Source: Planctomycetota bacterium
Lineage (GTDB): Bacteria > Planctomycetota > UBA1135 > UBA2386
NCBI GenBank assembly: GCA_965223545.1
Contig: OZ245006.1
Location: forward strand, 6,496,001 to 6,560,000
Reading direction: 5' to 3'
DNA length: 64,000 nt
Both the position numbers and the translations under genes were made by a program. How positions within the stretch are numbered: position 1 is the first letter of the stretch; each line of letters starts with the position of its first letter. The notes under the pieces are model-generated. The model was not told where the DNA came from. It worked only from the letters and a program-made list of their open reading frames with translations, and made no database searches. Shown one piece after another: positions 1-64,000 of the stretch.

Positions 1-10
1 GGCTTGGGTC

Positions 11-1975
11 ATGCAACAGCGCATCGCGATTCGCCAGATGTACGCAGCCGTCCAGTGGCGGGACTACGTCGGTACTCTCGGAGCCGCGGCGGGACTCTTG
101 CGAGATGAGGCGCCGGGGGCGGCGCAGCTGTTGGATGGAGTGGAGCCGTCACTGAGAGGTTGGGAGTGGCGCATGCTGCGCCACTTGGCGGACCCGAGTG
201 AGTGGACCGCCGAAGTGTCCATCCTGCAGCCATTCGGGGATCGCGTGTACTGCGCCGGCGACTTGCACTTCGAAGTCCTGGACGCGGAGACCGGGCGGCA
301 TTTGCCGTCGCCGTTTGGCCAAACGCCCGTCGGGGGGCTCGCTGTTTCGCCGGATCAGCGGCGTGCCGTCACGGTTTCGGGCGTCGCTGGGTTGAGTCTC
401 ACCGAGTTGTTATTCTGGGATCTTGCGCGTTCGGAAACGGTGCGGCGCTTGCCGGGTCGACGGGTCAACCCCCTGTGCTTTAGCCCGGACGGTGAGCATT
501 TCTTGGTCGCCGAGTATGTGGCTGATCAAGAGCACGAACTGCGAACGATCCGGTGGGACTCCGGAGAGGTAGTTGGCTCGCTACCGGCGAGGAACGGCAG
601 AGCCTGGTTCATTTATGCCAGCCAGCTTTCTTTGATTGGCAGCGCCGCTATCAATGGCCTCGATTTTGCCTTAGTCGATCTGAAGGATTTTCGATTGATC
701 ACCACTTTACCCAATGCTTCCAGTGGTGGCTTGACCAGACCGTCGATCTCGGCAGATGGAAGTCGTGTAACGTCCGGAACCTGGCATACAGCCGGACATG
801 TCGTCTATGACGTCGGACGCCGCGCGCCTATCGCATCGATCGGAGCCGCGGAGCGCCGGGAGCACTACATGAGCGGGGGGGCAATCAGCCCCGATGGCCG
901 GCTGCTCGCACGGAACCACCATGTCAACATCGAAGTGTGGGACCTTGAGAACAATCGACGCATGGGAGTCCTGCGGGGGCATTCTCAGCCCCCGAAACAC
1001 CTGTTTTTTCCGGCCGCGGACACGCTGTACAGCAACGCTGACGGGCGCTCGAAGAAGTGGCGCATCCCCGACGCAATGTCGCCGACGGTGCTCACGGCTG
1101 GCTCCAGCTTCATCACCGCGTTGGCGTTCTCTCCCGACGCGAAGACTCTATACACGGCCTGCATGCACGGTGACCCCGCGATCCTGGCCTGGGATCTCCG
1201 CTCGCATTCCGTGTCCAGAGCGTTTCCGGGTACCAGCGCCGAGCGATACCGAATCGACTTGGAGGCGTCGGGTGAGACACTGCTCGCCTGCGGGAAGTCG
1301 CAGTGGGTGGAGAGGATCGACCTGCAGTCCGGCGAGATCGCGGGCGATCACCGGCCGAGTGACAACGGAACCACTTGGGCGGCCGCGTTGCCGCGGTCCG
1401 GCGGCTTCGTTATTAGCCAATGGTCGCAGTGGGGGCCGGGTTCCAAGGTTCAGCTGCTGACTGCGAGTGGGGGCGTAGCTTGGCGGCGCGAGTTTGGTGG
1501 CCAAGTTTCGCAGCTCTGTGTGGCGGACGATGAGTCGTGGATCGCCGTGGGGTTCAACGATGGAAGTATCCAGCTGCTGGCTGTGGATGGGGACCCCGTA
1601 GGACTCTTGCAGAGCGCTCTCGAGCCGGTTCGTTCCCTCAGCGGATCCCGTGACGCCAGGCAGCTCGTCAGTGTTGGCCGAACGACGGCACGAGTATGGG
1701 ACGTGGCGCGTCGCAGTCTCACCGCCGAGTTCGACGTCGGCAGCACCGGTACGACGGTCCGCCAGTGCGTGTTCGATCCGACCGGAACGCGGGTGGTTGC
1801 GGGAGAACAAAACGCGCTCGTGTTCTATCTCGCTCGAACTGGTGAGCGGTTGCTCGGTTGGCAGCTCCCGGACTTCCCGACTGCAGTAGCCTTCTCCAAG
1901 GGCGGTGACACGCTTGCCGTGGGCACGCGGGAGGGGCGAGTCTACGTCTTCTCCAGTGTTCGTCCAAAACGCTGA
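11..1975 (+). CDS. WD40-repeat beta-propeller protein; probably the C-terminal part of a Ser/Thr kinase-WD40 protein starting before the window
   Basis: Many WD40 motifs (LAVSPD, LRGH, ALAFSPD, RVWD). 'RGWEWR' precedes the propeller as in planctomycete kinase-WD40 proteins. The frame is open to the window edge. Confidence 0.8.
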   Translation: MQQRIAIRQMYAAVQWRDYVGTLGAAAGLLRDEAPGAAQLLDGVEPSLRGWEWRMLRHLADPSEWTAEVSILQPFGDRVYCAGDLHFEVLDAETGRHLPSPFGQTPVGGLAVSPDQRRAVTVSGVAGLSLTELLFWDLARSETVRRLPGRRVNPLCFSPDGEHFLVAEYVADQEHELRTIRWDSGEVVGSLPARNGRAWFIYASQLSLIGSAAINGLDFALVDLKDFRLITTLPNASSGGLTRPSISADGSRVTSGTWHTAGHVVYDVGRRAPIASIGAAERREHYMSGGAISPDGRLLARNHHVNIEVWDLENNRRMGVLRGHSQPPKHLFFPAADTLYSNADGRSKKWRIPDAMSPTVLTAGSSFITALAFSPDAKTLYTACMHGDPAILAWDLRSHSVSRAFPGTSAERYRIDLEASGETLLACGKSQWVERIDLQSGEIAGDHRPSDNGTTWAAALPRSGGFVISQWSQWGPGSKVQLLTASGGVAWRREFGGQVSQLCVADDESWIAVGFNDGSIQLLAVDGDPVGLLQSALEPVRSLSGSRDARQLVSVGRTTARVWDVARRSLTAEFDVGSTGTTVRQCVFDPTGTRVVAGEQNALVFYLARTGERLLGWQLPDFPTAVAFSKGGDTLAVGTREGRVYVFSSVRPKR

Positions 1976-2040
1976 CTCGTTGGGCGAGCGAGGCGGCCCG
2001 CTGCACCGCCGTGCGGCTCGCCGACCTACCGCGGCGAGAC

Positions 2041-2643
2041 CTACCAGTCCTGCCGCGATGCGCCGAGCAGGGCTCCGAGTTTGGTGATCGCTCGGCTGTG
2101 TAGGATTTGCACCGCGTTCTCCGTCCGCCCCATTTGTAGGGCGATCTCGGTGAACCTCTGGCACTCGAACTGGCGTAGCTCCAGCACGTGCTGGTAGTCC
2201 CGCGGGAGCTCTTCGATCGCTGCGGCGAGGCGGTGCATGTCCTCGGCCACAACGGCTGCGCGGTCCGGAGTGTCCGCGGAGTCGTGCAAGATCTGCGAGA
2301 GCTGTGAGACCGCTTGTTCGCGGTCGCGGCGGAGCTCGTCGTGGATGTTGTGGCGTGCAATTTCGGTCAACCAGGCCAGGAAGCCCGGGTGGGTCCGCGC
2401 CCTGCACCGGTCAATATCGCGCGCCGCTTCGAGGATTGTCTGTTGCAGAAAGTCCTCGGACTCGGCGACACGGCGAGCCGCGGGTCCCATGAGCAGGCGG
2501 ATCCGTCGGAGCAGCTGCGAACGGTGGTGTTCGACCAATCGGTACAAGCTGTTGGCATCTCCGCGGGTGGCACGGTTCAGAAGCTCGATCGTAGCGGTTA
2601 GGTCGGCGTCGCGCATGGGCACGAAACGGAGCAGGAGATGCAC
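2041..2643 (-). CDS. ECF RNA polymerase sigma factor
   Basis: Region 2 (EDFLQQT...FLAWLTEIARHNIHD) and region 4 (IEELPRDYQHVLELR...EIALQMGRTENAVQ). The start may be 2616. Confidence 0.88.
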   Translation of the reverse strand: MHLLLRFVPMRDADLTATIELLNRATRGDANSLYRLVEHHRSQLLRRIRLLMGPAARRVAESEDFLQQTILEAARDIDRCRARTHPGFLAWLTEIARHNIHDELRRDREQAVSQLSQILHDSADTPDRAAVVAEDMHRLAAAIEELPRDYQHVLELRQFECQRFTEIALQMGRTENAVQILHSRAITKLGALLGASRQDW

Positions 2644-2839
2644 TCTAAGCCATTGTCGTTCCGTTCACGAACGCGACATCGACCGTCAGTTGCGCCCGGA
2701 ACGACAGAGGTCCGTGCGTTTTGTGCGGAGAGCCGAAAACAACGCAGGGTTGATACGCTTTTTTGCAACGGGAATCCGCGGCTCAATCGATTCGTGCGCG
2801 GCCGGGTCGTTCATCATCTCCGCTGGCCGTGGCACGTCG

Positions 2840-3118
2840 CACGGGGCCGTCGAGGAGTGCCTGGTAGGCGATGTTGCAGCGACTGATGGTCTTGCCGGCG
2901 CCATTGGGGCTGGCGTTCTCGGGCTCGTCGAGGAAGCCCAGCCGCAGCACGTTTCCACGAGGTCGCGTTTCGACCTGCTTGGGCCAGTCCCAATCGAAGT
3001 CGGCGATCGGCTTGAAGCGCCCGAGCTTGGCGTTGCGGATACGGCGCTCGAGGATGCCGCTCTGGCGCTCGTCGTCCGCGGTCACGAGCAGCTCGTGCAC
3101 CCAGGCCTCGCGTGCCAT
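2840..3118 (-). pseudogene. istB: IS21-family helper ATPase (IstB) fragment
   Basis: ERRIRNAKLGRFKPIADFDWDWPK...GAGKT matches the IstB N-terminus and a damaged Walker A. Truncated, with no istA nearby. Confidence 0.75.
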
Positions 3119-3121
3119 GGT

Positions 3122-5773
3122 CTACTCCGCCCGAGACACCTTGCGGCTCACGCGAACCCCGACCGTTGGATCTCGTCGTCCCGGCGCGAGCGGCAACCGC
3201 CAGTACACGACCGCGCGGCCCTCCGTGACCATGTAGCAGCCGCCGCGGAGGACGCGTGACTGTGTGTTGCCGGCGCGGAGCACGGCATCGGTGGGCACCC
3301 GCAAGCCATCACCCGCGCGCAGCGGGTAGCCGTCGCGGGGCAGCCATTGATCCAGCGTGAGCTCGCGCACGTTGCCGTGCACGTCATAGAGACCAAAAGC
3401 GTTGAATCGCGGGAGCGAGCCGACGGGGCTGTGCAGGGCCCAGCCGTCGGTGAACTTGGCGACGGATCCCTTGCCTGGAACCCCGGCATCGGCGGCGCTT
3501 TGGTCGTAGAGGTTCTCCGCGTCGCCGGGGTCTTCACCCGTCCAAAACGCGGTCGTGGTTCCGGCGCGCGCCGCATACTCCCACTGCGCGGCGGTCGGCG
3601 CTGTGAGCTCGTAGCGCGCCAACAGCCGGTCGCAGGATTCGAACGAGAAGTTCTCAACCGGGTGCCGGTTGTTGGAGAGCGTATAGTGGTTCTGTGGCGT
3701 GTAGTAGCTCGGCTCATCACCGTTCGACAGGCGGAGCCATTGGCCGCGGGTCAGCTCGTGGCGGGCGACGAAGAACGGCGCGAGCTCGACCGATTGCACT
3801 GGAGTCATACCGCTGGCGGCTCCGGCCTTCGAGTAGTAGGGCCGTTCGGGATCTTCGCTCTGGCAGCCGACGTGAGCGAGTCCGCCCGGGACCAGGACGA
3901 ACACGATTCCCATGTCGGCCTCGACCCTGATCGAGCCATCGGCTTCGATGACGGGCAACTGCTCGCGGTTCTCGGCCGATAGCAGGTGGTAGAATTCCCA
4001 GAGTCGGGTCGCAGGATTCTCGCCAAGTGGCACCAAGCCGACCTGTGGCTCCAGGTCGACGCGGCCGGCGCCGTAACGCTCCGAGCGTAGGATTGCACCT
4101 CGGGCTTCGCGCCACCGTTCGGCGTGCCGCGTGATGCTGAGCTCTTCGATTGCGCGCGCGTCGGCGAGACGCGCGCGCAGGTCGGGAAGCGTCCTCGTGT
4201 GCGCCGCCTGGAAGCGGGCGTCGAGCGGGGTCGTGATCTCGAGCAGCCGTTCGACGGTACCGCCTTCGATGTACTGGGGAGGTGCATCGCGCAAGCGCGC
4301 TGCGACCGCGTTTGCGTTCGTCTGTCGTTCGTCGAGCGCGTGGGCTCTGGTGAGCAGCTGCTCCATCGCCCCAACCATCGTTGAGCGAACAGGGCCCAGC
4401 GCCTCTGCGTCTCGCTCGAGCTGTGTGAGGAAGGAGTCGGTGCCCAGCGTCGCTTCGAGGATGAAGCGGGCGTCCGCGGCCTCTCGGCGATCGCGTTCGG
4501 TGGTCAACCACCGGTGGAGCGCGGCTCCAAACCCGGCGATCGCGATGACCAAGCCCACGCCGAGCGCCGCGATCACCGGGTTGCGTTGGGTCCAACGCCG
4601 CAGCTCTGCCCACGCGCCGCTCTCGAAGCTGCGTACGACTCGACCGTCCAGCCATGCCTCCAGCTCGGCGCGGAACTCGGTGACCGACTCGTAGCGCTGC
4701 GCCGGGTCGCGGGCCATCGCGCGTTCGCAGATCGCGACGAGCGGTGCTGGTGCGTGCTCGTCCATGGCGCCAAGTCGCGTCGGTGGCTGCGAGCGGACGA
4801 GCGTCACGAGCGCCTCCATGTCCGTGCTGCGAGCGTCGTCGGAGTACGGGGCGCTTCGCGAGAGGGTGTGGTACAGCGTGGCGCCGAGAGCGTAGACATC
4901 GCTGCGCTCGTCCGCGGCGCGGCCGGCCGCCTGTTCCGGAGCCATGTACGCGGGTGTTCCGATGACTCGGCCATCGCCGGTCACCAACGACCCGTCCGCG
5001 GCGACTTCCAGGGTGAGCGGTTGTTGATCCTCTGTGGGTTCTCCGAGCAGCGAGCAAAGGCCCCAGTCGACAAGGCGCGCCTCGCCGTGCTCGCCGACCA
5101 TGATGTTGTCGGGTTTGATATCGCGGTGGACGACACCGCGACTGTGTGCGTACTCGACGGCGCTACAAACCGCCGCCAAGACTCGAATCCGGCGGGGGAG
5201 CGGCCACCCGCCCTCGAGGTCTCGATCTGCAATACAGTCGGTCAGCGTAGTGCCGGCGACAAGCGGCATCGTGAAGTACAACCGGTCGTCCGAGTCCAGG
5301 CCGATCTCGTGCACCGGCAGGATCGCTGGGTGGTCGAGTTTGCCGAGGACTTGTGCCTCCTCAGCGATCAGCCGCTGGCGCAAGTCGATCGAGCTGCTCG
5401 ACCCACCGCCGTGTGCGGCCTTGAGCGCGATCGATCGATCGAGGTCGCGGTCCCACGCTTCGCGCACGACGCCCATGCCTCCGCGGGCGAGCGTGTGCAC
5501 GAGTCGGTAGCGATCACCGAACGCCCGGCGCCCTCGGAGTAGCGTTGCAAGCTGATCGCCGCCGCGCACCGCAGTTGCCGCAATCTTGCGATTGAGCAGT
5601 ACCGCGCGATTGGCATCGTAGTCGCGCCGCACCTGCTCCAGGTCTGTGGCGAGATCCGGTCGATCGCGCAAGAGCGCGGCGAACGCCTCGTCATCGATGC
5701 TCTCGCCGCGCCCCAGAAGGTTGAAAAAAAGCCGCTCGGCGGCCAACGAGTGAGTATCGTCGGAGTCCATCAT
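3122..5773 (-). CDS. Ser/Thr protein kinase with TM helix and C-terminal formylglycine-generating-enzyme (FGE/SUMF1) domain
   Basis: GGMGVV, HRDIKPDN, DWG and GTPAYMAPEQ kinase motifs. C-terminal PTAAQWEYAARAG, NAFGLYDVHGNV and RVLRGG. The true start is about 5770-5773; the ORF-track extension overlaps the ECF gene. Confidence 0.9.
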   Translation of the reverse strand: MMDSDDTHSLAAERLFFNLLGRGESIDDEAFAALLRDRPDLATDLEQVRRDYDANRAVLLNRKIAATAVRGGDQLATLLRGRRAFGDRYRLVHTLARGGMGVVREAWDRDLDRSIALKAAHGGGSSSSIDLRQRLIAEEAQVLGKLDHPAILPVHEIGLDSDDRLYFTMPLVAGTTLTDCIADRDLEGGWPLPRRIRVLAAVCSAVEYAHSRGVVHRDIKPDNIMVGEHGEARLVDWGLCSLLGEPTEDQQPLTLEVAADGSLVTGDGRVIGTPAYMAPEQAAGRAADERSDVYALGATLYHTLSRSAPYSDDARSTDMEALVTLVRSQPPTRLGAMDEHAPAPLVAICERAMARDPAQRYESVTEFRAELEAWLDGRVVRSFESGAWAELRRWTQRNPVIAALGVGLVIAIAGFGAALHRWLTTERDRREAADARFILEATLGTDSFLTQLERDAEALGPVRSTMVGAMEQLLTRAHALDERQTNANAVAARLRDAPPQYIEGGTVERLLEITTPLDARFQAAHTRTLPDLRARLADARAIEELSITRHAERWREARGAILRSERYGAGRVDLEPQVGLVPLGENPATRLWEFYHLLSAENREQLPVIEADGSIRVEADMGIVFVLVPGGLAHVGCQSEDPERPYYSKAGAASGMTPVQSVELAPFFVARHELTRGQWLRLSNGDEPSYYTPQNHYTLSNNRHPVENFSFESCDRLLARYELTAPTAAQWEYAARAGTTTAFWTGEDPGDAENLYDQSAADAGVPGKGSVAKFTDGWALHSPVGSLPRFNAFGLYDVHGNVRELTLDQWLPRDGYPLRAGDGLRVPTDAVLRAGNTQSRVLRGGCYMVTEGRAVVYWRLPLAPGRRDPTVGVRVSRKVSRAE

Positions 5774-5800
5774 GAGTTCTCGAGGAGCGACCAGCCAATT

Positions 5801-6376
5801 GTGGGCGACAATGCCGATCAGTGCGATCTGGCCAAGGTGATCCGGTGCGCGGAGGGGCGATGCGAGGCGGAGTCCTTGGATGCGCTGATCGCGACGTGTC
5901 GCCCGATGATAGCCGCGCACGTGAGCAATGCGTGTGGGCAGGAGTGGGATCCGGCGGATCTCGAGGACGTCGTTCAGGATGCTTCGGTGCGCTTGCTGCG
6001 AGCGTGGTCCGGGTTCGAGTTCTCCAGCGTGCCCAAGTTTCGTCGTTGGCTTGCGACGATTGCGCAGAACGCGGTCGTCGACGCGGGCCGTCGCCGGCGA
6101 AGTCGCCGTCTGCGCCAGCTCACCACAACAGTGTTGGGTCGGCAAGACGACGGCTCGCCGACCCCGTCTGCAAACGCGCACCTCACCGAGCAAGTCGCAG
6201 TCGTGGAGGCCGCGATGAATCGTCTTACCGAAGCGCACCGTGTCGTCATCGTCCTCCGCGATCTGGAGCGAATCCCGTTCGCCGAGGTCGGTGCCCGCAT
6301 CGGTCGGAGTGCAGACGCCGCGGAGAGTCTGTACCGCCGGGCGATCGCCGAACTGCGACGACGGGTCGGGAGTTGA
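5801..6376 (+). CDS. ECF sigma factor
   Basis: DLEDVVQD...FRRWLATIAQNAVVD; region 4 LTEAHRVVIVLRDLE...EVGARIGRS. Start uncertain. Confidence 0.88.
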   Translation: MGDNADQCDLAKVIRCAEGRCEAESLDALIATCRPMIAAHVSNACGQEWDPADLEDVVQDASVRLLRAWSGFEFSSVPKFRRWLATIAQNAVVDAGRRRRSRRLRQLTTTVLGRQDDGSPTPSANAHLTEQVAVVEAAMNRLTEAHRVVIVLRDLERIPFAEVGARIGRSADAAESLYRRAIAELRRRVGS

Positions 6377-6521
6377 GAGGTGGGAGCGTAGGCGCCTTGG
6401 TCGCGTCGTCACGGTTGTCGCCGACCCTTACGAGTCGAGCCGGGACGCCGTTGCGCGAGAGCAACTCGCGAGACGAGCTTGCCGTCCCGATCGGACGATC
6501 GCCCTCGGCGCCCGCTCGCGG

Positions 6522-9500
6522 CTACTGCCAAACGACGCCCAGCATGCTCGGGTCGGCGTAGAGTGCAGGCGGCACGGCCGGGGCACAGGCACCGGAGTCG
6601 TCGCCGGGCACCGGATCGGCCGGATACACCACCCCGCTGTTGGCCACCTGCACGCACGCGGTCAGTAGGTTGATGCCCACTGTGCCGCCACCACCCCAGG
6701 CATCCGCCATCACCATGGCGTCGGGCAGCAAGATCGCCACTTCGCCGCCAAACGAGCGGATCTCGTTGGTGCCCGCCTGCGCGTTGCCGATCGTCGTCAC
6801 GTCGACGACGGGCATGCGGAAGGCGAGCGGGCCAGGCACCGGCGTGCTGTTCATCGCACCACTGGCAAACAAGTGCACGTCACCCGCGGCCCACAGCCTG
6901 TTGATCGCATCCTGGTTGTCGTGGTTGACGTTGTCGAACGCGCGATCGATCGCGATGATCCGACCACCGAGCGAGCGCACGTCGATGACGGCGCCGCCGT
7001 GATTGCCTAGCATCTTCACCGCGACGGTCCCCGGGTTGGGGAACGCGAAGTGCTGGATGCTGTTGCCGACCACGGTGATGTCGCCCAGCGCCTGCATCTC
7101 GATGTGGCCCGGGTCGGTGATGTTGTCGCGGCCGGTGCGCACGACGACGCCCGTCGTGCTGATCCGCCGGCCCTGCACGGCGACGCGTCGAAGCGCGGTG
7201 CCGAAGACCGTGATCGCGCCGTCGAACGCCACGAGCCGGATCGTCGGCGCCGGTGCCGCGCGGTAGACCGCCTCGACCAGGCCGCCGATGTCGATGTCGC
7301 CACCGAATCCGGCAGACGCATCGCCGCCGGTCAGCAAGTGGATGTCACCGCCGGAGTTGGAACGCACCAACGCGCTGGCGCTCAAGGCCAGGTCACCGCA
7401 GCGCGACGCGATCACAATCCGCCCCGAGACGCCACTGGACGCCTGTGCGCGGTTGAGGATCACGCCGTCGATCGCGATGTCGCCATCTGCGATGATCGAC
7501 AGTGCACCGGCCTGCGCGTTGTGCGAGTAGACGTCCACGGCCGCGCTCTCATCGACGAACACCGTGCACGCCGACCGTAGCTCGATGCCGGGAGCGGGCC
7601 GATTCTTGCCCTTGTTCGGCACGGTGCCGGTGGTCACTGTTGCACCATCCACGATCTCGAGCCGCTTGCGCCCAGTGTCGATGATCAATCGCCAGGTGTC
7701 CGGAGTTGGACCGGAGGTGTCGAAAGAAACGTAGGGGGCCAGCGCCGGGTCACCCTGCCAGGTTGGTGGTGCCGTGTTGAAGTCCGCGCTCACATCGGTG
7801 TCGATGCGCACGACGTCCCCGTCGCAGTCGGGGCACGCGTTCAGGACGGTCAGCACGGCGTCATCGCTGGTTACGGACCCCGCCGCGTTGCTCACCTTGA
7901 CGTTGTAACGGCCCGCATCGGCGGGTGACGCCGAGGCCAGCGCGAGCACGCTTTGCGTCTCGCCCGCGATCACCGCGCCGTCCTTGCACCACTGGTAGCT
8001 CAGGCCGACGCCAGTCGCGGTCACCGAGAAGCTCACTGCCGTGCCCGCCGACACCGTTTGGCTCTGCGGATGGTTGGTGATCACCGGGAGCGCCGGCACC
8101 GCCGTCACCACCGCCGGGGCCATCACCGATTCGCCGGTTGGGCTGGTCACGGTCAGCACGTAGAGTGTGCTGGCATCCGGTGGCGGCGTCACGGTGACTG
8201 GTACTTCGCTCGTCACCGCAATCGCCCCCGGGTTGATCAGTCCCGTGCCGCCCGAGAACCGCGCAGTCAACTGGCTGGTCTGGCCGTTGACCACGATCGT
8301 CGGCGACGCGACAAAGCTCTCGATGCTTGGCGGCGGAACCGCCTGCACGATCGCCGTCGCCTGTACCGAGTCGCCTGCGGGATTGGTTACCGTGAGCGTG
8401 TAGGTGGTGACGACGTCGTCCGGCGGAGTCACCGTCAGTGGGGTGCCACTCGCGACCGAGAACGAGCTTACACCGTCCGTCACCTGACCATTGCCACCGG
8501 TGAAGGCGAACAACAGATCAACTACGCCGCCGTTGGTCACCAGCGGGGCCGAGGCCACGAAGCTCTGGATCTGCGGCAGCGGGTAGGAGGTGACCGTGAC
8601 GTCGGCCGACACGTTGTCGCCGAAGGCGTTGGTCACGGTCAGCGTGTAAGTCGTCGCCGTGTTGGGCGGTGGCGAGACCACAGTTTGGCCTTGGCCCACC
8701 GGGCCGACGCCCTGGTCAATGTCACCGTTGCCACCCGTGAACGAGTGCGTCAATGTGGCCGAGTCGCCATCGGAGATGACCGTGCGCGAGATCGCAAAGT
8801 TGGTGATCGCAGGGGCTGCAGCGACCGTGATCATGCCCGCGGTGGTCGCGGTGTCGGAGCCGCCGGGGCCGGTGACGGTCAGCGAGACGGTGTAGGTGCC
8901 GGCTGTGGTGTAGGTGTGGGTTGGGCTCTGCGCGGCCGAGGTTGCGCCGTCGCCGAAGTCCCATGCCCAGGTCGTGATCGCGCCGGTCGACTGATCGGTG
9001 AACGTCACATTCAACGGGGCAGTGCCCGAGGTCGGGTTGCTGGCAAACGCAGCCACTGGCGCCGGCTCGGTGACGGTGACGAGACCCGCGGTGGTCGCGG
9101 TGTCGGAGCCGCCGGGGCCGGTGACGGTCAGCGAGACGGTGTAGGTGCCGGCTGTGGTGTAGGTGTGGGTTGGGCTCTGCGCGGCCGAGGTTGCGCCGTC
9201 GCCGAAGTCCCATGCCCAGGTCGTGATCGCGCCGGTCGACTGATCGGTGAACGTCACGTTCAACGGGGCAGTGCCCGAGGTCGGGTTGCTGGCAAACGCA
9301 GCCACTGGCGCCGGCTCGGTGACGGTGACGAGACCCGCGGTGGTCGCGGTGTCGGAGCCGCCGGGGCCGGTGACGGTCAGCGAGACGGTGTAGGTCCCGG
9401 CTGTGGTGTAGGTGTGGGTGGGGCTCTGCGCGGCCGAGGTTGCGCCGTCGCCGAAGTCCCATGCCCAGGTCGTGATCGCGCCGGTCGACTGATCGGTGAA

Positions 9501-12500
9501 CGTCACGTTCAACGGGGCAGTGCCCGAGGTCGGGTTGCTGGCAAACGCAGCCACTGGCGCCGGCTCGGTGACGGTGACGAGACCCGCGGTGGTCGCGGTG
9601 TCGGAGCCGCCGGGGCCGGTGACGGTCAGCGAGACGGTGTAGGTGCCGGCTGTGGTGTAGGTGTGGGTGGGGCTCTGCGCGGCCGAGGTTGCGCCGTCGC
9701 CGAAGTCCCATGTCCAGGTCGTGATCGCGCCGGTCGACTGATCGGTGAACGTCACGTTCAACGGGGCAGTGCCCGAGGTCGGGTTGCTGGCAAACGCAGC
9801 CACCGGTGCCGGCTCGGTGACGGTGACGAGACCCGCGGTGGTCGCGGTGTCGGAGCCGCCGGGGCCGGTGACGGTCAGCGAGACGGTGTAGGTGCCGGCT
9901 GTGGTGTAGGTGTGGGTGGGGCTCTGCGCGGCCGAGGTTGCGCCGTCGCCGAAGTCCCATGTCCAGGTCGTGATCGCGCCGGTCGACTGATCGGTGAACG
10001 TCACGTTCAACGGGGCAGTGCCCGAGGTCGGGTTGCTGGCAAACGCAGCCACTGGTGCCGGCTCGGTGACGGTGACGAGACCCGCGGTGGTCGCGGTGTC
10101 GGAGCCGCCGGGGCCGGTGACGGTCAGCGAGACGGTGTAGGTGCCGGCTGTGGTGTAGGTGTGGGTTGGGCTCTGCGCGGCCGAGGTTGCGCCGTCGCCG
10201 AAGTCCCATGCCCAGGTCGTGATCGCGCCGGTCGACTGATCGGTGAACGTCACGTTCAACGGGGCAGTGCCCGAGGTGGGGTTGCTGGCAAACGCAGCCA
10301 CTGGCGCCGGCTCGGTGACGGTGACGAGACCCGCGGTGGTCGCGGTGTCGGAGCCTCCGGGGCCGGTGACGGTCAGCGAGACGGTGTAGGTGCCGGCTGT
10401 GGTGTAGGTGTGGGTTGGGCTCTGCGCGGCCGAGGTTGCGCCGTCGCCGAAGTCCCATGCCCAGGTCGTGATCGCGCCGGTCGACTGATCGGTGAACGTC
10501 ACGTTCAACGGGGCAGTGCCCGAGGTCGGGTTGCTGGCAAACGCAGCCACTGGCGCCGGCTCGGTGACGGTGACGAGACCCGCGGTGGTCGCGGTGTCGG
10601 AGCCGCCGGGGCCGGTGACGGTCAGCGAGACGGTGTAGGTGCCGGCTGTGGTGTAGGTGTGGGTGGGGTTCTGCGCGGCCGAGGTTGCGCCGTCGCCGAA
10701 GTCCCATGCCCAGGTCGTGATCGCGCCGGTGGATTGATCGGCGAAGACGACGTCCAACGGCGCGGTGCCGGTGGTCGGAGCACCGGCAAAGCCGGCGACC
10801 GGTGCCGGCTCGGTGACGGTGACAATCGCTGTCGTTCGATCGCAACCGCCTGGCCCGACCACCAACAGAGAGACCTTGTACGTCCCCGGCGTCGCATAGG
10901 TGTGCAGCGGATTCTGCGCTGACGAAGTGCCGCCATCGCCAAACTCCCATGCCCAGCTCGTGATTGCGCCCGTCGATTGGTCGTTGAACGCCACGTCCAG
11001 AGGAGCCGCACCACTCGCCGGTGCCGCGCCAAACGCTGCGTCGGGTGGCAATTCGCCGACCGACACCAGGTTCATCGCCGTGATGCTGTCAGGCCCATAG
11101 GATCCCGCCACCGTTAAGGTGACCGTGTACTGACCGTCCGTGGTGTAGGTGTGCGATGGACTCTGAGCGGTCGAAGTGTTGCCGTCGCCAAAGTCCCAGA
11201 GCCAAGAACCAACCGCACCGCTTGACTGGTCGGTGAAGGTCACCGCCAGCGGCGAGGGCCCGGCTGTCGGTGCCGCTGCGAAACTCGCTTGCGGAAGCGG
11301 GGACGCCGTGGCGCGATAGACCCAAACAGTCCGTTCAGCGGGTGGGTAGAAGCCATACTGCCGAACAAACTCGTCGCGGACCCGGTCGTGGCCCCAGTTG
11401 TGGAGCACACCCGTGCGGAGTCCCCCATCCTCGCCTTGCGGCTCGGCATTTGGGTGAATTTCACGCCACTGAAACTGGCCGGAGACGCTGTCGAGGTAGA
11501 ACTCCCAGTGCTCCATTGCGGATTGTGCGTAGATCTCCCCGGTCAACATTGCGCGATCGCGGTACACATCCCAGACCATCGCAGCGGACGACGCATCCAA
11601 GACCTCTAGGGCATTCCCCACTGGAATCAGGGCTGGATCGGCCGCAACCAACTCAGTCCAGCCAGTGGCTGCACGCCATTCCCACGTGCCCACGTGGATC
11701 CCGGCTCCGCCGGTGCGGCCACCGGTCAGCAGCACGCGATTTCGCATGGGGTCGTAGCACGATATATGATCGAGGAGCGCCGACGGCCCGGCACCGCCGA
11801 CGGTGTGTTCGGTCCATGTCGAGCCGTCCCAAAGGTAGGTCTTGTCGTTCCAAGCTCCGTTGGCCCATTCCCTTCCGCCTTTCAGCATGACGTTGCCGTT
11901 GCCGGCGTAGGTCATTGTGAAGCCAAGCACGTAGCTGTTTCCCGCAGGTCTCGGTCCCCCCACGCTCTTCTGTGTCCACGTTGTCCCGTCCCACTCCCAC
12001 GTTTCGTCCCCAGACCCCGACACGATGCCTTGCCAGACGAGTACATCCCGTTGTTCGTCGTAAGCCGACCCCTCGTGGAATCCACCCGGAGGGCCAGATG
12101 CGAGGTCCACCCATTGATTGCCATCCCAACGTCGAATCTTGTCGTTCGTAAGACCAATCAATTCCTGCCGGCCCGTATGCCAATGAGATTGTTCAATGAG
12201 CGGTTGGTTCACGAAGTTGTTGACTCTGACCCAGCGATTGGACGGGGGCTCGGAATCGACCACCCGGACTAAGTCGTGCACGGTTCTCGTGTCACTTCCG
12301 CCGGGGCCGGTGACCGTCAACGTGACGGCATAGGTGCCAGGTGCTGTATAGGTATGAGAAGGGCTCTGTGCGGACGAACTCGTGCCATCTCCGAAGTCCC
12401 AGGACCAAGAATTTGATCCGCCCGTGGACTGATCGCTGAACGTGACGGTCAGAGGCGAAGTACCGCTGGTCGCACTCACGTCGAACGCCGCCGGGCCGGA

Positions 12501-13490
12501 AGCGGGCGGTGGATCGGGCACGTAGTACCATGTTTCGCGGGCGCCGCTGAGATCGCGGCGGGTGACGAACACGTCGAGTTGCTCGTGATGCACCCAATCG
12601 TGCCGGAAACCAGTCCCGAGGTGCGAGGGCTGCGTCAGCGGCTGTAGCTGTTGCCATACGTGGGTGCCCGCGGTCGCATCGAACGCGAACTCCCATTGCT
12701 GGAATGTGCTCGAGGATTGGTTCGACGCGAGCAGGAGTGCTCGGTCGCGGGGGGCGTCCCAAACCATGCGCCGCTGCGCGCCTGCATGAATCGTGCTCGG
12801 CCCGGCGCTGATTTGGGACCAACCTCCGGTGGCGCGCCACTCCCAGGTTGTGGGATCGATCGTGTCGATTCCCTCGAGCATCACCACTCGGTTCCGGAGC
12901 GGGTCGTAGGTCAGCGTCGGATGCCTCCCCCCGCGAGGAAGGGGATGCAGGTGCTGTTGCTCCCACGTGGTTCCGTCCCAAAGCCAAGTGTCTGCGGCCC
13001 AGGCGGTAGAGCCAAATCCCAAACCGATCCCACCAAACAACATTACCTTGCCGTCGCCGGCGTAGCTAAAACCGACGCTGTCGAAACCCGGATACTTGCC
13101 AACCGGCGTTGACACATTCTTGAGCGTCCACGTGCAGCCGTTCAGCTCCCAGGTCTGCGTTTGGTACGGGTTCTGGGCGACGGCGTACGCCACGATGACG
13201 CCGCGCTCGGGATCGAAGGCCGCGTTTCTGAGCTGGTAGGACGTCGGCCAAGTTAGCTCTGGTCGGTCGCTCCAGCTCACGGCATTCCAGGAGAGCATGG
13301 GGACACCGAAGTTGTTGCTGAAACCGTTGACCCCGAGTACGTCTTCTTGCCATGGGTCGTAGACGCCCGTGAAGTTCACCGGCTCGAGGGCGGAGTCCGT
13401 TTGCACCCACGTGTTGGTCTGCGCGCCGACCGGCACCAATGCGAGCAGGAGTGGGAAGTGGGTGATCGAAGCGCGGAGCCACTGATGCAT
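6522..13490 (-). CDS. Giant secreted surface protein: two Kelch-like propellers, about 11 PKD domains, Ig-like domains and a C-terminal adhesin-like region
   Basis: Signal peptide; TWLWDGTTW/YDPLRNRVV Kelch-like repeats; WDFGDG PKD motifs; ITNHPQSQTV...YQW..DG Ig domain. Confidence 0.9.
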   Translation of the reverse strand: MHQWLRASITHFPLLLALVPVGAQTNTWVQTDSALEPVNFTGVYDPWQEDVLGVNGFSNNFGVPMLSWNAVSWSDRPELTWPTSYQLRNAAFDPERGVIVAYAVAQNPYQTQTWELNGCTWTLKNVSTPVGKYPGFDSVGFSYAGDGKVMLFGGIGLGFGSTAWAADTWLWDGTTWEQQHLHPLPRGGRHPTLTYDPLRNRVVMLEGIDTIDPTTWEWRATGGWSQISAGPSTIHAGAQRRMVWDAPRDRALLLASNQSSSTFQQWEFAFDATAGTHVWQQLQPLTQPSHLGTGFRHDWVHHEQLDVFVTRRDLSGARETWYYVPDPPPASGPAAFDVSATSGTSPLTVTFSDQSTGGSNSWSWDFGDGTSSSAQSPSHTYTAPGTYAVTLTVTGPGGSDTRTVHDLVRVVDSEPPSNRWVRVNNFVNQPLIEQSHWHTGRQELIGLTNDKIRRWDGNQWVDLASGPPGGFHEGSAYDEQRDVLVWQGIVSGSGDETWEWDGTTWTQKSVGGPRPAGNSYVLGFTMTYAGNGNVMLKGGREWANGAWNDKTYLWDGSTWTEHTVGGAGPSALLDHISCYDPMRNRVLLTGGRTGGAGIHVGTWEWRAATGWTELVAADPALIPVGNALEVLDASSAAMVWDVYRDRAMLTGEIYAQSAMEHWEFYLDSVSGQFQWREIHPNAEPQGEDGGLRTGVLHNWGHDRVRDEFVRQYGFYPPAERTVWVYRATASPLPQASFAAAPTAGPSPLAVTFTDQSSGAVGSWLWDFGDGNTSTAQSPSHTYTTDGQYTVTLTVAGSYGPDSITAMNLVSVGELPPDAAFGAAPASGAAPLDVAFNDQSTGAITSWAWEFGDGGTSSAQNPLHTYATPGTYKVSLLVVGPGGCDRTTAIVTVTEPAPVAGFAGAPTTGTAPLDVVFADQSTGAITTWAWDFGDGATSAAQNPTHTYTTAGTYTVSLTVTGPGGSDTATTAGLVTVTEPAPVAAFASNPTSGTAPLNVTFTDQSTGAITTWAWDFGDGATSAAQSPTHTYTTAGTYTVSLTVTGPGGSDTATTAGLVTVTEPAPVAAFASNPTSGTAPLNVTFTDQSTGAITTWAWDFGDGATSAAQSPTHTYTTAGTYTVSLTVTGPGGSDTATTAGLVTVTEPAPVAAFASNPTSGTAPLNVTFTDQSTGAITTWTWDFGDGATSAAQSPTHTYTTAGTYTVSLTVTGPGGSDTATTAGLVTVTEPAPVAAFASNPTSGTAPLNVTFTDQSTGAITTWTWDFGDGATSAAQSPTHTYTTAGTYTVSLTVTGPGGSDTATTAGLVTVTEPAPVAAFASNPTSGTAPLNVTFTDQSTGAITTWAWDFGDGATSAAQSPTHTYTTAGTYTVSLTVTGPGGSDTATTAGLVTVTEPAPVAAFASNPTSGTAPLNVTFTDQSTGAITTWAWDFGDGATSAAQSPTHTYTTAGTYTVSLTVTGPGGSDTATTAGLVTVTEPAPVAAFASNPTSGTAPLNVTFTDQSTGAITTWAWDFGDGATSAAQSPTHTYTTAGTYTVSLTVTGPGGSDTATTAGMITVAAAPAITNFAISRTVISDGDSATLTHSFTGGNGDIDQGVGPVGQGQTVVSPPPNTATTYTLTVTNAFGDNVSADVTVTSYPLPQIQSFVASAPLVTNGGVVDLLFAFTGGNGQVTDGVSSFSVASGTPLTVTPPDDVVTTYTLTVTNPAGDSVQATAIVQAVPPPSIESFVASPTIVVNGQTSQLTARFSGGTGLINPGAIAVTSEVPVTVTPPPDASTLYVLTVTSPTGESVMAPAVVTAVPALPVITNHPQSQTVSAGTAVSFSVTATGVGLSYQWCKDGAVIAGETQSVLALASASPADAGRYNVKVSNAAGSVTSDDAVLTVLNACPDCDGDVVRIDTDVSADFNTAPPTWQGDPALAPYVSFDTSGPTPDTWRLIIDTGRKRLEIVDGATVTTGTVPNKGKNRPAPGIELRSACTVFVDESAAVDVYSHNAQAGALSIIADGDIAIDGVILNRAQASSGVSGRIVIASRCGDLALSASALVRSNSGGDIHLLTGGDASAGFGGDIDIGGLVEAVYRAAPAPTIRLVAFDGAITVFGTALRRVAVQGRRISTTGVVVRTGRDNITDPGHIEMQALGDITVVGNSIQHFAFPNPGTVAVKMLGNHGGAVIDVRSLGGRIIAIDRAFDNVNHDNQDAINRLWAAGDVHLFASGAMNSTPVPGPLAFRMPVVDVTTIGNAQAGTNEIRSFGGEVAILLPDAMVMADAWGGGGTVGINLLTACVQVANSGVVYPADPVPGDDSGACAPAVPPALYADPSMLGVVWQ
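8826..10810. repeat. Intragenic tandem array of 249-bp (83-aa) PKD units: seven near-identical plus one diverged
   Basis: The motif gccggctcggtgacggtgac recurs every 249 bp (about 9061, 9310, 9559, 9808, 10057, 10306, 10555, 10804). Confidence 0.95.
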
Positions 13491-13924
13491 GAGCAGGTCT
13501 GCCGAGATGAGGGAACCGAACTCTGCTCAAGCGCCTGGCCTGCGAAGAATCCGTCGCGCAAAACCGGGAATTCGTGTGCGAGTGGACGTTCGGTTCCCGC
13601 GACGTGCCGTCGCTCGTGCCGTATACGGCGATCCGAAATGGCCGTGGCTGACGACCTCGTTCTTCAGCTCGGGGCGTTGCTGCAAGACTCGGGAGTGGCA
13701 CGCCCAGGAGGAGTCCCGTGAGTGGATTGGCACGGGCGGCGACCCCGGGGTTCATCGACGTTCGTCGCCGAGCGGGTGCAACCGAGTTTGTCGTCGATGA
13801 GACTTTGGTGCGCGAGCCCCCGAGCCTGCCGGTTCCGGTTGACCCGCGCGGGGTGGACACTCGGTCCGAAGCCCTCGAGATCGTCACCCGCCGGGCGGAG
13901 TTCGTCTGGTTGATCGACGGCGGA

Positions 13925-14153
13925 GGGCACCAACGAGATTCGGTCGTTCGGCTGTGAGGTGGCGGGTGCTTTTGCCTGACGCCATGGTCACGGCCGACGC
14001 TTGGGGCCGTGGTGGAAGCGTGGGGCTCAGCCCGCTGGCCGCGTGTTTGCAAGTGGCCAACAGCGGAGTGGCTTATCCCGCGGACCCCGTGCCGGGTAAC
14101 GACTCCGGCGTCTGTTTCCCCGCAGTGCCGCCAGCGCGTACGTCGACTCGAGC
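13925..14153 (+). pseudogene. Degenerate inverted copy of the 3' end of the giant PKD gene (matches about 6546-6774)
   Basis: GTNEIRSFG..LLPDAMVTADAWG...QVANSGVAYPADPVPGNDSG parallels the giant protein C-terminus. Contains frameshifts. Confidence 0.85.
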
Positions 14154-14315
14154 GCGTTGTGCCGCCGGGACTCCGCCCCGGTCGCGGGTTTCGTCCTACC
14201 GGTTACAGTCGGGCTCGTGAAGGACATCAACGAATCCTCGGAGTACCCCAACGGTCCGTGCTCGCTACCGACGTTCACCGGTGTACTCGTCGGCGAACCC
14301 GACGCACCTCGGGGG

Positions 14316-16940
14316 GTGGCCCATCCTCTGATTCGTGCTGGGCTCACCATCGTTGCTGCGTGCTCGTCGCTTTGCGCGCAGGGCGCGGCGCCGCAGTTCG
14401 AGCGCGCCGGCAAGGCCCATCTGCCGGTCGTCTCCACCTTCTCGTTCTCGGGCACCGTCGGCGACGTCGACGGCGACGGATCACCGGACATAGTGGTCGG
14501 CAGCGGCGGCGGCCAGGACGCGCTGTTCCTCAACGACGGCCTCGCTCGATACGCGGATGCGAGCGCGATGCTGCCGCCACCGCCGGGGCAGACGCACGCG
14601 GTGCGCGTCGCGGATGTCGATGGTGACGGTGATGGGGATCTTCTGTTGGGTCGCTACGGCTGGCCCAACACCCTGCTGATCAACCAGGGCGGGCGCGGCT
14701 TTCTCGACGAGTCGGGGATCCGGCTGCCGACCGTGTTCGACCGCACGCAGGATCTCGCGGTGGGCGATGTCGACGGCGACGGCGACCTCGACATCGTCGT
14801 CGCCAATTCGGGCGGCCTGACTCCGGAGAGCAACCGGCTGTATCTCAACGACGGCGCAGGGTTCTTCACCGACGCGACCGCGCGCTTGGTGGGGGTGGCG
14901 GACGAGACCTACGCGATGGTGCTGCGCGATCTCGATGGCGATGGCGACCTCGACCTGGCGTGGGGGAATCGACAGCAGCAGAACCGGCTGCTGCGCAACG
15001 ACGGGTCCGGCACGTTCATCGATGATTCGGCGGCGTTGCCCCCCGACCAGGACTGGTGCGAGGCGATCGAGGCCGCGGACTTCGACGGCGACGGCGATCC
15101 GGACCTGGTGGTGGCGGCGTGCGGCTTCTCGCCGCAGCGCAGCCTGCGTCTCTACCTCAACGACGGCGCCGGACGGTTCACCGATCCCGGCGAGCCGACG
15201 CTGGCGGCGTTCCCCGGCTGTTCGGCGATCGCGGTGGGGGACGTCGACGGGGACGGCGATGTCGATCTCCTCACCGCGGAGAGCTTGACGGAGATGCGCG
15301 TCTTGCTGAACGACGGCGCGGCGCGCTTCGCGTATGGCGCGCGGGTTGGCTTCGACCGCAGCAGCTCGACCTACGACGCGGAGCTGTTCGACGCGGATGC
15401 GGACGGCGACTTGGACGCGCTCGTCGTGCGCAGCTTGGGCCGCGACCGCCTGCTGCTGAACGACGGCCGCGGCGGCTTCGTCGACGGTTGTGTCGCGCCG
15501 GTGCCGGCGGCGTTCGTCGACACCGTCACGGTGGTCGGCGTCGACGTCGACGGAGACGGCGCACTGGATCTGGTCGAGGGCAACGGCCGCCGTTTCGGCC
15601 AGGCCAACCGCCTGCTGCACAACGACGGCACCGGCCGCTTCACCGAGGTCGTGGGGTCGGTCGTCGCCAGCGGGTCGGCGTCGACCCGCTCGCTCGCGGT
15701 GGGCGACGTCGATGGCGATGGCCACTCGGATCTGCTCATCGGTAATGACTGGGATACTCAGGGCCGCGCGCAGAACCGCCTATTGCTGGGGGACGGCCGC
15801 GGCGGCTTCCGCGACGCGACCGCGGCGGCGTTGCCGGTCGCCGACGACCGCACGACGGCGGTGGCCCTCGTCGATCTGGACCGCGACGGAGATCTGGACG
15901 CGCTGTTCGGCAACGTGCTGACCGCGACGTTCGGCCGGACGCTGCAGATCCTCTCCAACGACGGCACCGGCGTGTTCCGCGACGTGACCGCGTCGTGGAT
16001 CTCGAGAACACTCAATGCGATCAACGCGCTCGTGGTCCGCGATCTGGACGGCGATGGCGACCTCGACGTCGCGCTCGCGCACGGTGTGAACACGATCGGC
16101 CTCGCCGATCTGGTCCTCCTGCAGGACGGCGGCCGGTTGATCGCCGCCGCCGCGCTTCCCGCCTCGGTCGAGCCGAGTCTCACGGTGACGGCGGATGACG
16201 TCGATCTCGACGGCGATGTCGATCTCGTCTTCGGCACGGCGCGGGGCACGCGGGGGTCGGCAGCCGATCGGCTCTACCTGAACGATGGCCGGGGTGGGTT
16301 CGAGCTGGCTCCGACGGGATCTCTTCCCCAGGACAGTCTCGGCAGTCAACACCTCGCGCTGGTCGACTTCGACGAGGACCGCGACCCGGACCTGATCCGC
16401 GTGCGGGATGGCGCGTTCAGCGCGACGATCGCCTACTACCGCAACCAAGGAGGACACTTCACCGAGGTTGCCGACCCGGCCCTGCCCGGCACGATCTTGG
16501 GCTACGGCATCGGGGTCGTCGACGTCGACGACGACGGCGACCCGGACGTCGTGGTTCCCGGCGAGCAGCTGGTGCTCCACAACGTCCACCGCCAGCTGAG
16601 TGCGCCCTACGTCGCCATCGCGGGCCGCGACTACGTGCTGCGCGTGCACGTCGAGCCCGGCGTGCTGCCGGGCCCCGCCGTCGCCGTGCCCGTCCTCGCC
16701 GACGGCATCGCGGCCCACCCCCTGCCACCGATCGGAACCCTGAGGCTCGACCCGTTCGGCCAGCTCCTGGTGCTCCGGGGAGTCGTCGTGCCCGCGCTCG
16801 GCCCACCCGCGATCCTGACCCTGCCGCTGCCGCGCACGCCACTGATCCTCGGCGAAGTCCTGCACGCCCAGGCCCTGGTCCTGCGCAGCACTGGGCCCAC
16901 GCGCCTCACCGGCCTCACCACCGATCCCGTCACCCGATGA
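14316..16940 (+). CDS. Secreted FG-GAP/VCBS repeat protein
   Basis: More than 10 GDVDGDGDxD repeats and LYLNDG motifs; signal-like N-terminus. Start estimated at GTG 14316. Confidence 0.9.
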   Translation: MAHPLIRAGLTIVAACSSLCAQGAAPQFERAGKAHLPVVSTFSFSGTVGDVDGDGSPDIVVGSGGGQDALFLNDGLARYADASAMLPPPPGQTHAVRVADVDGDGDGDLLLGRYGWPNTLLINQGGRGFLDESGIRLPTVFDRTQDLAVGDVDGDGDLDIVVANSGGLTPESNRLYLNDGAGFFTDATARLVGVADETYAMVLRDLDGDGDLDLAWGNRQQQNRLLRNDGSGTFIDDSAALPPDQDWCEAIEAADFDGDGDPDLVVAACGFSPQRSLRLYLNDGAGRFTDPGEPTLAAFPGCSAIAVGDVDGDGDVDLLTAESLTEMRVLLNDGAARFAYGARVGFDRSSSTYDAELFDADADGDLDALVVRSLGRDRLLLNDGRGGFVDGCVAPVPAAFVDTVTVVGVDVDGDGALDLVEGNGRRFGQANRLLHNDGTGRFTEVVGSVVASGSASTRSLAVGDVDGDGHSDLLIGNDWDTQGRAQNRLLLGDGRGGFRDATAAALPVADDRTTAVALVDLDRDGDLDALFGNVLTATFGRTLQILSNDGTGVFRDVTASWISRTLNAINALVVRDLDGDGDLDVALAHGVNTIGLADLVLLQDGGRLIAAAALPASVEPSLTVTADDVDLDGDVDLVFGTARGTRGSAADRLYLNDGRGGFELAPTGSLPQDSLGSQHLALVDFDEDRDPDLIRVRDGAFSATIAYYRNQGGHFTEVADPALPGTILGYGIGVVDVDDDGDPDVVVPGEQLVLHNVHRQLSAPYVAIAGRDYVLRVHVEPGVLPGPAVAVPVLADGIAAHPLPPIGTLRLDPFGQLLVLRGVVVPALGPPAILTLPLPRTPLILGEVLHAQALVLRSTGPTRLTGLTTDPVTR

Positions 16941-16972
16941 ACGTACGGAGCCAGGCTCCCGTTCATCACTTC
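16938..16972. repeat. REP-like palindrome type A, copy 1
   Basis: TGAACGTACGGAGCCAGGCTCCCGTTCATCACTTC; 34/35 identical to 26575-26609; hairpin GGAGCC-A-GGCTCC. Confidence 0.75.
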
Positions 16973-16987
16973 CCCCCGAAAGTCCCC

Positions 16988-17878
16988 TTACTGCCCGATG
17001 CAGGCGAAGCCGTGGTCGAGCAACAGCCTGCTGTCGGCGTAGCGCTGGGCGTTGTCGCTGGATCCCAGCACGCACGCGATGATCGTGCGCCCCGATCGCC
17101 GCGCCGCTGACACCAAGCAGGCCCCGGCGTTGCCAGTGGTTCCGGTCTTGACGCCGATGATCCCCGAATAGCTGCCGTTCTCGACGAAGTCGTTGGTGTT
17201 CGTGATCTCCACGAACCCCTGCCGCGAGGTGTAGACGCCGGTCTTGCCGGTGGCGACGATACCTGCCAGCACCGAGTCCGCGAGCACCGCACGCGCGATC
17301 TGGGTGAGGTCGTAGGCGCTCGCGTAGTGGAGCGTGCTCATCGGCCAGTACGGGTCGCGCCCGTGACAGTTGACGAAGTTGGTATTGCTCAGACCGAGCT
17401 GCAGCACCTTGTTGTTCATCAGCGGCACGAAGTTGCCCTCCGAGAACGCGCAGTGCTCCGCGATCGCCACCGCGGCGTCGTTCCCCGACCGCATCAGCAG
17501 GAAGCGCAGCGCGTTGTAGAACGATAGCTGCTCGCCGTACTGCAAGTTTGCGCTGGATCCGCCGGTCAGCGGCGGCGCCCAACCCACCGTGATCGTGCTA
17601 TAGAGCGACCTGCGCGCCGGGTGTCCCGGTGGCAACTTGGTGAAGTCGCGCGCCACCAGCGCGGTGACCATCTTCGTCGTGCTGGCGTTGGCGCGGCGCG
17701 TGTGCGCGGCCTTGCCCCAAAGCAGCGCACCACTGTCGCCGTCGATCACCGCGGCGCTCGGTGCATCGATCTGCCAGGACCACAGCATCGGGACCTGGAT
17801 CAGGAAAAACTGGGCGGGGACGGAAGCGGCGAGTGCGAACAAGACCGCGGCGGACCGAACGAAGCCAAAAGCTCTCAT
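16988..17878 (-). CDS. D-alanyl-D-alanine carboxypeptidase (peptidase S11)
   Basis: SxxK (ASTTK), SGN and KTG motifs; signal peptide. Confidence 0.9.
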   Translation of the reverse strand: MRAFGFVRSAAVLFALAASVPAQFFLIQVPMLWSWQIDAPSAAVIDGDSGALLWGKAAHTRRANASTTKMVTALVARDFTKLPPGHPARRSLYSTITVGWAPPLTGGSSANLQYGEQLSFYNALRFLLMRSGNDAAVAIAEHCAFSEGNFVPLMNNKVLQLGLSNTNFVNCHGRDPYWPMSTLHYASAYDLTQIARAVLADSVLAGIVATGKTGVYTSRQGFVEITNTNDFVENGSYSGIIGVKTGTTGNAGACLVSAARRSGRTIIACVLGSSDNAQRYADSRLLLDHGFACIGQ

Positions 17879-17956
17879 CTGTGATCTCCTGTGTTGCGGC
17901 GCCACTCAGCGCCTGCCCCCAAGAGATGGTCCTCCCCCCTCTCCGCGTGACGACAC

Positions 17957-17986
17957 GTACCGAGTCAGACTCGATTTTCTCGCTTC
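17957..17986. repeat. REP-like palindrome type B, copy 1
   Basis: GTACCGAGTCAGACTCGATTTTCTCGCTTC, identical to 25119-25148; hairpin CGAGTC-A-GACTCG. Confidence 0.75.
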
Positions 17987-18166
17987 GCCCAGTCCGCGAA
18001 CGCGTTCGCTCCCCGCACGCGTGAGAGTTCCACCCAATTGCGGTGGGGGGCAAGCGGCGCCGCGAGTGGCATTCCAGCCGCGCCTCGGGAGGCCTACGAT
18101 GCATTCGCGCAGGCGGCTTGCGCAGAGCGTCGGTCCGCCGCCCAGCAACCCCGAAGGAGGTGGCCG

Positions 18167-19798
18167 ATGACGCTGAGACTCGTCGACGATCCGAAGGGCA
18201 AGGTCATCTTGTTCTTTCCGATCCTCTGGGACACGCAGTTCCCGCTGTGGCCGCCGTTGTGCTTGTACGCGATCGCGACCTCGCTGCTCCACGCCGGCTA
18301 TGAAGTCGTGCTGATCGACGAACGCGTCGATCCACAGCCGCGCGACAAGCTGCTGGCGGAACTGAGCGACGCCGTGTTCGTCGGCATCTCGGCAAAGGCC
18401 AACGGCCAGTGTCGCAACATGGACCAAGTCGCGCGGCTGGTGAAGCAGCACGCGCCGGAGATGCCAGTCGTGGTCGGTGGGTGGTTCGCGGGCTTGTATC
18501 CGCACCAGACCATCACCGTTCCCTACATCGACGTCGCGATCATCGGGCCGGGAGACGTCGCCGTCCCCGAAGTCGCCGACCGACTGCGAGAGGGGCGGTC
18601 GCTCGAAGGCATCGACAACGTCTTCTTCCGCGCCGGCGGCAAGGTGACGAAGAACCACATCGGGCACCTGCCGCCCATCGAAGAGACTCATCCCATCGAC
18701 TGGGAGCGGATCGGGATCCGGCGCTACATCCACCCGCACGGCTGGCTCAACTACTTCACCTCGAGGGGCTGCCCCGGCGGATGCACGTTCTGCGCCGTGT
18801 ATTGCCTCGACCCCCGCCGGTGGACGGCGCTGCCGGCCGATCGCGTCGTCGACGAAATCGAGGTCTTGACCCGGCGCATCGGGGCGGAGGCGCTGCACAT
18901 CATGGACACCGACTTCTGCGCGAACCTGAACCGGGTCGAGCAGATTTGTCGGGGGATCCTCGAACGCGGGATCAAGGTGCGCTTCAACATCCTCGGTCGC
19001 CACTACACGATCCGGAGAATGTCCGACGAGCAGCTGCGCCTGCTGCGGCTGGCCGGCTGCAACGAAGTCGAAGTCGGCCTCGAGACCGGGTCCCAGCGCC
19101 TTTCCGACGCGATCAACAAGCAATGCGACGTGGAGGAATTTCCGGCTACCGTGCGTCGCTTCGTGGCGGCCGGTATCCGCATGCGAATCAATGCCATGCT
19201 GGCGATTCCCAGCGAAACGCGAGAAGACCTCGCCGCCACGTTCCGCATCCTGCTCGGCCTGCGCGACCTCGGCAACCGGGCCATTCGCGTGCAGATGTTC
19301 CGGTTCACGCCGTTTCCCGACGTGCCCGCCGGCAAGGAAGTCCTCAAGATGACCCGCCGTGGCCACGTCGGCCGCGAGACGTTGACCTATGACGAGCTGC
19401 TGAACTTCCCCGTCGACAACGACGACACGTCGATGTTCTGGTTGTCCGAGCAGCACGAGTCGGACGTGCGACGGGCGTACGAGTTCTACGCGCCCCTCTT
19501 GTTCTACAAGAACTCCTTCGACACGGCGCGCGGCCGCCCGATTTGGCGCCGGGTCTTGCGGCTCTTCGAGCGCACTGCTGCCTGGCGCGTCGCCCGGGGC
19601 GACTACCGTTTGCCGGTGGAGCTCTGGCTCAATCGCTGGTTTGGCCGGCCCATGCCGCGCGGGGCAGACGAGGGGATCTCGCCCGCCGCGGACCAGCTGC
19701 CCGTGCCGCCCGAGATGGGGCAGACGCTCGACCTCTCTCCGCCGCTGCCGATCCCCGACCGGACGGGGACGGGACACCGGTCGGCGGTGGCGCCGTGA
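18167..19798 (+). CDS. Cobalamin-binding radical SAM enzyme
   Basis: N-terminal B12-binding-like domain (PPLCLYAIA...VVVGG); TSRGCPGGCTFC CxxxCxxC; GLETGS; RBS AAGGAGG. Confidence 0.88.
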   Translation: MTLRLVDDPKGKVILFFPILWDTQFPLWPPLCLYAIATSLLHAGYEVVLIDERVDPQPRDKLLAELSDAVFVGISAKANGQCRNMDQVARLVKQHAPEMPVVVGGWFAGLYPHQTITVPYIDVAIIGPGDVAVPEVADRLREGRSLEGIDNVFFRAGGKVTKNHIGHLPPIEETHPIDWERIGIRRYIHPHGWLNYFTSRGCPGGCTFCAVYCLDPRRWTALPADRVVDEIEVLTRRIGAEALHIMDTDFCANLNRVEQICRGILERGIKVRFNILGRHYTIRRMSDEQLRLLRLAGCNEVEVGLETGSQRLSDAINKQCDVEEFPATVRRFVAAGIRMRINAMLAIPSETREDLAATFRILLGLRDLGNRAIRVQMFRFTPFPDVPAGKEVLKMTRRGHVGRETLTYDELLNFPVDNDDTSMFWLSEQHESDVRRAYEFYAPLLFYKNSFDTARGRPIWRRVLRLFERTAAWRVARGDYRLPVELWLNRWFGRPMPRGADEGISPAADQLPVPPEMGQTLDLSPPLPIPDRTGTGHRSAVAP

Positions 19799-20367
19799 TC
19801 CATCGCGGTCTCGAAGACCTCGCGGTTGCGCGCCTCCTGCGCAGCAACTTCGAGGCAATCCAAGCCGAGATCGATGCGGTGCCCCGCGCGTGCTTCGAGC
19901 TGTGGCCGCAGCCGGAGTACGCAGGCAGCTGGCGAATGATGCCGCTGAAGTTCGATGACCGTCCCGATGGCTTTGTCCGCACGCCCGAGAGCAACCGGGA
20001 GGTCGTGCCCGTGACCTGGCGCCTGCTCGCGGTGGCGCCGGGCCTGATGCGGGCCGTGGTGTCCCTGTTGGGGCCGCAGACGCACGTTGCTCCGCACACC
20101 GGTGTGATGGACCCCCCGCCGTTCCGCATCCATTTCGCGCTGCGCGTCCCCGACGCGGCCGGCCTTCGCGTGTTGGAGGAGCGGCTGCGTCCGGTCCCCG
20201 GGGAACCGATCGGCTTCGACCCGCGCCTCGAGCACGAAGCTGCCAACATGTCGACGACCGAAGACCGCCTCATCCTGGTCGTTGACGTTCGACTGACCGG
20301 TGCGCTGGCTGCCAAGTACTTGACCGGTGGATCGGCCAAGGGCAATCCGTGGACGTCTCCATCCTGA
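19795..20367 (+). CDS. Aspartyl/asparaginyl beta-hydroxylase family 2OG-Fe(II) protein
   Basis: SLLGPQTHVAPHTG...RIHFAL...FD..LEHEAAN...DRLILVVDV; GTGA overlap with the upstream stop. Confidence 0.85.
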   Translation: MIHRGLEDLAVARLLRSNFEAIQAEIDAVPRACFELWPQPEYAGSWRMMPLKFDDRPDGFVRTPESNREVVPVTWRLLAVAPGLMRAVVSLLGPQTHVAPHTGVMDPPPFRIHFALRVPDAAGLRVLEERLRPVPGEPIGFDPRLEHEAANMSTTEDRLILVVDVRLTGALAAKYLTGGSAKGNPWTSPS

Positions 20368-21566
20368 TCGTCAACTACCGCACGTGGGGTCACTGCGCGG
20401 AGGCTCTCGAATCGATCGCGCTCCACCCGCCGGACGGCTCCCGCTCGCGGAACGCGGTGGAATCGCGGGCCGCCGGCAGTGCGGGGCTGCGCTACGAAGT
20501 CGTCGTCGTCGACAATGCGTCGCCACCGCCGCCGCCGCTGGTGCGAGCGCGCTTCGAGCGCGCGCTCGCATCGGTCGGCGGTCGCTTGATTCGAAGCGCG
20601 GAAAACATCGGTTATGCACGCGCGGCAAACCTGGCGTGCCGCGCGACGACGGGGCGGTGCGTCGTCGTGAGCAATGCTGACGTCATCTTTCAGAAGCGGA
20701 CGATCGGCGTGCTGGTCGACTACTTGCTTCGGCATCGCGACGCCGGAGCGGTGGGCCCGGAAGTGTTCTGGGATGACTCGCAGACCTGCCGCATGCCCGA
20801 CAACTTCTTGCCGGCAGCACGCCACCAGTTGTACGAGCTCGCGATGCGCGCAAGTCCCCGCCTGGAGCGCCGCTTTGCCCGGCGCACGTTGCGGCGCCAG
20901 CTGGCGCTCTGGCAGTCGCGGACGCCGACCGACGTCGACATGCTGACCGGGTGTTGTCTCGCGCTGCGGCGGGACGTGATCGATGCGATCGGGCTGTTCG
21001 ACGAGCAGTTTCCGTTGTTCCTCGAGGACGCGGACCTCGCGATGCGCCTGCGGCGCGAAGGATTGCGCAGCGTGGTCGTGAAGCCGTCGACCCTGGTCCA
21101 CAAGTTCAGCCGCTCGGTCGGGATGGACCCGGAAACAGCGATGGCGAAGTACTGGACCAGCTTGCGGCGCTATCACGCCAAGTGGCATGGCCGCCTCGGC
21201 ATCGCATCGGGACGGGTCTACCGGAGTCTGACCGAGCGTTGGCAGCGAGCGGGCTCCTCGACCGGCCCGCCGCCCTGGGTCGTGGACATCGAGTCCGCGG
21301 CCAAGCCGGTGCTGAACCTGCCGCGGCACTGCGCCAGCTACTGCGTGCAGGTCGCGGTCGAGCCGAGCTTTCAGGCCATGTCCGGCGTACTGGGTTCCGG
21401 CGACTCGTGGACTCCCGACGACTCCTTGTTCGCCCGGTTCGGCCAGCGCGCGTGGTTTCGTGTGTTCGATCTCTCCTCCGGATCGCCGACCGTACTCCGT
21501 GCATATCGCTTCACCCGCAGCGACAACGGGACCCGTGGTCTGGCGGCGTCGCAACCAAGGCGGTAG
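20349..21566 (+). CDS. Glycosyltransferase family 2
   Basis: VSILIVNY, VVVVDNAS, NIGYARAAN, NAD and GLFDEQFPLFLEDAD motifs. Confidence 0.9.
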   Translation: MDVSILIVNYRTWGHCAEALESIALHPPDGSRSRNAVESRAAGSAGLRYEVVVVDNASPPPPPLVRARFERALASVGGRLIRSAENIGYARAANLACRATTGRCVVVSNADVIFQKRTIGVLVDYLLRHRDAGAVGPEVFWDDSQTCRMPDNFLPAARHQLYELAMRASPRLERRFARRTLRRQLALWQSRTPTDVDMLTGCCLALRRDVIDAIGLFDEQFPLFLEDADLAMRLRREGLRSVVVKPSTLVHKFSRSVGMDPETAMAKYWTSLRRYHAKWHGRLGIASGRVYRSLTERWQRAGSSTGPPPWVVDIESAAKPVLNLPRHCASYCVQVAVEPSFQAMSGVLGSGDSWTPDDSLFARFGQRAWFRVFDLSSGSPTVLRAYRFTRSDNGTRGLAASQPRR

Positions 21567-21578
21567 GGCAGAGTCGGC

Positions 21579-24011
21579 ATGGGCGACCGCGTGATCACGG
21601 CGAGGGCGCGGGTGCGGGGATGGCACGCCCTCGCGGCGTCTGTGCTCGTCGCTCTCGCCGTGCTCTTCGTGCTGTGGGAAGCGCTGTTCTGCGACGCGTT
21701 ACTGCTCAGCTTCGACAACCGCCTCGTGCCTCCGTTTCGCGTCCACGTCGAGGCGGGAGAACCGGCGCGCCCGATGAACATGGTCACCGGTGACGTCAAT
21801 GCCTACTACGCGCCGGAGACCATGATCAGCGTCACTCGGCTGCGGGCGGGCGAGGTGCCGTTGTGGAACGAACACCAGCTCATGGGGCAGCCGCAGCTCG
21901 CCAGCATGGGCTTCGCGGTGTTCTATCCGACCTGTCCTCTGTTTCTGATCCTCGACCCCCTGCGCGCGTACGCGGTTTCGGTTGCGCTGCACCTCGTGCT
22001 TCTCGGCGTCGGTGTGTGGTGGCTCTGTCGGTCTCACAACCTGTCGTTCGCCGCCGCGCTGCTGGGTGCGTTGGGGGCCATGTTCTCCGCGTTCTCCGTT
22101 CTCCACGTCCACCTGCCCGGCTTCCTGTACGCGTTCGCGTGGTTGCCGTGGATCGTGCTCGCCGCCGAGAGGCTTGCCCGAGCACCGAGCCGCCGCGCGG
22201 TGGGCGTTCTCGCGTCGGTTCTCGCACTTTGCCTGCTCGCCGGCTGCCCGCAGATCGCGGCGATCTCGGCGTACGCGGCGGCCGTGGCGTTCTTGGTGGC
22301 GGCGCCGCGCGTGCACGCCGTTGCTGCGGCGCTGGTTGCCGGTGTGCTCGGCTGCGTTGCTGCCGCTGTCTTGCTGCTGCCGGGTCTCGAGCTCTACCAA
22401 GCATCGACCCGCGCGGTGTCCGAGCTCGCCGCTCTGCACTCGGCCGAATCGCTCGAGCCGCCCGCTCTGGTCGGATTCGTCCTGCCACATGCGTTCGGCC
22501 ATCCGGTGCAGGAGGTCAGCGTCGTGCATGCCGACGCCCGCAGGGTGGAGTCGTTCCCGTCGAATCGGTGGCTGTCGCCGGATGACGAGAACAACATGAT
22601 CGACAATGCGACGTACTTCGGCGTGATTCCGTTCGCGCTGGCGTTGCTCGCCCTGCCGCGTCGTCGCAACCTGGCATACACCGCGCTCTTCTCGGTCTCG
22701 TTGCTGGCGGCGCTGGGTGTACCGTGGCTGGCGGCCGGGATCGGCGTGCTGCCAGGAGTGGGGGTTGGCAGCCCCAAACGCGTGCTGTGCGTCACGGCAT
22801 TTGCGGGCGCGGTACTCGCCGCATCGACGCTGGATCGGCTGCAACGAGGTGGGGCGAACGGGCGTGCCCTGGCGATCCTCGGTGTCGGGTTTCTGTTGTT
22901 GTCGGGGATCGCGCTGTTTCCGTTCGAGCAGTGGCTGTTCAGCAGCCTTGCCGAGGACGAGCAGCGTTGGTTTCGCTCGACGCTGGTGGCGGACCTGACG
23001 CGTCTGGCCGCGGCAGGCGTCGTTCTGGTCGCCGCCTGGTGGCTGTGCCGCGCCAACCGCGGAGCCGTGGCCGTGGGCGTGCTGCTGATCGGCAGTGCCG
23101 CCGAGCTGACCAGCTATGCCCGTGCCACCAATCCGGCGCAGCGCCGGACGGGGCAGTACGACGCGACTTCCGCGATCGAGTGGATGCGGGCAAACGATGC
23201 GCGCTACGTGTCGTTCGATCTGACCGAGGCGCTGCCGGCGTGCGTTGTCCAGGTGTTCGGTCTGCGCTCGTGCAATGGCTACTACCCGCTGCTGGGGCGT
23301 GAGTCTTACGAGCTACTCGCGGCGCTCGAGCCGGGCTTGATCCGCAACGGCACGCGGGTCGTCGGTGCCGTGCGCGAGCTCGCCACGCTGTCGTCGCCGC
23401 TGTTGGACCTCTTCGGTGTGCGCTACGTCGCGACGAGCGTGAACGGACACAATCGGCTGCGGGCGGCCGGGTGGACGCCCAGCTATGTCGGGGAGCGAGA
23501 GCGACTCGCCATCTACGTGCGCCCGACCGCGTTGCAGCCCGCGTTCCTCGTTGCCCGCGTCTCGTCAATGAGCGATCGCGATGCGCGGCTGCGGCGGTTG
23601 TGTGCTCTCGACTTCGTGCCCGGTGAGGAAGCGCTCGTGGAGCAGCCGATCTCGCACCCGCGGTCCGGCCTCGTCCAAGGACCGGTGCACTACACGCGGG
23701 TCGGGCCCGAGCGCATCCTTCTCGATGTCGCGGTGGACGGCCCGGCCTTCGTCGTCGTATCGGAGACCTTTGCCCCCGGGTGGCAGGCGACAGTGGACGG
23801 CCAACCGGCGCCGCTGCTGCGCACGGATCACGCGTTGATGGGCGTGCCGCTACCTGCCGGAGCGCGCCGCGTCGAGATCTCCTACCGACCCGCGTCGTTC
23901 ACGCTGGGTGCGGTGTTGTCCGTCCTCGGGCTGCTCGCCTGCGCGTGGCTGTCGTGGTGGCGTCGCGACACCGTTCATCAGTCGCCGGGCGACAGCAGGT
24001 CGGTGAAGTAG
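21579..24011 (+). CDS. YfhO-family multi-TM membrane protein (GT-C-like)
   Basis: GEVPLWN...GQP, many TM helices, C-terminal VVSETFAPGWQATVDG...YRP. Confidence 0.85.
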   Translation: MGDRVITARARVRGWHALAASVLVALAVLFVLWEALFCDALLLSFDNRLVPPFRVHVEAGEPARPMNMVTGDVNAYYAPETMISVTRLRAGEVPLWNEHQLMGQPQLASMGFAVFYPTCPLFLILDPLRAYAVSVALHLVLLGVGVWWLCRSHNLSFAAALLGALGAMFSAFSVLHVHLPGFLYAFAWLPWIVLAAERLARAPSRRAVGVLASVLALCLLAGCPQIAAISAYAAAVAFLVAAPRVHAVAAALVAGVLGCVAAAVLLLPGLELYQASTRAVSELAALHSAESLEPPALVGFVLPHAFGHPVQEVSVVHADARRVESFPSNRWLSPDDENNMIDNATYFGVIPFALALLALPRRRNLAYTALFSVSLLAALGVPWLAAGIGVLPGVGVGSPKRVLCVTAFAGAVLAASTLDRLQRGGANGRALAILGVGFLLLSGIALFPFEQWLFSSLAEDEQRWFRSTLVADLTRLAAAGVVLVAAWWLCRANRGAVAVGVLLIGSAAELTSYARATNPAQRRTGQYDATSAIEWMRANDARYVSFDLTEALPACVVQVFGLRSCNGYYPLLGRESYELLAALEPGLIRNGTRVVGAVRELATLSSPLLDLFGVRYVATSVNGHNRLRAAGWTPSYVGERERLAIYVRPTALQPAFLVARVSSMSDRDARLRRLCALDFVPGEEALVEQPISHPRSGLVQGPVHYTRVGPERILLDVAVDGPAFVVVSETFAPGWQATVDGQPAPLLRTDHALMGVPLPAGARRVEISYRPASFTLGAVLSVLGLLACAWLSWWRRDTVHQSPGDSRSVK

Positions 24012-25090
24012 CCGACGAACAACGGCGTGCGGGCGTCGGGGCGGCAAACGTGCACGCTGGCATCCTCCGCGGATAGCAGCAGCAGGTGCGGTCCTTTGGC
24101 CGCGGGAGAAGTCGCGATGGCGAACGGAGTGCACGCCGCAGGAATCGCAGCGTCGATCCTACTGAGATGCGCGGCCTCGATCTGCGTGCGCTCGGAGCTG
24201 GGCAGCCGCGACCAGCAGAACACCAGGAGCGAAACCTCGACCTGCGCTTTGCCCAGCGGCAGCAGGCCGGCGGGGGCGCGAAACCGCGCGCCGTGCAGCT
24301 TGGCTACGATCGACTGCGCGTGGATCGCTTGTCGGCGGACGAAGTTGCGGTCGCCGGCGGTCGATGGCATCCAGCGGACGGAGGGCTGCAATCCGGTGTC
24401 GTCGCCGGTGTGCCGGCGGTCGAGCGCGTAGTAGTACACCGCGATGCTGTTTCGGCGGCGGTCGCGCGGGCAGCGCAAGGGCTGCGGGTGGCCGTGGAAA
24501 GACCGCGTTCCGGTTTCGAACAACACGGCGCGGTTGGCGACCGGGAGGATCCGTGCGCACGGCGCGCTTGCCTCGCTCCAGAACTCCAGATGGCCGCCGT
24601 ACTCCTCCCGCCAGTCGCGGTTGAGGAACAGGATGAAGTTCAACACCTGGTGTAGGCGGTGGGCGCTGTGGGGGTGGCGGTTGGTGTCGGTGTGGACCAT
24701 CAATCTGCCGTCGCGCCCCGTGCTGTGTAGACCGCACCCGTTGAAGGTGGGGTCGACGATGATGTGGTCGATGCCGGTCAACTTCTCGAGAAACGCGACA
24801 AACGTCGCCGAGACCAACTGACCGAGAAAGTGTCGTGTGAAAGGCCCGAGGTCCGTCTCCCGAGAACGCCCGAGCTTGTGCACGCTCGTGGGATGCGGCC
24901 CCCACTGCGTCCATCGCGCATCGTCCGCCGGCGGGAACTCCCCGATCAGTTGATCGAGAATGCTTGCCGGCACGAAGTCGTCGACCACGACATGGGGAAA
25001 GGGTGCAGCCGCACCAAACTCATCAGCGCGCGCGCTCGCGATCCCATCGAGCCGCAGCTCGTCGAAGTAGAACGCCGGAATCTGCCCCAT
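23978..25090 (-). CDS. 2OG-Fe(II) oxygenase
   Basis: PFPHVVVDDF, GLH...HTD, LFLNRDW...GGHLEFW, SFHG, RNSIAVYYY. Confidence 0.85.
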   Translation of the reverse strand: MGQIPAFYFDELRLDGIASARADEFGAAAPFPHVVVDDFVPASILDQLIGEFPPADDARWTQWGPHPTSVHKLGRSRETDLGPFTRHFLGQLVSATFVAFLEKLTGIDHIIVDPTFNGCGLHSTGRDGRLMVHTDTNRHPHSAHRLHQVLNFILFLNRDWREEYGGHLEFWSEASAPCARILPVANRAVLFETGTRSFHGHPQPLRCPRDRRRNSIAVYYYALDRRHTGDDTGLQPSVRWMPSTAGDRNFVRRQAIHAQSIVAKLHGARFRAPAGLLPLGKAQVEVSLLVFCWSRLPSSERTQIEAAHLSRIDAAIPAACTPFAIATSPAAKGPHLLLLSAEDASVHVCRPDARTPLFVGYFTDLLSPGD

Positions 25091-25118
25091 CGCACTCCAA
25101 TCCTACCGTCCGCGAGAA

Positions 25119-25148
25119 GTACCGAGTCAGACTCGATTTTCTCGCTTC
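25119..25148. repeat. REP-like palindrome type B, copy 2
   Basis: Identical to 17957-17986; extended stem GCGAGAA...TTCTCGC. Confidence 0.75.
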
Positions 25149-25184
25149 CCCGCCCCCCGCCCCACACTCCGCCGCCCGATCCGG

Positions 25185-26552
25185 CTATCGGATCAAATGC
25201 CAGCGCGTCTGCCGGCCACCGATATAGCGGACCTGCCGCCCGTCGAACCACGCATCCTGCTCGAGCTTGATCTGCACCCACTGGTCATCCCACTCCGGCA
25301 GCTGCACGCGCACGTTGCCTTCGATCGCGTAGCAGGTGTCGGCCCGAAGCTGCCAATCCCCGCGCACCGGAGTCGGGCCCTGGTTGTCCCACATGCCGAT
25401 GGTCGGGCCCGCAGCGTGGCCGTGGAAGCCGAGCGGGTGTGTGTAGACCGCGCACTCGATCCCCTCCCAAGCACACTCCGAGAGAGTCGTCGCCAAGATC
25501 TTGTTGCCGGTGCTCCCTTCGACGAACGCGCTGGTCAACACGTCCTGCCACCGGTTGCCCACCGCCATCGCCTGCGCGAGTCCCGGCGGCACGTCGGCTT
25601 CGTCCGGCCGCAGCACGTACGCCATCTCTTGCGTATCCGTGCACAACCGCAGATAGCGGATGCCGACGTCGGTGTGCAGCACATCGCCGCGTTGGATGAC
25701 GGTGTCTTGGATGCCGAAGATCGCGGTCTCCGGATCCGCAGCCGCACCCCGGCGCTGCACGTTGCAGTGGGGCTGGAACCACACCGGTAGGCCCAGATCG
25801 GTGAAGCGCTGGCGCAGCCACCACCTCACGTCCTCGGTGGTCGTCACGCCCGGCGTGATCACGTCGTTGGAGAACGCCTCGGCGATCACCCCGCGCGCGA
25901 GCTGCACGATCTGCGGGTAGATCTCGAGCTCGGTCGGCGACCGCGTTTCCAACCACCGGATGCAGAGCTCCTCGGCCGACACCAGCCGCTCCGACAGCGC
26001 ACCGAGCGCCGCGACCAACCGCGCTCGAAGGCCGCTGCTCAAGCCGTCGCCGAACGCCCAGTGCTCGCTCGTGTCGACACCGATCCGCTGCGGCGCGCGC
26101 GCCGCGACGAGCTGCCGCAGTTGCTCCCACTGGGCATCGCCGGTGCCGCCCTCCCACGCGCTCTCGTACAGATCTCCCAACCCGTAGCGGCTGACCGTCA
26201 GCCGTTCGACCCCTTCGTCCGGGCCGCGGTCGTAGAACAGCAGGATCGTGGTCCGCCGCGCCGCGAACACCGGCTCCGGCACGAGCGTCAGATACACCGG
26301 ATCTTCGTTGTACTCGCGGTTGATCACGAGCCACATGTCGAGGCCCGCCTCGCGCATCAGGCCCGGCAGCAGCAGGTCCAACCGTTCGCGGAGAATGCGG
26401 TTGGCCGCCGCGGCGCGCGCGCGCTCGTCCAGGATGGCAGGAGGGCGGGGCACCGCGTAGCCCTGGTCCCAAGGGACCTGCGCGGCCTGCGCGAGCGCTC
26501 CGGTCGAAGCGGTGAAGAACATGGCAACAAGCAGGGGCAGAACCGATCGCAT
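25185..26552 (-). CDS. Secreted M24-family (Xaa-Pro aminopeptidase-like) metallopeptidase
   Basis: GDVLHTDVG...TDTQEMAY, HPLGFHGH, YAIEGN, KLEQD metal ligands; signal peptide. Confidence 0.88.
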   Translation of the reverse strand: MRSVLPLLVAMFFTASTGALAQAAQVPWDQGYAVPRPPAILDERARAAAANRILRERLDLLLPGLMREAGLDMWLVINREYNEDPVYLTLVPEPVFAARRTTILLFYDRGPDEGVERLTVSRYGLGDLYESAWEGGTGDAQWEQLRQLVAARAPQRIGVDTSEHWAFGDGLSSGLRARLVAALGALSERLVSAEELCIRWLETRSPTELEIYPQIVQLARGVIAEAFSNDVITPGVTTTEDVRWWLRQRFTDLGLPVWFQPHCNVQRRGAAADPETAIFGIQDTVIQRGDVLHTDVGIRYLRLCTDTQEMAYVLRPDEADVPPGLAQAMAVGNRWQDVLTSAFVEGSTGNKILATTLSECAWEGIECAVYTHPLGFHGHAAGPTIGMWDNQGPTPVRGDWQLRADTCYAIEGNVRVQLPEWDDQWVQIKLEQDAWFDGRQVRYIGGRQTRWHLIR

Positions 26553-26574
26553 AGTCACCAACTTAGCCGTTCCG

Positions 26575-26609
26575 TGAACGTACGGAGCCAGGCTCCTGTT
26601 CATCACTTC
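26575..26609. repeat. REP-like palindrome type A, copy 2
   Basis: Near-identical to 16938-16972. Confidence 0.75.
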
Positions 26610-26754
26610 GCCGACGGCGAACGACGCACGCGGGTAGAATCACCGCGTGAGTTCCCGGCGTCCGAACGACGCTGGCGCAGTCCAGAATCTCGGTCGTGCT
26701 CTGTCATCCCCACTTAGCGCACCGCGGCGGCTTGTTTCGGCGCGTCGCTGCACT

Positions 26755-26850
26755 TGCGCCCGACCCGACTTTGTTCCATCGGATCGGCGGCCGCGCCGTG
26801 GTGGGGCGCATCGTCGACGGCCTCTACGATCGGATCCACGACGATCCAAG
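26755..26850 (+). pseudogene. Truncated-hemoglobin N-terminal fragment
   Basis: PTLFHRIGGRAVVGRIVDGLYDRIHDDP matches the start of a 2/2 globin; the frame ends shortly afterwards. Confidence 0.6.
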
Positions 26851-26852
26851 CG

Positions 26853-27659
26853 ATGGCGCCCTCGGCGCGGTTCTCCGATAACCGCGGAGTTGCCCCGGTC
26901 GTGGTGTTCGACGGTCAAGTGGCGCTGCCGGCTTCACCAGCACCGACTGGGGTGCCGGGGTGGACCTTGCCGACCGCTGCCGTCATCCCCTTCTCCACGG
27001 CGTTCGCGTACGCCGGCGGAGATTTGTGCATCGACATCGATGGCGTTCCGGTCTCTCCCCCCGCGGGCTTGAGATGGTGGGTCGACTACGATCACACCGC
27101 GCCCGTCGGCACGGTGTCGTATTTCGGTGCGGGCTGCGGTATCTCGGCCGGCCTCGTCGATCCGACAGTCACCGCGACCGCCTCCGGTCGGAACGCGGTG
27201 CCCGGCGGGTCGTGGCGCGCGCATTCGGTGGGCCGGGTCGGGGCGTTCGGCTCTCTGGCGGTGGGGCCAGCCCTCTTGTCGCCGATCGGTTTGGACGCGC
27301 TCGGGGCGCCGGGTTGCAGCTTGCTCGTGAATCCGGGGATCGTGGTGCCGGTGGGTGTCTACCCGAACTCCAGCGTTGGGCGGCCGATCGCTACCCTGCG
27401 CTACGACCTCGACGTTCCCGCGCAGGTGAGTCTGCTCGGTGGCCAGCTCTCGACGCAATGGGTGCGCGTCGAAGGGACCGCGCGCAGCAACCCCTTGGGG
27501 GTGACCACCTCGAATGCGGTTGACGTCACGCTGGCGTCGTCGCTGCCCGCAGGCGTAGCGTCGACCGTGTGGTCGGGGCCGGTCTCGACGGGGCCGCTGC
27601 CCGACCGGGGCGCAGTCAGCGTCGCGCGGGCTCCGGTACTGGCGTTGGTGGCGCAGTGA
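26853..27659 (+). pseudogene. 5'-truncated secreted protein retaining the shared C-terminal domain
   Basis: PFSTAFAYAGGDLCID...FGAGC...LGAPGCSLLV...NPLGVTTSNA. No signal peptide, and it abuts the globin fragment. Confidence 0.6.
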
Positions 27660-27987
27660 GGGAGTCCGGATAGCTGACGAGTCGGCGAACGACGCCGTCT
27701 CCGAGCCTGACACTCGAGCGGCGGCCGTCGCCGAACCAAAGAACCAGCCGTGCGTCGTGGCCACCGACCGCGCGTTGGCGCGAACGCCAACAGTGCCCCC
27801 GGCACGAGGCCTACCCACCAAGTTGCGTGCACGCCCCAGGCCAGTCTCAAGACGGTCGGAGATCGCGCTCTCGCCAACGCTTCGAGTTCGACCCATGTCC
27901 TTCTCGAAGTGGGTTGGCTGACGCGGCGTTGAGGTCGGAAAAGTGGAGGGCCCGTAACGCGAGCCACGGCGCGACGTCCGTGGAGTC

Positions 27988-30036
27988 ATGCACACGATGC
28001 CGAAGGGCGATGCGGTTCGCCGTGTCAGCTGGTTGCTTGTGGCCTGTGCGGTCCAACCGCTCGCTGCGCAAGAGCGGTCTCCCGAGTTCCGCCGAGAGAA
28101 CGACGCGTTCGTCGCGACCGGCGCCGGCTACGACGCGCGCGTCGCCCGGCAGGGGTTTCGCGTCCGTGCGCTGCGGGGCGGTGCGCGGCGGACTCCCGCG
28201 GTCTTCGAGGCGAGGCTGTCGCGCCTCGGTCGCGCGGGTGCGTCCGCCGGCGGGGCGGGCTGTGGCGAGGCTGTGAGTCTCGACCGATCCCGGCCGGACG
28301 AGGTTCGCGTTGGGTACGGTTCGGTGACCGAGATCCATCAGGCGCGCCGGGATGGCCTCGAGGTCAGCTACTTGCTCGACGAGATCCCCGACGGTGAAGG
28401 AGACCTGGTGATCCGCTTGGCCGTGGAAGCGACGGATGCCGCGGCGGTGGCGGGCCAAAAAGTCGAGGAGCTGTGGTACGGGGACCCCACGTCGGGCATC
28501 CACGTCGGTGCGGTCACCGGAATCGACGCCGCCGGGCGGCGGGTTCGTGGATGGCTGCGCGCGTCCGCCGGTTGTATGGAGCTGGGTTTGCCTGCCGATT
28601 TCGTCGACTCTGCGACACTGCCGGTGCTCGTCGACCCCCTGGTTGGGCCGGCGTTCACGACCGTGTCCTGGTGGGGAGGCCCGGGGAGTTCGGATGCCGC
28701 CGTTGCCTACAGTTCGGCTGCCGACCGATACCTGATCGGATACTGCGACTACAACTGGCTCTTTTTCCATCAGATGGTGGGGGGGGTGCTCGTGGATTCG
28801 GCCGGTGGTCCTCCGGGGTGGGTCTACGTCGGAGGAGCGCACCTTGACGATCACGTCCTAACTGGCCTCGGCTACGTGCGTGGCCCCGATGCCTTCTTCT
28901 TGCTGTACGGTCACGTGTACGGTGCGGATTGGATCTGTTCGATCGATCCGACGACCGCACAGATCGCATACCGCTACACGGGGCGGCAGTTCACCTGCTG
29001 CAGCGCCTCCGGCGACAGTCGGCGGCACGGCGATCGCTTCTTCGTGGCGGGCCCCGGAGCGGTCACTGCCTTTTCGATGGGATACACGGGGGTCATCAAG
29101 GAAGAGGGGAGGCTGACCGGGCTCGGCACCAACTGTCTGCAACTCAGCTCGCATGGTGGCGAGGACGGGCGTTGGCTCGCCGTCGAGAGCAGTGGCAGCA
29201 CCCTGAACGGAGTCGTGTTCGCAGAAGATCTGAGCGTGCTGTTTTCGGGGCCGCTGGTCAGTGGGGGAGCGGGTGTAACCACGCGTCGAGAGGTGCACCT
29301 CGATGGAGATGGCAATCACTGGATGCTGGCCTACGAGACCTCGGGGGCAGTCGGTGCCGACCTGCGCTGCCTACCCGTGTTCTGGGACTCTTCGGCCAAG
29401 GCCGTTTACACGGGGAGCGAGGCCCTTGTCGCAAGAGGGGCGACCCGGCCGCGTGTCGCGTTCATGGGGGGATCGACCCTGATCGCATACGCGCGGCAGT
29501 TCTCGGGGGCGGTCGTCACCGTCGATCCGTTCGATGCCGCCATAGTCGAGGGGCCGCTCGCGGGCGCGGGCCCAGCCGATGTCGCCGGCAACGCGGGGTG
29601 GACCCACCAAGTAGGCGATGAAGCCTTGCTCCAGTGGTCGATGGGCCAGTGGTTTCGTGCGGCTGACGGTGTCGTTCAAGACCTCGGCGGCGGTTGCGGA
29701 GAAGCCGGCTGGATCGCCGCCTCGAGTGCCGTGGCCGGCAATGGCGGCTTTGCCCTGCGCCTGCGCGACGCCACTCCCGGTGGAATCGCGGTTGCGCTGC
29801 TCTCGGCAACGGGCGGGAACGTGCCTTGTGGGCCGTGCACGGTGGTGCCGGATTTGACGGCCGCCGTCGCCGCCCCCTACATCGCCGATGCACGGGGAAA
29901 TGCGGCGGTGAAACTGTCCCTTCCGGTCGGTGTGTTTCCGACGTTCGTCGCTCAGTGGGCCGTTCTGAAGTCGGCGGGTGCTGCGTGCTCCATCGGGGTG
30001 GATCTGACGAATGCGGTCAGCGTGACGGTCGGGTGA
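27988..30036 (+). CDS. Secreted hypothetical protein with the shared C-terminal domain
   Basis: Signal peptide (AVQPLAAQ); ATLPVLVDP motif; C-terminal GGGCG...AQW...LTNAV. Confidence 0.75.
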   Translation: MHTMPKGDAVRRVSWLLVACAVQPLAAQERSPEFRRENDAFVATGAGYDARVARQGFRVRALRGGARRTPAVFEARLSRLGRAGASAGGAGCGEAVSLDRSRPDEVRVGYGSVTEIHQARRDGLEVSYLLDEIPDGEGDLVIRLAVEATDAAAVAGQKVEELWYGDPTSGIHVGAVTGIDAAGRRVRGWLRASAGCMELGLPADFVDSATLPVLVDPLVGPAFTTVSWWGGPGSSDAAVAYSSAADRYLIGYCDYNWLFFHQMVGGVLVDSAGGPPGWVYVGGAHLDDHVLTGLGYVRGPDAFFLLYGHVYGADWICSIDPTTAQIAYRYTGRQFTCCSASGDSRRHGDRFFVAGPGAVTAFSMGYTGVIKEEGRLTGLGTNCLQLSSHGGEDGRWLAVESSGSTLNGVVFAEDLSVLFSGPLVSGGAGVTTRREVHLDGDGNHWMLAYETSGAVGADLRCLPVFWDSSAKAVYTGSEALVARGATRPRVAFMGGSTLIAYARQFSGAVVTVDPFDAAIVEGPLAGAGPADVAGNAGWTHQVGDEALLQWSMGQWFRAADGVVQDLGGGCGEAGWIAASSAVAGNGGFALRLRDATPGGIAVALLSATGGNVPCGPCTVVPDLTAAVAAPYIADARGNAAVKLSLPVGVFPTFVAQWAVLKSAGAACSIGVDLTNAVSVTVG

Positions 30037-30116
30037 TCGGAAGGCGGCGATCTCGCGGGCTGGCGACTCGAGTCCGGTCTGACAAACAAGGCTCAAGCGC
30101 TGCCACCGGACTTTCA

Positions 30117-30803
30117 TTACGACTCTTTGTGGGGCTCGGCGTCATCCCGATCCCCACCGTGATCAACAATTTCACACACGTCGGCTGGAAAGGCCAAACT
30201 GTTCAAGAGCGGAGCGTTCTCGCGCCACCACCGCGCTGCGTCAGGGCTTGTTTGCTCCAGTGCATCGATGGCGGCGGTGACGCCCACCCAGTAGCCGCGC
30301 CGATAGACCGTTGCTTTGCCACGAAGCACGGCCCATAGCGCTTTCACAAACGTCTCGGGTGCGCTGAGAACACCGAAGCCGACGATTCTCGTCTCCCGTG
30401 CCTGACTCAGCGTGACGGGGATTTCGACCCCGATCCATGCATTTCGAATGGCCTCGGGGGCTTCTCCCGGAGGCAGCGCGACAATCCGAAGGAATCGCGA
30501 GCCACTCAGGAGTTCATCGATCTGATCCCAGTCGATCACTCGGTCTAGCACGGGCCAAACATGCCTGAAGACGAAGAAATGCATGACGTCACGTCCGCAG
30601 AATCCGACAAGGATTGCCCCCCAGGCCAAGAAGACGAGGGGGGTCTCCAAGAACCACCAGTGGAGAGTGGTCACGAGAGCAGCCACAACCAGAGCCAAGA
30701 GCCAAAGATGCAGCGTCAACGCAAGGAAGGCGGCGCTGCCGCGCGACCTGAGGCGACGGAGACCGTCGAGGGCCTCGAGCTGGTGGTCGGTCAGTTCCAT
30801 CAC
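30117..30803 (-). CDS. Hypothetical membrane protein
   Basis: 228-aa ORF with two N-terminal hydrophobic helices and a GGAG RBS. Confidence 0.55.
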   Translation of the reverse strand: MMELTDHQLEALDGLRRLRSRGSAAFLALTLHLWLLALVVAALVTTLHWWFLETPLVFLAWGAILVGFCGRDVMHFFVFRHVWPVLDRVIDWDQIDELLSGSRFLRIVALPPGEAPEAIRNAWIGVEIPVTLSQARETRIVGFGVLSAPETFVKALWAVLRGKATVYRRGYWVGVTAAIDALEQTSPDAARWWRENAPLLNSLAFPADVCEIVDHGGDRDDAEPHKES

Positions 30804-31169
30804 ACACTCCTGGGTTCGGCAAGCGCACTGGGGGCATCTCGTTCTCGGCAGTGTACGTGCCCACGGCCCACGGCTGGCCGGCCAGCCAACGAGCGTTGTG
30901 TGACCGATCGTTCCAGCGGGGCGCGCCTCAACCGGTCAACCGGAGCGACGCGGTGGGCGCCAGAGGTGGGGTTTCTTGGAATCCGCAGCCGTCAAAGTAC
31001 TCTGGCCACGGAGACCAGACGCCCTGCTGATCAGTACGTTCCAGGTCGCAGTCCGATGATTTCGATCAACGTCAGCCGGTGACCGCTCAGCGAACCCCCG
31101 AAGGCCCACTCTGCGCAGTCGAGGAGTTGTAGGCAAACCGACCAACCGAGGGCGGAAAACGCAAACCGC

Positions 31170-31497
31170 ATCTACTGGGCGAGGCGGCAAGCCCGAGCTG
31201 CGGCGGCGCCTACCTCCGCGCCAGCGGTATCGGACTTCGGGGAGCTGGTGGTCGCTGCGGACCCGTCGCCGCGACGAGCAGCGGCCATTGAGTTGCGGGT
31301 GCCGTCGGGCGCGGTGGTCGGTGTGCAGCGCGACTTCGACGAAGCGACGCTCCGACGGCTGCTCGGAGTCCTGTTGCCATGCTGAGCTTTCCGCCCTCGC
31401 CGTAAGTCAAGATCTTCGTTTGCCGGAAGCCGGTGGACATGAGGAAGAGCTTCAGCGGTCTGTCCAGTGCGGTCATCGACGTGGTCGACCACGACCT
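31170..31497 (+). mobile_element. IS66 remnant (tnpA 3' end and tnpB 5' end with an internal stop)
   Basis: IELRVPSG...FDEATLRRLLGVL followed by MLSFPPSP*VKIFVCRKPVDMRKSFSGL, a TnpB signature. Confidence 0.8.
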
Positions 31498-31499
31498 GG

Positions 31500-31776
31500 T
31501 TCGCTCCAAGCGCGCACGGCAGAGACGGCGGAGCTCGTGTGAGAGTGCACCGAGTCGGAGTCGCCGCGGTTGCTCCGCGTGCACCCCGACGGCTCGCGCC
31601 TCTTGGCCGGCACGGATACGGGACGAATCCTCGTCCTCGACGCCTCCGACGGTCGCTTGCTCGTCGCGCTCGGTGGACACACCAGTGCGGTGTACGGGCT
31701 GTGCTTCGTCGAGGGCACGGAGACCTTGCTGTCGACGTCGCGCTCCGGGAGGTTGCGGGTCTGGAAGATGGACTGA
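31500..31776 (+). pseudogene. WD40 protein 3' fragment
   Basis: HPDGSRLLAG...LGGHTSAVYGLCF...LRVW; 5' part missing next to the IS66 remnant. Confidence 0.65.
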
Positions 31777-31923
31777 GGCCGCGCGGTGGGGGGGGCGCGG
31801 CGACGGCGGACCGGCTGCAGCGTCCTCGAGCTGGGCCGTTCGCTCCTCCCTCCCGGGGTTGTGGCGGCGACGATGGCCCCCCTAAGATCGCCGGCCGATC
31901 GTTCCTGTTCAGGAGGTGTTGGA

Positions 31924-33027
31924 ATGAGCTCAGGCGGCGAACCGCAGCCCGCGAGCACTGGCGCGCGTAAGAAGCCTCCGGCTCTACTGAAACCCGCCCT
32001 CGCGGTCGCGGCCAGCGTCTTCTGCGTGCTCCTCCTCGAGGGGGTCGCGAGCTTGGTTGTCGCCTATCGGAGTTCCTCGGCCGAGAGCCGCCAGAGCGGA
32101 CGCCTCGAGGAGGAGAAGCACTCCCGCTATGACGCCGATCTCGGCTGGATGCACATTCCCGATCTGTTCGTCGGCAACATGTACGGGGAGGGCGTCGAGT
32201 TCACCACGAATGGACAGAGCTTCCGCGCCAAGCAGGAGTACTCGAAGACCGTTCCGGCCGGAACCTACAGGACGATCTGCCTCGGTGACTCTTTCACCAT
32301 GGGATACGGCGTGCACGACGACGCCACGTTCCCTGCCCAGCTGCAGTCACAGGCCGAGGGTCTCGAGGTCGTGAACATGGGAATGGGCGGATTCGGCGTC
32401 GATCAGGACTACCTGTGGTACATGCGCGACGGGGTCGAGCTCGAGACCGACTTGCTGCTCTTCGCGTTCATCGAACTGGACTTCGGCCGCATGATGTTCG
32501 ATCGCTTCCTGGGCTATCCCAAGCCACTGCTGAAGATGGAGGACGGCGAACTCCTGGTCACGAACGTCCCGGTACCCGAGGTCTTCGGCCTCTCACGCTT
32601 TCGACGCTTCTTGCAGATGAGTTCGCTGAGCCGCCTGGTGGCCGGAGCCGCGAGCGATCCCGCCCCGCGCAGCATCGGCAACTCTCCTGACTCGTTGCCG
32701 TTCGCTCCGGTCGCCGAGCACATCTTCCTCGAGCTCGCGAAGATCAGCAGGGAGCGCAACCAGGATCTGGTGCTCGTCTACTTGCCGCGTTTCCACACGC
32801 TTCGCCGGGAACCCGTGCCGACGGCGACCTGGCTCGAGAAGTTCACGCGCAAGGAAGGCATTCATCTGCTGAACCTCACCGAGGACTTCCGACAGATTCC
32901 TCGCCAGCAGCTCGCCGGCCACTTCCGCCTACCGGATGACGGCCACTACTCGCCGCGCGGAAACGCGCTCGTGGCGACGGCGCTGCTGAAGAAGCTGCGG
33001 ACGCTGTTGCCGGACTTCCCTCGGTAG
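31924..33027 (+). CDS. SGNH/GDSL hydrolase-family membrane-anchored protein
   Basis: LGDSFTMG, VVNMGMGGFG and DDGHYS motifs; N-terminal TM helix. Confidence 0.88.
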   Translation: MSSGGEPQPASTGARKKPPALLKPALAVAASVFCVLLLEGVASLVVAYRSSSAESRQSGRLEEEKHSRYDADLGWMHIPDLFVGNMYGEGVEFTTNGQSFRAKQEYSKTVPAGTYRTICLGDSFTMGYGVHDDATFPAQLQSQAEGLEVVNMGMGGFGVDQDYLWYMRDGVELETDLLLFAFIELDFGRMMFDRFLGYPKPLLKMEDGELLVTNVPVPEVFGLSRFRRFLQMSSLSRLVAGAASDPAPRSIGNSPDSLPFAPVAEHIFLELAKISRERNQDLVLVYLPRFHTLRREPVPTATWLEKFTRKEGIHLLNLTEDFRQIPRQQLAGHFRLPDDGHYSPRGNALVATALLKKLRTLLPDFPR

Positions 33028-33066
33028 GCGACTCGCCCGCCGACCGGCAACGGTCCGGTGGGGAGC

Positions 33067-36000
33067 CTATCTGGCAAGCAGATGAGCGAAGCGTCTTCGC
33101 TCCTCCGCGGTCAGCTGCCGTGGTGCGGACGAGCGCGCAGCGGTGAGCAGCTCGCGCGGATCGACGAACCACGTGCGCACCGTGCCGTCGAACGACGCCG
33201 TGTGGAGGCGCTGGCCGTCCGGCGAGAACCGTACGCGCCAAACGAGGCTGGTATGGCCGCGGAGGATCGCGATGCACTCGCCGCGTAGGTTCCACAGTCG
33301 CGCCACCTTGTCGCGCGACCCCGTGGCGATGATCTTGCTGTCGGGCGAGATTGCGACGTGGCACGTCTCGCCAGCGTGGCCGCGGAGGCGCACGGGCCGC
33401 GAGTCCGGATCGAGGAGGTCCCAAAGCGCCGCGTCGCCGGCGACGATCGCGGCGACCAGCCATCGACCATCCGGTGAGAACGCCAACCTGTAGGTTCGGC
33501 CGGCGACGTCGAGCTCGCGGACTTCTTCGCCGTCGACGCTGCGAAGGGCCGCGCCGCGCTGGTCGCTGGATCCCTCGGCCCACCAGCGACCATTGGGGTG
33601 AAAGACGGGCCACGCCGAGGGAAATCCGGGCAGGTCGAACACCCTCTCGGGCTGCTCGGCGCCGGCTCGATACAGACAGGCGGCCTTCTCGTTGCGGAGG
33701 AGCACGAGATCGGGGTCGTGGGGCGAGCACGCCACGTGGTCCCACGGTCCGTTCGGCAGCTCGAAGGCGTTCTCGAGCGTGCCTTGATCGCTCCAGATCT
33801 GCAGGATCCGCCCCTCGTCGTGCAGGCGGGCGACGGATCCGCCGGTGGCCAGCGAGAACATATTGGTGCCAGGCAGCTGGACTTCGGCGATGAGCTCGCC
33901 GTCCGGTGTGCGCCAGCCCAGACTCCCCTCGCTCGCCCTCCTGCTGCGGGCTCGGGTGACGATCGTCCCGTTGGGGAGGACTCCGAGGTGTTGCACACCG
34001 TGCGCGTGCGCGTGGATGGTCGGCAGCGTCGCGCTGCGTGAATTCCAAACCCGTAGTGTGCCGTCCTGCCCCGCCGTGGCGACGAGATTGCCCGAACCGG
34101 AGAAGGCCGCGTCGAGGATCCGGCCGCGGTGCCCCCGGAACTCGGCGAGCGTCATGCCGCTGCGCGCATCGGTCAGCCGGGCCGTCTGGTCGGCGCTGCC
34201 GGTCAGGACGACACCTGGACGCGCCGCGCACATGGCGACCGCTGTGACTGCGCTACGGTGTCGTGGCCGGACGGGCGGGGCGGTGCCGGATAGGTCCCAG
34301 ATCAGGTGGTTGCGCAATCCGGAGGCCAAGATGGATGCATCCGCCGAGATCGCCGTCTCGCGGCGCGGATCGTCGGTGAGGTCCTCGATGCCCGCGGGGG
34401 CGAGCAGGTCCGCCGCCGGTTCGCTCGCATGCCAGAGTGCCAGCACACCGGTATCGGTGACCGTCAGGATGCGTTCGCCGTGTTGCGTGAACTGCGCCGA
34501 CTTCACCGTGGCGTCTGGATCGGGGCGGAGCACGCGCCGTTGCTCGAAGTGGCGGCGGAAGCCGTCGTTGCTGGACCACAGCCTTGCCGTGCCGTCTGCC
34601 GAGGCCGACAGCAGGCGGCCGTCCGCCGCGAATGCGACGCTGCGCACGGGCTGGTCGTGCCCGGTGATGGCCAGCGGCTCGGTGTCGGAGTCGTGCAGCC
34701 GCGCGACTCGGATCGTCGCGTCCGCGCATGCGATGGCGAGCCCGTCGCCGTCAGGCGAGAACGCGACGTCGTGAACGTGGCTCGGTTGCGGCAGCACCTC
34801 GAGCTCTCCTACCTGCCAGGCCACGATCTTCACGCTGTCGGTCTGGCCGACCGCGATGCGGCGTTCGTCGGGTGAGAAGGCGATTGCGGCGGGCCGGTGC
34901 GAGCCGTCCAGGTCGACGAGCGTCTTTTCGCGAACCTCGCGCAGGGCGAGGTGCAGCGCCGTGACGTTCTCGAGGTTGTCGGGATCGACCTCGACCGACT
35001 CCAATGCGAGCAGCAGCGCGACGGCGGGGTCCTCGGCGACCATCCACGTCGCGGCGGCGCCCAACGCCGCGGCCCGGGCAGTGTTTCGTTCACGGCGGAT
35101 GCGCTCGACGCTGACGAGGGACAGTATGAGTCCGGCGAGGATCAGGACGAACGCCGTTGCTGCGGCGGGGCGGCGCTGTGCGAAGCGCCGCAACCGCAAC
35201 CAGGTGCCGATCGGTCGCGCTCGAATCGGTTCGCGCTGCCGGCAACGGCGAAGGTCCTCGGCGAAGTCGAGCGCCGTCTGGTAGCGGCGGTTGCGGTCGC
35301 GCTCCATCGCCGTCATCAGCACGATCTCGACATCGCGCGGGATCTGGCGGTTGCGCGAGCTGGCCGCGGGGACCTCCGAGTGCAGGATCTGTTGGTAGAG
35401 CGCGGCGCGCGTGGCGGCGTGGAACGGTCGCTCGAGGGTCAGGGCCTCGTAGAGGGTTGCGCCGAGCGAGTAGACGTCGGTGCGCCGGTCCAGCGGTACG
35501 CGCTGCGCCATCAGCTGCTCGGGCGACATGTAGGCGGGCGTCCCGAGCAGGTCGCCGCTGTGGGTGAGCGCCAGCATCTCGCCGGACTCTTCGCGAGCCA
35601 GCCCGAAGTCGAGCACGACCGGCTCACCGTCGGCCGTAACCATGATGTTGCTGGGCTTGATGTCGCGGTGGATCAGGCCGCGTTCATGCGCCGTGTGCAG
35701 CGCGCGGGCGAGCTTCTCGAACATCGCGACCGTCTCGTAGATGCCGGTCTTCGAGCTCGACTCGGCCGTGGTCGGCTGCGTCTCCGCGATCCGCTGCGCC
35801 AGCGTCTGCCCATCGACGAACCGATACGCCAAAAACGGTACGCCCTCGATTTCGCCGGCATCGAACAGCGCGCAGATGTTGGCATGGTCGAGCTTGCCGG
35901 CCGCCTCCGCTTCGCGCTGAAAGCGGCCGATCTGGTGGGCATCGGGCTCGCCGGTCGTCTGCAGGATCTTCAGCGCGACCCGCCGCTTGAGTCGTTCGTC

Positions 36001-36312
36001 CTCCGCCAGCCACACCGTGCCTTGCCCGCCGCGCCCGAGCTCGTGCAGCAGCGTGAAGTGTCCGAACGAGTGCGGCGCCTGCGGGACCTTGCTCTCGCCC
36101 CGGAGTGCGTCGGCAAGCGCCTCGGTCGCGCGAGCATCGGGCTCGAGAAACGCGTCGTCGATGTCGTTGTAGAGCAGGTCTTCGACGGCGGCGCGCAGGG
36201 TCGCGTCATCGCCACACTCGCGCCCGAGCCACTCCTGGCGTTCCTGCTCGGGCAGGTCGCGCGCCGTCGCGAACAGCTCGCTGGCGCGGCGGTGGACGCC
36301 GGGATCATTCAT
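33067..36312 (-). CDS. Ser/Thr protein kinase with WD40 repeats
   Basis: GRGGQG, HRDIKPSN, DFGLA and GTPAYMSPEQ motifs; TM helix; WD40 repeats. ATG 36312 overlaps the sigma stop (ATGA). Confidence 0.92.
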   Translation of the reverse strand: MNDPGVHRRASELFATARDLPEQERQEWLGRECGDDATLRAAVEDLLYNDIDDAFLEPDARATEALADALRGESKVPQAPHSFGHFTLLHELGRGGQGTVWLAEDERLKRRVALKILQTTGEPDAHQIGRFQREAEAAGKLDHANICALFDAGEIEGVPFLAYRFVDGQTLAQRIAETQPTTAESSSKTGIYETVAMFEKLARALHTAHERGLIHRDIKPSNIMVTADGEPVVLDFGLAREESGEMLALTHSGDLLGTPAYMSPEQLMAQRVPLDRRTDVYSLGATLYEALTLERPFHAATRAALYQQILHSEVPAASSRNRQIPRDVEIVLMTAMERDRNRRYQTALDFAEDLRRCRQREPIRARPIGTWLRLRRFAQRRPAAATAFVLILAGLILSLVSVERIRRERNTARAAALGAAATWMVAEDPAVALLLALESVEVDPDNLENVTALHLALREVREKTLVDLDGSHRPAAIAFSPDERRIAVGQTDSVKIVAWQVGELEVLPQPSHVHDVAFSPDGDGLAIACADATIRVARLHDSDTEPLAITGHDQPVRSVAFAADGRLLSASADGTARLWSSNDGFRRHFEQRRVLRPDPDATVKSAQFTQHGERILTVTDTGVLALWHASEPAADLLAPAGIEDLTDDPRRETAISADASILASGLRNHLIWDLSGTAPPVRPRHRSAVTAVAMCAARPGVVLTGSADQTARLTDARSGMTLAEFRGHRGRILDAAFSGSGNLVATAGQDGTLRVWNSRSATLPTIHAHAHGVQHLGVLPNGTIVTRARSRRASEGSLGWRTPDGELIAEVQLPGTNMFSLATGGSVARLHDEGRILQIWSDQGTLENAFELPNGPWDHVACSPHDPDLVLLRNEKAACLYRAGAEQPERVFDLPGFPSAWPVFHPNGRWWAEGSSDQRGAALRSVDGEEVRELDVAGRTYRLAFSPDGRWLVAAIVAGDAALWDLLDPDSRPVRLRGHAGETCHVAISPDSKIIATGSRDKVARLWNLRGECIAILRGHTSLVWRVRFSPDGQRLHTASFDGTVRTWFVDPRELLTAARSSAPRQLTAEERRRFAHLLAR

Positions 36313-36863
36313 TCGCGCGATCCGAGCTTGGACCGCAACCACGCTCTGGCGGCGAGCCACAAGGTCCGCACCGTGCGGTCGCTGACGCCGAGCTCGGCGC
36401 CGATCTCCATGTCGCTCATGCCGCCGTAGTAGCGCATGACGACGATGCGCGCCTGGCGTTCGTCCGCCTGAGCGAGCTGCTCGAGCGCTTCGTCGAGCTC
36501 GATGGGATCGACAGCCGCCTCGTTGTCCGCTGCGTCGTCGAGCGTCACCCCATGCGGTCGCCGCCGTTTGCCGCGGGCGTGGTCGACGAGGATACGCCGC
36601 ATGACGTTGGCGGCGACCGCGCGGAAATGCGCCCTGCTGCGCCAGTCGATGGGATCCCCGCGCTCGAGCCGCAGCCAGGCCTCGTTGACGAGCGCGGTCG
36701 CCTGCAGTGTGTGGTCGGGGCGCTCTTGCGCGAGAAGCCGGCCGGCGTGATACCGCAGCTCCGAGTAGAGCCGCTCGGCCAGATCGTTCGTCGCTCGCGC
36801 ACTGCCCTGGCTCGACTCGGAGACGAGCGTCAGCAGGTCGGCGGGCGAGCGTTCGTTCGACAT
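36309..36863 (-). CDS. ECF sigma factor, planctomycete kinase-linked type
   Basis: HTLQATALVNEAWLRL...HF..AANVMRRILVDHAR; ARIVVMRYYGG...AARAWL. Confidence 0.9.
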   Translation of the reverse strand: MSNERSPADLLTLVSESSQGSARATNDLAERLYSELRYHAGRLLAQERPDHTLQATALVNEAWLRLERGDPIDWRSRAHFRAVAANVMRRILVDHARGKRRRPHGVTLDDAADNEAAVDPIELDEALEQLAQADERQARIVVMRYYGGMSDMEIGAELGVSDRTVRTLWLAARAWLRSKLGSRE

Positions 36864-37100
36864 CGGATTCCGCCGACAGGATACCGCGGAACGACGGGGG
36901 AGATCGCGGCGGGCCGCGGTGGGGAGGCTCTTGGAGATTTCTTGCGAGTTGTCTTCCGCGAAACGGGGTGCCGGTCGCTTCGCAGGTGGTTTCGGCGAGC
37001 GAGATCGTGGGCACCGGCCCGTGCGCTCGACGGCAAGGCAACGTCCGTTGCGAGCGTGCGCGCGTCTCGCCACGGGCCATACAGGAGCAGGAGACGTTCG

Positions 37101-38918
37101 ATGACTTGCAAGGTTCCACTCGACACACGGCAGCCGAGCTGGCGCGCACTCGCGGCGCTCGCACTCGCGGCGCTCGCCGCACAGTCGCCCCATGCGCAGA
37201 CGGCGACGTTCGCCTGGGGGGGGCGGATCGGCGGGACCGACGCCGAGAACGGCTACGATCTCGCGGTCAACGCGGCGGGCCACAGCTACGTGGTCGGGGA
37301 CTTCGCGGGCACGGCGGACTTCGATCCGGGTCCCGGCGCGTTCTGGATGACCTCCGTGGGCGGCATGGACGGCTACGTGGCGAAGTACGACGGCGACGGC
37401 AACTTCGTGTGGGCGGCGCGGTTCGGCGGGGTGGGCGACGAGACGTGCAACGGAGTCGCCGTCGACGGCAACGGCGATGTGCATCTCGGAGTTCTGTTCG
37501 AGGGCACCGTCGACTTCGATCCAGGGCCAGGAGTGTTCGCGCTGACCGCGCAGGGCAGCGGGGACAACTGCTTCGTCAGGCTCGACGGCGCCGGCAATCT
37601 CGTCTGGGCGAAGCAGATCCGCACCAGTGGCGGTGACTACGGCGCCAACGTTGCCGTCGACCCGCTGGGCAACGTGCTCGCGACGGGTACGTTCGCCGGG
37701 GTGGGGGATCTCGATCCCGGTCCCGGGGCGTTTGCCGTGACCTCGTTCGGCAGCGACGACGGCTACGTCGTGAAGCTCGACAGCTCCGGCAACTTCCTCT
37801 GGGGTGGACAGGTCGGCGGCACGGGGTCGGATCGCGTCTGGGGCGTCTCCGCCGATGCGGTGGGCGGCGTGGTCGTGGTCGGTGACTTTCAGGGCACGGC
37901 CGATTTCGACCCGGGCGTGGGCTCGTTCCCGCTGACGTCGGCCGGCTCGGCCGACGTGTTCGTCAGCAAGCTGGACAGCGCCGGCAACCTCGTCTGGGCG
38001 CGAGGGTTCGGTGGCACGGGCGTCGACTCGGGGCTCTCGCTGGCGTTGGACAGCTCGGCCAACGTCTGCGTGGCCGGTAGCTTCAACTCGACGGTGGACT
38101 TCGACCCCGGGGCGGGTGTCTCGACCCTGACATCCGCCGGCAGCTTCGACGTGTTCGTCAGCAAGCTGGATGGTGCGGGGGACTTCCTGTGGGCTCGCCG
38201 GTTTGGCGGCACGGACTTCGATCTCGTCGGCAGCGTCGTCGTCGACGGATTCGACAGCGTCTACGCGACCGGCCAGTTCCGGGGCGTCGCGGACTTTGCA
38301 CCGGTCTCTGGCGCGCCCTCGCTGACGTCCAGCGGCGGCGTGGACGTGTTCGTGTGGCAGCTCACCGGATCGGGCCAGCCGGTTTGGGCCGGCCAGCTCG
38401 GTGGATCGTCGAACGACGCGGGCTTCGGCGTCGCGGTCGATCGTTCGCTCGACGTCACTCTGCACGGCATCTTCCGGGCGACGGCCGACATCGATCCGGG
38501 GCCGGGCACGTCGCAGCTGATCGCCTCCGGTCCGAAGGACACGTTCATCGCGAAGCTGCGCGGCAGCTGCATTCATCGCAACGGCAGTGGCATCAACCCG
38601 CCCGACTTCACGTGCGCCGACAACCCGGTGATCGGCACGAGCTGGACGACGTCGTACGGGCACGGCGCGGCCACGCTCGCGACCGTGTTGCTCCTCGGTC
38701 CCGGTGGGCCTGCGACCGGCCCCGCCTTCGGTACCGGCGAGCTGCTGATCTCCTTGATGCCCGCGCCGCTCTCCGTGGTCGGGGCAGGCGACATCGCGCT
38801 AGCGCTGCCCAAGGCCCCGGGGCTCATCGGCGCCACGTTCTCGATGCAGGGCGCGCGGTTGGAGCCCGGTCCGCAGATCGTGTTGTTGAATGCGTTGGAC
38901 GCGACGGTCGTTCAGTAG
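37101..38918 (+). CDS. Secreted SBBP (beta-propeller) repeat protein
   Basis: Repeated GTADFDPGPG...DVFVSKLDSAGNLVWA; signal peptide ending AHAQ. Confidence 0.88.
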   Translation: MTCKVPLDTRQPSWRALAALALAALAAQSPHAQTATFAWGGRIGGTDAENGYDLAVNAAGHSYVVGDFAGTADFDPGPGAFWMTSVGGMDGYVAKYDGDGNFVWAARFGGVGDETCNGVAVDGNGDVHLGVLFEGTVDFDPGPGVFALTAQGSGDNCFVRLDGAGNLVWAKQIRTSGGDYGANVAVDPLGNVLATGTFAGVGDLDPGPGAFAVTSFGSDDGYVVKLDSSGNFLWGGQVGGTGSDRVWGVSADAVGGVVVVGDFQGTADFDPGVGSFPLTSAGSADVFVSKLDSAGNLVWARGFGGTGVDSGLSLALDSSANVCVAGSFNSTVDFDPGAGVSTLTSAGSFDVFVSKLDGAGDFLWARRFGGTDFDLVGSVVVDGFDSVYATGQFRGVADFAPVSGAPSLTSSGGVDVFVWQLTGSGQPVWAGQLGGSSNDAGFGVAVDRSLDVTLHGIFRATADIDPGPGTSQLIASGPKDTFIAKLRGSCIHRNGSGINPPDFTCADNPVIGTSWTTSYGHGAATLATVLLLGPGGPATGPAFGTGELLISLMPAPLSVVGAGDIALALPKAPGLIGATFSMQGARLEPGPQIVLLNALDATVVQ

Positions 38919-39191
38919 CCAGTCATCGTGCGGGGCAGTCGCACCGGCACTGCGTCGCGGTGCCGCAGACGCCTCAAGAGCAGTCTCAGCGACGGATGTC
39001 GTGGCCCGCGCTCTTGTCGCGAGTGCTGTGTTCACTGCTGCCGGACTCGTCATTCCAGCGCTGCTCCTGCATCACTTGCTTCGCGACGGGGTGCCGGAGT
39101 GGTCGCGCACTGCGTAGACAACCGATGTCAGCTTCGTGCGGGCAATCGCATGGCTCGCGCGCTCCCCGCGCCGGCGTTGCTCACGAGTCGG

Positions 39192-40973
39192 CTACCAACC
39201 CAAGATCGTCGACAAGCGGTTGGAGGCGGAAGCTGGAGCGAGCAATGGGCACGGTCCGGGGGACGGCACCCAAGTCTGCCAGACGATTTCTTGGCCGACC
39301 CAACTCGGGACGCATGCGAGCGGCAGGTTGATCGTCGCTCCGCCGGTGCTGACGCCGAACACCGCGGTCGCGTAGTCGGGCAGCTGCAGCACGCACCCCG
39401 CGCACGGCAGCCCCGGCCCCGGCATCCCCGCGACCAGGAGCCCGAAGGTCGTCGACGGGCCGACGCCCGCGAGCTGCAGCCGAAAGCTCGGGTTGCCCAC
39501 CGCCGCCGGGCTCGGTGCGGTCAGGACGCCGCCAACACCACAGCCACCGCCCAAGTCGGTCACCGGACCGCCACCGAACGCGGCAAACGGCGTGGTGTAG
39601 CCGTGGAACTCCGAGCGCTCGAACCAGATAGGCGGATAGGGCTGCAAGTACGCCGAATTGCACAGCTCGAGCCAGAAGAGCAAGCCGTCTTCGCCGGCGC
39701 CCTGTTGGCCCGATCGTCGCGCAACCGCGACCGGAGCCTGCGGCAGCCTGGTGGGGTTGGACGCCCCGTCCAGAAGTTGGGTGAGCCCACAGCTGCTGCC
39801 GTCCTCCGCGGAACGCACGGTGACCCAGTTTTCGTAGCGGCGGGCTGCCAGGCTGGTCGGCCCCGCAGTGCCGCACCACGAAACAGTGGTCGCCGTTTCC
39901 ACTTGGTAGGTGATGGCGTACTTCGATCCAAGCCACGACACCGAGGGAGAACGTTCGTCGACTCCCGCCACGGCGGCGACGCTCAACTCGGGTGAGGCGA
40001 TCGCGAGCTGATTGCTCGCGGTCAAGTCGACGCGCCGGCACATGATGTTCCGGTCCCCGCCCAGCTCGTGCCGCTCCCACGACACCAAGAACTCCCGGCT
40101 GTTGCCATCGACGTCCGGATTGGTGTCATCCGACAGGGACGAACGCGAGGAAGTCGACACCAAGATCGGCGTGCCGTAGAGGACGGCGCTTCTGGGATCG
40201 ATCAGCGCGGCGTAGACGTCGAGCTGATAGGCCGAGCGGAGCGATGACCATCTCAGGTCGCTCCAGACCACGCAGTGTGCGTACGCGCCGGTCCCGGTAT
40301 CCAGCGCCTTGCTGATCTTGGGCACCGTCGATTGCGAGAGTGCCGTGGTCGAGGGCGCGGTCGAGCTGGCGACGGTGACGTAGGACGCGATTTGGGCGGC
40401 GCCGGTGGTGGTCACGTGGGCTGCTTGGATGCGGCGCTCGTCGCGCCACACGAGGACGGCTTTGTCGCTGACGCCGCTCGGGTCCCCGGCCGCGTCGGCG
40501 CCGAACAGCTTGGCCTGCTGGAACGGGCTCGACACCCCCGTCGCGACCGTGGTCGTCGGCCCGGCCACACTCCCCGTCGCCGGCAGATTCACGGCCTCGA
40601 CCCTGCTCGAGAGGTCGGCGATGTTCCAAGCGATGGCAAAGACTCCGGTCTGCTGCACGTTGCTGACCGAGACCGCCAGGTAGCGCCCGTTCGCCGTTTG
40701 GTGGAGAGTGATCGGGTTACCGAACGGAGTACCGTCCGCCAGAAACCGGAGAGCACGGACGTGGTTGGCGCCCAAGAACGTTGCGTCGTTGTGGGCAGTC
40801 ACCAAGCAGTACAGATTCGAGCTCGCGTCGTACGCGATGTCGCTCAAGACCGTCGACCCCAAACCGCCGAACCAGTGCACCTGGGTGAGCTCGATCGGCG
40901 CCGGGGTGGTTTGGGTCGCGAGGGGTGCGTTGCAGGCGAAGAGCGCGACGAGGAGCGGACCGGTCTTGGGCAT
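39192..40973 (-). CDS. Secreted hypothetical protein with the shared C-terminal domain
   Basis: Signal peptide MPKTGPLLVALFACNAPLATQ; C-terminal LGGGCG...GNPSF...WQTW...SNRL. Confidence 0.75.
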   Translation of the reverse strand: MPKTGPLLVALFACNAPLATQTTPAPIELTQVHWFGGLGSTVLSDIAYDASSNLYCLVTAHNDATFLGANHVRALRFLADGTPFGNPITLHQTANGRYLAVSVSNVQQTGVFAIAWNIADLSSRVEAVNLPATGSVAGPTTTVATGVSSPFQQAKLFGADAAGDPSGVSDKAVLVWRDERRIQAAHVTTTGAAQIASYVTVASSTAPSTTALSQSTVPKISKALDTGTGAYAHCVVWSDLRWSSLRSAYQLDVYAALIDPRSAVLYGTPILVSTSSRSSLSDDTNPDVDGNSREFLVSWERHELGGDRNIMCRRVDLTASNQLAIASPELSVAAVAGVDERSPSVSWLGSKYAITYQVETATTVSWCGTAGPTSLAARRYENWVTVRSAEDGSSCGLTQLLDGASNPTRLPQAPVAVARRSGQQGAGEDGLLFWLELCNSAYLQPYPPIWFERSEFHGYTTPFAAFGGGPVTDLGGGCGVGGVLTAPSPAAVGNPSFRLQLAGVGPSTTFGLLVAGMPGPGLPCAGCVLQLPDYATAVFGVSTGGATINLPLACVPSWVGQEIVWQTWVPSPGPCPLLAPASASNRLSTILGW

Positions 40974-41080
40974 GGCGTGGGAACCTGCGTCAGAGGTCTT
41001 GGAGGCGCGGTGTAGCTTCCGCTCGGAGACTCCGAGCATACGTTGCTCGATTCCGCACGGCCAAGGGGGGCGCTTGGCCG

Positions 41081-41564
41081 GAAGATGGAGAACGGCGAGT
41101 TCCTGGTCACGACCGTCCCGGTGCCTGAGCTCTTCGGTCTCTCACGCTTTCGACGCTTCTTGCACGAGAGTTCGCTGAGCCGGCTGGTGGCCGGAGCCGC
41201 AAGCAATCCCGCCCCGAGGGTCAGCGGCAACTCCCCTGACTCGTTGCCGTTCGCTCCGGTCGCCGAGCAGATCTTCCGCAAGCTCGCGAAGATCAGCGGG
41301 GAGCGCAACCAAGAGTTGGTGCTCGTCTACTTGCCGCGTTTCCACACGCTTCGCCGGGAACCCGTGCCGACGGCGACCTGGCTCGAGAGGTTCACGCGCA
41401 AGGAGGGCATTCCTCTGCTGAGCACACCGAGGGTTTTCGACAGAGCCCTCGCCGGCAGCTCGCGAGCCACTTTCGGCTCCCTGATGACGGCCACTACTCG
41501 CCGCGCGGAAACGCGCTCGTGGCGAAGGCGCTGCTGAAGAAGTTGCGGGTGCTGTCGCCGGACT
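41081..41564 (+). pseudogene. Frameshifted partial copy of the SGNH gene 3' half (matches 32532-33017)
   Basis: Long near-identical stretches with 32532-33017. Lacks the GDS motif and is frameshifted near the end. Confidence 0.88.
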
Positions 41565-41652
41565 GGTTTCTCGTCCGCCGGAGCCCGAGCACCGGGAGCG
41601 GAGTGGCGCGCGGCTCGCGTCCCGCTGCTTCGGCGCGTTGGAACGAACACCG

Positions 41653-41925
41653 CTAGTGCCCATGCACCCACCTTGAGCCTGCCTCGGTGGCGATCACTCG
41701 GGCTCCGGCTGACTCGTTTTTGCGAAACAGCTCAACGCATCGCCATTGCGGCATCGGGCTGCCCTCTTGGTCAACCAAGGCGACATACCCGGCCTCCCAC
41801 ATTCTGTGCAGCACGACGAACGGATCGCTGCCACCCAGACTTCGAAGCAAGTCAGCGACCCAGGTCAATGGTCGCCCATCGGGTTCCTCCTCGATCTGTT
41901 CGATCACCTCGTGTTCGACGATCAC
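41653..41925 (-). CDS. Small hypothetical protein
   Basis: 90-aa ORF with protein-like composition. Confidence 0.45.
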   Translation of the reverse strand: MIVEHEVIEQIEEEPDGRPLTWVADLLRSLGGSDPFVVLHRMWEAGYVALVDQEGSPMPQWRCVELFRKNESAGARVIATEAGSRWVHGH

Positions 41926-42426
41926 GCGATTGTCCAGGTCCTGTCAAGAGGGACCGCCGCAGAGTATCGAACGTCGCAGAGCGTGTCGGCGATCGTCGCG
42001 TTCGTCTAGACAGATGGCGAAGGATCAGCCTGCCTCTTCCGCGGTCCGCCGTGTCTACCGAGGTGTTCTGCGTCCAAGCTGAGTTCGGGCGCACGTTTTC
42101 CTCTGGCTCGCTCAGCGGTCATCCGGGGAGACGGACTTTCCCTCCGACAACTTGCCTGCCACCCCAGAAGACAAGGGCGCCGTGCTGCGCAGCGGCAGGA
42201 CCCTCACGGGGGCGGCCGCGTAGGCCGCCGGAGCGCCGCGCAACAGCCTCCATAGGCTCGCCGGCAGTGACCCGGCCCACTGGGCAGGTCGAGGCCGCCC
42301 AGGCCGGCAACGCGCGCGGGGCGTGCGACCTTGACGCGCTCTCGACCACGGTATCGCTCGATTCGGCCGCGCGCTTCGGCAGATTGGAGCCGGCCCGGGC
42401 TGCAGGGCTCGACCCGCCGAACAACA

Positions 42427-42472
42427 TGGTGGGCAGGGGCGGATTTGAACCGCCGACCCCAGCATTTTCAGT
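42427..42472 (-). tRNA. 3' half of tRNA-Phe(GAA): att-site duplication, not a complete tRNA
   Basis: Minus strand reads ACTGAAAATGCTGGGGTCGGCGGTTCAAATCCGCCCCTGCCCACCA: anticodon loop GAA, T-arm GGTTCAAATCC, CCA end. The 5' anticodon stem and D-arm are absent. Confidence 0.88.
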
Positions 42473-42575
42473 CCCCGCCGCCGAAGCGATGCTGCCGCAT
42501 GGGTGCCTCAGAACTCTCTGCACGCCAGCTGCTTGCATCTCACCGCCGACGTGATGGCGGCAGCGCCCATGTGCA

Positions 42576-42623
42576 CTACTGGGGTTACTTGGGCTACTCA
42601 AAGTAGCCCAGAAAGTAGCCCAG
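42576..42623. repeat. AAGTAGCCCA direct and inverted repeats; putative integrase arm-type sites
   Basis: GGGCTACT-caa-AGTAGCCC inverted pair and AAGTAGCCCA twice (42601, 42613), about 100-150 bp inside the att site. Confidence 0.55.
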
Positions 42624-42796
42624 CCTGTGCGGCCACTTGTCGCGCCTGCCATTCGGCATGAGTGCGTTAAGAAAACTTCGCGAGCCGCCACCGTTTCCTC
42701 GAGCCGTGCGGTCGAGTTTGGCGTGGCGGCGCGCACCCGGCTTGGCCTCGACCGGCGACGTCGAACGACAACCGATGTTCGAGATCGGGAAGTCGT

Positions 42797-43056
42797 CTCG
42801 AGCTTGCGCTCGAGGCCCGTTCTGTCCAGCCCTCGTTCCCCCGGTCGAAGGCTCCGACGCAACGGGTCGCGCCAGCGATGAACGACGGTGGGACCGCAGG
42901 GCGATGAGGAGGGGCGACATCGCTGTCACGCCCCCTTGCTGAGTCTTCGCCTACGCCCTCCTCCACGAGGACAGGACGCTTTCGCCCCGGTGGGCGGCGG
43001 ACCGGTTCTTCGCTGCGGGTGAGAGAACCGGACCACCACCCACTCGGGCCGAAAGC
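42797..43056 (+). repeat. About 260-bp structured repeat, copy 1
   Basis: Aligns with 44503-44763; long hairpin 42978-43056 (GCTTTCG...CCGGTTCT/AGAACCGG...CGAAAGC). Confidence 0.88.
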
Positions 43057-43107
43057 GATCGCAGGCGGATTCAACGGTGGTGGTTGCAACAAGAACAGGG
43101 GGACGGA

Positions 43108-43301
43108 TGAGCACCACGACCAAACCACCACAACTCACGAGCGAAGCAGCATGGGAGCTCGCCATCGAGTACTTCCGCGACTGGGACACGCAAGACCTTC
43201 GCGAAATCGCTGAGCTGGCACTCGTCGACGACTACCTCGCCGAGGCCGACGTGTTCGAAGAAGACTGGGCGATGGTCTTCGGCGAAGGGAGGCAGTCATG
43301 A
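43108..43301 (+). CDS. Small acidic hypothetical protein
   Basis: MSTTTKPPQL...; ATGA overlap with the methylase. Confidence 0.5.
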
Positions 43302-43960
43302 GCCTCTACGCGAAAAACGACACCATGACTTCGGTAGTCTCCTACCCGAGACGCTGCAGCGCCTGGGGAGACCGGCGGTTTCACGGCAACTGCGATGGGA
43401 CACTCTTCAAGGACCTGGTTCTTCGCTACCGGCCTCGTCGGGTTGCAGACCCCATGATGGGCTCTGGCACGACACGAGATGTCATCGAGGGGCTTGCGCG
43501 AACCACTGGTGCGCCTGCCCTCGACTACTGGGGGAGCGACCTTTCAGCCGACTTCGACCTACGCAACGGCCCTCTACCCGGCGCATTCGACTTCATCTGG
43601 GTGCATCCTCCCTACTGGAACATCGTCCGCTACAGCGACGACCCTCGGGACCTAAGCGCTATCGACGACTACGGCGAGTTCGTCGACGCGCTCCAGGTCT
43701 CCCTTGCTCGGTGCGCAAGCGCACTTCGCCCAGGTGGGAGGCTTGCTGTTCTCATCGCCGATGTCCGTCGGCGCGGCGTGTACTACCCGCTTGGCCGCGA
43801 AGTTCTTCGAATGGAGTTCTTGGGAGAGCTTGCCTCGGTCATCGTGAAGCACCAGCACAACTGCCGGTCCGATGCGAAGACCTACGGCCATATGCAAGAA
43901 GTGCCCATCAAGCACGAATACTGCTGCATCTTTCGAAACACGGGGCGAGCCGGCGCGTGA
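43298..43960 (+). CDS. N4/N6 DNA methyltransferase-like protein
   Basis: DPMMGSGTT SAM-binding motif and HPPY catalytic motif. Confidence 0.8.
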   Translation: MSLYAKNDTMTSVVSYPRRCSAWGDRRFHGNCDGTLFKDLVLRYRPRRVADPMMGSGTTRDVIEGLARTTGAPALDYWGSDLSADFDLRNGPLPGAFDFIWVHPPYWNIVRYSDDPRDLSAIDDYGEFVDALQVSLARCASALRPGGRLAVLIADVRRRGVYYPLGREVLRMEFLGELASVIVKHQHNCRSDAKTYGHMQEVPIKHEYCCIFRNTGRAGA

Positions 43961-43962
43961 AC

Positions 43963-44394
43963 CTAACCTTTTTGGGCTGAGTTCGGCCCGAGGGCTTCGC
44001 TTCGAGCGAGATGCAGGAGGTCGCCCCGGGTCTCGAACTCGGGCCTCGCGAGCACCTGCTTCCACCGGTTGCTGATTCCCTGAAGCAGCTTGCCCTTCGC
44101 CTTTAGGCGCCGCTCAACCTCGGCCTTGGCCTGGTTTTCGTCTTTCGGACCATTTCGAAGTTCGCTTCGAAGCTCCCCGACAACGTCCGCGGTCGTCACG
44201 CCCCGCCCCGTGCTTCGGGCCGCTCGCTTTGCCCCTGAGCTCGCTGGCTTCTGGCCGGTTAGTGCTGCGAGGCCCCGCTCCACGCGCAGGCGCTTCTCTT
44301 CCACCTCTGCCAGTGCGCTGCGAGCTCGCTCAGCCTGTTCACCAAGGCGGACGTACTCCTGGCGAAGCGCATCAACGTGTTCTTCGAACTCCAT
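43963..44394 (-). CDS. Hypothetical coiled-coil protein, possibly DNA-binding
   Basis: N-terminal heptad pattern and basic C-terminal domain. Confidence 0.55.
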   Translation of the reverse strand: MEFEEHVDALRQEYVRLGEQAERARSALAEVEEKRLRVERGLAALTGQKPASSGAKRAARSTGRGVTTADVVGELRSELRNGPKDENQAKAEVERRLKAKGKLLQGISNRWKQVLARPEFETRGDLLHLARSEALGPNSAQKG

Positions 44395-44502
44395 GAAAGC
44401 GAGTAGGGTGAGCGCAGCGGCGTCGCTTCGCTTTTTGCGCGCAAACGGCGAGACAAGCGCGTCGAGCCTCGAATCGGGACCCGTGTGAACCGGGCCAGGG
44501 GA

Positions 44503-44763
44503 CTCGAGCTGGCGCTCGAGGCTGCGTCGTGTCCAGCCCTCGCTCCTCCGGGCTGCAGGCTTCGCCGCAACGGGTCGCGCCAGCGGTGCGCGCGTCTCAA
44601 ACTCGCTTCGTGATGGAGGAGGGCACCGCTGTCACGCCCCCTTGCCAGGACTTCGCCTGTGCCCTCCTCCGCGAGGACAGGAAGCTTTCGCCCCGGTGGG
44701 CGGCGGACCGGTTCTCCGCTGCGGGTGAGAGAACCGGACCACCACCCACTCGGGGCCGAAAGC
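44503..44763 (+). repeat. About 260-bp structured repeat, copy 2
   Basis: Aligns with 42797-43056; hairpin 44684-44763. Confidence 0.88.
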
Positions 44764-44824
44764 ACTTTAGCTCTTCGAGATCCGAGCAGGCGGGGGTGGT
44801 TCCCAAGACCAGATGGAGGACACC

Positions 44825-45682
44825 ATGCCAGACGACAACCCCAGTCGAGCCCGCCAGCAGACGAACCAGGAACGCCGAAACTCGAAGGCGGCCGAAGCTG
44901 CGGAACGCATCGAACTAGCTCTTTCGAGTCTTGCCGAAGACTTGGATTCTGGACAGAGCGCAACGCTTGCCGCCTTCTTGCAGGCGATGGGGCGTTTTCA
45001 CCGATACAGCTTGCGAAACGCCATGCTCATCCAAGCTCAGCGCCCCGACGCGACTCGGGTGGCGGGGTTCGGCACCTGGAAGAAGCTCAGGCGATTCGTG
45101 AAGAAAGGTGAGAAGGGAATCGTCATCGTAAGCCCCATCGTCGCCGCCAACGACGACGATGCCGACTGCGACGAGGTTCGGGGTTTTCGCGCCGCGCACG
45201 TCTTCGACATCTTGCAGACTGACGGCGAACCGCTTCCAGAAACAGAATGTGTCACCGGTGACCCTGGCGAGGCGACGAACCTCCTCAAGAGCTTCGCGGG
45301 CCGCCGCGGAATCGATGTTCAGCACTCGCCACTCCTCGGGACCGCTGACGGTGCTTCCAACGGTGGCCGCATCGAGCTTCGTGAAGGACTTGAGCCCGCC
45401 AAGGAATTCGCCGTTCTGGCGCACGAGCTTGCGCATGAACTCCTTCATCGCGGCCCCGAACGTCCGGACCTTACGGTTCGAGAAACCGAAGCTGAGGCGG
45501 TCGCCTTCTCGGTGTCGCATGCCATCGGCCTCGACACCGGTTCTTCCGCGACCGACTACATCCAGCTCTACCGAGGCGACAAGGAAACGCTTCTAGGCTC
45601 GCTGGAGCGAGTCCACGACGTCGCGTCGGAGTTGCTCCAGTTCCTCACCGATGCGCCGGAGGCGAGTGCGGCGGCCGCGTGA
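44825..45682 (+). CDS. ArdC-like ssDNA-binding antirestriction protein with metallopeptidase-like domain
   Basis: FHRYSLRNAMLI..QRPDATRVAGF.TWK...VKKGEKGI, VFDILQTDGE, HELAH and ETEAE motifs. Confidence 0.88.
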   Translation: MPDDNPSRARQQTNQERRNSKAAEAAERIELALSSLAEDLDSGQSATLAAFLQAMGRFHRYSLRNAMLIQAQRPDATRVAGFGTWKKLRRFVKKGEKGIVIVSPIVAANDDDADCDEVRGFRAAHVFDILQTDGEPLPETECVTGDPGEATNLLKSFAGRRGIDVQHSPLLGTADGASNGGRIELREGLEPAKEFAVLAHELAHELLHRGPERPDLTVRETEAEAVAFSVSHAIGLDTGSSATDYIQLYRGDKETLLGSLERVHDVASELLQFLTDAPEASAAAA

Positions 45683-45823
45683 GCGTTGGCCCATCGGAAA
45701 GAGCGCCCGCATCCGATAGCTGAGAGAGCGCAATCGGATGACCCAAGTCGCTGTGGCATCTGGATTTGACGAGGAATCGAAGCGAGGAATGTCGGAGATC
45801 CACGCGGATGCAGGAAGCGCTCG

Positions 45824-46474
45824 GTGGAGCGGCGCCACTACTCCCTCGCGGTGGGTTCCCTTCGCGAACGTGACCGAGTGTTGCTCGAACTCCTGGCCCG
45901 GTTCACGCGCGTTCTGTCGGTTGGACAGGTCAAAGAGATCGCGGGCTCCGAACGAGCCGCCAGGCGCTGGCTCGCGCGGCTCGAAAGGGAGAGCCTTGTT
46001 GAGCGCTACCAAGTGGTCGCAAGACCTCTGGCTCCTCCCCGTTGCATTTTTCGCTTCAACCCCGGTGACCCGGAGCCGGACTTTCGAAAGCTAAGCCAAG
46101 CGCTTTGCGATAGACATCGCGGGCACGGACGAACGGTTTCGGTAGCGAGGCTTTCCGCAACGGGCGCAAGACTCTTTGGGCTTCGGAAGCAGCCGCGCCG
46201 CGTCCGGGCGAGCGAGACAACCCACGACCTTCAGCTTGCGAGTGTCGCCCTTGCCCTTTGGCACTCGGGCTCGGTTCGCCGCTGGCGAACTGAAGACGAA
46301 CTCCACGGCGAGTGGTACGGCGTCCTGCCGGACGCAGAAGTGACTCTTCGAACCGGGGAGCGCTTCGTTCTCGAAGGAGGCGGTGCCTACAGCGCAGCGA
46401 AACTCGCTCACTTCCACGAACACGTTGCTCCAGAACTGGAAGAGAGGAGGTTCAGCTCCTATGCCATCTGCTAA
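45824..46474 (+). CDS. Replication-relaxation (Replic_Relax-like) family protein
   Basis: LRERDRVLLELLARF.RVLS..Q wHTH; HDL; W.TE; LPDA nuclease-like motifs. Confidence 0.7.
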   Translation: MERRHYSLAVGSLRERDRVLLELLARFTRVLSVGQVKEIAGSERAARRWLARLERESLVERYQVVARPLAPPRCIFRFNPGDPEPDFRKLSQALCDRHRGHGRTVSVARLSATGARLFGLRKQPRRVRASETTHDLQLASVALALWHSGSVRRWRTEDELHGEWYGVLPDAEVTLRTGERFVLEGGGAYSAAKLAHFHEHVAPELEERRFSSYAIC

Positions 46475-47141
46475 GCCAGGTCCAGAGGACATGCGCTGCC
46501 TGGACGTTATCCAGAGGCTTGAAGTCGTAACGCGCGCGCTTCTGCAACACGCCCTTTCGGGGAAAGACCCGAACAACATCCTTGGTCGGCTGAAGGGACG
46601 AGTGGACTCAGTTCCTGCCGTCCTGCCGTCGCGGATTTGCTATTACACCCCGGCTCCCGCGGTATCACTTGGGCCTCAGGCGCTTCGCGAACGGCTCATG
46701 ACGGCATGGTTCGTCCTGACATCTAAGAAGCACCACCGAGCGAAACTCAAGAAGCCGGAGCTGCAGGCACTCTTTGGCCCGCAAGCGCCTTCGGGCACGC
46801 ACGTACTGGAAGCCAGTCCGGGCTCACAGCCCCGAGTTCTCCAGGTATACGCACCGCAGACTGCGGATGTCGCAAGAGGCATCATGCGGCACTACGACAA
46901 GGCGGCATCTCTTCCGCGAGTGCAGCAGGCCATCATGTCGCGAAGGTTCGGATTCGCCATTCTTCTTCCCTGGACTTCGGACCAGAAAAAGCCACTCGTT
47001 CAGGCGTTACACGGGAACCCGCCGACAAAGGCGCTTGAGCCAGTGTCCGATCTTGCCGCCGAGTCCTTCTTCCGAGTGGAACGCGCTGCTACACCGGAGA
47101 CGCTCCAGATCGCTTCCGCTTCACTTCAGAATAGGCCATGA
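46461..47141 (+). CDS. Hypothetical protein in the mobilization operon
   Basis: Overlaps the flanking genes in operon fashion; start uncertain. Confidence 0.55.
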   Translation: MPSAKPGPEDMRCLDVIQRLEVVTRALLQHALSGKDPNNILGRLKGRVDSVPAVLPSRICYYTPAPAVSLGPQALRERLMTAWFVLTSKKHHRAKLKKPELQALFGPQAPSGTHVLEASPGSQPRVLQVYAPQTADVARGIMRHYDKAASLPRVQQAIMSRRFGFAILLPWTSDQKKPLVQALHGNPPTKALEPVSDLAAESFFRVERAATPETLQIASASLQNRP

Positions 47142-48574
47142 ACTGGGTTCCAAACGCTGCCTTCACGCAGCCCGAGCGTGTCTTCGAACTCGTGATGGAT
47201 GAGCTGCGCGCCCGCCGAATCAAGGACATGCTCTACCTCGGGTTTACCGAAGCTGGTGCATTGTTCTTGCCAGCGTCGGCCTTGGATGCGCACGCGTACT
47301 GTCTTGGTGGAACCCGGTCGGGTAAGTCCTGCAGAGCCCTCATGCCGCTGCTTGCGCAGATGATTCGCTGGGGAAAGCGAGTGTGGCTTATCGACTGCAA
47401 GCCGGAGCGAGCCCTGTGGCCCCACCTACAGGCGGAGGCACAACGCGCTGGCCGCAAAGCAACCATCTTCTCCCTGTACCCCGGAGGGCCGCCAAGCGAC
47501 TTTGAAATCGATGTGTTCGCGGACCTGCACGGTCGGTCGCCGCAAGAAGTGTCAAGCCATCTCGTATCCGCGCTCCAGCTCGATGGAGCCAAGGAGCAGT
47601 TCTTTTCTGACACTAACCGAACGTGTCTTTCGAGCGGCCTTGGAGCACTTCGAAAGAAAGGAGGGCCACCCAGCTTCGAACGCTTGGCCCCCGAACTTGT
47701 TCGCCTCAAGACCGCGTTCCCCCATGCCCAGCACGTGCGCGACGTAGTCAGTAGTCTAGCGAGCGAGCCGATGTTCAACCCGCGCAAGCGGCCGAGGTCG
47801 CTCGAAGAAGTCGCAGCGAGCAACGAGATCGTCTACTTTTGTGTTCCCATCTCGAGCGAGAAAGGAAACGTCGGGAAGGCTGCCGCAAACCTCATCCTTC
47901 GCCTTGCGGCGCTGTCTCAGCGCGATGCGGCGATGCGCGGCCAAGATCGAGAGAGGCTGTTCTTGGCAGTCGACGAGTTTCAAGGAATCTCCGATGCGCA
48001 ATCGGTGCGAAACGTCCTCGCGGAAGCTTCAGCGCATGGCGTTTCCCTTCTCCTCTCCCACCAGACGAAGGACCAGGTCCAGGATAGAGCACTTGCCGGA
48101 TTGCTGCGTCAGGTAGGTCTCATCGTCGACTTCTCGCCCATCGAAGACGAGTTTTGGCTGAAACGAAGCGGACAAGTTTGGAGAGATGTTCCCGTTTGGG
48201 GCGGCGACGACGAATTGGTTTCCGTGCGCGAGCAGCTTGAGTATCGGTTCGACTACCGCGACTTGAACTTCGCGACCCGAACCCCAGGCATGGCCGTTGT
48301 GGATAGCCCGCACGCTGCGGCGGAGCTCGAGCTACCCCAGGTCGCCTTCCTCCCGTATCACGTCAGCGCGGCTGAGGCGAAGCACCGGGAAACTCTATTT
48401 CGCACTCCGGTGAGCCTGCCTGCCGTGAGCTCGCGGCTTGCGAGACGCCCGCAGCGAAAACCTGCTTCTTCGTCGAAACCGGCGGCGAAGCGCGCGCCCA
48501 CACATCGCTCGGATCCGCTTCTTCAGCTCTACGAGCAGCTGAAGCGCGAAACTCTGCTGGCGCCTATCCTTTAG
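47138..48574 (+). CDS. Type IV coupling protein (TraD/VirD4-like ATPase)
   Basis: Walker A GGTRSGKS, LIDCK, Walker B LAVDEFQ, and LLLSHQT..Q. Confidence 0.8.
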   Translation: MNWVPNAAFTQPERVFELVMDELRARRIKDMLYLGFTEAGALFLPASALDAHAYCLGGTRSGKSCRALMPLLAQMIRWGKRVWLIDCKPERALWPHLQAEAQRAGRKATIFSLYPGGPPSDFEIDVFADLHGRSPQEVSSHLVSALQLDGAKEQFFSDTNRTCLSSGLGALRKKGGPPSFERLAPELVRLKTAFPHAQHVRDVVSSLASEPMFNPRKRPRSLEEVAASNEIVYFCVPISSEKGNVGKAAANLILRLAALSQRDAAMRGQDRERLFLAVDEFQGISDAQSVRNVLAEASAHGVSLLLSHQTKDQVQDRALAGLLRQVGLIVDFSPIEDEFWLKRSGQVWRDVPVWGGDDELVSVREQLEYRFDYRDLNFATRTPGMAVVDSPHAAAELELPQVAFLPYHVSAAEAKHRETLFRTPVSLPAVSSRLARRPQRKPASSSKPAAKRAPTHRSDPLLQLYEQLKRETLLAPIL

Positions 48575-48576
48575 CG

Positions 48577-48860
48577 TGGCCATCAAGTTCCAGTTGAAGA
48601 ATCGGAATCCCTATCGGCTGCTCGGGATCTCATCCCAGGCCTCAACGAGAGAGGTCGCCGCTCGCCTCAAGCAGCTTGAGGCACAGGGATACATCGACGA
48701 AGCAAACCGTCTTCGCCACATCCTGCTCGATACCGAGGAGCGCTACCTCCACGCCTGCATCCAGAACGGCCTCGGCCTCCATTCTCTGGCTGAGTGCACC
48801 CCGTTCGAGCGAGAAGACGCGGTGCACAGGAGTTGGTGGGCGAAGATCCTTGGGTCGTGA
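48577..48860 (+). CDS. Small J-domain-like protein lacking HPD
   Basis: NPYRLLGISSQAS.REV resembles DnaJ helix I. Confidence 0.45.
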
Positions 48861-49013
48861 TGAAGGCCAGTGATTCTCGTCGAGTTCGCGGAAGCGCCGG
48901 GGCCGCGCCTGGCCTACACCCCCTCAAACCAACTTCTCCTCTTGCTGCGCTCGCGCGGCCAGCGGATTCGCCGCTGGTCACCAGAACGCCAGCACTAGAA
49001 AAGGAGAAGTGCC

Positions 49014-49373
49014 ATGAACTCAACTCTTGTAGACGCACAACCGGGATACGAGCTCTTCCGCACGGAAGACGTGTACGCCATGGTCGAGCCAACTGGCGAG
49101 GCCGTTGTCGAGCTCGGTGAAGTGCTCATCAGTGAAGAAGTCCTCGCGGAGCTTCCGTTTTGGCGCGTTGCCCCGCTCGTCATCGAGCACGAGCAGCGGA
49201 AGACCGCCAGCATGAGATCCCGTGAGACTAAGGAGCTGCTTGATCTCGCACCGCACGGGTTTCACTTCTCGGTGCACGAGTCGTCTGACCCGTATTGCCG
49301 ACTGTGGATCACGACGGAGCCACCGTCGAGCAGCGAGTTCCGCTCAACAACGGTGGAGCTTGCGAGGCTCTGA
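49014..49373 (+). CDS. Hypothetical protein
   Basis: AAGGAG RBS; followed by a terminator. Confidence 0.6.
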   Translation: MNSTLVDAQPGYELFRTEDVYAMVEPTGEAVVELGEVLISEEVLAELPFWRVAPLVIEHEQRKTASMRSRETKELLDLAPHGFHFSVHESSDPYCRLWITTEPPSSSEFRSTTVELARL

Positions 49374-49389
49374 GTTGAATTCGCAACCC

Positions 49390-49428
49390 GCAGGAGGAGG
49401 ACGCTGTTCTCCTCCTGCACCTTTCTTC
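49390..49428 (+). terminator. Intrinsic terminator-like hairpin
   Basis: GCAGGAGGAG...CTCCTCCTGC followed by a pyrimidine-rich tail. Confidence 0.55.
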
Positions 49429-49493
49429 TCTGGACCAAGGGCGCACACGGCGTCGACCTTGCGTTCCGCACTGAACCCGCGGTAGCGTGGCCC

Positions 49494-50537
49494 ATGGCGA
49501 CTCAGCTTCCCGAGAAACCCGAGGGTTACGATGAGTTCCTCGGCACCCTGAAGGAACGCATCCGCACCGCGCAAGTCGACGCCGCCCAAGCGGTGAACCG
49601 CGGGATGATCATGCTCTACTGGAGCATCGGAAACGACATCCTCGAGCGGCAACGAAGCCAGGGCTGGGGCGCGAAGGTCGTTGACCGCCTAGCCGCTGAC
49701 CTGAGACGAGCGTTCCCCTACACGCGGGGATTCTCCGTTCGTAACCTCAAGTATATGAGGTCTTTAGCGGAGGATTGGCCCGACGCCGAAATTGTGCAGC
49801 AGCTGCTGCACAAATTGCCGTGGTTCCACCTCTGCGCTCTTCACGACCGGGTCAAGGACCCCGCGGCGCGCCTCTGGTATGCCCGGAAGACCCTTGAGAA
49901 CTGTTGGAGCAGAAACGTCCTCTGCATCCACATCGATCGGGAACTCTACGAAGCCCAGGGCGCGGCCACCAGCAACTTCGCCGAGACGCTCCCTGCGCCG
50001 CAGTCTGACCTCGCTCGGCAGCTCATCAAGGACCCCTACAAACTCGACTTCCTTGGCATCGCCGAGGAGGCCGAGGAGCGAGCCATCGAGCGGGGACTCG
50101 TCCGACACATTCGCGATTTCCTGCTGGAACTTGGCCAAGGCTTCGCGTTCGTCGGCAATCAGGTGCCGCTCGAGATCGGTGGAGAAGGGTTCCGCCTCGA
50201 TCTTCTCTTCTACCACCTGAGACTCCGCTGCTTCCTGGTGATCGAGCTCAAGGCCGGGAAGTTCAGGCCGGATTACGTCGGCAAGTTGAACTTCTATCTC
50301 TCAGCTGTGGACGACATCCTTCGCCACCCGGACGACCAGCCGAGCATCGGCATGATCCTCTGCAAGGATCGAAACGACGTGGTGGCCGAATACTCGCTTC
50401 GTGGAACCGGTCAGCCGATGGCCGTCTCGCAGTTCGAGCTCACGAAGTCCCTTCCTGCCGGCCTTGCTGGGAAACTACCGTCCGTCGACGAGATCGCCGC
50501 CGAACTCGCTAGCAACTGCGACAAGACGTCAACCTGA
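49494..50537 (+). CDS. YhcG/DUF1016 PD-(D/E)XK nuclease
   Basis: LYWSIG...WGAKVV, GFSVRNLKYMR, KDPYKLDFL, FLLELGQGFAFVG, DLLFYH...IELK. Confidence 0.93.
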   Translation: MATQLPEKPEGYDEFLGTLKERIRTAQVDAAQAVNRGMIMLYWSIGNDILERQRSQGWGAKVVDRLAADLRRAFPYTRGFSVRNLKYMRSLAEDWPDAEIVQQLLHKLPWFHLCALHDRVKDPAARLWYARKTLENCWSRNVLCIHIDRELYEAQGAATSNFAETLPAPQSDLARQLIKDPYKLDFLGIAEEAEERAIERGLVRHIRDFLLELGQGFAFVGNQVPLEIGGEGFRLDLLFYHLRLRCFLVIELKAGKFRPDYVGKLNFYLSAVDDILRHPDDQPSIGMILCKDRNDVVAEYSLRGTGQPMAVSQFELTKSLPAGLAGKLPSVDEIAAELASNCDKTST

Positions 50538-50683
50538 GTTCCCGTCCGGACTCTCTTTGAAGCGGCGCACTCGGGGTGCGACTACATCTACCAAACAGTC
50601 ACGCTCGTTGCTCTTCCGCCTGGTCTTGGGCGTGGATGGCTCCTCACAGAGTCATGCAACCTAAGGATCGATAGGAGGAAGAC

Positions 50684-50941
50684 ATGTCTGGGAACATCCA
50701 ATTCATGTGGAATGGGAAGTGGAGGCGGCGTCGGGTGCGAACGATGCTCACCCTCACACCAGATGGCAGAGTGAGAAAAGTAAAGGCCGAAGGGGAACTC
50801 ATACTCCTCTCCGGCCCGGAAAAGCCACTCATGAGCGTGGCGGCAAGCGAACGGCCAAGCCACGAGCTCCATTGGGGATTCGTTGCGTTCCTCGCGGGAG
50901 TCGTAACTGTTCGCGCCATTGACCTACTTTCGCACATGTAG
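50684..50941 (+). CDS. Small hypothetical protein with C-terminal TM helix
   Basis: AGGAGG RBS; hydrophobic tail. Confidence 0.5.
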   Translation: MSGNIQFMWNGKWRRRRVRTMLTLTPDGRVRKVKAEGELILLSGPEKPLMSVAASERPSHELHWGFVAFLAGVVTVRAIDLLSHM

Positions 50942-51148
50942 GTCTTCGCGGTGCTCGGTACTAACCGAGCACCGCCCTTCCTATCACGATCTCCGGATCC
51001 AAGTCAAGCTGGGCGGTCATGGTCCTCTTTCTTCGCGTTCGAGGACTGCACATAGCAACGCGGAACGGCAGGCGGCACCCATCGTGGTGTCGTCTGTCGT
51101 GTACCGCGGACTTGAAGCGTCATCGGCTTCCGTCTCCTACAAAGGAGC

Positions 51149-52051
51149 ATGCAGTTCTTCGCTAGGAATGGGCGCGTCATCAACATCGATGAGAACGACC
51201 GCCTTGGTCGGGGCCTCGAGGGTGCGGTCTATCCGGCTAGCTCCTGGAGCGCCGCCAAGATCCTCCGGCCAGAGACCCTGCAGAAGCACGGGGGCTTTCA
51301 CGAGCAGAAGATCGTTGCCCTTGCGGAGCTCGGTCGTCATGCGCGTACGGAGCCGCTTCAACGGATCATCTGGCCGCTTCATCCTCTCTACACCAAGCAG
51401 GGCGATTTCGCGGGTTTCGAGATGGTCCGCATTTCTGATGCAATCACGCTCCTTGATGCCGCCTCGGATGAGGATTGGCCCTTTTGCGAGCGGCAGGATG
51501 CAGCGTGGCAACTCGCGCGGATCTATCGCGATGCGCACGCGGTAGGCATCCTTGTCGGTGACGGCAAGCTCGAGAACGCGCTCTACAAGGAGTCGACGAG
51601 GCACGTCTGTATCGTCGACAGCAACTCACTGCATCTGCCCGCGTTCCCTGGCACCGCGATCACGATTGACTACGTGAGGCCCGAGGAGGCAAGACGGGCA
51701 GAGGCGCAAAAGACGAGCAAGGACGAGCCCGCTCGGTATCGCGTGTCTCGCGCGGCCGACAACCACGCTCTTGCAGTGCAGCTCTTTCAGTTGTTGCTCC
51801 TGAACGTCCACCCGTTTAGCGCTGGAGACTCAATCGAGGAATGCGTGAAGCATGGGTATTGCGCGTTCCCCTATGAGGAACACGGGAACCGGAAGCGTGT
51901 GCGTTCCGGACCGTACCTTCGACAGTGGCGACGCCTCCCGCGGCATCTGCAGGCCATGTTTAGCGCGGCGTTTCACCGCGACAGAGCGCCGGAGCCTGCT
52001 GAATGGGAGATCGCCCTTTCCTCTGGCATTAGAAAAAGGAAGGCAAGCTAG
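51149..52051 (+). CDS. YegI-like Ser/Thr kinase (TerY-P triad)
   Basis: LGRGLEGAVY, AAKI, IIWP...FAGFEM, VGD...N, VDSNS, DNHALAVQLFQLLL..HPF. Confidence 0.8.
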   Translation: MQFFARNGRVINIDENDRLGRGLEGAVYPASSWSAAKILRPETLQKHGGFHEQKIVALAELGRHARTEPLQRIIWPLHPLYTKQGDFAGFEMVRISDAITLLDAASDEDWPFCERQDAAWQLARIYRDAHAVGILVGDGKLENALYKESTRHVCIVDSNSLHLPAFPGTAITIDYVRPEEARRAEAQKTSKDEPARYRVSRAADNHALAVQLFQLLLLNVHPFSAGDSIEECVKHGYCAFPYEEHGNRKRVRSGPYLRQWRRLPRHLQAMFSAAFHRDRAPEPAEWEIALSSGIRKRKAS

Positions 52052-52749
52052 TGGTAAGAAAGAGAAAGCGCGTCCTCGGGACGTATACCGCGACCGTGTT
52101 CGTTGAGGACATCAGCACCAGCATGCAGGCCCCTGGCCGCATCGATGCCATCAACGCCATGAAGCCGAAGATGCTGCAGGCGTTGAGCAATCTGTCCGTA
52201 GGTGTTCGATACGCCGAGGTGAACTTCGGCTCGGACGCCTGCGTAGTGCAGGACTTCGACGATGTTCCAAACGTCACTCCGCAGCAGTACGCCGCCGACG
52301 GTGGCAACACCAATCTATCTGCCGGAGTGGCAGTGGCACTCGATCTTCTTGAAGGCCAGAAGGAGTACTTCAAGAAGAACCAGATTCCTCACAGGCAACC
52401 GGTGCTCATCGTCGCGAGCGACGGCGAGGCTAACCGAGAGACCGTTCCGGGTTACGACGCGCGTGTCCGCGAGCTCGTGGAGCGCAACAAGTTGACCGTG
52501 ATCCCGATCGCCGTTGGCGAACTCGGCGCATACCCCGTGCTCGAGTGGATTAGCCCCAAGTGCACGCCGGTGATGGTGAACACGAACAACGCCGCGAGCG
52601 TCGATTGGGACGACCTGCTGCAGCTGTTGTCTCAGTCGATTGACACGGGCAGCACGGAGGCGATCCAGGCACTTGCTGCCTCCCAAGCGCGGCAAGTCGG
52701 CCTGGACGGCGCGGATGAGGAACTGGTGGAGGAGGAAGTGGCACCGTGA
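52051..52749 (+). CDS. TerY/YegL-like vWA protein
   Basis: DISTSM MIDAS motif, GGNT, RQPVLIVASDG. Confidence 0.85.
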   Translation: MVRKRKRVLGTYTATVFVEDISTSMQAPGRIDAINAMKPKMLQALSNLSVGVRYAEVNFGSDACVVQDFDDVPNVTPQQYAADGGNTNLSAGVAVALDLLEGQKEYFKKNQIPHRQPVLIVASDGEANRETVPGYDARVRELVERNKLTVIPIAVGELGAYPVLEWISPKCTPVMVNTNNAASVDWDDLLQLLSQSIDTGSTEAIQALAASQARQVGLDGADEELVEEEVAP

Positions 52750-53810
52750 GCAGCGCTTGTTGGTGGCTGGCTAGCGTAAGCCTTCGAGGGCGTGGCCATG
52801 TGGCTGCCAACAAGCCCTGCCAGGACGCTCACTTCGTTTGGGCAGACGGCAACATGGTTGTGCTTGTCGTTTGCGACGGGGCGGGTGGCGCGGAGCTGGA
52901 GGGGCAGTTCTCTCACGTCGGCTCCTCGACGGCGGCTCGCGTCATCGGGCGGTTGCTCGCCTGCCACGTTGAGGAGTTCCTCGCGGGGGCGCTGCGTCCG
53001 GAGGCCATTCTGGACGCAGCGCGATTCTCGCTAGGCGAGGTTGCCGAGGAGAAGGGGATTCCTCTGAAGGCGCTCGCAACAACGCTGGTTGCGCTTGTTG
53101 CAGATGAAGGGCGGGTGGGGACCCTTCACATCGGAGATGGGGCCGCCTACATGCTGGACAGGGAAATAGGGATCTGCCTGTCGCCGCCCGACAGGGAGCC
53201 CACCGGCACGACGATTTTCGTGACTAGCGACGCACCACGAGTTCGGTGCTACTCGCGGGAAGTACCGCCGCACGTCACCGGTTTCGCTGTGACGAGCGAC
53301 GGCGCGGAGGGCCTCTACCATGCTGAGAGCACGGAGGTCCATCCTCTTGTCGCGGAACTCATCCAGCAGCCAGACTTTGGGCCTGGGACCGACCGTCTCG
53401 AAGGGTTGATGCGCGAGTGTCTGGTTCCGGCCTCCGGCGATGACATCACTGTCGTCGTCGCCAGGAAGCCGTTCATCTCTGGGGTCTATGGCTGCCCAGC
53501 GTGTGGGGGGCACAATGTCGGTGCGGTGATTACGCGGTGCCGTGGAGAGTTCCTCGTGCGTTGCCGATCGCGGTCATGCAAAGAGAGCGCTCTGAGGGTC
53601 CGCATGGATGAGTACCCTGACGCGCCGGCGCTGTTCAGGAGGAACCTGCTACGCGCCGGAATGACGGCAACGATGGTTGCGCAGAGGATTCGTTCGCGCG
53701 TCAAGTCTAAGGTTCAGCGGCGGCAGCCTCACATTGCCCCCGCCGCGCCCTCGTCGTCTTGTGGTTGGGGGTTCCGGCGGCGCTTGGCCGGGCCGAGTCG
53801 ACGTTGCTGA
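52746..53810 (+). CDS. YegK-like PP2C phosphatase with C-terminal Cys-rich (zinc-ribbon-like) extension
   Basis: SLRGRGH...PCQDA, VCDGAG, ATTL, HIGDG, TSDG, DDIT; then CPAC...C..C...C. Confidence 0.85.
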   Translation: MSSACWWLASVSLRGRGHVAANKPCQDAHFVWADGNMVVLVVCDGAGGAELEGQFSHVGSSTAARVIGRLLACHVEEFLAGALRPEAILDAARFSLGEVAEEKGIPLKALATTLVALVADEGRVGTLHIGDGAAYMLDREIGICLSPPDREPTGTTIFVTSDAPRVRCYSREVPPHVTGFAVTSDGAEGLYHAESTEVHPLVAELIQQPDFGPGTDRLEGLMRECLVPASGDDITVVVARKPFISGVYGCPACGGHNVGAVITRCRGEFLVRCRSRSCKESALRVRMDEYPDAPALFRRNLLRAGMTATMVAQRIRSRVKSKVQRRQPHIAPAAPSSSCGWGFRRRLAGPSRRC

Positions 53811-54526
53811 ACATCCTCTAGCAGTTCCCTGAGTTCCTGAGAGAGCAGCTTGGCTCTTTCGAGTCTGGGATCTCGATGCTTCGAGTCCGGATGCAGCAAG
53901 TTCCACCCAAGTTGCACTAGGCAGCGGTAGACCTCGAAACCCATCCGAGTCATCTCTGTGAAGAGCCTGCCGTTCGGATTCACGCCCGCACTTCCATCGC
54001 CGTGCATTCGGTCGTCGAGCACGAATAGGGCCGTATCTCGTTCTGATGTTGCGATGTAACACATCGTGGCGTGCCAAGTAGCGCGAAAGACCTGTTTCGC
54101 CCATTTGTCAGCCCTATCGGTGCGGTGGGCGTACATCGGGTTTCTGTCGCTGATGACGACATACCACGCGAAGAGCTCGTCATCAGAACATGTGCTCAAG
54201 AAGGTCATCCAGAGCGCTAGCCACCCGGCCTCGGGATCGGTAGCTCGTGCGCGATACTCCTTCGTCCACCATGCGTGGACCGTACCGTGGCTCGGCGTGT
54301 CGCTTTCGTCTGGGCGTTTGTCGAAGTCGTTCACGGATTCCCGGCTACGGAGCCATCGCACAATCTTCTCAACACACTGTCGGGACGAGTATTCGCACCG
54401 TGCAGGGCGGTCTGGAGGTGCTACGCCTCTTTTCACGATTCTCTCCCAGCGCTCGTCGTCGAGCACTGGAGCGTTCGCCGCGATCGCGTCAAATACGTTG
54501 TTGTCCAACACGTTTCTGTCAGCCAT
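53729..54526 (-). CDS. Hypothetical protein directly downstream of the peptidase-sigma fusion
   Basis: GGAGGAG RBS before ATG 54526, 10 bp after the upstream stop. Confidence 0.6.
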   Translation of the reverse strand: MADRNVLDNNVFDAIAANAPVLDDERWERIVKRGVAPPDRPARCEYSSRQCVEKIVRWLRSRESVNDFDKRPDESDTPSHGTVHAWWTKEYRARATDPEAGWLALWMTFLSTCSDDELFAWYVVISDRNPMYAHRTDRADKWAKQVFRATWHATMCYIATSERDTALFVLDDRMHGDGSAGVNPNGRLFTEMTRMGFEVYRCLVQLGWNLLHPDSKHRDPRLERAKLLSQELRELLEDVQQRRLGPAKRRRNPQPQDDEGAAGAM

Positions 54527-54536
54527 GTTCTCCTCC

Positions 54537-56144
54537 CTATTCCTTGTACGATCCGAACTTTCCTCGCGCGTTGGATAGGTGAGCGCCCACCGTCCCGATG
54601 CTAACGCCCAACGTAGCGGCGATTTCTGGATAGGAGAGCTGCTCGGAGCGAAGTTCAACGACCTTCCTCTCAGAGTTTGTTAGTAGACGCCAGAGGTGCT
54701 CTTGCTCATCTTGGATCTCCAACTTCTCCGCGGGCGCAGGATGCGGACAAACGACTTCCTCCGGGTGATCCAGCGCTTGTGGCGCACGTGTCTCTGATCG
54801 AAAGTAATCGACCTTCGCACTTCGAATGACCCTCGAAAGATACGGGCGCAACGCACGTGCGTCGGAGATGTGGCTGATGTGCTTCACCATCCTTCTTCCC
54901 ACTTCGGCTGCGACATCTGGTGCCGCGGTTTGGTCAAGATCGCGTCGGAGCTGACGGGTCACATTCCGGTGCAGCGACTTCCATGCGCCCGCGTCTCCGG
55001 CCTGTAGCAGGTCGAGCATGCTCGCCGACTCCAGACGCTCTCGACTTGCTAGGAGTCTCGTTCGGCCGACTTGAAGGCCGCCGAGAGCGGATTCGAGGAT
55101 CTGACCTGCTTGTGTTAGCACCCAGCGTCGCCACTCAGTTGAGCTCGGCACGTAGGCTTCTCGCACGCGCGCGCGGATGGCGCACCCAACATCCGAGCGT
55201 GGGTCGAGTGGGCTTCGCGCGAGGTAAGAACGCGCCATCGCAGCGCGCAGGCATTCCCATCGATCGACGGTCCCGAACTCTACGCTGAGTGCACAAGTCC
55301 AGTCGGATGCTGGGGACAGGCTCCGCGCAGCATCCATGGTGCTGCCCTGTACTTCGTAGGCGATCGACTCTTCCGCCAGGATCGATTCCACTTCCGGGAA
55401 GATCGCGCGAGCTACGCTGAGCTCTTCCGATCCCTCCGGCTCCGAAGCAAGTACCGTTGCTTTCGCCCATGGGCCAAGTCCTGAGTGAAGGTCGACGAAG
55501 AGAACGCGCTCTGCGTGCTGGGGTATCGCAGATAGCGCTTCGACGAACGTGCGCGCCGACCAGGTTACGCCAGTTCCGCCGTAGTACGAGCCGTCATCGA
55601 AGTCGAACTGAACCGGGCCGAGTGCGCTGAATAGCTCTTTCTCCCCATGTGCGTCGACGAACCTCTCGAGTGACGCGATCCGGCGACCCCAGTCCGACCC
55701 CCTATAGTCCTGAGCTAGGAGCATCGGGTGGACCCTGGCGTATGCGTCGTTCGTTGGCTTCGGTCTGCTGTGGTCAACGAAGGCGCGGTTGAGGTCGACC
55801 CAGTTCTCGTCTTGCCGCTGGTCGTAGCTGGCGCCGTATGGGTTCACGCCGTGGATGAACAGGACTGCGACGTCATCCGGAAGACCGGCCTTCGCGATGC
55901 GTTCCAAGAGTTGCAGCTGAATCGCGGATCCGACGAGTAGCTCGCACCCGTGCGTCCCCGAAGAGCACACAAGCCAAGATGTTGCTTTGCGCTTCCCAGC
56001 GAGAGCTACGTCAACGGCGAGCTGCTCGCCGTTCAGTCCGGGCGAAGGGTGAATCCAGTGGGCGGTGTCGAGCCCTTGCTGCGCTGCTGCGTCGAGTAGC
56101 CGGCTTCGGGCCACGGACGGCTGCGCCGAGAAGAAACGTTCCAT
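54537..56144 (-). CDS. M14-like metallopeptidase (DUF2817-type) fused to a C-terminal ECF sigma factor
   Basis: SSGTHGCE, HGVNPYG, VDLNR, DLHSGLG, VEFGT; then sigma region 2 (YLSRVIRSAKVDYFR) and region 4 (SYPEIAATLGVSIGTVGAHLSNAR). Confidence 0.82.
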   Translation of the reverse strand: MERFFSAQPSVARSRLLDAAAQQGLDTAHWIHPSPGLNGEQLAVDVALAGKRKATSWLVCSSGTHGCELLVGSAIQLQLLERIAKAGLPDDVAVLFIHGVNPYGASYDQRQDENWVDLNRAFVDHSRPKPTNDAYARVHPMLLAQDYRGSDWGRRIASLERFVDAHGEKELFSALGPVQFDFDDGSYYGGTGVTWSARTFVEALSAIPQHAERVLFVDLHSGLGPWAKATVLASEPEGSEELSVARAIFPEVESILAEESIAYEVQGSTMDAARSLSPASDWTCALSVEFGTVDRWECLRAAMARSYLARSPLDPRSDVGCAIRARVREAYVPSSTEWRRWVLTQAGQILESALGGLQVGRTRLLASRERLESASMLDLLQAGDAGAWKSLHRNVTRQLRRDLDQTAAPDVAAEVGRRMVKHISHISDARALRPYLSRVIRSAKVDYFRSETRAPQALDHPEEVVCPHPAPAEKLEIQDEQEHLWRLLTNSERKVVELRSEQLSYPEIAATLGVSIGTVGAHLSNARGKFGSYKE

Positions 56145-56988
56145 CGAGTAGGTCCCTCCCGAGGGGAGAAACCCGCGTGAAGCGCCACTTGGCAAGTGAG
56201 GGTTGCTGGCTTTCGCCGAGTCGCTACGCTCACAGGTGTTCGGATGCGCTTCGGCGCTCCACGCGGGCGAGCCAGAGCAGGCGCTTTGGTTCGCCCGTCG
56301 CTTTTCCCCCGGGAGGGGAAAGCAAGCAAGCGGCTTTGAGTCGCATGTTCATAGCCCGTGTTGTGGTTGGTGTCGACCGCACGTGCGGTCGGCGTGTTGT
56401 AGCAGGGTCAAGGTAGCTACTTCACGAACGGTTCCGCAAGCCCCCTGGACGCAGCAAGTTGGTCCTCACACTGGGGTAGAGCGAAACCTCCGAATCGCTC
56501 CACGCGAACCGTCGATCGTGGCACGCCGTCGTGGAGCGAACGACATGCTTCGCTCCACGTCGCTTGACTAGCAAACCCGAGATGTGAGAGCGTTGCGCCG
56601 AGAGTCAGGCGACGGTTCTAAGGGGAGGTTCAACGCGGTGGGCGAGCGTTGTTGGTTCGTGTGTTGTAGCAGATTCATGGTCCGCTCCTCGTCCGCGCAA
56701 AGTGCGCACGTCGTCGACGCTGCGCCGGAGCTTTCCCACGGTTCTGTGGTCTGACTCTCACTCCCATTTGCGTCTCGCGGCATCACGTGGGATGAAACGC
56801 GTGGGATGTTCCACGTCGCACCGCAACCTGTTGTGCTGTGTGGAATGAAACGCAGCCGAGCCTCCACGCCACTAGTTGCAGCTCGGTGTCAGACCATGAA
56901 CTCGATGTCGCCCTAAAGAAGACTGCCTCATGCTCGTCCTTCCTCTTTGCCTGCAGCTGTCTCGAGAAAAAGACACGGAGCAAGAAAC

Positions 56989-57585
56989 ATGGCCAAGAGT
57001 CGACGCCCCGACAACGAGATGACGCGGAAGCTTCTCCCCCTACTCGACCTCGCGAAAAGACCGTCAAGGTCTCTCACACCGCATCAGCTCGCCGAGCTTC
57101 GTGGCATATTCTGCGCCTTCTTCAGGCGTAGTGCGAGCGGTTGCGACGCCACTGCTTCCGACTTCTTTCAGGACCTCCTGCTCAACGTGCTGAAGTACGG
57201 TACGCGCTACGACCCGGCGCGTGAGCGTTTTCCCGGCGCGTGGGTGTGGTCGATTGCCCGGAACCTGGTCGCGAAGCATCTTCAGAGACAGGGTCGCACC
57301 TCGCGCGGCTATGAGTCGGATGAACTCGCGATCCAACTGGCCGCGTGCGATGCGCGAGGTCCTGCGGAGCTGGCTGAAACTCACGAACTCCAGGTCTTCC
57401 TGTCACGTCGCAGTCAGTTCAATGCGAACGAGCGGGCTCTTTTGGAGAGGCGTCTAGACGAGGCGGACATCGAGGACATCGCTCACACCGAGGGGCTGCA
57501 GCACGACGGGGTTCGCACTCGCATCAACCGGGGGCGACATTCCCTTCGCGAGCGCCTTCGAGAAGCTGGCTTCCGCCCCGACTAA
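56989..57585 (+). CDS. ECF sigma factor
   Basis: DFFQDLLL...YDPAR..F.AWVWSIARN; DIAHTEG...VRTRINRGRHSLR. Confidence 0.78.
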   Translation: MAKSRRPDNEMTRKLLPLLDLAKRPSRSLTPHQLAELRGIFCAFFRRSASGCDATASDFFQDLLLNVLKYGTRYDPARERFPGAWVWSIARNLVAKHLQRQGRTSRGYESDELAIQLAACDARGPAELAETHELQVFLSRRSQFNANERALLERRLDEADIEDIAHTEGLQHDGVRTRINRGRHSLRERLREAGFRPD

Positions 57586-57653
57586 TCAGAGGGTCCGATC
57601 TGTCGAGGACTTCGACCGAGGTCTCAGAAGGGCGCCAACGATGGCCCGAGTAG

Positions 57654-58739
57654 CTATGTCGACGCTAACGTGACCACCCGCGCACGCATTGCCTCGCGGA
57701 GCGGCGCGGAAACCGAGATGCCACCATGCTCGAGATTGTTGGTGAGGAGGGGGCCGAGAATCAGGTTCGCGATTTCACGCCCCTCAACAGACCATGGCCG
57801 TCCTGCGAGGGTGGTGCGAGCAAGTTGAGCGAGTGACGTGGCAAGCACATCTGCGAGTTGGATGCACCGACTCGAATGAGACGTTGCCGTGGCGAAATCG
57901 TGGAGGTGTGCGAAACCGATACTTGGGAAGTCAGGGACGGGGGTCAGCTTCTTACCGTGCTCACCGATCTTCGTCATGTGCCCGACCCATTGCCTCAACA
58001 CTTCGCCGTACTGATTCGTCTCATCATGGAACACGCTGATGAGACCGTAGCCTTGCGCCTCTGCAAACGCATCTGCCGCTTCGAGCATCCGCATCGTCCC
58101 GGGAAGGTGAGGGGAGGTGACTTGGGAGTGTTTGTGACCGCCGCGGTCGCTGAAGTCGTAGTCGATGACCTCCTGTAGGTTCTTCAGGCACCCCTCGATC
58201 ATATGTGCGATTCCCGATTCGCCCAGCGTGCGAACGCCGGCAGCGACTGCTGTGATCCCTGACCTGAGGCTTGCCTCCGTGGGGGCGGCGATTGCTCTCG
58301 CGTAGGCAACAGCCGACCGTTCTGGAATGTTGTAGAGGAACTCGATGAGTTCCAGGTAGCCGGGGTTGCCGATCGATGGCGCGCCTTCGGCCCGGGGGTT
58401 TGTATGTCGATCGAGCAAGGCGTGGACGATCCGCTCGGCTAGTTGGTAGCGCTTCTCGACGAGGTAGAAGAATGGGATGGCTCCCGCCTCCTTGACTGCC
58501 GTGACCAGGTCGCGGGCGAGTGGCCACCCGGTGCGCCTGCGTAGCATCCGGCTTGCGTGGAGCTCCGCCGCATTGCTGCGTGACGCCAGCCCGTCGATCG
58601 TCGCGACGACGGCGTCTTCCGAGTCAAGCGGAACGAGCCAGCTCGCAAAGACCATCACGGGCTGGGCACGATCGTTGTAGTTGGCCCCGGTGTTTCCGGC
58701 TTCGTCGCAATAGAGGCGATGGGTGTCCTGGACGATCAC
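57654..58739 (-). CDS. DUF3800-family (RNase H-like) protein
   Basis: LYCDEAGNTG, ELHAS and IQLADVLA motifs. Confidence 0.8.
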   Translation of the reverse strand: MIVQDTHRLYCDEAGNTGANYNDRAQPVMVFASWLVPLDSEDAVVATIDGLASRSNAAELHASRMLRRRTGWPLARDLVTAVKEAGAIPFFYLVEKRYQLAERIVHALLDRHTNPRAEGAPSIGNPGYLELIEFLYNIPERSAVAYARAIAAPTEASLRSGITAVAAGVRTLGESGIAHMIEGCLKNLQEVIDYDFSDRGGHKHSQVTSPHLPGTMRMLEAADAFAEAQGYGLISVFHDETNQYGEVLRQWVGHMTKIGEHGKKLTPVPDFPSIGFAHLHDFATATSHSSRCIQLADVLATSLAQLARTTLAGRPWSVEGREIANLILGPLLTNNLEHGGISVSAPLREAMRARVVTLAST

Positions 58740-58873
58740 ATCGAAGTCATCGTTGCGCCCGGATGGGAGCTTGAGGCGGTTTGGGTCGGGGCCCGCGATC
58801 CCGCGCCGATTCGCAGGTCTGCGGGACGAGGCAGTGGCCCATGGCAAGCAGATGTGCGCCGGTTCAGAACCTT

Positions 58874-58938
58874 GTTCTGGGTGTCCCCTTCAGTGTTGAC
58901 AGCGAATGGTAAGAGAAGTTGTTGACGAAGGGGTTGGA
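58874..58938 (+). repeat. Direct repeat, copy 1, with dif-like core and TTGACA
   Basis: GTTCTGgGTGTCCCCTT..GTTGACAGcGAAtGGTAAgAGAAGTT..AAGGGGTT; matches 62315-62388. Confidence 0.7.
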
Positions 58939-59052
58939 CGCCTAAGCCCCTGTGACGTGGGGCTTTGTGGCTCGGCCGCGCAATTGCTTGTCGGCACCTG
59001 AAACCCTTCAGTCGGGTGTAGAGTTCATGGTGACCGTGCTACGCTCGTTTCG

Positions 59053-59511
59053 ATGGCCGAGACCTACACAATCGGGCGCCTGGCGAAGGTCGCCGAAGTT
59101 CCCATCTCAACCGTTCGCTACTACGAACAGCGCGGACTCTTGAAGCCGGAACGGCGAACTGAGTCCAACTACCGCGTCTACGGCCCGGCCAGTTTGAAGC
59201 GCTTGCGGTTTATCCGCATCGCGCAGCAAAGCGGCTTCACTCTCGAAGACATCGTGCTCCTTCTCCAGCTTCGCGACCGTGGAAGTGCCACCAGCTGCAA
59301 GCAGGTGGAAAACCTCGTCGACAAGCGACTCGACAACATCACGGCCCAGCTTCGGGAACTTCGACGCGTGCAAAAGGTCCTCCAGTCGACGCTCGAGTGG
59401 TGCAGGAACCCTCGCGTGAAAGGTCGCTGCCGAGTGCTGGACGACTTGGACGGGCAGGCCGCAAGTTCAGGGAAACGCAAATCACCGAGACGTGCCGGAA
59501 AGGCCTCTTGA
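59053..59511 (+). CDS. merR: MerR-family heavy-metal-responsive regulator
   Basis: TIGRLAK...TVRYYEQRGLL HTH. Cys at 82, 117 and 126, the same spacing as the Hg-binding triad of MerR (also shared by CadR/PbrR). Confidence 0.9.
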   Translation: MAETYTIGRLAKVAEVPISTVRYYEQRGLLKPERRTESNYRVYGPASLKRLRFIRIAQQSGFTLEDIVLLLQLRDRGSATSCKQVENLVDKRLDNITAQLRELRRVQKVLQSTLEWCRNPRVKGRCRVLDDLDGQAASSGKRKSPRRAGKAS

Positions 59512-59539
59512 CCCTTCACCATACTTCAAGCTGTAGCCT
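59508..59539 (+). promoter_or_regulatory. MerR-type long-spacer promoter for the HMA-Trx selenoprotein
   Basis: TTGACC-N20-TAGCCT with an imperfect dyad in the spacer; ATG 7 nt after the -10 (leaderless-like). Confidence 0.7.
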
Positions 59540-59546
59540 TTCCCTC

Positions 59547-60269
59547 ATGCACCCCATCCTGCGCCCAGGCCTCAGTTCGGTTCTGCTGCTCTCCCTGGTG
59601 GCTTGCTCTGAGCCACTAACAGACTCGCCAACTCACGCGCCCACTCCGGAGCTCTCGAAGCTCGTCTCGATTCGCGTCGCTGGTTTCATCGAGGCTGCAG
59701 GCATCACCTGAATGGGTTGACCGAACAAGGTCAAAGAAGCCCTGGATGGGCTTCAAGGCGTTCAGGATGTGCAGGTTGACCTCGAAGACGACAGGTTCGA
59801 TGTCACTTACAACCCGAGGGAAGTGTCTTCCGACACCTTGCTCGAGGCGGTCAGAAAGCTCGACTACACGCCGCAGCTGGTAACGCGCGCGGAGGGTGGG
59901 GGAGAGGCGCCTGCGGACCAGGTCGATGCGGCGCAGCTCCCCAAGGAACTTGCGGCGCTCTTCGCCAAGGCTCGGGAATCCAATAAGGTCGTGCTGCTCA
60001 AGTTCTCCGGGCCAGGTTGACCGCCGTGCAAACGCATGGATGCCGTGACGTATCCGCACGAAGTCGTGAAGAAGGAACTTGATGAACACTGGGTCACGAC
60101 TCACTACGACGTGAGTGAAGCGAAGCGTGTCGCTACCCTCTTCGGAGTCTCGGCGATTCCTGTTGCTATTGGTGTGACCGCTGACGGAATGGTTCTGGGG
60201 CGAGTTCTTGGGTTTGTCGAACCCGAGCGTTTCGAGAAGGAACTCGAGACACTTCGCGCCAAGCGCTAG
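59547..60269 (+). CDS. Predicted triple-selenocysteine lipoprotein: HMA domain (GIT-U-MG-U) plus thioredoxin domain (U-PP-C), 240 aa
   Basis: Three ORF-track pieces are in one frame, separated only by TGA at 59709, 59718 and 60018, each at a CxxC cysteine position. Lipobox LVAC; TAG stop; SECIS-like hairpins. Confidence 0.88.
59736..59754 (+). promoter_or_regulatory. Putative bacterial SECIS hairpin
   Basis: GAAGCCC-TGGAT-GGGCTTC; the loop starts 22 nt after UGA 59718-20 and 31 nt after UGA 59709-11. Confidence 0.7.
60025..60060 (+). promoter_or_regulatory. Putative bacterial SECIS hairpin
   Basis: ACGCA-TGGA-TGC(C)GT upper stem and CGTGC/GCACG lower stem; loop 16 nt after UGA 60018-20; same TGGA loop as 59743. 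Confidence 0.6.
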
Positions 60270-60865
60270 TTCGGGACCACCTTGTAGCCAGTGCGCTCAA
60301 CCGCCTGAACGACTTGCTCGTTGGCGGGAGGAGAGTTCGGCTCGAAGAACACGGTCGCGAGGCCTTCGCTGTAGTTGACGGAAGCACTTGCTACACCGGG
60401 AACCGTGAGAAGCTCCTTCTTCACGTGCACCGTGCAAGCCTCGCACGTCATGCCTTCGATTCGAACGGTCGCCTTCTCGGTCGCTGCTGCATTCGACGGG
60501 GTCGCCTCTCCCTGGTCAGGCGCGATGAGGCCTACGTAGTTCGGGAAGAGGCCAACAACCAACACCAGGGCCGTTGCGACCCAGAGCATCGCTCGGTTGA
60601 AGCGCACGAACTTGTTGCTCGGAGTCGCGCAAGTCTCCCCTGGTGCGCACGCCTGTTTCCGAAAGTAGGTGAAGTAGAAGCCACCAGCGAGAAGCACCGC
60701 TGCGCCACCGAGGAAGTAGGGACGCACAGCTTCAAACTGCGCCGAGATTCCAGCTGCAGATACGCCGAACGCAAGAAGCAGAAGGGGAAGCCAGCAGCAC
60801 GCAGACGCCACAACAGCTGCAAGCACCGACCCGAATGCGGCCAACATCCCACCGCGACCACTCAC
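60266..60865 (-). CDS. merTP: MerT-MerP(HMA) fusion mercuric-ion transporter
   Basis: ASACC.LPL TM1, RPYF, CAPGETC loop, C-terminal GMTCEAC HMA domain. Confidence 0.9.
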   Translation of the reverse strand: MSGRGGMLAAFGSVLAAVVASACCWLPLLLLAFGVSAAGISAQFEAVRPYFLGGAAVLLAGGFYFTYFRKQACAPGETCATPSNKFVRFNRAMLWVATALVLVVGLFPNYVGLIAPDQGEATPSNAAATEKATVRIEGMTCEACTVHVKKELLTVPGVASASVNYSEGLATVFFEPNSPPANEQVVQAVERTGYKVVPN

Positions 60866-61278
60866 GATGTGGCCTCCTTGACGGCTTTTCTGAGGTCACC
60901 AAGACAGCACGACCCCTTCGGGTTCATCGTCTCGCAGCTGCATTCGCCAGCCTTCACCTTCGCGGTCACGGATTCCACGACGGCGCTCTCTCCGGTGCGA
61001 AGCACTTCGTCGCGGATGCTCTCCGCGCTGTGCCCGAAGCAGTAGCAGACCGGGTGGGGAGCGTCTGTCTCCTTCACCCCGACTCGGACCGCGACGTCGT
61101 CCTTGAGCAGCGTCGTTCCATCGCCTGCGAAGTAGACAACATCACAGTCGGGCTCTGGGCAAAACACCCACTGTCGCCCCTCAACAGCGCCTCGCACTTC
61201 TTCTCGCGCGAGGCTCTCGACCGTGACGGTCTTGACCGGCTTTCCTGGCGTCTTGGTCTTGGGGCAGAGAAGGTCCAT
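60862..61278 (-). CDS. Cys-rich CopZ-N-like Zn/[2Fe-2S] metallochaperone
   Basis: FCPEPDCDVVYF, VGVKE, PVCYCF, CSCETMNPKGSCCLG. Confidence 0.85.
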   Translation of the reverse strand: MDLLCPKTKTPGKPVKTVTVESLAREEVRGAVEGRQWVFCPEPDCDVVYFAGDGTTLLKDDVAVRVGVKETDAPHPVCYCFGHSAESIRDEVLRTGESAVVESVTAKVKAGECSCETMNPKGSCCLGDLRKAVKEATS

Positions 61279-61284
61279 GCTCCC

Positions 61285-61316
61285 ATTTACGGCCTTGAAC
61301 CCTGCTTTAGGGTCAA
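61285..61316 (-). promoter_or_regulatory. MerR-type promoter/operator for the metallochaperone-merTP genes
   Basis: Minus strand TTGACC-CTAAAGCAGGGTTCAAGGCC-GTAAAT, then ATG 6 nt later. Confidence 0.6.
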
Positions 61317-61353
61317 GGGTTTTTCGGAGAATGACCAAGAAGCCCGCGCAACG

Positions 61354-62154
61354 TCACTTGTGGAGCAACTCGACGACCTTGTCCACGGCGTTCTTCGACG
61401 GCACGCGCACCGCGCCTACGAACTTGCCGTCCGCATCCAACACCACCAGCCCTGGGATGGGGGCGTCCTCGTGCTCGTGCTTGAACTTGTAGGCATGCGG
61501 TCTCCTCACGATGACGCGCACGGCATTCTTCGAGGTTTCGATGACTTGCTCGTCGTTCACGATGTCTGAGAGCGCACGGCTCTCAAAGCGGGTGCTTGGT
61601 CATCAAGTCTCTGCGCCAGAAAGCCCCACAAGAACGAGCTTCTTCTCCTTCTTGGCCTTCGCAACCGCATCAGCCAGCGACGCAAGGCTTGCGAACTGCC
61701 ACTCAAGGCGCGGCTTCTCGGGAGCCTTCATCTCCTTGGCCCCGAGCGATACCGAGACTTTCTCTTCCTTCAACGTCTTTGCGCGCAGCACGACGGCCTC
61801 GAGCTTCTTCCCAGGCTTACTCACACGCAACACATCGGCGATGTCGTCCTGGCTGAAGAGTTCGACTGCGCCGAGCTTCACGAGCACGTCACCGGCCTCG
61901 ATGCCTGCTTTGCCAGCGGCGCTGTCCTTCTCCACATCTGAGACAACCTGGCCGCGAGCTCGGACCTCGAACTTGAGGTCGAGCTGCTTGACCTCTTCCT
62001 TGGATGGAGCGCGCGTGCTCGCGCCGAGTGTTGCGACCTTGACGAGCTTCGGTTCCTTCTCTTGAGGGTCTTGGTCTGGCTTCTCTTGCGCTGCGACCGG
62101 GCAGCAACAGAGAAGCCCAACGACCGGGCCTAGAAGGTGACGGGTCCTGACCAT
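61354..62154 (-). CDS. Predicted selenoprotein with tandem Sec-Sec: signal peptide, PDZ domain and thioredoxin-like domain (GAET-U-U-PST), 266 aa
   Basis: ORFs 61603-62202 and 61354-61560 are in frame, separated by TGA-TGA (61605-61600) and 13 sense codons. The Trx fold continues on both sides (AVAKAKKEKKLVLV ... IPGLVVLDADGK). SECIS-like hairpin follows. Confidence 0.78.
61565..61587 (-). promoter_or_regulatory. Putative bacterial SECIS hairpin
   Basis: Minus strand TTTGAGAGC-CGTGC-GCTCTCAGA; loop 21 and 24 nt after the two UGAs, with G at loop position 2. Confidence 0.68.
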
Positions 62155-62187
62155 GCTTTCGGTTCCTGGGGGGGTTGGAGGGCTGGC

Positions 62188-62219
62188 ATTGTCCACCCTC
62201 AACCATGGTGCATGGTCAA
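62188..62219 (-). promoter_or_regulatory. MerR-type long-spacer promoter for the PDZ-Trx selenoprotein
   Basis: Minus strand TTGACC-ATGCACCATGGTTGAGGGTG-GACAAT: 20-bp spacer with a dyad centred on CCATGG. Confidence 0.72.
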
Positions 62220-62314
62220 CTACTCCGCGAGGGGAAGTCGACCCGGGCGATGGGCGCCTTGGAAGGTGAGTCGGCGATGTCCTGCCGGACCGCTCACCAC
62301 CGTTCCCTAACGTC

Positions 62315-62388
62315 GTTCTGTGTGTCCCCTTCTGCCGTTGACAGTGAACGGTAAAAGAAGTTATCTTGCTTCTGAAAAAGGGGTTAGA
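62315..62388 (+). repeat. Direct repeat, copy 2, with dif-like core overlapping a sigma70-like promoter
   Basis: GTGAACGGTAA-AAGAAG-TTATCTTGCTT; TTGACA at 62338. Confidence 0.7.
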
Positions 62389-62713
62389 TCGGAAGGGGAG
62401 ACGCCGTTTGAAACCACGGAAGAGGCCAACACCACACTACTCGGACGACGCACCATTCTGCTGGATCGATGAGTGGTGGACCTGGGTGTTCACGCCTACC
62501 GGTAGCGTGCCGTGGCTCGAGCGCGAGGGTCGAGAACTTGAGGACGGCATGCGGCTTGAGGTTCGGCTTGGTCCTGAACGTTGGCTTCCGGTCTACGTGC
62601 GGCGGCGCGGGGAGGTGGTCACGTTCTGCTACCCCTTGCCGCACATCGATGACGAGCTCCTGATCGACATCCCGCACGAAGCTGAGCTTCGCCTTGTGGA
62701 GCCTGCGGCATGA
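62366..62713 (+). CDS. Hypothetical protein coupled to the recombinase
   Basis: ATGA overlap with the recombinase; start uncertain. Confidence 0.45.
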   Translation: MLLKKGLDRKGRRRLKPRKRPTPHYSDDAPFCWIDEWWTWVFTPTGSVPWLEREGRELEDGMRLEVRLGPERWLPVYVRRRGEVVTFCYPLPHIDDELLIDIPHEAELRLVEPAA

Positions 62714-63810
62714 CGGCGGGGCTCCTCACCGAGACGCCGCTGTCCAGACCGACGGACTCGAAGCCAGTTCGCGAGTTGCCGCGGATTCTTGAGGGACATG
62801 GCTCGCCCGCGGTGCGTCGGCGCGTCGAGAGCTTCGTCGCCTCTGTCGAAGCGATGTTCGAGGCCTGGGTCGCAAGGAGGGACAACCCGCACACTCAGCG
62901 CGCCTACCGGCAGGACGTTATGCACTTCGTTCGGTTCGCCGGGATCGAGTGGCCACGCGACGACTGGAACTTGCTCAAGAGCACGGTGCCCGACGTCCAG
63001 GAGTGGCGGACCTTCATGATCCAAGTCGATGGTAGCGCCCCAAAGACGGTGCTCCGTCGAGTGACGTCGCTCTCCCGGTTCTTCGAATACATGCGTGAGC
63101 AAGCGGCGGAGTTTCGGCTTCCCGTGATCGTGCCGAACCCCGCGCACAAGAACCACATCCCGCGCGAGGATGCAGAGCCAGTGGCGCCCACGAAGGAGCT
63201 CACGTTCTCTCGAGTTCGGCAACTCAAGGAGCTCGCCGCGGGCGAGTCGGTGCTGGCCTACCGCGACCGCGCGATCATCTACTTTTACCTCTACACCGGT
63301 GCTCGGATCGGCACCGGTTGTTCGGTTCGCGTCGAGGACTGTCACCTCGACCCCGAGGATCCCTACTTGATGGTGCGGGAGAAGGGAAAGGGCGCGAGCC
63401 GCAGGCGCGTTGGCATCAACGCGCAGTGCGCAGAAGCGCTCGCGGAATACATCGAGGAGGCCAGGCTCGGTAGCGGGCCCCTCTTCCGCCCGCGGGCGAA
63501 TTCTCGGTCGGCAAAGCTCGCAAGCCGGGCGATGACCACGGTCACGATGTATCGGTTGCTGAAGAGTTACCTCGAGCGGTTGCCGCGCGCGTCACGCGAG
63601 GTTCAGCTTCCAGACGGAAGCATCGTACGTCGGTGCATCTACACGCCTCATTCGCTTCGAGCGACAGCCGCAACCCAAGCGGATGAGGTTGGCGTTCCGA
63701 TCACCAAGATTCAGGAGCTGCTCGGCCACAAGCAGATCAAAACAACTCAGGTCTACGTCAAGCGCAAGCGCGGAACGAAGGAGAGTGCGTCGCATCAGCT
63801 GCCGTTCTGA
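62710..63810 (+). CDS. Tyrosine recombinase (XerC/D-like resolvase/integrase)
   Basis: N-terminal TQRAYRQD SAM-like domain; RDRAII...YTGAR, KG, HSLRATA and LLGH...TTQVY catalytic residues. Confidence 0.93.
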   Translation: MTAGLLTETPLSRPTDSKPVRELPRILEGHGSPAVRRRVESFVASVEAMFEAWVARRDNPHTQRAYRQDVMHFVRFAGIEWPRDDWNLLKSTVPDVQEWRTFMIQVDGSAPKTVLRRVTSLSRFFEYMREQAAEFRLPVIVPNPAHKNHIPREDAEPVAPTKELTFSRVRQLKELAAGESVLAYRDRAIIYFYLYTGARIGTGCSVRVEDCHLDPEDPYLMVREKGKGASRRRVGINAQCAEALAEYIEEARLGSGPLFRPRANSRSAKLASRAMTTVTMYRLLKSYLERLPRASREVQLPDGSIVRRCIYTPHSLRATAATQADEVGVPITKIQELLGHKQIKTTQVYVKRKRGTKESASHQLPF

Positions 63811-63874
63811 TTCGATGGCTTTCGCGGCGCGGTCAACTAGTCTGGTGTGCGATTCCCTTGGTTTGTGACCATGG

Positions 63875-64000
<126 letters not shown>

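Follow-up and report, generated by a model that had tools for sequence, protein, structure and literature searches.

Two exported proteins with in-frame UGAs, very probably selenoproteins, in a candidate soft-metal module on a planctomycetal integrative element

A 64,000-nucleotide stretch of a Planctomycetota genome (hereafter the window) carries, at positions 59053-62219, a set of five genes coding for a MerR-family sensor, an HMA-thioredoxin (HMA-Trx) lipoprotein, a MerT-HMA fusion, a CopZ-N-terminal ‘CC’ metallochaperone, and a PDZ-thioredoxin (PDZ-Trx) protein. Five in-frame UGAs are spread over two exported proteins, three in HMA-Trx and two in PDZ-Trx, and all five very probably specify selenocysteine (Sec, U), a conclusion based on the host machinery, the presence of Cys at these sites in homologues, and conserved hairpins. 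With a probability of roughly 0.55, we read the module as a MerR-controlled system for the handling of soft (thiophilic) metals, of the mercury type, whose periplasmic ligands are Sec in place of Cys and which resides on an integrative element. What is new is a Planctomycetota selenoprotein family with two selenocysteines side by side, paired with an HMA-Trx selenoprotein.

Gene content, mobile context, and recurrence

All elements listed in the initial annotation were found where it had placed them, and its observation is thereby confirmed, including the export signals of both UGA-containing proteins, which can be read from the sequence. The module and its surroundings comprise the following features.

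42427..42472, no strand: attL, a 46-bp direct repeat of the tRNA-Phe 3' end, left boundary of the ~56-kb element
58859..58935, +: left copy of a ~75-nt direct repeat flanking the 3.4-kb module; contains TTGACA
59053..59511, +: merR-family metal sensor, 152 aa (Pfam MerR_1, 71.2 bits)
59547..60269, +: HMA(U55-x-x-U58)-thioredoxin(U158-P-P-C) lipoprotein, 240 aa, very probable selenoprotein (Pfam, NCBIfam, alignment)
60266..60865, -: MerT-HMA (MerTP-type) fusion (Pfam MerT 54.2 bits, cut-off 32.9; HMA 54 bits)
60862..61278, -: CopZ-N-terminal-type Zn/[2Fe-2S] ‘CC’ metallochaperone (zf_CopZ 63.1 bits; NF047645 125.9 bits, cut-off 100)
61354..62154, -: exported PDZ plus thioredoxin-fold protein with vicinal U-U, 266 aa, very probable selenoprotein (profile searches, alignment, AF2)
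62300..62395, +: right copy of the flanking direct repeat (repeat search)
62710..63810, +: tyrosine recombinase adjoining the module (profile and locus comparison)

Two gene starts called for a choice. For the chaperone, ATG 61278 seems more likely than 61338, as the resulting 138 aa equal the NF047645 model in length; for PDZ-Trx, which may start at 62202 or 62154 and ends at 61354 (-), the more likely candidate is the ATG at 62154, followed by the predicted signal peptide.

The proposed mobile-element location is borne out by the 46-bp direct repeat, integrases, a relaxase, and a T4CP. The element that houses the module measures ~56 kb and is integrated at tRNA-Phe; the right copy of the 46-bp repeat lies in tRNA-Phe past the window end (genome C1:6594156-6594201), and GC falls from ~0.69 to ~0.61 at the element boundary. 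The ~75-nt repeat flanking the module occurs in two copies only, genome-wide, and a sigma-70-like promoter (TTGACA-18-TATCTT) lies within its right copy, preceding orf115 and the integrase. In the related locus L035 an integrase 47% identical to the window's tyrosine recombinase also adjoins the module.

Eighteen related loci show how the gene set recurs. The full set of five is found again in 4 of them (L032, L033, L035, and L040), and the PDZ-TrxUU gene adjoins the HMA(UxxU)-Trx gene in 10. In the remaining 8, PDZ-Trx stands without any gene of the query module within 4 kb. MerTP, CopZ-Nt, and MerR accompany the selenoproteins in those same four loci only and are missing from 14 of 18 (within 4 kb on each side); an Hg-type transporter is thus not obligatory, and the earlier claim of coupling between the selenoproteins and MerTP survives only as a facultative association. 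Fusion of PDZ-TrxUU with the HMA-Trx selenoprotein, or with its Trx part, occurs in 4 or 5 of the 18: the two lie within a single ORF in L038 and L039, in reversed order in L040, PDZ-TrxUU is preceded by a fused Trx(CxxC) part in L049, and the PDZ-TrxUU ORF of L036 continues into an HMA domain. That the two selenoproteins form a conserved pair, often adjacent and sometimes fused, is strongly supported. Genes for RND, CDF, P-type ATPase, or ArsR proteins are found next to the module in this element as well as in L033, L034, L040, L045, L046, and L047.

Decoding of the five UGA codons

The initial annotation read the UGAs as Sec and noted a hairpin after each cluster, and both points stood up. 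The host possesses selA (384 bits), selB (wing domain present), selD (345.8 bits, the gene itself with one TGA), and tRNA-Sec. TGA otherwise acts as a stop in this host, terminating merR and the PDZ-Trx gene itself. The codons and their hairpins are as follows.

59709..59720, +: UGA-AUG-GGU-UGA, coding for UxxU in the HMA domain (both TGAs shared by 12/12 homologues)
59736..59754, +: SECIS-like hairpin GAAGCCC-UGGAU-GGGCUUC, 3' of the UxxU codons (12 sequences; compensatory change in 3 pairs)
60018..60020, +: UGA for U158 of the Trx UxxC motif (alignment with Cys homologues)
60038..60055, +: SECIS-like hairpin GGAUGC-CGUGAC-GUAUCC (8 sequences)
61600..61605, -: tandem UGA UGA (TGA TGA common to 18/18 related loci)
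61566..61586, -: SECIS-like hairpin (U)UGAGAGC-CGUGC-GCUCUCA(G), 16-21 nt 3' of the UU UGAs (conserved)

In HMA-Trx (Pfam HMA 49.5 bits, Thioredoxin_2 42.3 bits), the TGAs at 59709, 59718, and 60018 correspond to U55, U58, and U158. The UxxU occupies the CxxC position of the Pfam HMA model, and Cys stands opposite U158 in L035, L040, L045, L008, and P0003 (GPGCPPC). PDZ-Trx carries the motif string GLSGAET-U-U-PSTRFE ... RRPHAY ... PIPG, and P0007 and P0061 have CC opposite its UU; in three further representatives this site has C followed by a stop. TGA TGA is present in 26/26 non-self matches, from 24 of 400 sampled Planctomycetota genomes, and coding is conserved 3' of it in 18/18 loci. All three hairpins are kept in homologues with compensatory changes. 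For the UU hairpin, pairing is found in 95.4% of cells as against 18-57% when the partner column is slid, and compensatory change occurs in eight cells, a number reached by 0/500 shuffles.

That the UGAs are instead genuine stops, marking split genes, pseudogenes, or a double stop with an independent small ORF behind it, strikes us as very improbable. Gene callers do end the PDZ-Trx family there: 79 of the best 150 representatives of P0002 stop exactly one residue before U200, and source annotations name such shortened relatives ‘PDZ metalloprotease’ or ‘CtpA/Prc’. The fold z-scores of the single hairpins against shuffles are also modest (-1.45 to -2.78, each weak by itself). However, the T-R-F-E directly 3' of the UGAs is invariant, the domain downstream is conserved throughout with no start codon available there, and TGA TGA is retained in all genomes examined. 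The CC homologues are contiguous proteins, the read-through product is modelled by AF2 as a single confident Trx domain (pLDDT 89 for the whole protein, 86.4 for the C-terminal domain), the Sec machinery of the host is complete, and the hairpins co-vary.

In the AF2 model of PDZ-Trx, confidence is low around the UU loop (pLDDT about 55-67). The C-terminal domain resembles DsbH and DsbD-gamma/thioredoxin among known structures (TM 0.6-0.69), and the N-terminal domain resembles HtrA-type PDZ domains. U-U sits at the thioredoxin CxxC site, with U-U-P-S aligned to C-G-P-C, and the CC/CU/UU series has S, T, or F at the position of the resolving Cys. NCBIfam holds no model for this ‘AET-U-U-P’ family, and a ‘UU’ motif is absent from a 2026 list of 119 selenoprotein families; the family is large, widespread in Planctomycetota, and apparently uncatalogued. 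NCBIfam profile comparison and the literature likewise agree with the earlier impression that the gene set is undescribed.

Metal sensing and proposed function

The MerR-family protein has cysteines at 82, 117, and 126 and nowhere else, exactly as first noted, a pattern without His whose spacing we take to match that of MerR from Tn501/Tn21; the first Cys is not known from Cu(I) sensors of the CueR type. Its scores fall below all NCBIfam equivalog cut-offs (ZntR 116.9 vs 143, MerR 109.1 vs 150.85, CadR/PbrR 90.4 vs 151.45). MerR-type promoters with 20-nt spacers precede all three transcription units.

59508..59539, +: promoter of the HMA-Trx gene, TTGACC, 20-nt spacer, TAGCCT (sequence; homologous promoter at the same place in L032)
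61285..61316, -: promoter of copZNt-merTP, TTGACC, 20 nt with dyad, GTAAAT (motif before copZNt in L032, L033, and L040)
62188..62219, -: promoter of the PDZ-Trx gene, TTGACC, 20-nt spacer, GACAAT (sequence, related loci)

The TTGACC of the HMA-Trx promoter overlaps the merR stop codon, the ATG lies 7 nt past the promoter, and this promoter and that of copZNt, which is 6 nt from its ATG, are inverted-repeat partners. The PDZ-Trx promoter has the spacer dyad ACCATG-CAC-CATGGT, and its -35 box forms the right end (62219) of the interval first delimited. The motif TTGACC-N4-A[CG]C-N2-GGT occurs three times in 8.1 Mb, twice within the module; in the related loci it precedes homologous genes at three sites in L032, two in L033, and one in L040. 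From these conserved promoters, the metal-inducibility suggested earlier is probable.

The MerT-HMA fusion carries CC in TM1 (C23, C24), a cytoplasmic pair (C73/C79), and a C-terminal HMA CxxC (C141/C144), and falls below the NCBIfam cut-offs for MerTP_fusion (115.3 vs 180) and MerP (39.2 vs 92.55). No merA is present in the window, as had been stated, nor is any MerA found in the related loci or above cut-off in the whole genome (91% complete), where the best match (345.8 vs 454.45 bits) is an ORF read as dihydrolipoamide dehydrogenase.

We envisage that metal-bound MerR would turn on the three promoters, Hg(II) being the most likely ligand given Cys82/117/126 and MerT, and that the exported selenolates (UxxU, UU) would capture or relay the soft metal, probably Hg(II), in the periplasm, binding it more tightly and exchanging it faster than thiols would; the attached Trx-type centres might maintain these selenolates in the reduced state. 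Captured metal might stay in the periplasm, be handed to the RND efflux pumps next to the module, or move by exchange along a Cys relay leading from the MerP-like HMA domain to the MerT CC, the MerT cytoplasmic pair, and the CopZ-Nt CC. With no MerA available as a sink in the cytoplasm, the thermodynamic sink is likely to be the selenolate sites, and the cell would then be protected by capturing or exporting the metal, not by reducing it to Hg(0); transfer of Hg from selenolate to thiolate would be uphill, and a classical MerP-to-MerT import relay is therefore doubtful. It counts against capture that stoichiometric sequestration on Sec proteins would be costly. The module encodes no electron donor (DsbD/CcdA), and one DsbD_TM gene lies elsewhere in the genome.

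The MerR, MerTP, and MerP scores under the equivalog cut-offs would speak against Hg specificity, and the same architecture might carry Cu(I), Ag(I), Au, Cd(II), Zn(II), or Pb(II), which we hold to be unlikely. The selenoproteins would then be CusF-like periplasmic metallochaperones feeding neighbouring HME-RND pumps, and the MerT-like and CopZ-N-terminal proteins would handle the same non-Hg metal. The best match of the merR product to ZntR models, the CopZ-type copper chaperones that follow NF041115 among the NCBIfam matches of the HMA domains, the membership of the chaperone in the CopZ N-terminal family, and the lack of MerA all fit such a cargo, as do the RND, CusB-like, CDF, and P-type ATPase genes nearby in the window's island and in L033, L034, L045, L046, and L047. 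The sensor's Cys pattern argues for mercury instead, together with a Pfam MerT match over cut-off; MerT with its TM1 CC pair is not known outside Hg(II) transport. Rather improbable, in our estimation, is that both exported selenoproteins act chiefly as oxidoreductases, as periplasmic reductases or isomerases that depend on Sec and are linked to metal through co-regulation only, with PDZ recruiting damaged or unfolded exported proteins while U-U and UxxC repair oxidised or metal-adducted thiols. Both proteins do have Trx-fold domains whose nearest structures are reductases, the PDZ domain is like those of HtrA quality-control proteases, eight loci carry PDZ-Trx apart from the other module genes, and the majority of catalogued bacterial selenoproteins are redox enzymes (PMC13188914). 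Yet the partner's HMA metal site is an invariant UxxU, the vicinal U-U departs from CxxC geometry, with no Cys at the resolving position, and comes closer to the CC with which MerT binds metal than to the redox pair of a Trx, and the genes stand under MerR-type promoters.

Relation to described systems

The module shares with the canonical mer operon (Tn21/Tn501) the Cys positions of its sensor, the CC and cytoplasmic Cys pair of MerT, a MerP-like HMA domain, over-long 20-nt spacers containing a dyad, and carriage on a mobile element. Unlike the MerR-MerT-MerP-MerA arrangement, it lacks MerA, fuses MerT with MerP, scores under the equivalog models, and adds two exported selenoproteins and a CopZ-N-terminal ‘CC’ protein.

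The HMA domain of HMA-Trx has as its top NCBIfam match NF041115, ‘UxxU metal-binding (seleno)protein’, with which it shares the fold and the replacement of both metal-binding Cys by Sec. It differs in score (54.8 bits, cut-off 95, hence outside the family) and in context: NF041115 is a 74-residue stand-alone domain, whereas the HMA-Trx lipoprotein also has a Trx domain at its C-terminus and a third Sec (UxxC), and occurs as a pair or a fusion with PDZ-TrxUU. PDZ-Trx in turn recalls NF041199, ‘Trx7/PDZ domain-containing (seleno)protein’, also an exported Planctomycetota-type protein with PDZ and Trx-like domains, but only the PDZ part matches (residues 74-182 vs model 195-305; 36.6 bits, cut-off 300), the domain order is reversed, with PDZ first, the motif is a vicinal U-U-P-[ST] rather than UxxU or the CxxU of NF041199 (PMC13188914), and only the PDZ-TrxUU family has the conserved signatures RRPHAY and TRFE.

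MerT-family selenoproteins with a CU motif have been described (Haft & Gwadz, 10.1101/2022.07.06.499078). NF045683, ‘MerT/CopZ fusion-like heavy metal transport selenoprotein’, resembles the module in its MerT-HMA fusion and its use of Sec in Hg-type metal handling; the difference is that the window's MerTP (90.3 bits, cut-off 375) has Cys only and Sec resides in separate exported partners. The same source presents the selenocysteine-assisted organometallic (SAO) system of anaerobes, likewise a multi-protein system, with repeated vicinal CC/CU motifs read as heavy-metal contacts and a Trx-like UxxC protein. As portrayed there, SAO is built from unrelated protein families, includes a MerB-like lyase and an ABC transporter, has no UU motif, MerR, or MerT, and, unlike the module, resides on the chromosome of anaerobic Firmicutes, with a presumed role in metabolism instead of resistance.

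Vicinal dichalcogenide centres occur in the C-terminal Cys-Cys of MerA, the TM1 Cys-Cys of MerT, and the Gly-Cys-Sec-Gly of mammalian thioredoxin reductase, and adjacent chalcogens on a flexible segment are able to chelate Hg(II) or, on oxidation, to close an eight-membered ring. None among these is known to be Sec-Sec or to lie at the CxxC position of a thioredoxin fold; the resemblance of U-U to them is mechanistic, and homology is absent. The N-terminal domain of Archaeoglobus fulgidus CopZ reportedly binds Zn2+ and a [2Fe-2S] cluster (Sazinsky et al. 2007); the window's chaperone is like it in matching zf_CopZ and belonging to NF047645, and unlike it in standing alone, without a C-terminal HMA domain, in an operon with MerT-HMA.

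Gene content of the module and decoding of its in-frame UGAs

The module occupies window positions 59053-62219 and comprises five genes, three of which (PDZ-Trx, CopZ-Nt and MerT-HMA) lie on the minus strand and converge on the HMA-Trx gene.

Genes and in-frame TGA codons of the module (window coordinates)
59053-59511, plus strand: merR; Cys solely at residues 82, 117 and 126 of the product
59547-60269, plus strand: HMA-Trx selenoprotein gene; 240 aa, lipoprotein-type signal (…LSLVAC)
59709, 59718 and 60018, plus strand: TGA codons of the HMA-Trx gene; HMA metal motif T-U-M-G-U, Trx motif G-U-P-P-C
62154-61354, minus strand: PDZ-Trx-like gene; TGA TGA at 61605-61600, context GLSGAET-U-U-PSTRFE
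Minus strand: CopZ-N-terminal zinc/[2Fe-2S]-type Cys-rich protein; member of NCBIfam NF047645 (125.9 bits, cut-off 100)
Minus strand: MerT-HMA fusion; Pfam MerT 54.2 bits (cut-off 32.9), Cys 23/24, 73/79 and 141/144

The module is a real feature, and the interpretation offered in the initial annotation stands in its main points, including the three regulator cysteines singled out there, which are the only ones in the MerR product. The regulator reaches 109.1 bits with the MerR model TIGR02051 (cut-off 150.85), and ZntR models score marginally higher; the MerT-HMA protein stays below the cut-off of the NCBIfam MerTP_fusion equivalog (115.3 versus 180 bits), with the CC pair and the cytoplasmic Cys pair present. 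The HMA-Trx product scores 54.8 bits with NF041115, the model for UxxU metal-binding (seleno)proteins (cut-off 95), though its UxxU motif is present. Elsewhere in the region TGA is an ordinary stop codon, terminating both merR and the PDZ-Trx gene.

The selenocysteine (Sec, U) machinery, for which a search had been proposed at the outset, is encoded in the host genome, where selA (384 bits), selB, selD and tRNA-Sec were all found. The host selD (C1:1264004-1264921, minus strand, locus L003) directly adjoins selA and is probably itself a selenoprotein gene, because its match to the family model contains one in-frame TGA.

The alignment of Cys with UGA that the initial annotation had suggested looking for is seen in both selenoproteins. 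The sole database match of the HMA-Trx protein (P0003) is a fragment starting inside the HMA domain; it reads GPGCPPCKRMDAVTYP opposite GPGUPPCKRMDAVTYP of the window, placing a Cys opposite U158. Among 12 genomic HMA-Trx homologues, both HMA positions are TGA in all 12, and the third position is TGA in 8 and TGC or TGT (WC[AS]PC) in the remaining 4. The UxxU motif falls at the CxxC position of the HMA domain, and opposite the UU of the PDZ-Trx protein homologues have CC or a C just before a stop. One sequencing run contains the stretch free of differences in a single contig and may be its source, and an approximately 90% identical variant also keeps the TGAs at 59709 and 59718; such contigs lend weak and non-independent support.

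A hairpin lies behind every UGA cluster, as first noted from the sequence. Single-sequence z-scores for these hairpins are unimpressive (-1.45 to -2.78), and homologues were therefore compared; all three proved to be conserved, with compensatory changes, as expected of SECIS elements, the hairpins 3' of a UGA required for Sec insertion. The hairpin behind the tandem UGAs, (U)UGAGAGC-CGUGC-GCUCUCA, is kept in 19 of 19 sequences with an invariant loop G-U, and 95.4% of its alignment cells pair; shifting the 3' partner by 1-3 columns lowers the figure to 18-57%. Compensatory changes occur there in 8 cells at 2 pairs, a number reached in 0 of 500 shuffles; by reading of the alignment, some of them are synonymous at the third codon position and match a substitution in the other arm. 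The UxxU hairpin is conserved in 12 sequences with compensatory change at 3 pairs, and the UxxC hairpin in 8 sequences with compensatory change at 1 pair. The module UGAs are very probably read as Sec, and Sec is predicted at each of the two tandem codons.

The PDZ-TrxUU family

The product of the PDZ-Trx gene, designated PDZ-TrxUU, is the one component of the module that looks like a new selenoprotein family. An AlphaFold2 model built from 19 aligned read-through sequences is confident (pLDDT 89, pTM 0.81) and has two domains, the N-terminal of which resembles the PDZ domains of HtrA-type proteins. Foldseek searches with the full-length model returned PDZ matches only, and the C-terminal domain was therefore folded and searched separately. 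Modelled alone (pLDDT 86.4), it adopts a Trx-like beta-alpha-beta topology and matches DsbH (2ju5), DsbD-gamma (1uc7) and thioredoxins with probability 1.0 and TM scores of 0.6-0.69. By these models the C-terminal domain is a thioredoxin fold. In sequence comparisons, Pfam Thioredoxin_7 scores 19.9 bits on the protein, below its cut-off of 27; a PDB sequence search with a profile of the domain gave no meaningful match; and when the C-terminal domains of 17 family members were compared with NCBIfam, none matched a model, DsbH coming nearest at E = 0.008. The known model NF041199 (Trx7/PDZ (seleno)protein) matches the PDZ-Trx protein over the PDZ region only, at 36.6 bits versus a cut-off of 300.

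The CxxC redox motif is absent from this domain, which carries U-U-P-[ST] or, in the Cys forms, C-C-[PA]-F. Read from alignment and structure, AET-U-U-P-S corresponds by position to AEW-C-G-P-C of thioredoxin, the first U taking the place of the nucleophilic Cys, the second that of the residue after it, and Ser, Thr or Phe that of the resolving Cys. Invariant residues of the family include T-U-U, R-F-E, R-R-P-(H)-A-Y and a cis-Pro-type P-I-P-G.

The initial annotation had pointed out that standard gene callers fragment such genes, and the databases show this. Searched exhaustively with the PDZ-Trx protein, 1.84 billion representatives yielded 4278 matches at E ≤ 0.001, mostly to the PDZ domain alone. 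Among the best 150 of the 4278, 79 terminate exactly one residue before the first UGA, 3 terminate in a Cys followed by a stop, and 2 (the proteins P0007 and P0061) continue through with Cys-Cys. The family is systematically mis-annotated, its gene calls ending at the UGAs and the fragments being named as PDZ proteases; public names of the cut products include 'predicted metalloprotease with PDZ domain', 'CtpA/Prc' and 'hypothetical protein'. A word-based search with residues 186-282 of the representative protein P0002 found no full-length Cys forms among proteins of 155-494 aa, a search that may overlook relatives as distant as P0007 and P0061 (34% identity).

Two genomic searches bear on the distribution of the tandem codons. 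A scan of one genome per species with the pattern [VI][LV]VGLSGAET, which lies upstream of the UGAs, recovered 18 loci, all labelled Planctomycetota, with TGA TGA and a conserved downstream frame in 18 of 18; the pattern cannot find 'GSDT/GSET-CC' forms, and the 18/18 therefore applies to that sub-pattern alone. An unbiased six-frame search with the C-terminal domain in 400 other genomes, evenly sampled from the phylum, gave 26 matches in 24 genomes, and all 26 hold exactly two internal TGAs. A further match to the C-terminal domain occurs in a genome (G020) of the host's own family.

In some genomes the PDZ-Trx gene has a paralogue about 1.5 kb away. In two contigs, G264:C36 and G338:C1, both copies have two TGAs, and in loci L042 and L043 the HMA-Trx gene is flanked by two PDZ-Trx copies. 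At one locus (L045:973-4327) the PDZ-TrxUU gene is split by a Mu-type transposase (rve domain, ORF 1526-3220), with a P-type ATPase downstream.

Recurrence, regulation and a proposed selenolate route for mercury

The two selenoproteins travel together. At 10 of the 18 loci the genes for PDZ-TrxUU and HMA(UxxU)-Trx are neighbours, and in two loci from metagenome-assembled genomes (L038:3980-5326 and L039:3854-5368) PDZ-Trx(UU) and HMA(UxxU)-Trx(UxxC) form a single frame with five predicted Sec residues, the frame of L038 being interrupted by the contig end. The fusion occurs in reversed order in L040; in L049 a Trx(CxxC) part is fused ahead of PDZ-TrxUU, and in L036 the PDZ-TrxUU frame continues into an HMA domain with a Trx ORF close behind. 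As to the conserved synteny that the initial annotation had suggested checking, the full set of MerR, HMA-Trx, MerTP, CopZ-Nt-CC and PDZ-TrxUU recurs in 4 of the 18 loci (L032, L033, L035 and L040). L032 and L033 (57-77% protein identity) have the same gene order, and L035 and L040 a different one. In L035 the module has as its neighbour an integrase with 47% identity to that at window 62710-63810. Of 129 candidate neighbouring ORFs, 34 that overlap module genes or their opposite strand were excluded and the other 95 scanned with Pfam; these include RND pumps (L033, L034, L046), an outer-membrane factor (L034), a CusB-like adaptor and ArsR (L047, L040), and the P-type ATPase and gene-splitting transposase of L045. 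No DsbD/CcdA match was found among the 95.

Three putative promoters of the MerR type, with the TTGACC layout, precede the transcription units of the module.

Promoters of the module (window coordinates)
59508-59539, plus strand: before HMA-Trx
61316-61285, minus strand: before copZNt-merTP
62219-62188, minus strand: before PDZ-Trx

In all three, TTGACC is followed by a 20-nt spacer, whose positions 5-12 form an ACCnnGGT-type dyad, and then by a -10-like hexamer. An over-long spacer of 19-20 bp with an internal dyad is a hallmark of MerR-family activation, and the layout suggests that all three promoters are under MerR-family control. They were found by motif search and not by upstream alignment; alignments upstream of merR and of the PDZ gene in three loci gave merely a short conserved element, or none. 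A consensus promoter scan is blind to such promoters because its spacers were limited to 16-18 nt, and it labelled the copZNt operator dyad 'terminator-like'. The motif TTGACC-N4-A[CG]C-N2-GGT occurs 3 times in the 8.1-Mb genome, compared with about 1.6 expected from base composition, and 2 of the 3 occurrences lie inside the module; the HMA-Trx promoter falls outside this count because its GGT part deviates. At related loci, too, the motif precedes the homologous genes: ahead of three units in L032, of two in L033 and of one in L040.

The third genomic copy of the motif (C1:1557296, minus strand; L051:3879-4797) stands before a gene for a 148-aa exported protein with 'ERRCCPF' and no Pfam match, and a second merR-family gene lies behind it. 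Together they look like a further small metal-responsive unit, with a vicinal Cys-Cys at its centre.

The window had initially been described as lacking merA, and the lack extends beyond it. The best MerA match in the host genome scores 345.8 bits, below the cut-off of 454.45, and no MerA-type pyridine nucleotide-disulfide oxidoreductase was matched by Pfam among the 95 neighbouring ORFs of related loci. The host candidate, at C1:5026932, adjoins a 2-oxoacid dehydrogenase E1 gene and is without the C-terminal CC; it was rejected as MerA and read as Lpd.

Mercury is suggested as the metal of the module by the regulator cysteines (82, 117 and 126) and by MerT, a reading to be set against the missed equivalog cut-offs and the equally high scores of ZntR models. 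With no MerA present, the selenolates become a plausible sink, and we infer the direction of metal flow from this. The mechanism that we propose sets out from the Sec reading, the selenoprotein pair, the module and the promoter layout, each demonstrated or strongly supported. The SelB/SECIS machinery would decode two consecutive UGA codons to give a vicinal diselenol in PDZ-TrxUU, which would combine with the HMA(UxxU)-Trx(UxxC) lipoprotein into a selenolate trap in the periplasm, the two being fused in some genomes into a single five-Sec polypeptide. On mobile elements the trap would be joined by MerT-HMA and the CopZ-N-terminal [2Fe-2S] 'CC' protein; a thiol-to-selenol affinity gradient would then pull Hg(II) out of the cytoplasm, and the metal would be retained on the selenolates or passed to RND pumps without reduction to Hg(0). 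The complete reading, in which PDZ-TrxUU is an unrecognised phylum-wide vicinal-diselenol family, acts in a selenolate trap and serves a MerA-independent mercury defence on mobile elements, is tentative, and we put its probability at roughly one in four.

Parts of this inventory have precedents. Sec-containing HMA (UxxU), MerT-like and CopZ-N-terminal proteins had already been predicted individually (Haft & Gwadz 10.1101/2022.07.06.499078; review PMC13188914), and the former, a 2022 preprint, describes Sec as unknown in characterised mercury-resistance families (10.1101/2022.07.06.499078). The 'UU' motif is absent from the 119 families in the whole of Table 1 of the 2026 prokaryotic selenoproteome review (PMC13188914). 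Full-text literature searches, covering mostly open papers, returned nothing relevant on Sec residues or UGA codons standing side by side in bacteria, nor on Sec in connection with MerR, mercury, the periplasm or Planctomycetes. None of the sources searched describes the U-U Trx-fold family, its pairing and fusion with a three-Sec HMA-Trx lipoprotein, or the MerR-driven, MerA-less five-gene module, which the initial annotation had likewise not recognised as a described gene set.

As far as these searches reach, a natural case of Sec-Sec encoded by two adjacent UGAs through a bacterial SECIS is undescribed, and such decoding, if true, would place new constraints on the cooperation of SelB, SECIS and ribosome. 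The fused five-Sec forms would rank among the most Sec-rich bacterial proteins, and adding PDZ-TrxUU and the three-Sec lipoprotein would correct Planctomycetota selenoproteomes. A mobile, MerR-driven selenolate module without MerA, if borne out, would represent a new logic of metal defence and would tie selenium availability to mercury and soft-metal tolerance in the environment. With three defined promoters, one regulator and four structural genes, the module is experimentally tractable.

The mobile element and the flanks of the module

The initial placement of the module on a mobile element is confirmed by its surroundings. Between window position 42 kb and a point roughly 32 kb past the window's end, GC content is about 0.61, down from about 0.69, and this low-GC stretch is bounded by a direct repeat of the tRNA-Phe 3' end.

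Boundaries of the low-GC stretch
Window 42427-42472: 46-bp direct repeat, tRNA-Phe 3' end
C1:6594156-6594201: second copy of the repeat, beside an integrase

The resulting island of about 56 kb (window 42427-42472 and L031:13980-15231) is an element integrated at tRNA-Phe between 46-bp att repeats, and its cargo includes ArdC-like, T4CP, TrwC relaxase and ParA genes, two RND systems, a CDF exporter, a second integrase and OLD/UvrD-like genes. The integrase by tRNA-Phe, the direct repeats, the TrwC relaxase and the T4CP identify it as an integrative mobilisable/conjugative element; no mating-pair-formation genes were recognised among the ORFs scanned.

A direct repeat of about 75 nt (window 58859-58935 and 62300-62395) flanks exactly the 3.4-kb module. 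Its core is 79% identical between copies and includes GTGTCCCCTTC...GTTGACAG.GAA.GGTAA.AGAAGTT; no further copies occur in the genome and none in related loci. In the right copy a sigma-70-like promoter precedes orf115 and the integrase, and the left copy lies ahead of merR. The repeat may be a duplicated promoter or, alternatively, the footprint of a cassette insertion of the module beside the integrase.

Two further observations concern the region. A 552-aa frame at window 54537-56195 (minus strand) carries DUF2817 (residues 22-362, 272 bits) followed by regions 2 and 4 of an ECF-type sigma-70 factor (residues 421-546), and is either an unusual fusion or two genes joined in one frame. Contigs of the sequencing run X5, from a different study and under a different organism label, match window 58500-62476 without a difference; the run may have sampled this organism a second time, or the module may have been transferred very recently.

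Follow-up and report, generated by a model that had tools for sequence, protein, structure and literature searches.

A predicted three-selenocysteine HMA-thioredoxin lipoprotein in a MerR-associated gene cassette of a Planctomycetota bacterium

Introduction

In the 64,000-nucleotide stretch of Planctomycetota DNA analysed here (hereafter, the window), one reading frame of 240 codons (59547..60269, forward strand) passes through three TGA codons before it closes with a TAG, which raises the question of whether these triplets are errors, stops or selenocysteine (Sec) codons and, in the last case, what a protein with three such residues would do. Read through, the gene encodes a lipoprotein signal, an HMA domain with a UxxU motif and a thioredoxin (Trx) domain with a UxxC motif. 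An initial sequence-only reading had proposed a triple-Sec lipoprotein on these grounds, arguing that chance nonsense mutations at exactly these sites were implausible and that such a protein was very unusual.

Some of the ingredients have been catalogued before. In the review tables, the family NF041115 appears as a “putative mercuric reductase”, for which PMC13188914 cites PMC1976440, although passages of the latter did not show “UxxU”. Among the 119 families in Table 1 of PMC13188914, the sole one with three Sec residues is NF041537, an arsenite methyltransferase/AhpD selenoprotein. The bacterial SECIS model summarized in that review places a hairpin, with a G among the first two positions of its loop, 16-37 nt past the UGA. 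PMC13582414 (2026) leaves open how two Sec residues can be placed close together when the SECIS has to lie within the coding region and not far from the UGA.

Results

The frame was found on the sequence as proposed, with UGA55 at 59709-11 and UGA58 at 59718-20 (the pair spanning 59709..59720, forward strand), UGA158 at 60018..60020 (forward strand) and a terminal TAG. Sequencing error was rejected, as the TGAs are unchanged in contigs of two studies. A run X4 contig, which may be where the window comes from, covers the whole stretch with 0 differences, and a separate study (run X5) has two low-depth contigs that cover all three TGAs, again with 0 differences. Our first coding-potential screen missed the gene because of the lower GC of the island, and looser thresholds recovered it. 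Database protein matches to it are mostly fragments cut at the TGAs, many of them starting after residue 58 or ending at residue 157.

With Cys substituted for Sec, the product matches Pfam HMA over 51-107 with 49.5 bits (cut-off 24.8) and Thioredoxin_2 over 142-233 with 42.3 bits (cut-off 27), so that the TGAs do fall, as had been noticed, on the Cys positions of the HMA and Trx CxxC motifs. The N-terminus carries a predicted lipoprotein signal peptide (59547..59606, forward strand), a hydrophobic stretch ending, when read by eye, in LVA-C20, which fits the lipobox consensus; of 29 sequences in the alignment, at least 90% have Cys at this position. An AF2 model, built from 29 aligned sequences with Cys for Sec, has a mean pLDDT of 88.7 and a pTM of 0.73. 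The HMA domain (residues ~38-112; 59658..59882, forward strand) is identified by PF00403, by the AF2 model and by Foldseek, which matches it to an ATP7B domain and to MerP. An inserted strand precedes its T-U55-M-G-U58-P motif; the sequence-only reading, which had seen a plain GMTCxxC loop, was therefore right about the Cys positions and wrong about the loop, which is G[MF]-x5/6-G-x-T-U-x-x-U-P, 6-7 residues being inserted. The plain form does occur next door, as the same reading had said, in the GMTCEAC of the neighbouring MerT-HMA protein. Given that the insertion is absent from plain MerP/CopZ motifs, the metal chemistry of this loop may differ from theirs. The thioredoxin domain (59943..60260, forward strand), of the DsbD-gamma/Trx7 type, combines the Trx fold with a [CU]xxC motif (here G-P-G-U158-P-P-C161) and an Ile-Pro loop, lies above the cut-offs of PF13098 and PF13899, and has C161 and P205 invariant in the alignment; its top 9 Foldseek matches are all DsbD C-terminal domains.

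Homologs were aligned from 32 loci (this one, 29 genomes and two metagenome contigs, namely L041, 70% identical to the HMA-Trx protein, and the partial L042). TGA stands at site 55 in 32/32 of them, at site 58 in 31 (the remaining one having TGC) and at site 158 in 20 (the other 12 having TGC or TGT), with no TAA or TAG at any of the three sites in the 32 aligned loci. Sites that hold only TGA or Cys codons across all these loci bear out the argument against chance nonsense mutations. Beyond this set, a stop-tolerant search of 400 other genomes from the phylum (likely Planctomycetota, to judge from planctomycete-specific domains in one neighbourhood) gave matches across both domains in at least 35, all those among the matches listed having 2-4 in-frame TGAs, and the full-length gene was seen in none of 36 genomes from this genome's own family. 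In the comparison with L041, the three segments give dN/dS values of 0.27 (codons 1-54), 0.18 (59-157) and 0.15 (159-240), and dN is below dS behind the TGAs in four further close pairs; these substitution patterns indicate purifying selection on the frame past the TGAs. The sequence-level outcomes that the initial reading had named as refuting it were not seen.

The third Sec is dispensable, since 12 of the 32 members have an ordinary WCxxC-type Trx. In every member with TGA at site 158, the Trp before the motif is replaced by G, T or N. Two changes are needed on the tree of the Trx Sec (the partial L042 being omitted), of which the starred branches force only one, and the tree may thus reflect a single origin. 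Separately, L025 and L027 have a fourth in-frame TGA, at site 208, three residues past the Trx Ile-Pro loop, where the others have R, W, V or A.

The genome has the full bacterial set for Sec decoding (selA, selB, selC and selD), with selA, selB and selD over their cut-offs and with selD carrying a TGA of its own; the in-frame UGAs align with Cys in homologs, the usual mark of a selenoprotein. Among the homolog genomes, selA occurs in 27 of 29, versus 288 of 401 in the phylum sample (the homolog genomes are kin, so these counts are not independent), and the two genomes without it, 80% and 84% complete, have selB over the cut-off. Based on sequence and RNA signals, we predict that the three UGAs are very probably decoded as Sec, a reading of the triple-Sec lipoprotein that codon conservation, selection, the decoding machinery, the hairpins described below, the fold and the lipobox Cys all support.

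The selenoproteome of this genome (G000) appears to be large, with ~30 candidates by motif. For 17 of 20 other in-frame-TGA candidates picked by hand (L091-L110), the TGA lies within a Pfam domain of a selenoprotein type already known (deiodinase, Prx, Trx, MsrA, Fdh, Grx, Rdx, CMD, DUF3179 or HMA). The single DsbD of the genome (G000:C1:4306602, reverse strand) has UxxC in its C-terminal domain. We also observed a lipoprotein-like ORF with a UxU motif, a strong hairpin and no Pfam match (L093, G000:C1:3168601, forward strand), and candidate Sec sites in two non-redox domains, one as UC in an FG-GAP repeat protein (L094, G000:C1:492917, forward strand) and one as UxxC in a carboxypeptidase-regulatory-like domain (L107, C1:3793782, reverse strand). 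A cysS gene lies directly upstream of the tRNA-Sec gene (G000:C1:7951380-7952986), and a truncated cysS fragment lies at C1:7810270-7810716.

Three candidate hairpins lie at or after the TGAs, and the loop G that would matter for decoding lies +33 from UGA55, +24 from UGA58 and +25 from UGA158, all within the 16-37 nt of the model. The first hairpin, H1 (59717..59734, forward strand), has UGA58 in its 5' arm and is weaker than the second; 73% of its alignment cells are paired and one pair shows 7 compensatory changes, a pattern that the U-P and V codons in part impose. The second, H2 (59736..59754, forward strand), is of the SECIS type and holds the loop G at +33 from UGA55 and +24 from UGA58, with 87% of cells paired over 32 sequences and two-sided changes in 5 of 8 pairs. 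Together, H1 and H2 fold with z = -3.46, and the whole structure scores above 500/500 shuffles and above all slid controls, although relatedness can inflate the shuffle test. The synonymous codons within H2 are frozen (Ala GCC in 28/29, Leu CTG in 31/31, Gly GGG in 30/30 and Glu GAA in 18/21), against background uses of GCC, CTG, GGG and GAA elsewhere in these genes of 0.36, 0.34, 0.27 and 0.30. Furthermore, the single-UGA UxxC variants (L022 and the second HMA in L057) retain the hairpin at +33, so this spacing likely works for the first UGA. From these sequence patterns, H2 likely serves both UGA55 and UGA58.

The third hairpin, H3 (60038..60055, forward strand), also of the SECIS type, follows UGA158. 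A hairpin at this position is present in 19/19 TGA members (mean -7.7 kcal/mol), while the 12 Cys members average -1.5 kcal/mol, 5 of them without a hairpin and one at -11.0; by these folding energies, the predicted H3 tracks the TGA form of site 158. The H3 region alone is not unusually stable (z = -1.33), and the two Trx-Sec groups differ in its register (+24/25 versus +22).

A second gene with in-frame TGAs, which the initial reading had missed, lies nearby. It encodes a PDZ-thioredoxin protein (61354..62154, reverse strand) with adjacent UGA-UGA codons at 61605-61600 (GAET-U-U-P-S). The two codons are adjacent in 13/13 aligned copies, in an alignment set chosen by that motif; in 200 other genomes, 7/7 matches have 2 TGAs, and a profile search of the 29 homolog genomes gave 11 matches in 9 genomes, each with 2 TGAs. 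All 11 near-length database relatives align only before the UU site, and no all-Cys relative of the UU protein was found among them. The UU domain is predicted to have a Trx fold (pLDDT 93.3, with DsbH and DsbD-gamma matches), and a weak profile alignment (E 0.018) places the first U of UUPS on the first Cys of DsbD. A SECIS-type hairpin (61565..61587, reverse strand), with 91.5% pairing over 13 sequences, places its loop G +26 and +23 from these adjacent codons. The UU gene adjoins the HMA-Trx gene in L013-L015, belongs to the same cassette in L041 and is fused to the HMA-Trx gene in L033. In another genome, a UU-domain gene (L076, G026:C149) sits beside a VTT-domain gene and a MerA-like flavoprotein (402/454 bits).

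The HMA-Trx gene is preceded by a MerR-family regulator (59053..59511, forward strand) with Cys82, Cys117 and Cys126, presumably matching the numbering of transposon MerR. A triad of this kind is generally a mark of divalent sensors, MerR and ZntR among them, and not of CueR. The regulator scores below both cut-offs (ZntR, 116.9/143 bits; MerR, TIGR02051, 109.1/150.85), so the metal is not fixed by family assignment. Directly upstream of the HMA-Trx gene lies a MerR-type promoter candidate (59507..59539, forward strand; TTGACC, a 20-nt spacer and TAGCCT, with the ATG 7 nt past the -10 box); our sigma-70 scan covers spacers of 16-18 nt and so passes over promoters with a 19-20 nt spacer. The candidate contains the dyad CTTGAC-N13-TCAAG, of which the window has two copies where 0.02 would be expected, one ahead of each unit, and C1 has three; among 72 loci the exact dyad occurs only here and in L041. 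The second copy (61294..61317, reverse strand) stands ahead of the copZ-N and merTP genes, which converge on the HMA-Trx gene: a CopZ-N-like zinc/2Fe-2S metallochaperone (60862..61278, reverse strand, ATG at 61278; NF047645, 125.9 bits, cut-off 100) and a MerT-HMA (MerTP-like) transporter with all-Cys motifs (60266..60865, reverse strand; NF033556, 115 bits, cut-off 180). The Mer-type features present are thus a MerR with three Cys, MerT/MerP and a long-spacer dyad promoter; MerA over its cut-off was found in none of 5 genomes, the best scores being 345.8/454.45 bits in this genome and 402.3 in G026.

The cassette is likely mobile, given that a tyrosine integrase (62710..63810, forward strand) adjoins it here and also lies beside it in L041, that the GC of the island (~0.60) is lower than that of the genome (0.70), that L041 has the same cassette behind different upstream genes, and that none of the 36 genomes of the same family showed the gene at full length. 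In the nearest genome homolog (G060), merR, the copZ-N/merT/HMA genes and the HMA-Trx gene follow in a row. The wider region from 44001 to 64000 has a GC of 0.60-0.64 and holds the integrase, a DUF3800 gene and an ECF-like sigma factor, together with ORFs that we take, by eye, to be ArdC-like, coupling-protein-like and VWA/PP2C/kinase; it is likely an integrated element.

At 20 wider loci, a MerR gene is near in 6 and some metal or metalloid gene in 10, the flanking genes in these 10 being MerB, MerC, heavy-metal P-type ATPases, CusA/B-like pumps or ArsR/Acr3-type genes. The other 10 neighbourhoods, which belong mostly to three-Sec members from two families, showed no metal genes among the ORFs scanned (198 out of 263 called). 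Elsewhere, in G104, three HMA-like UxxU motifs lie within 1.6 kb (L062:6715, 7417 and 8283, reverse strand), between two heavy-metal P-type ATPases.

Discussion

Taken together, the reading that we consider probable, on balance, is that SelA, SelB, SelC and SelD insert Sec at the three UGAs, that the product is a predicted periplasmic lipoprotein whose UxxU motif binds a soft metal under the control of a MerR-type switch, and that its own UxxC thioredoxin keeps this motif reduced. In such a mechanism, MerR would sense a divalent soft metal and induce the lipoprotein through the dyad, with one SECIS (H2) serving UGA55 and UGA58 and a second (H3) serving UGA158 during its synthesis. The protein would be exported, lipidated at Cys20 and anchored in the periplasm, where the two selenolates of the HMA UxxU could bind Hg(II), or Cd, Zn or Pb. 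The Trx domain would keep the HMA loop reduced with electrons from DsbD (itself a predicted UxxC protein in its C-terminal domain), and the bound metal might then be held or passed to the MerT-MerP importer. The parts of this reading are not equally firm: metal handling as the main role is predicted with nearly the same moderate confidence as the whole, reduction of the HMA loop by the protein's own Trx domain is possible but somewhat doubtful, and a diselenide may form in the HMA loop.

The alternative that survives best accepts a real triple selenoprotein and makes it mainly a general periplasmic redox enzyme, working as a diselenide/disulfide relay and recruited only secondarily to metal islands. 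Housekeeping genes are indeed the neighbours at 10 of the 20 wider loci, three genomes from a single family have the UU PDZ-Trx gene next to the HMA-Trx gene and show no metal genes there, the Trx domain resembles DsbD-gamma and the HMA loop carries its insertion. However, this locus and its nearest homologs sit with MerR, CopZ-N and MerT-HMA genes, a MerR-type dyad stands directly upstream both here and in L041, and metal or metalloid genes flank the other 10 wider loci, and we therefore regard a mainly redox role as unlikely. A more elaborate version of the metal role is more improbable still, namely a mobile, selenium-based heavy-metal defence without mercuric reductase, in which the MerR-induced three-Sec lipoprotein would trap Hg(II) on its selenolates, with the UU PDZ-Trx protein as its partner and one SECIS per UGA pair.

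Fewer than three Sec residues would be present if one or more of the UGAs were read as Cys by the SECIS-dependent tRNA-ReC (SelC*), which, according to PMC13582414, occurs in ~56% of the genomes with UXXU hydrogenases. A second, partial cysS in this genome could be taken as a hint of such a system, but it covers residues 1-153 only and continues into unrelated sequence. Within this genome (91% complete), no tRNA-ReC system was found, that is, neither a second Sec-like tRNA with a U discriminator nor an extra SelB* (no second selB); the single tRNA-Sec-like gene has the anticodon UCA and the discriminator G, and a 95-nt “tRNA-Cys” call is malformed, with no match to RF01852. We consider Cys insertion at these UGAs very improbable.

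Genome-wide reassignment of UGA (to Trp or Gly), a pseudogene or split genes, for which one might cite the splitting of the gene at its TGAs by gene callers and the fourth TGA at site 208 in two homologs, have a negligible probability and were rejected, as TGA is the main stop (of 2322 long seed ORFs, 1756 end in it), TGG codes for Trp and is served by a tRNA-Trp(CCA), the sites alternate with Cys and not with Trp, selection is the same on either side of each TGA, and the frame folds, in the AF2 model, as two intact domains.

Compared with known systems, the reading of three Sec residues in an exported metal-binding protein has both precedents and new elements. The best NCBIfam match of the HMA-Trx protein is NF041115, likewise an HMA fold with UxxU and two Sec; that model is, however, a single domain of 74 positions, to which the present protein adds the loop insertion, the lipoprotein signal and the fused Trx with the third Sec, and the score stays below the cut-off of 95 bits (54.8 for the whole protein and 56.4 for the domain alone, while the all-Cys MerTP neighbour reaches 61.1). 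The Trx domain has the same fold, and Sec at the same first CxxC position, as the UxxC thioredoxin/thiol:disulfide interchange selenoproteins (PF13098, PF00085; TsoB, NF045694), but it is fused behind an HMA domain, has the W before the motif replaced and scores 27-30/805 bits against TsoB. By its motifs, the HMA-Trx protein is predicted to work like NF041115 and the UxxC thioredoxins, and by score it is no member of NF041115. The MerT/CopZ fusion-like selenoprotein NF045683 and the MerP/CopZ chaperones share an HMA domain in a MerR/MerT setting with our protein, which nevertheless scores 23.5/375 bits against NF045683 and has its MerT-HMA as a separate, all-Cys gene. NF041537 also has three Sec residues, in unrelated domains. 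The UU neighbour shares PDZ and Trx7-type domains with NF041199, whose listed motif is CxxU with a single Sec; in the neighbour, the PDZ domain comes first and U-U-P-S follows, and its match (36.9/300 bits) covers the PDZ part only.

The three-Sec lipoprotein fusion is below every NCBIfam cut-off, and it is absent from the 119 families in Table 1 of PMC13188914, as is the vicinal Sec-Sec (UU) motif, although BSepDB or Haft and Tolstoy 2025 could list either; our literature searches found neither the fusion nor the motif. The new part is the three-Sec lipoprotein fusion, the HMA UxxU (NF041115) and the UxxC thioredoxins being already catalogued, and the claim that the protein is very unusual consequently stands for the fusion and falls for the UxxU loop itself. 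The closest parallel in codon arrangement is in a different protein, the UXXU Group 4 [NiFeSe] hydrogenases, for which PMC13582414 describes two UGAs three codons apart and raises one shared SECIS as a possibility. Here, the UxxC, UxxU and UU forms with fixed hairpin spacing are natural controls for that proposal.

Conclusions

These results add a predicted selenoprotein family that annotation cuts into fragments and that at least 35 of the 400 genomes sampled from the phylum carry. Its members and the UU genes offer natural test sequences for the service of two UGAs by one hairpin, with spacings of +33/+24 (UxxU), +33 (single UGA) and +26/+23 (UU). If the metal role holds, selenolate chemistry would be used in metal resistance outside the cytoplasm.

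Follow-up and report, generated by a model that had tools for sequence, protein, structure and literature searches.

The window (the whole 64,000-nt stretch of DNA analysed) carries on its minus strand, from 62154 to 61354, one gene of 266 codons with a terminal TGA stop at 61356-61354, exactly at the coordinates given in the first-pass annotation. It reads ...LVLVGLSGAET-TGA-TGA-PSTRFESRALSDIVND...IPGLVVLDADGK...ELLHK-TGA. The two in-frame TGA codons follow each other directly (codon 184 at 61605-61603 and codon 185 at 61602-61600), and 81 sense codons separate the second of them from the terminal TGA, as had been proposed. The start codon chosen is consistent with the N-termini of homologues (P0004 and others). 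The hydrophobic leader MVRTRHLLGPVVGLLCCCPVAAQ resembles the leaders of homologues, and residues 1-30 have low pLDDT in the structural model. The predicted product, with adjacent selenocysteine (Sec, U) residues, is called here the UU protein. The region 61300-62250 shows no differences in contigs from three public runs (two studies), some of which may be the assembly's own source; no RNA run was listed for the locus. Positions of all features are listed in Table 1.

Table 1. Features of the UU locus and its neighbours, in positions of the window
Feature	Position	Strand	Basis or remark
Whole gene, exported PDZ and thioredoxin-like selenoprotein (predicted)	61354..62154	-	start ATG 62154
N-terminal hydrophobic leader	62086..62154	-	putative export signal, by-eye reading
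PDZ domain, residues 37-143	61726..62046	-	Pfam PDZ_6, PDZ_2; structural matches
Thioredoxin-fold domain with UU, residues 146-266	61357..61719	-	AF2 model, VIA-align, hhalign
TGA TGA, predicted Sec-Sec dipeptide	61600..61605	-	codons 184-185, counted from ATG 62154
SECIS-like hairpin, 9 bp	61565..61587	-	fold, covariation and frozen synonymous sites
MerR-family metal-responsive regulator, Cys 82, 117, 126	59053..59511	+	Pfam MerR_1 71.2 bits
Partner, lipoprotein-like HMA(UxxU) and thioredoxin(UxxC)	59547..60269	+	three in-frame TGAs
MerT-like membrane protein with HMA domain	60266..60865	-	Pfam MerT, HMA
CopZ-N-terminal-type Zn/2Fe-2S-binding protein, C-terminal SCC motif (SCCL)	60862..61338	-	NF047645

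Public protein sets hold about 90 fragments of the UU family, namely about 40 proteins of about 180 aa, all ending ...GA[ED]T, and about 50 short downstream fragments called as separate proteins, whose starts are scattered over query residues 31-58. This gene-caller annotation is what favours a genuine double stop, with the PDZ protein ending at residue 183 and the 81 codons being either a small gene of their own or a remnant in decay. Such a reading is extremely improbable. PSTRFE, directly 3' of the UGAs, is conserved, but there is no conserved start codon, and the scattered starts of the called fragments agree with this. Homologues with Cys-Cys at the site are continuous across it, and in every complete locus the downstream frame runs on to a TAG or TAA. 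Beta strand 1 (LVLVGLS), without which the thioredoxin fold would be incomplete, is encoded upstream of the UGAs, and the domain was modelled as one compact unit across the site; the covariation of the downstream hairpin also argues against a double stop. The pN/pS 3' of the UGAs is 0.63 in the frame of the gene and 0.93 and 1.43 in the two alternative frames, all rough ratios because synonymous differences are near saturation. The ~180-aa PDZ-only proteins are in the databases because gene callers stop at TGA. The first-pass annotation had named PDZ-only homologues with an unconserved tail as the outcome that would overturn its reading; the opposite was found, since every complete locus keeps the frame as far as a proper stop codon. 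The 68-aa downstream ORF that it mentioned exists as the first GTG-started piece of the UU-gene frame, but not as a separate unit. Judged from sequence, the gene is real, single and intact, and the PDZ-only records are a gene-caller artefact. In genome G020, the UU gene is apparently disrupted upstream, with a TAA inside it and its PDZ part on another contig.

A single-protein query of genome contigs gave two loci, and an alignment-based metagenome scan was the productive route to homologues. Among 48 locus rows, fetched by the motif preceding the site, TGATGA is present in 45, and the exceptions, one locus each, are TGT TGA (L066), TGA CGA (L031) and TAA TGA (L051). Over 54 loci, TGA occupies the first position in 52 and the second in 53. 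Given the TAA of L051 (first position) and the Arg of L031 (second position), neither of the two Sec residues is absolutely required in all lineages. When 401 genomes sampled from the phylum were searched, the domain was recognized in 27, with 29 matches, 28 of which have two in-frame TGAs. UU was read directly in 27 of the 28 loci L072-L099, the divergent RVPEAY subfamily included; L086 (genome G378) matches from profile position 29 onward only, so that the site is outside the match. Loci L069 and L070 (tblastn 52% identity, residues 160-277) gave no match to the motif expressions and are outside the site counts. The first-pass annotation had suggested looking for Cys-containing forms of the site, and these were found. 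Cys-Cys stands exactly at the site in six clusters of more distant homologues (P0054, P0058, P0059, P0066, P0095 and P0109, the last including an NCBI protein from candidate division KSB1), and L066 represents the Cys-Sec form.

The genome encodes a complete machinery for Sec. Its tRNA-Sec scored 74.2 bits (gathering score 47) and was called by ARAGORN as SeC with anticodon tca; the other genes in the genome that the tRNA-Sec model matches are tRNA-Ser. SelB (318 bits, cut-off 242), SelA (464, cut-off 268) and SelD (346, cut-off 125) were all identified. The SelD gene itself has one in-frame TGA. The genes of SelA and SelB have none, so TGA is not a general sense codon in this genome. Among 64 tRNAs genome-wide, tRNA-SeC is the only one with a UCA anticodon, and both tRNA-Trp genes have CCA. 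SelB was found in 285 of the 401 phylum genomes, and co-occurrence with it is therefore a weak and uninformative test; it was not found in two of the 27 gene-carrying genomes, both MAGs, 82% and 85% complete.

The UGAs might also be read without Sec, either by near-cognate tRNA-Trp giving Trp-Trp, or as Cys, or by a rare regulated read-through with the 183-residue PDZ protein as the main product. P0018, a full-length database homologue, is recorded as a protein with Trp-Trp at the site, and TGA differs from TGG by one base. Two consecutive recodings would be inefficient, and some truncated PDZ product is probably made too. Nevertheless, reading without Sec is very improbable, as TGG TGG occurs in none of about 75 loci read at DNA level, where the variants are TGT, CGA and TAA, and the distant homologues have Cys-Cys and not Trp-Trp. 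A conserved hairpin with a G-U loop at SECIS-like spacing would have no role there, and both the single UCA-anticodon tRNA and the TGA-free SelA and SelB genes speak against it. The WW of P0018, from a metagenome contig of 1.5 kb, may be due to gene calling with table 4, or else to a real TGG TGG.

The hairpin 3' of the tandem UGA has a stem of 9 bp, UUUGAGAGC/GCUCUCAGA, and a CGUGC loop at 61578-61574. The stem begins 12 nt past the second UGA and 15 nt past the first. The first-pass annotation correctly described a 9-bp hairpin, and its distance of 21-24 nt downstream holds as the distance from the UGAs to the loop, but not as the start of the stem. In a single sequence the hairpin is only mildly unusual (-22.8 kcal/mol for a 72-nt stretch against -16.1 +/- 2.8 in shuffles; z -2.4; 4 of 200 shuffles as good), and its weight therefore rests on conservation. 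The 6-bp core GAGAGC/GCUCUC is formed in 42-43 of 43 sequences. Across the 43 distinct loci, 92.4% of cells are paired, and four of the eight pairs have compensatory changes (CG to UA in six, AU to GC in two, and outer CG to UA in three); the observed covariation score was reached by none of 500 shuffles. The loop follows the pattern NGUNN with invariant G and U across loci. Synonymous sites are frozen as well, with Glu encoded by GAG in 54/54, the loop codon being NGT in 54/54, and Leu encoded by CTC in 51/54. Locus L094 encodes a different peptide here, yet the hairpin is kept with the same CGUGC loop. The alignment and the fold thus give a stem-loop just 3' of the UGA with apical G-U, a conserved stem of 6-8 bp and compensatory changes, as in a bacterial SECIS. 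The arrangement of one hairpin for two UGAs, proposed earlier from this sequence, is borne out by the alignment. At the single-Sec UPPC site in this genome, the loop G is 28 nt from the U of UGA; in the UU gene, it is 29 nt from the first UGA and 26 nt from the second, so both codons are near the usual spacing. On the other hand, the distance of 12-15 nt from the UGAs to the hairpin departs from the 11 nt described for E. coli fdhF (PMC8659212).

The PDZ domain was recognized by Pfam PDZ_6 with 33.6 bits and PDZ_2 with 32.5 bits (PF17820 and PF13180, respectively; cut-off 27), and it matches PDZ domains of HtrA/DegP structurally with Z up to 14.3. The AF2 model (pLDDT 90.5, pTM 0.82) has one compact domain across the UU site. 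The model has the thioredoxin topology beta-alpha-beta-alpha-beta-beta-alpha, with the active site after strand 1. A beta strand spans residues 173-179 (LVLVGLS), upstream of the UGAs, and UU is at 184-185, in agreement with the earlier placement of the pair right after the first thioredoxin beta strand. In VIA-align, residues 146-266 gave Z of 9-11 to DsbD-C-like, DsbH and thioredoxin chains (3f9u_B Z 11.0, 2ju5 Z 10.6, 1vrs_D Z 10.5). By hhalign, the domain aligns with the Trx(UxxC) domain of the neighbouring partner protein with 96.7% probability, and U184 falls on the U of the UPPC motif. In the model and this alignment, the first predicted Sec occupies the N-terminal position of the thioredoxin CxxC motif; the resolving-Cys position is taken by Ser or Thr in UU proteins and by Phe in CC homologues. 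In both models confidence is lowest at the UU loop, where pLDDT is about 67 over residues 181-190 of the whole protein and falls below 50 over UUPSTRFE when the domain is modelled alone. Pfam Thioredoxin_7 (PF13899) gave 20.8 bits for this domain, below its cut-off of 27, and 19 of 21 family members match only at a sub-threshold level, with the best E of 5.6e-5. Profile search of the C-terminal domain against PDB sequences returned no relative at E <= 1. Foldseek on the whole model returned PDZ matches only, and the thioredoxin part was recovered by a wider structure comparison with PDB.

DsbD C-terminal domain, DsbH and Thioredoxin_7-type proteins are similar to the UU domain in fold, periplasmic location and position of the active site after beta strand 1. 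All of these use CxxC, whereas the UU protein has Ser/Thr in place of the C-terminal Cys and a second chalcogen beside the first. Among known systems, more than one Sec in one site or protein occurs in eukaryotic selenoprotein L (UxxU diselenide) and selenoprotein P (many Sec). The eukaryotic SECIS is in the 3' UTR and acts at a distance, whereas a bacterial SECIS must directly follow the UGA, and adjacent UGAs therefore share one element at two spacings. Bacterial Sec insertion as taught has one UGA, one hairpin and a fixed distance. The NCBIfam family NF041199, Trx7/PDZ (seleno)protein, has a CxxU motif with one Sec (PMC13188914 Table 1). It is also an exported selenoprotein with Thioredoxin_7-like and PDZ domains, as predicted for the UU protein, which however scored 36.6 bits against a cut-off of 300, with residues 74-181 (PDZ) only. 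The domain order is reversed, with PDZ first and Trx last in the UU protein, and the motif is UU-P-S/T, not CxxU. The UxxU metal-binding (seleno)protein NF041115 resembles the UU protein in two close Sec residues, thought to be metal-binding and apparently served by a nearby RNA structure. The HMA domain of the partner, whether neighbouring or fused, comes from this family, and the UU protein itself gave no match; the HMA has a ferredoxin-like fold with Sec three positions apart, compared with adjacent Sec in the UU protein. Adjacent pairs containing Sec are Cys-Sec (CU) in SaoL, SaoC, HgcA, the CopZ-type Csac_0668 family and MbdU (bioRxiv 10.1101/2022.07.06.499078; PMC13188914, Table 1). These pairs are often in organometal or mercury contexts and their database records are truncated at UGA, as in the UU family. 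They have one Sec beside Cys, whereas the UU protein is predicted to have Sec at both positions, so that two consecutive UGAs need recoding.

The UU motif is absent from Table 1 of a 2026 catalogue of 119 prokaryotic selenoprotein families, in which two to three Sec is the prokaryotic maximum (PMC13188914). No report of a bacterial UU motif was found in the literature searched on tandem, consecutive, vicinal or adjacent Sec or UGA, and term searches of the accessible text of PMC13326102, PMC9312934, PMC13188914 and bioRxiv 10.1101/2022.07.06.499078 returned none. Serial decoding at two adjacent UGAs has no experimental precedent in the literature searched. The features by which a selenoprotein is recognized, namely a conserved in-frame UGA with an open frame, Cys homologues, and the complete tRNA-Sec, SelA, SelB and SelD set, are all present here. 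From these sequence data, the gene is very probably real and encodes Sec-Sec. The tRNA-Sec and SelB would then decode UGA UGA twice in succession as selenocysteine, and the single conserved hairpin 12-15 nt downstream would guide both insertions.

The partner gene has its TGAs at 59709-59711, 59718-59720 and 60018-60020 and is a predicted triple selenoprotein. It adjoins the UU gene or is fused to it in 20 of 47 loci in the tblastn database. Its HMA motif is UxxU in 25 of 25; among the Trx motifs, 13 read UxxC and 9 read CxxC. The partner scored 54.8 bits with NF041115, below the cut-off of 95. Single-frame fusions with five TGAs are present in L034, L042, L047 and L062, and HMA-like domains are fused at either end of the UU protein in several homologues (P0045; L031, L046). 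The Cys residues 82, 117 and 126 of the MerR-family regulator presumably correspond to the Hg-binding Cys of Tn501 MerR, and the regulator is below equivalog level, with 109.1 bits for NCBIfam MerR TIGR02051 (cut-off 150.85) and a higher score of 116.9 for ZntR, also below. The MerT-HMA protein reached 54.2 bits with Pfam MerT (cut-off 32.9) and 54 bits with HMA; it has a vicinal CC (ACCW) in the first helix and the HMA motif GMTCEAC, and its NCBIfam MerTP_fusion score is 115.3 bits, below the cut-off of 180. The CopZ-like protein matches NF047645 CopZ_Nterm_CC with 125.9 bits (cut-off 100) and Pfam zf_CopZ with 63.1 bits. No MerA over cut-off was found in the 91%-complete genome, the best TIGR02053 match having 345.8 bits against 454. 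This best candidate is a lipoamide-dehydrogenase-like gene beside a 2-oxoacid dehydrogenase E1 gene.

Vicinal Cys-Cys pairs are known from the first transmembrane helix of MerT and from the C-terminus of MerA in mercury resistance. The UU pair is likewise an adjacent chalcogen pair in a mercury-type gene set, whose MerT-like protein has ACCW and whose CopZ-like protein has SCCL. It differs from the MerT and MerA pairs in its predicted selenium and its place on a periplasmic thioredoxin fold, in a genome without MerA over cut-off. By the analogy that the first-pass annotation drew to MerT and MerA, the UU pair may chelate metal like the vicinal Cys of these proteins, and also like those of the CopZ-like protein of the same operon. 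The analogy to Hg binding is drawn because of the gene context, with MerR, MerT-HMA, the CopZ-like CC protein and the UxxU HMA partner. In the proposed mechanism, the vicinal diselenol would bind a soft metal in the periplasm, probably Hg(II), and pass it on from Trx(UU) to HMA(UxxU), then to MerT(CC), and then to a cytoplasmic HMA or the CopZ-like CC protein, and the PDZ domain would dock a partner. If the gene is real and has Sec-Sec, such a metal-handling role is, on balance, slightly favoured. The best explanation as a whole, with Sec-Sec decoding of the tandem UGA by means of one hairpin and periplasmic soft-metal capture, probably of Hg(II), by the pair, is given a probability of roughly 60%. 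Hand-over of metal from selenolate to thiol would run against the affinity gradient. The positions of MerR and MerTP below equivalog cut-offs, and the lack of MerA over cut-off in the genome, also count against a metal role.

The same Sec-Sec gene could instead encode a redox centre, in which the diselenol would cycle with a strained vicinal diselenide, or would be linked to a partner by a selenenylsulfide. Recycling of the pair would fall to the Trx(UxxC) domain, whether neighbouring or fused, and PDZ would recruit periplasmic substrate proteins. This agrees with the thioredoxin fold, in which the first Sec takes the place of the CxxC nucleophile, with the classical UxxC or CxxC thioredoxin domain of the constant partner, and with the DsbD-C-like and DsbH oxidoreductases as the closest structural matches. 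A second family with UU or UC, described below, also has a CxxC thioredoxin-like domain, and section 7 of PMC13188914 attributes presumed redox functions to most prokaryotic selenoproteins. However, the resolving Cys is not conserved as a partner, being Ser/Thr in UU proteins and Phe in CC homologues, the recurrent neighbours are metal proteins (MerR, MerT-HMA, CopZ-like CC and HMA UxxU) and not redox enzymes, and in several homologues the fused domains are HMA-like. A redox centre in place of a metal ligand is considered unlikely, and capture of metal by the Sec-Sec pair is preferred.

With two adjacent UGAs conserved across many genera together with one hairpin, the SelB-SECIS-ribosome complex would either act twice or tolerate a shift of 3 nt. 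A Sec-Sec dipeptide would be a new ligand or redox motif, which could bind Hg and other soft metals very tightly as a vicinal diselenolate or could form a strained vicinal diselenide. Every gene caller truncates the UU family, and therefore the family and its five-Sec fusions escape selenoproteome counts. If true, the five-Sec fused chains would exceed the maximum of two to three Sec in the 2026 catalogue. The link to MerR, MerT and HMA in the absence of MerA hints at selenium-dependent mercury handling in aquatic planctomycetes. Only tentatively can a wider picture be proposed, in which one SECIS serves two adjacent UGAs, a periplasmic vicinal diselenol is the entry of a MerA-independent Hg-trapping relay (UU to UxxU to CC), five-Sec fusions exist in some planctomycetes, and tandem Sec is general in the phylum, in at least two unrelated families.

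A genome-wide scan for TGATGA also returned C1:6005789, which was rejected as noise, with GC3 of 0.56/0.48 and an Arg/Ala-rich translation. The second tandem-UGA family, unrelated to the UU family, is present in this genome and in the phylum, and its UU and UC forms interchange.

The gene for the PDZ and thioredoxin-like protein with a predicted Sec-Sec dipeptide (UU) has a frame reading MVRTRHLLGPVVGLLCCCPVAAQEKPD...KKLVLVGLSGAET ahead of TGA TGA and continuing as PSTRFESRALSDIVNDEQVIETSKNAVRVIVRRPHAYKFKHEHEDAPIPGLVVLDADGKFVGAVRVPSKNAVDKVVELLHK. Of its 266 codons, the TGAs are numbers 184 and 185, with 81 beyond; direct reading of the minus strand thus matches what the first-pass annotation had described. 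The 951-bp stretch with the gene has 0 differences in contigs from three public runs of two studies, though the assembly itself may derive from some of them. Selenoprotein synthesis is possible in this organism, as the 8.1-Mb genome codes for one tRNA-Sec (74 bits; SeC with anticodon tca in ARAGORN) and for SelA, SelB, and SelD, each above the curated cut-off. The UCA anticodon belongs to tRNA-Sec alone among 64 tRNAs, and both tRNA-Trp genes are CCA. No internal TGA is present in SelA or SelB of this genome, so TGA does not generally stand for an amino acid. The selD gene adjoins selA and has one in-frame TGA, and SelD should therefore itself be a selenoprotein.

Features of the UU locus, its neighbourhood, and other genes of the same genome (window positions unless a contig or locus is named)
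Feature	Position	Strand	Remark
PDZ-Trx(UU) gene	62154-61354	-	ATG at 62154; stop TGA 61356-61354
Double TGA	61605-61600	-
Hairpin	61587-61565	-	9 bp, loop CGUGC
CopZ-N-terminal-type Zn/2Fe-2S protein	60862-61338	-	C-terminal SCC; NF047645 125.9 bits, cut-off 100
MerT-like protein fused to HMA domain	60266-60865	-	ACCW
MerR-family regulator		+	converging on the UU set; Cys 82, 117, 126
Partner, lipoprotein-like HMA-Trx	59547-60269	+	GIT-U-MG-U and GPG-U-PP-C; in-frame TGAs 59709, 59718, 60018
Tyrosine recombinase/integrase-like gene	62710-63810	+	directly flanks the metal island
SelD gene	G000:C1:1264004-1264921 (L011)
Second tandem-UGA gene	G000:C1:283525-284463 (L102:126-1061)

A word-index search recognized 47 relatives of the UU gene, about 40 of them of about 180 aa. 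In 12 of 13 database relatives inspected, ...GA[ED]T is the exact C-terminal end, and this identical ending indicates that gene callers truncate at the same point. Only protein P0018 runs through the site, with WW. Read-through of the UGAs without Sec could rely on this record, but the WW is suspected to be a table-4 gene call and TGG TGG was found in 0 of about 75 loci with DNA read, and this explanation is unlikely. Loci were fetched from species genomes (2) and metagenomes (45), and TGATGA is present in 45 of 48 rows having the preceding motif, when the window's own locus is entered twice. The site is TGA CGA (Sec-Arg) in L031 and TAA TGA in L051. Past UU, the fetched loci have a conserved open frame (UU-P-S/T-T-R-F-E ... 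RRPHAY.F ... P-I-P-G) closed by TAG, TAA, or a late TGA 82-107 codons after UU. A true termination at UGA UGA, for which PDZ-only homologues and an unconserved tail had been named as the signs, is unlikely: the downstream frame is conserved, and the relatives of about 180 aa are gene-caller truncations.

Among 401 evenly chosen genomes of the phylum, the Trx(UU) domain was found in 27, with two in-frame TGAs in 28 of 29 matches. Among loci L072-L099, 28 in all, direct reading showed UU in 27, including a divergent subfamily (UU-AFLRFE..., RVPEAY). Of 54 loci that could be aligned, 52 have TGA as the first codon of the pair and 53 as the second. Members L085, L087, L088, and P0105 of the divergent subfamily have HMA-like domains without Cys after the Trx(UU) domain, while P0045, L031, and L046 have an extra HMA-like domain N-terminal to PDZ. 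Two genomes of one genus, G264 (C36; L078/L098) and G338 (C1; L076/L099), each have a pair of paralogous UU genes separated by about 1.5 kb. In G020, a genome of the same family as the window's, the Trx(UU) part (L013, contig C7) is preceded by TAA and an unrelated hydrolase-like frame, and the PDZ part is on a separate contig, C229; rearrangement or decay of the gene, or else faulty assembly of the MAG, might account for this.

When the C-terminal 108 residues of the UU protein were used as the query of an exhaustive HMMER search in 1.8 billion representatives, 65 matches were obtained; most are 50-90-aa stretches of the frame past UU that gene callers had made into genes of their own. Nine of the 65 were fetched for reading of the UU site, and all six covering it have Cys-Cys (GSDT-CC-PFTRFE, GSDT-CC-AFSRFE, GSET-CC-AFSRFE, GGEL-CC-VSEH, GSKS-CC-SYMS, and one other). 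One of these clusters contains an NCBI protein of candidate division KSB1. The Cys codons are genuine, because gene callers cannot turn TGA into Cys, and such homologues are the classical Sec-site signature, here at both positions. The first-pass annotation had proposed a search for CC, CU, or UC homologues; besides the six CC clusters, CU is coded in L066 (TGT TGA, Cys-Sec).

The 9-bp hairpin previously claimed downstream of the double UGA is present and starts 12 nt past the second TGA. Judged from the window sequence alone, its fold is just modestly more stable than those of shuffles (z -2.4). In a gap-free alignment of 43 distinct loci, RNAalifold gave a common 6-bp core, GAGAGC/GCUCUC, and paired cells make up 92.4% of an 8-pair version. 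Both-side changes occur in four pairs (CG->UA n=6, AU->GC n=2, outer CG->UA n=3, and one other), the covariation score was reached by 0 of 500 shuffles, and pairing falls to 26-64% when the 3' arm is slid 1-3 columns. In the compensatory CG->UA change, both substitutions (AGC->AGT, GCG->GCA) are synonymous. Where the hairpin RNA requires a given base, codon choice is fixed or nearly so: Glu is GAG in 54/54, the loop codon NGT in 54/54, giving the invariant G-U of the loop, and Leu CTC in 51/54. Although the peptide coded here by locus L094 is not the usual one (GDVDFEASRALAEV), L094 retains a 7-bp hairpin, also with loop CGUGC, one codon farther downstream. In the UU gene, 29 nt separate the loop G from the first UGA and 26 nt separate it from the second. 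At the single-Sec UPPC site of the partner, the hairpin has loop CGUGAC with G 28 nt from U of UGA; the distances of the two UGAs thus fall on either side of the spacing at this other site of the genome, and one hairpin element may serve both. For E. coli, a passage of review PMC8659212 gives 11 nt from UGA to the upper stem.

The AlphaFold2 model of the UU protein, built with a 27-row alignment, has pLDDT 90.5 and pTM 0.82, and consists of a disordered leader, PDZ (residues 37-143), and a beta-alpha-beta-alpha-beta-beta-alpha domain (146-266). Foldseek matched HtrA/DegP-type PDZ domains. In a Foldseek-independent search, residues 146-266 matched 3f9u_B (DsbD-C-like; Z 11.0, rmsd 2.5, 113 aligned), DsbH (Z 10.6), cDsbD 1vrs_D (Z 10.5), and many thioredoxins. 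By sequence, Pfam Thioredoxin_7 is sub-threshold for this domain, no PDB relative was found at E <= 1, and the protein passes no NCBIfam model. Confidence is lowest at the UU loop in both models, with pLDDT near 67 for the whole protein and <50 over UUPSTRFE for the domain alone. In hhalign, the family profile aligned with the Trx domain of the partner (probability 96.7%, E 3e-10) in the register G-A-E-T-U-U-P-S-T-R over G-P-.-G-U-P-P-C-K-R, which puts the first Sec at the CxxC nucleophile position and Ser/Thr at that of the resolving Cys. The CC homologues have Phe at this fourth position, and the conserved unit is therefore the adjacent pair.

PDZ-Trx(UU) is the first gene of the minus-strand set, followed by the CopZ-like and MerT-HMA genes. 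With SCCL and ACCW beside UU, there are three adjacent-chalcogen motifs in the operon; the CopZ-like protein has a Cys-Sec sister family in NCBIfam, NF045877. The partner has a lipoprotein-like leader (LLLSLVAC) and is a hidden triple selenoprotein, which standard ORF calling breaks into three pieces. Its HMA motif is UxxU in 25/25, and its Trx motif UxxC in 13, CxxC in 9, and not found in 3 of 25. Of the 47 UU neighbourhoods in a tblastn database, many of them short, 20 have the partner next to the UU gene, 9 have MerR, and MerT-HMA and CopZ-like genes are present in 4 each; L028 has all five genes together on a single strand. The flanking recombinase suggests that the metal island may be mobile; tblastn found no integrase relative among the other UU loci in this database. 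In L034, L042, L047, and L062, PDZ-Trx(UU)-HMA(UxxU)-Trx(UxxC) is one frame with five TGAs, exceeding the upper range of 2-3 Sec for prokaryotes (PMC13188914). In L049, the UU and HMA-Trx halves are separated by a TGA and a second leader.

Conservation of the gene with UU is established, and we infer the later steps. The UU protein would be exported, with both UGAs recoded as Sec from a single SECIS, and its vicinal diselenol would take a soft metal and pass it on to the HMA(UxxU) partner or hold it jointly with it. Hg(II) is the likeliest candidate, since neighbouring genes are related to MerR and MerT and three vicinal chalcogen pairs are coded in the operon. A redox role is the chief alternative, with diselenide or selenenylsulfide cycling and recycling by the UxxC domain. 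MerA above the cut-off was not found in the window's 91%-complete genome, where the best candidate is lipoamide dehydrogenase instead.

In the limited set of papers searched, no report of bacterial tandem, adjacent, consecutive, or vicinal Sec/UGA was found. Review PMC13188914 of 2026 lists no UU motif among its 119 prokaryotic selenoprotein families; the closest entries in its Table 1 are Trx7/PDZ (CxxU, 1 Sec), a UxxU metal-binding protein, and CU families. A genome-wide scan revealed a second tandem-UGA gene, in whose product a signal peptide (...APATSQ) is followed by UU and, after a Gly/Pro-rich linker, by a thioredoxin-like domain that carries CGRC. Its relatives, with Q-UU-, Q-UC-, or Q-U- after the signal peptide, are present in 25 of the 401 genomes, which suggests that tandem Sec recurs within the phylum. 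The second tandem-UGA gene also has a hairpin, of 8 bp with loop GUU, and it begins 11 nt past the second of the two TGAs.
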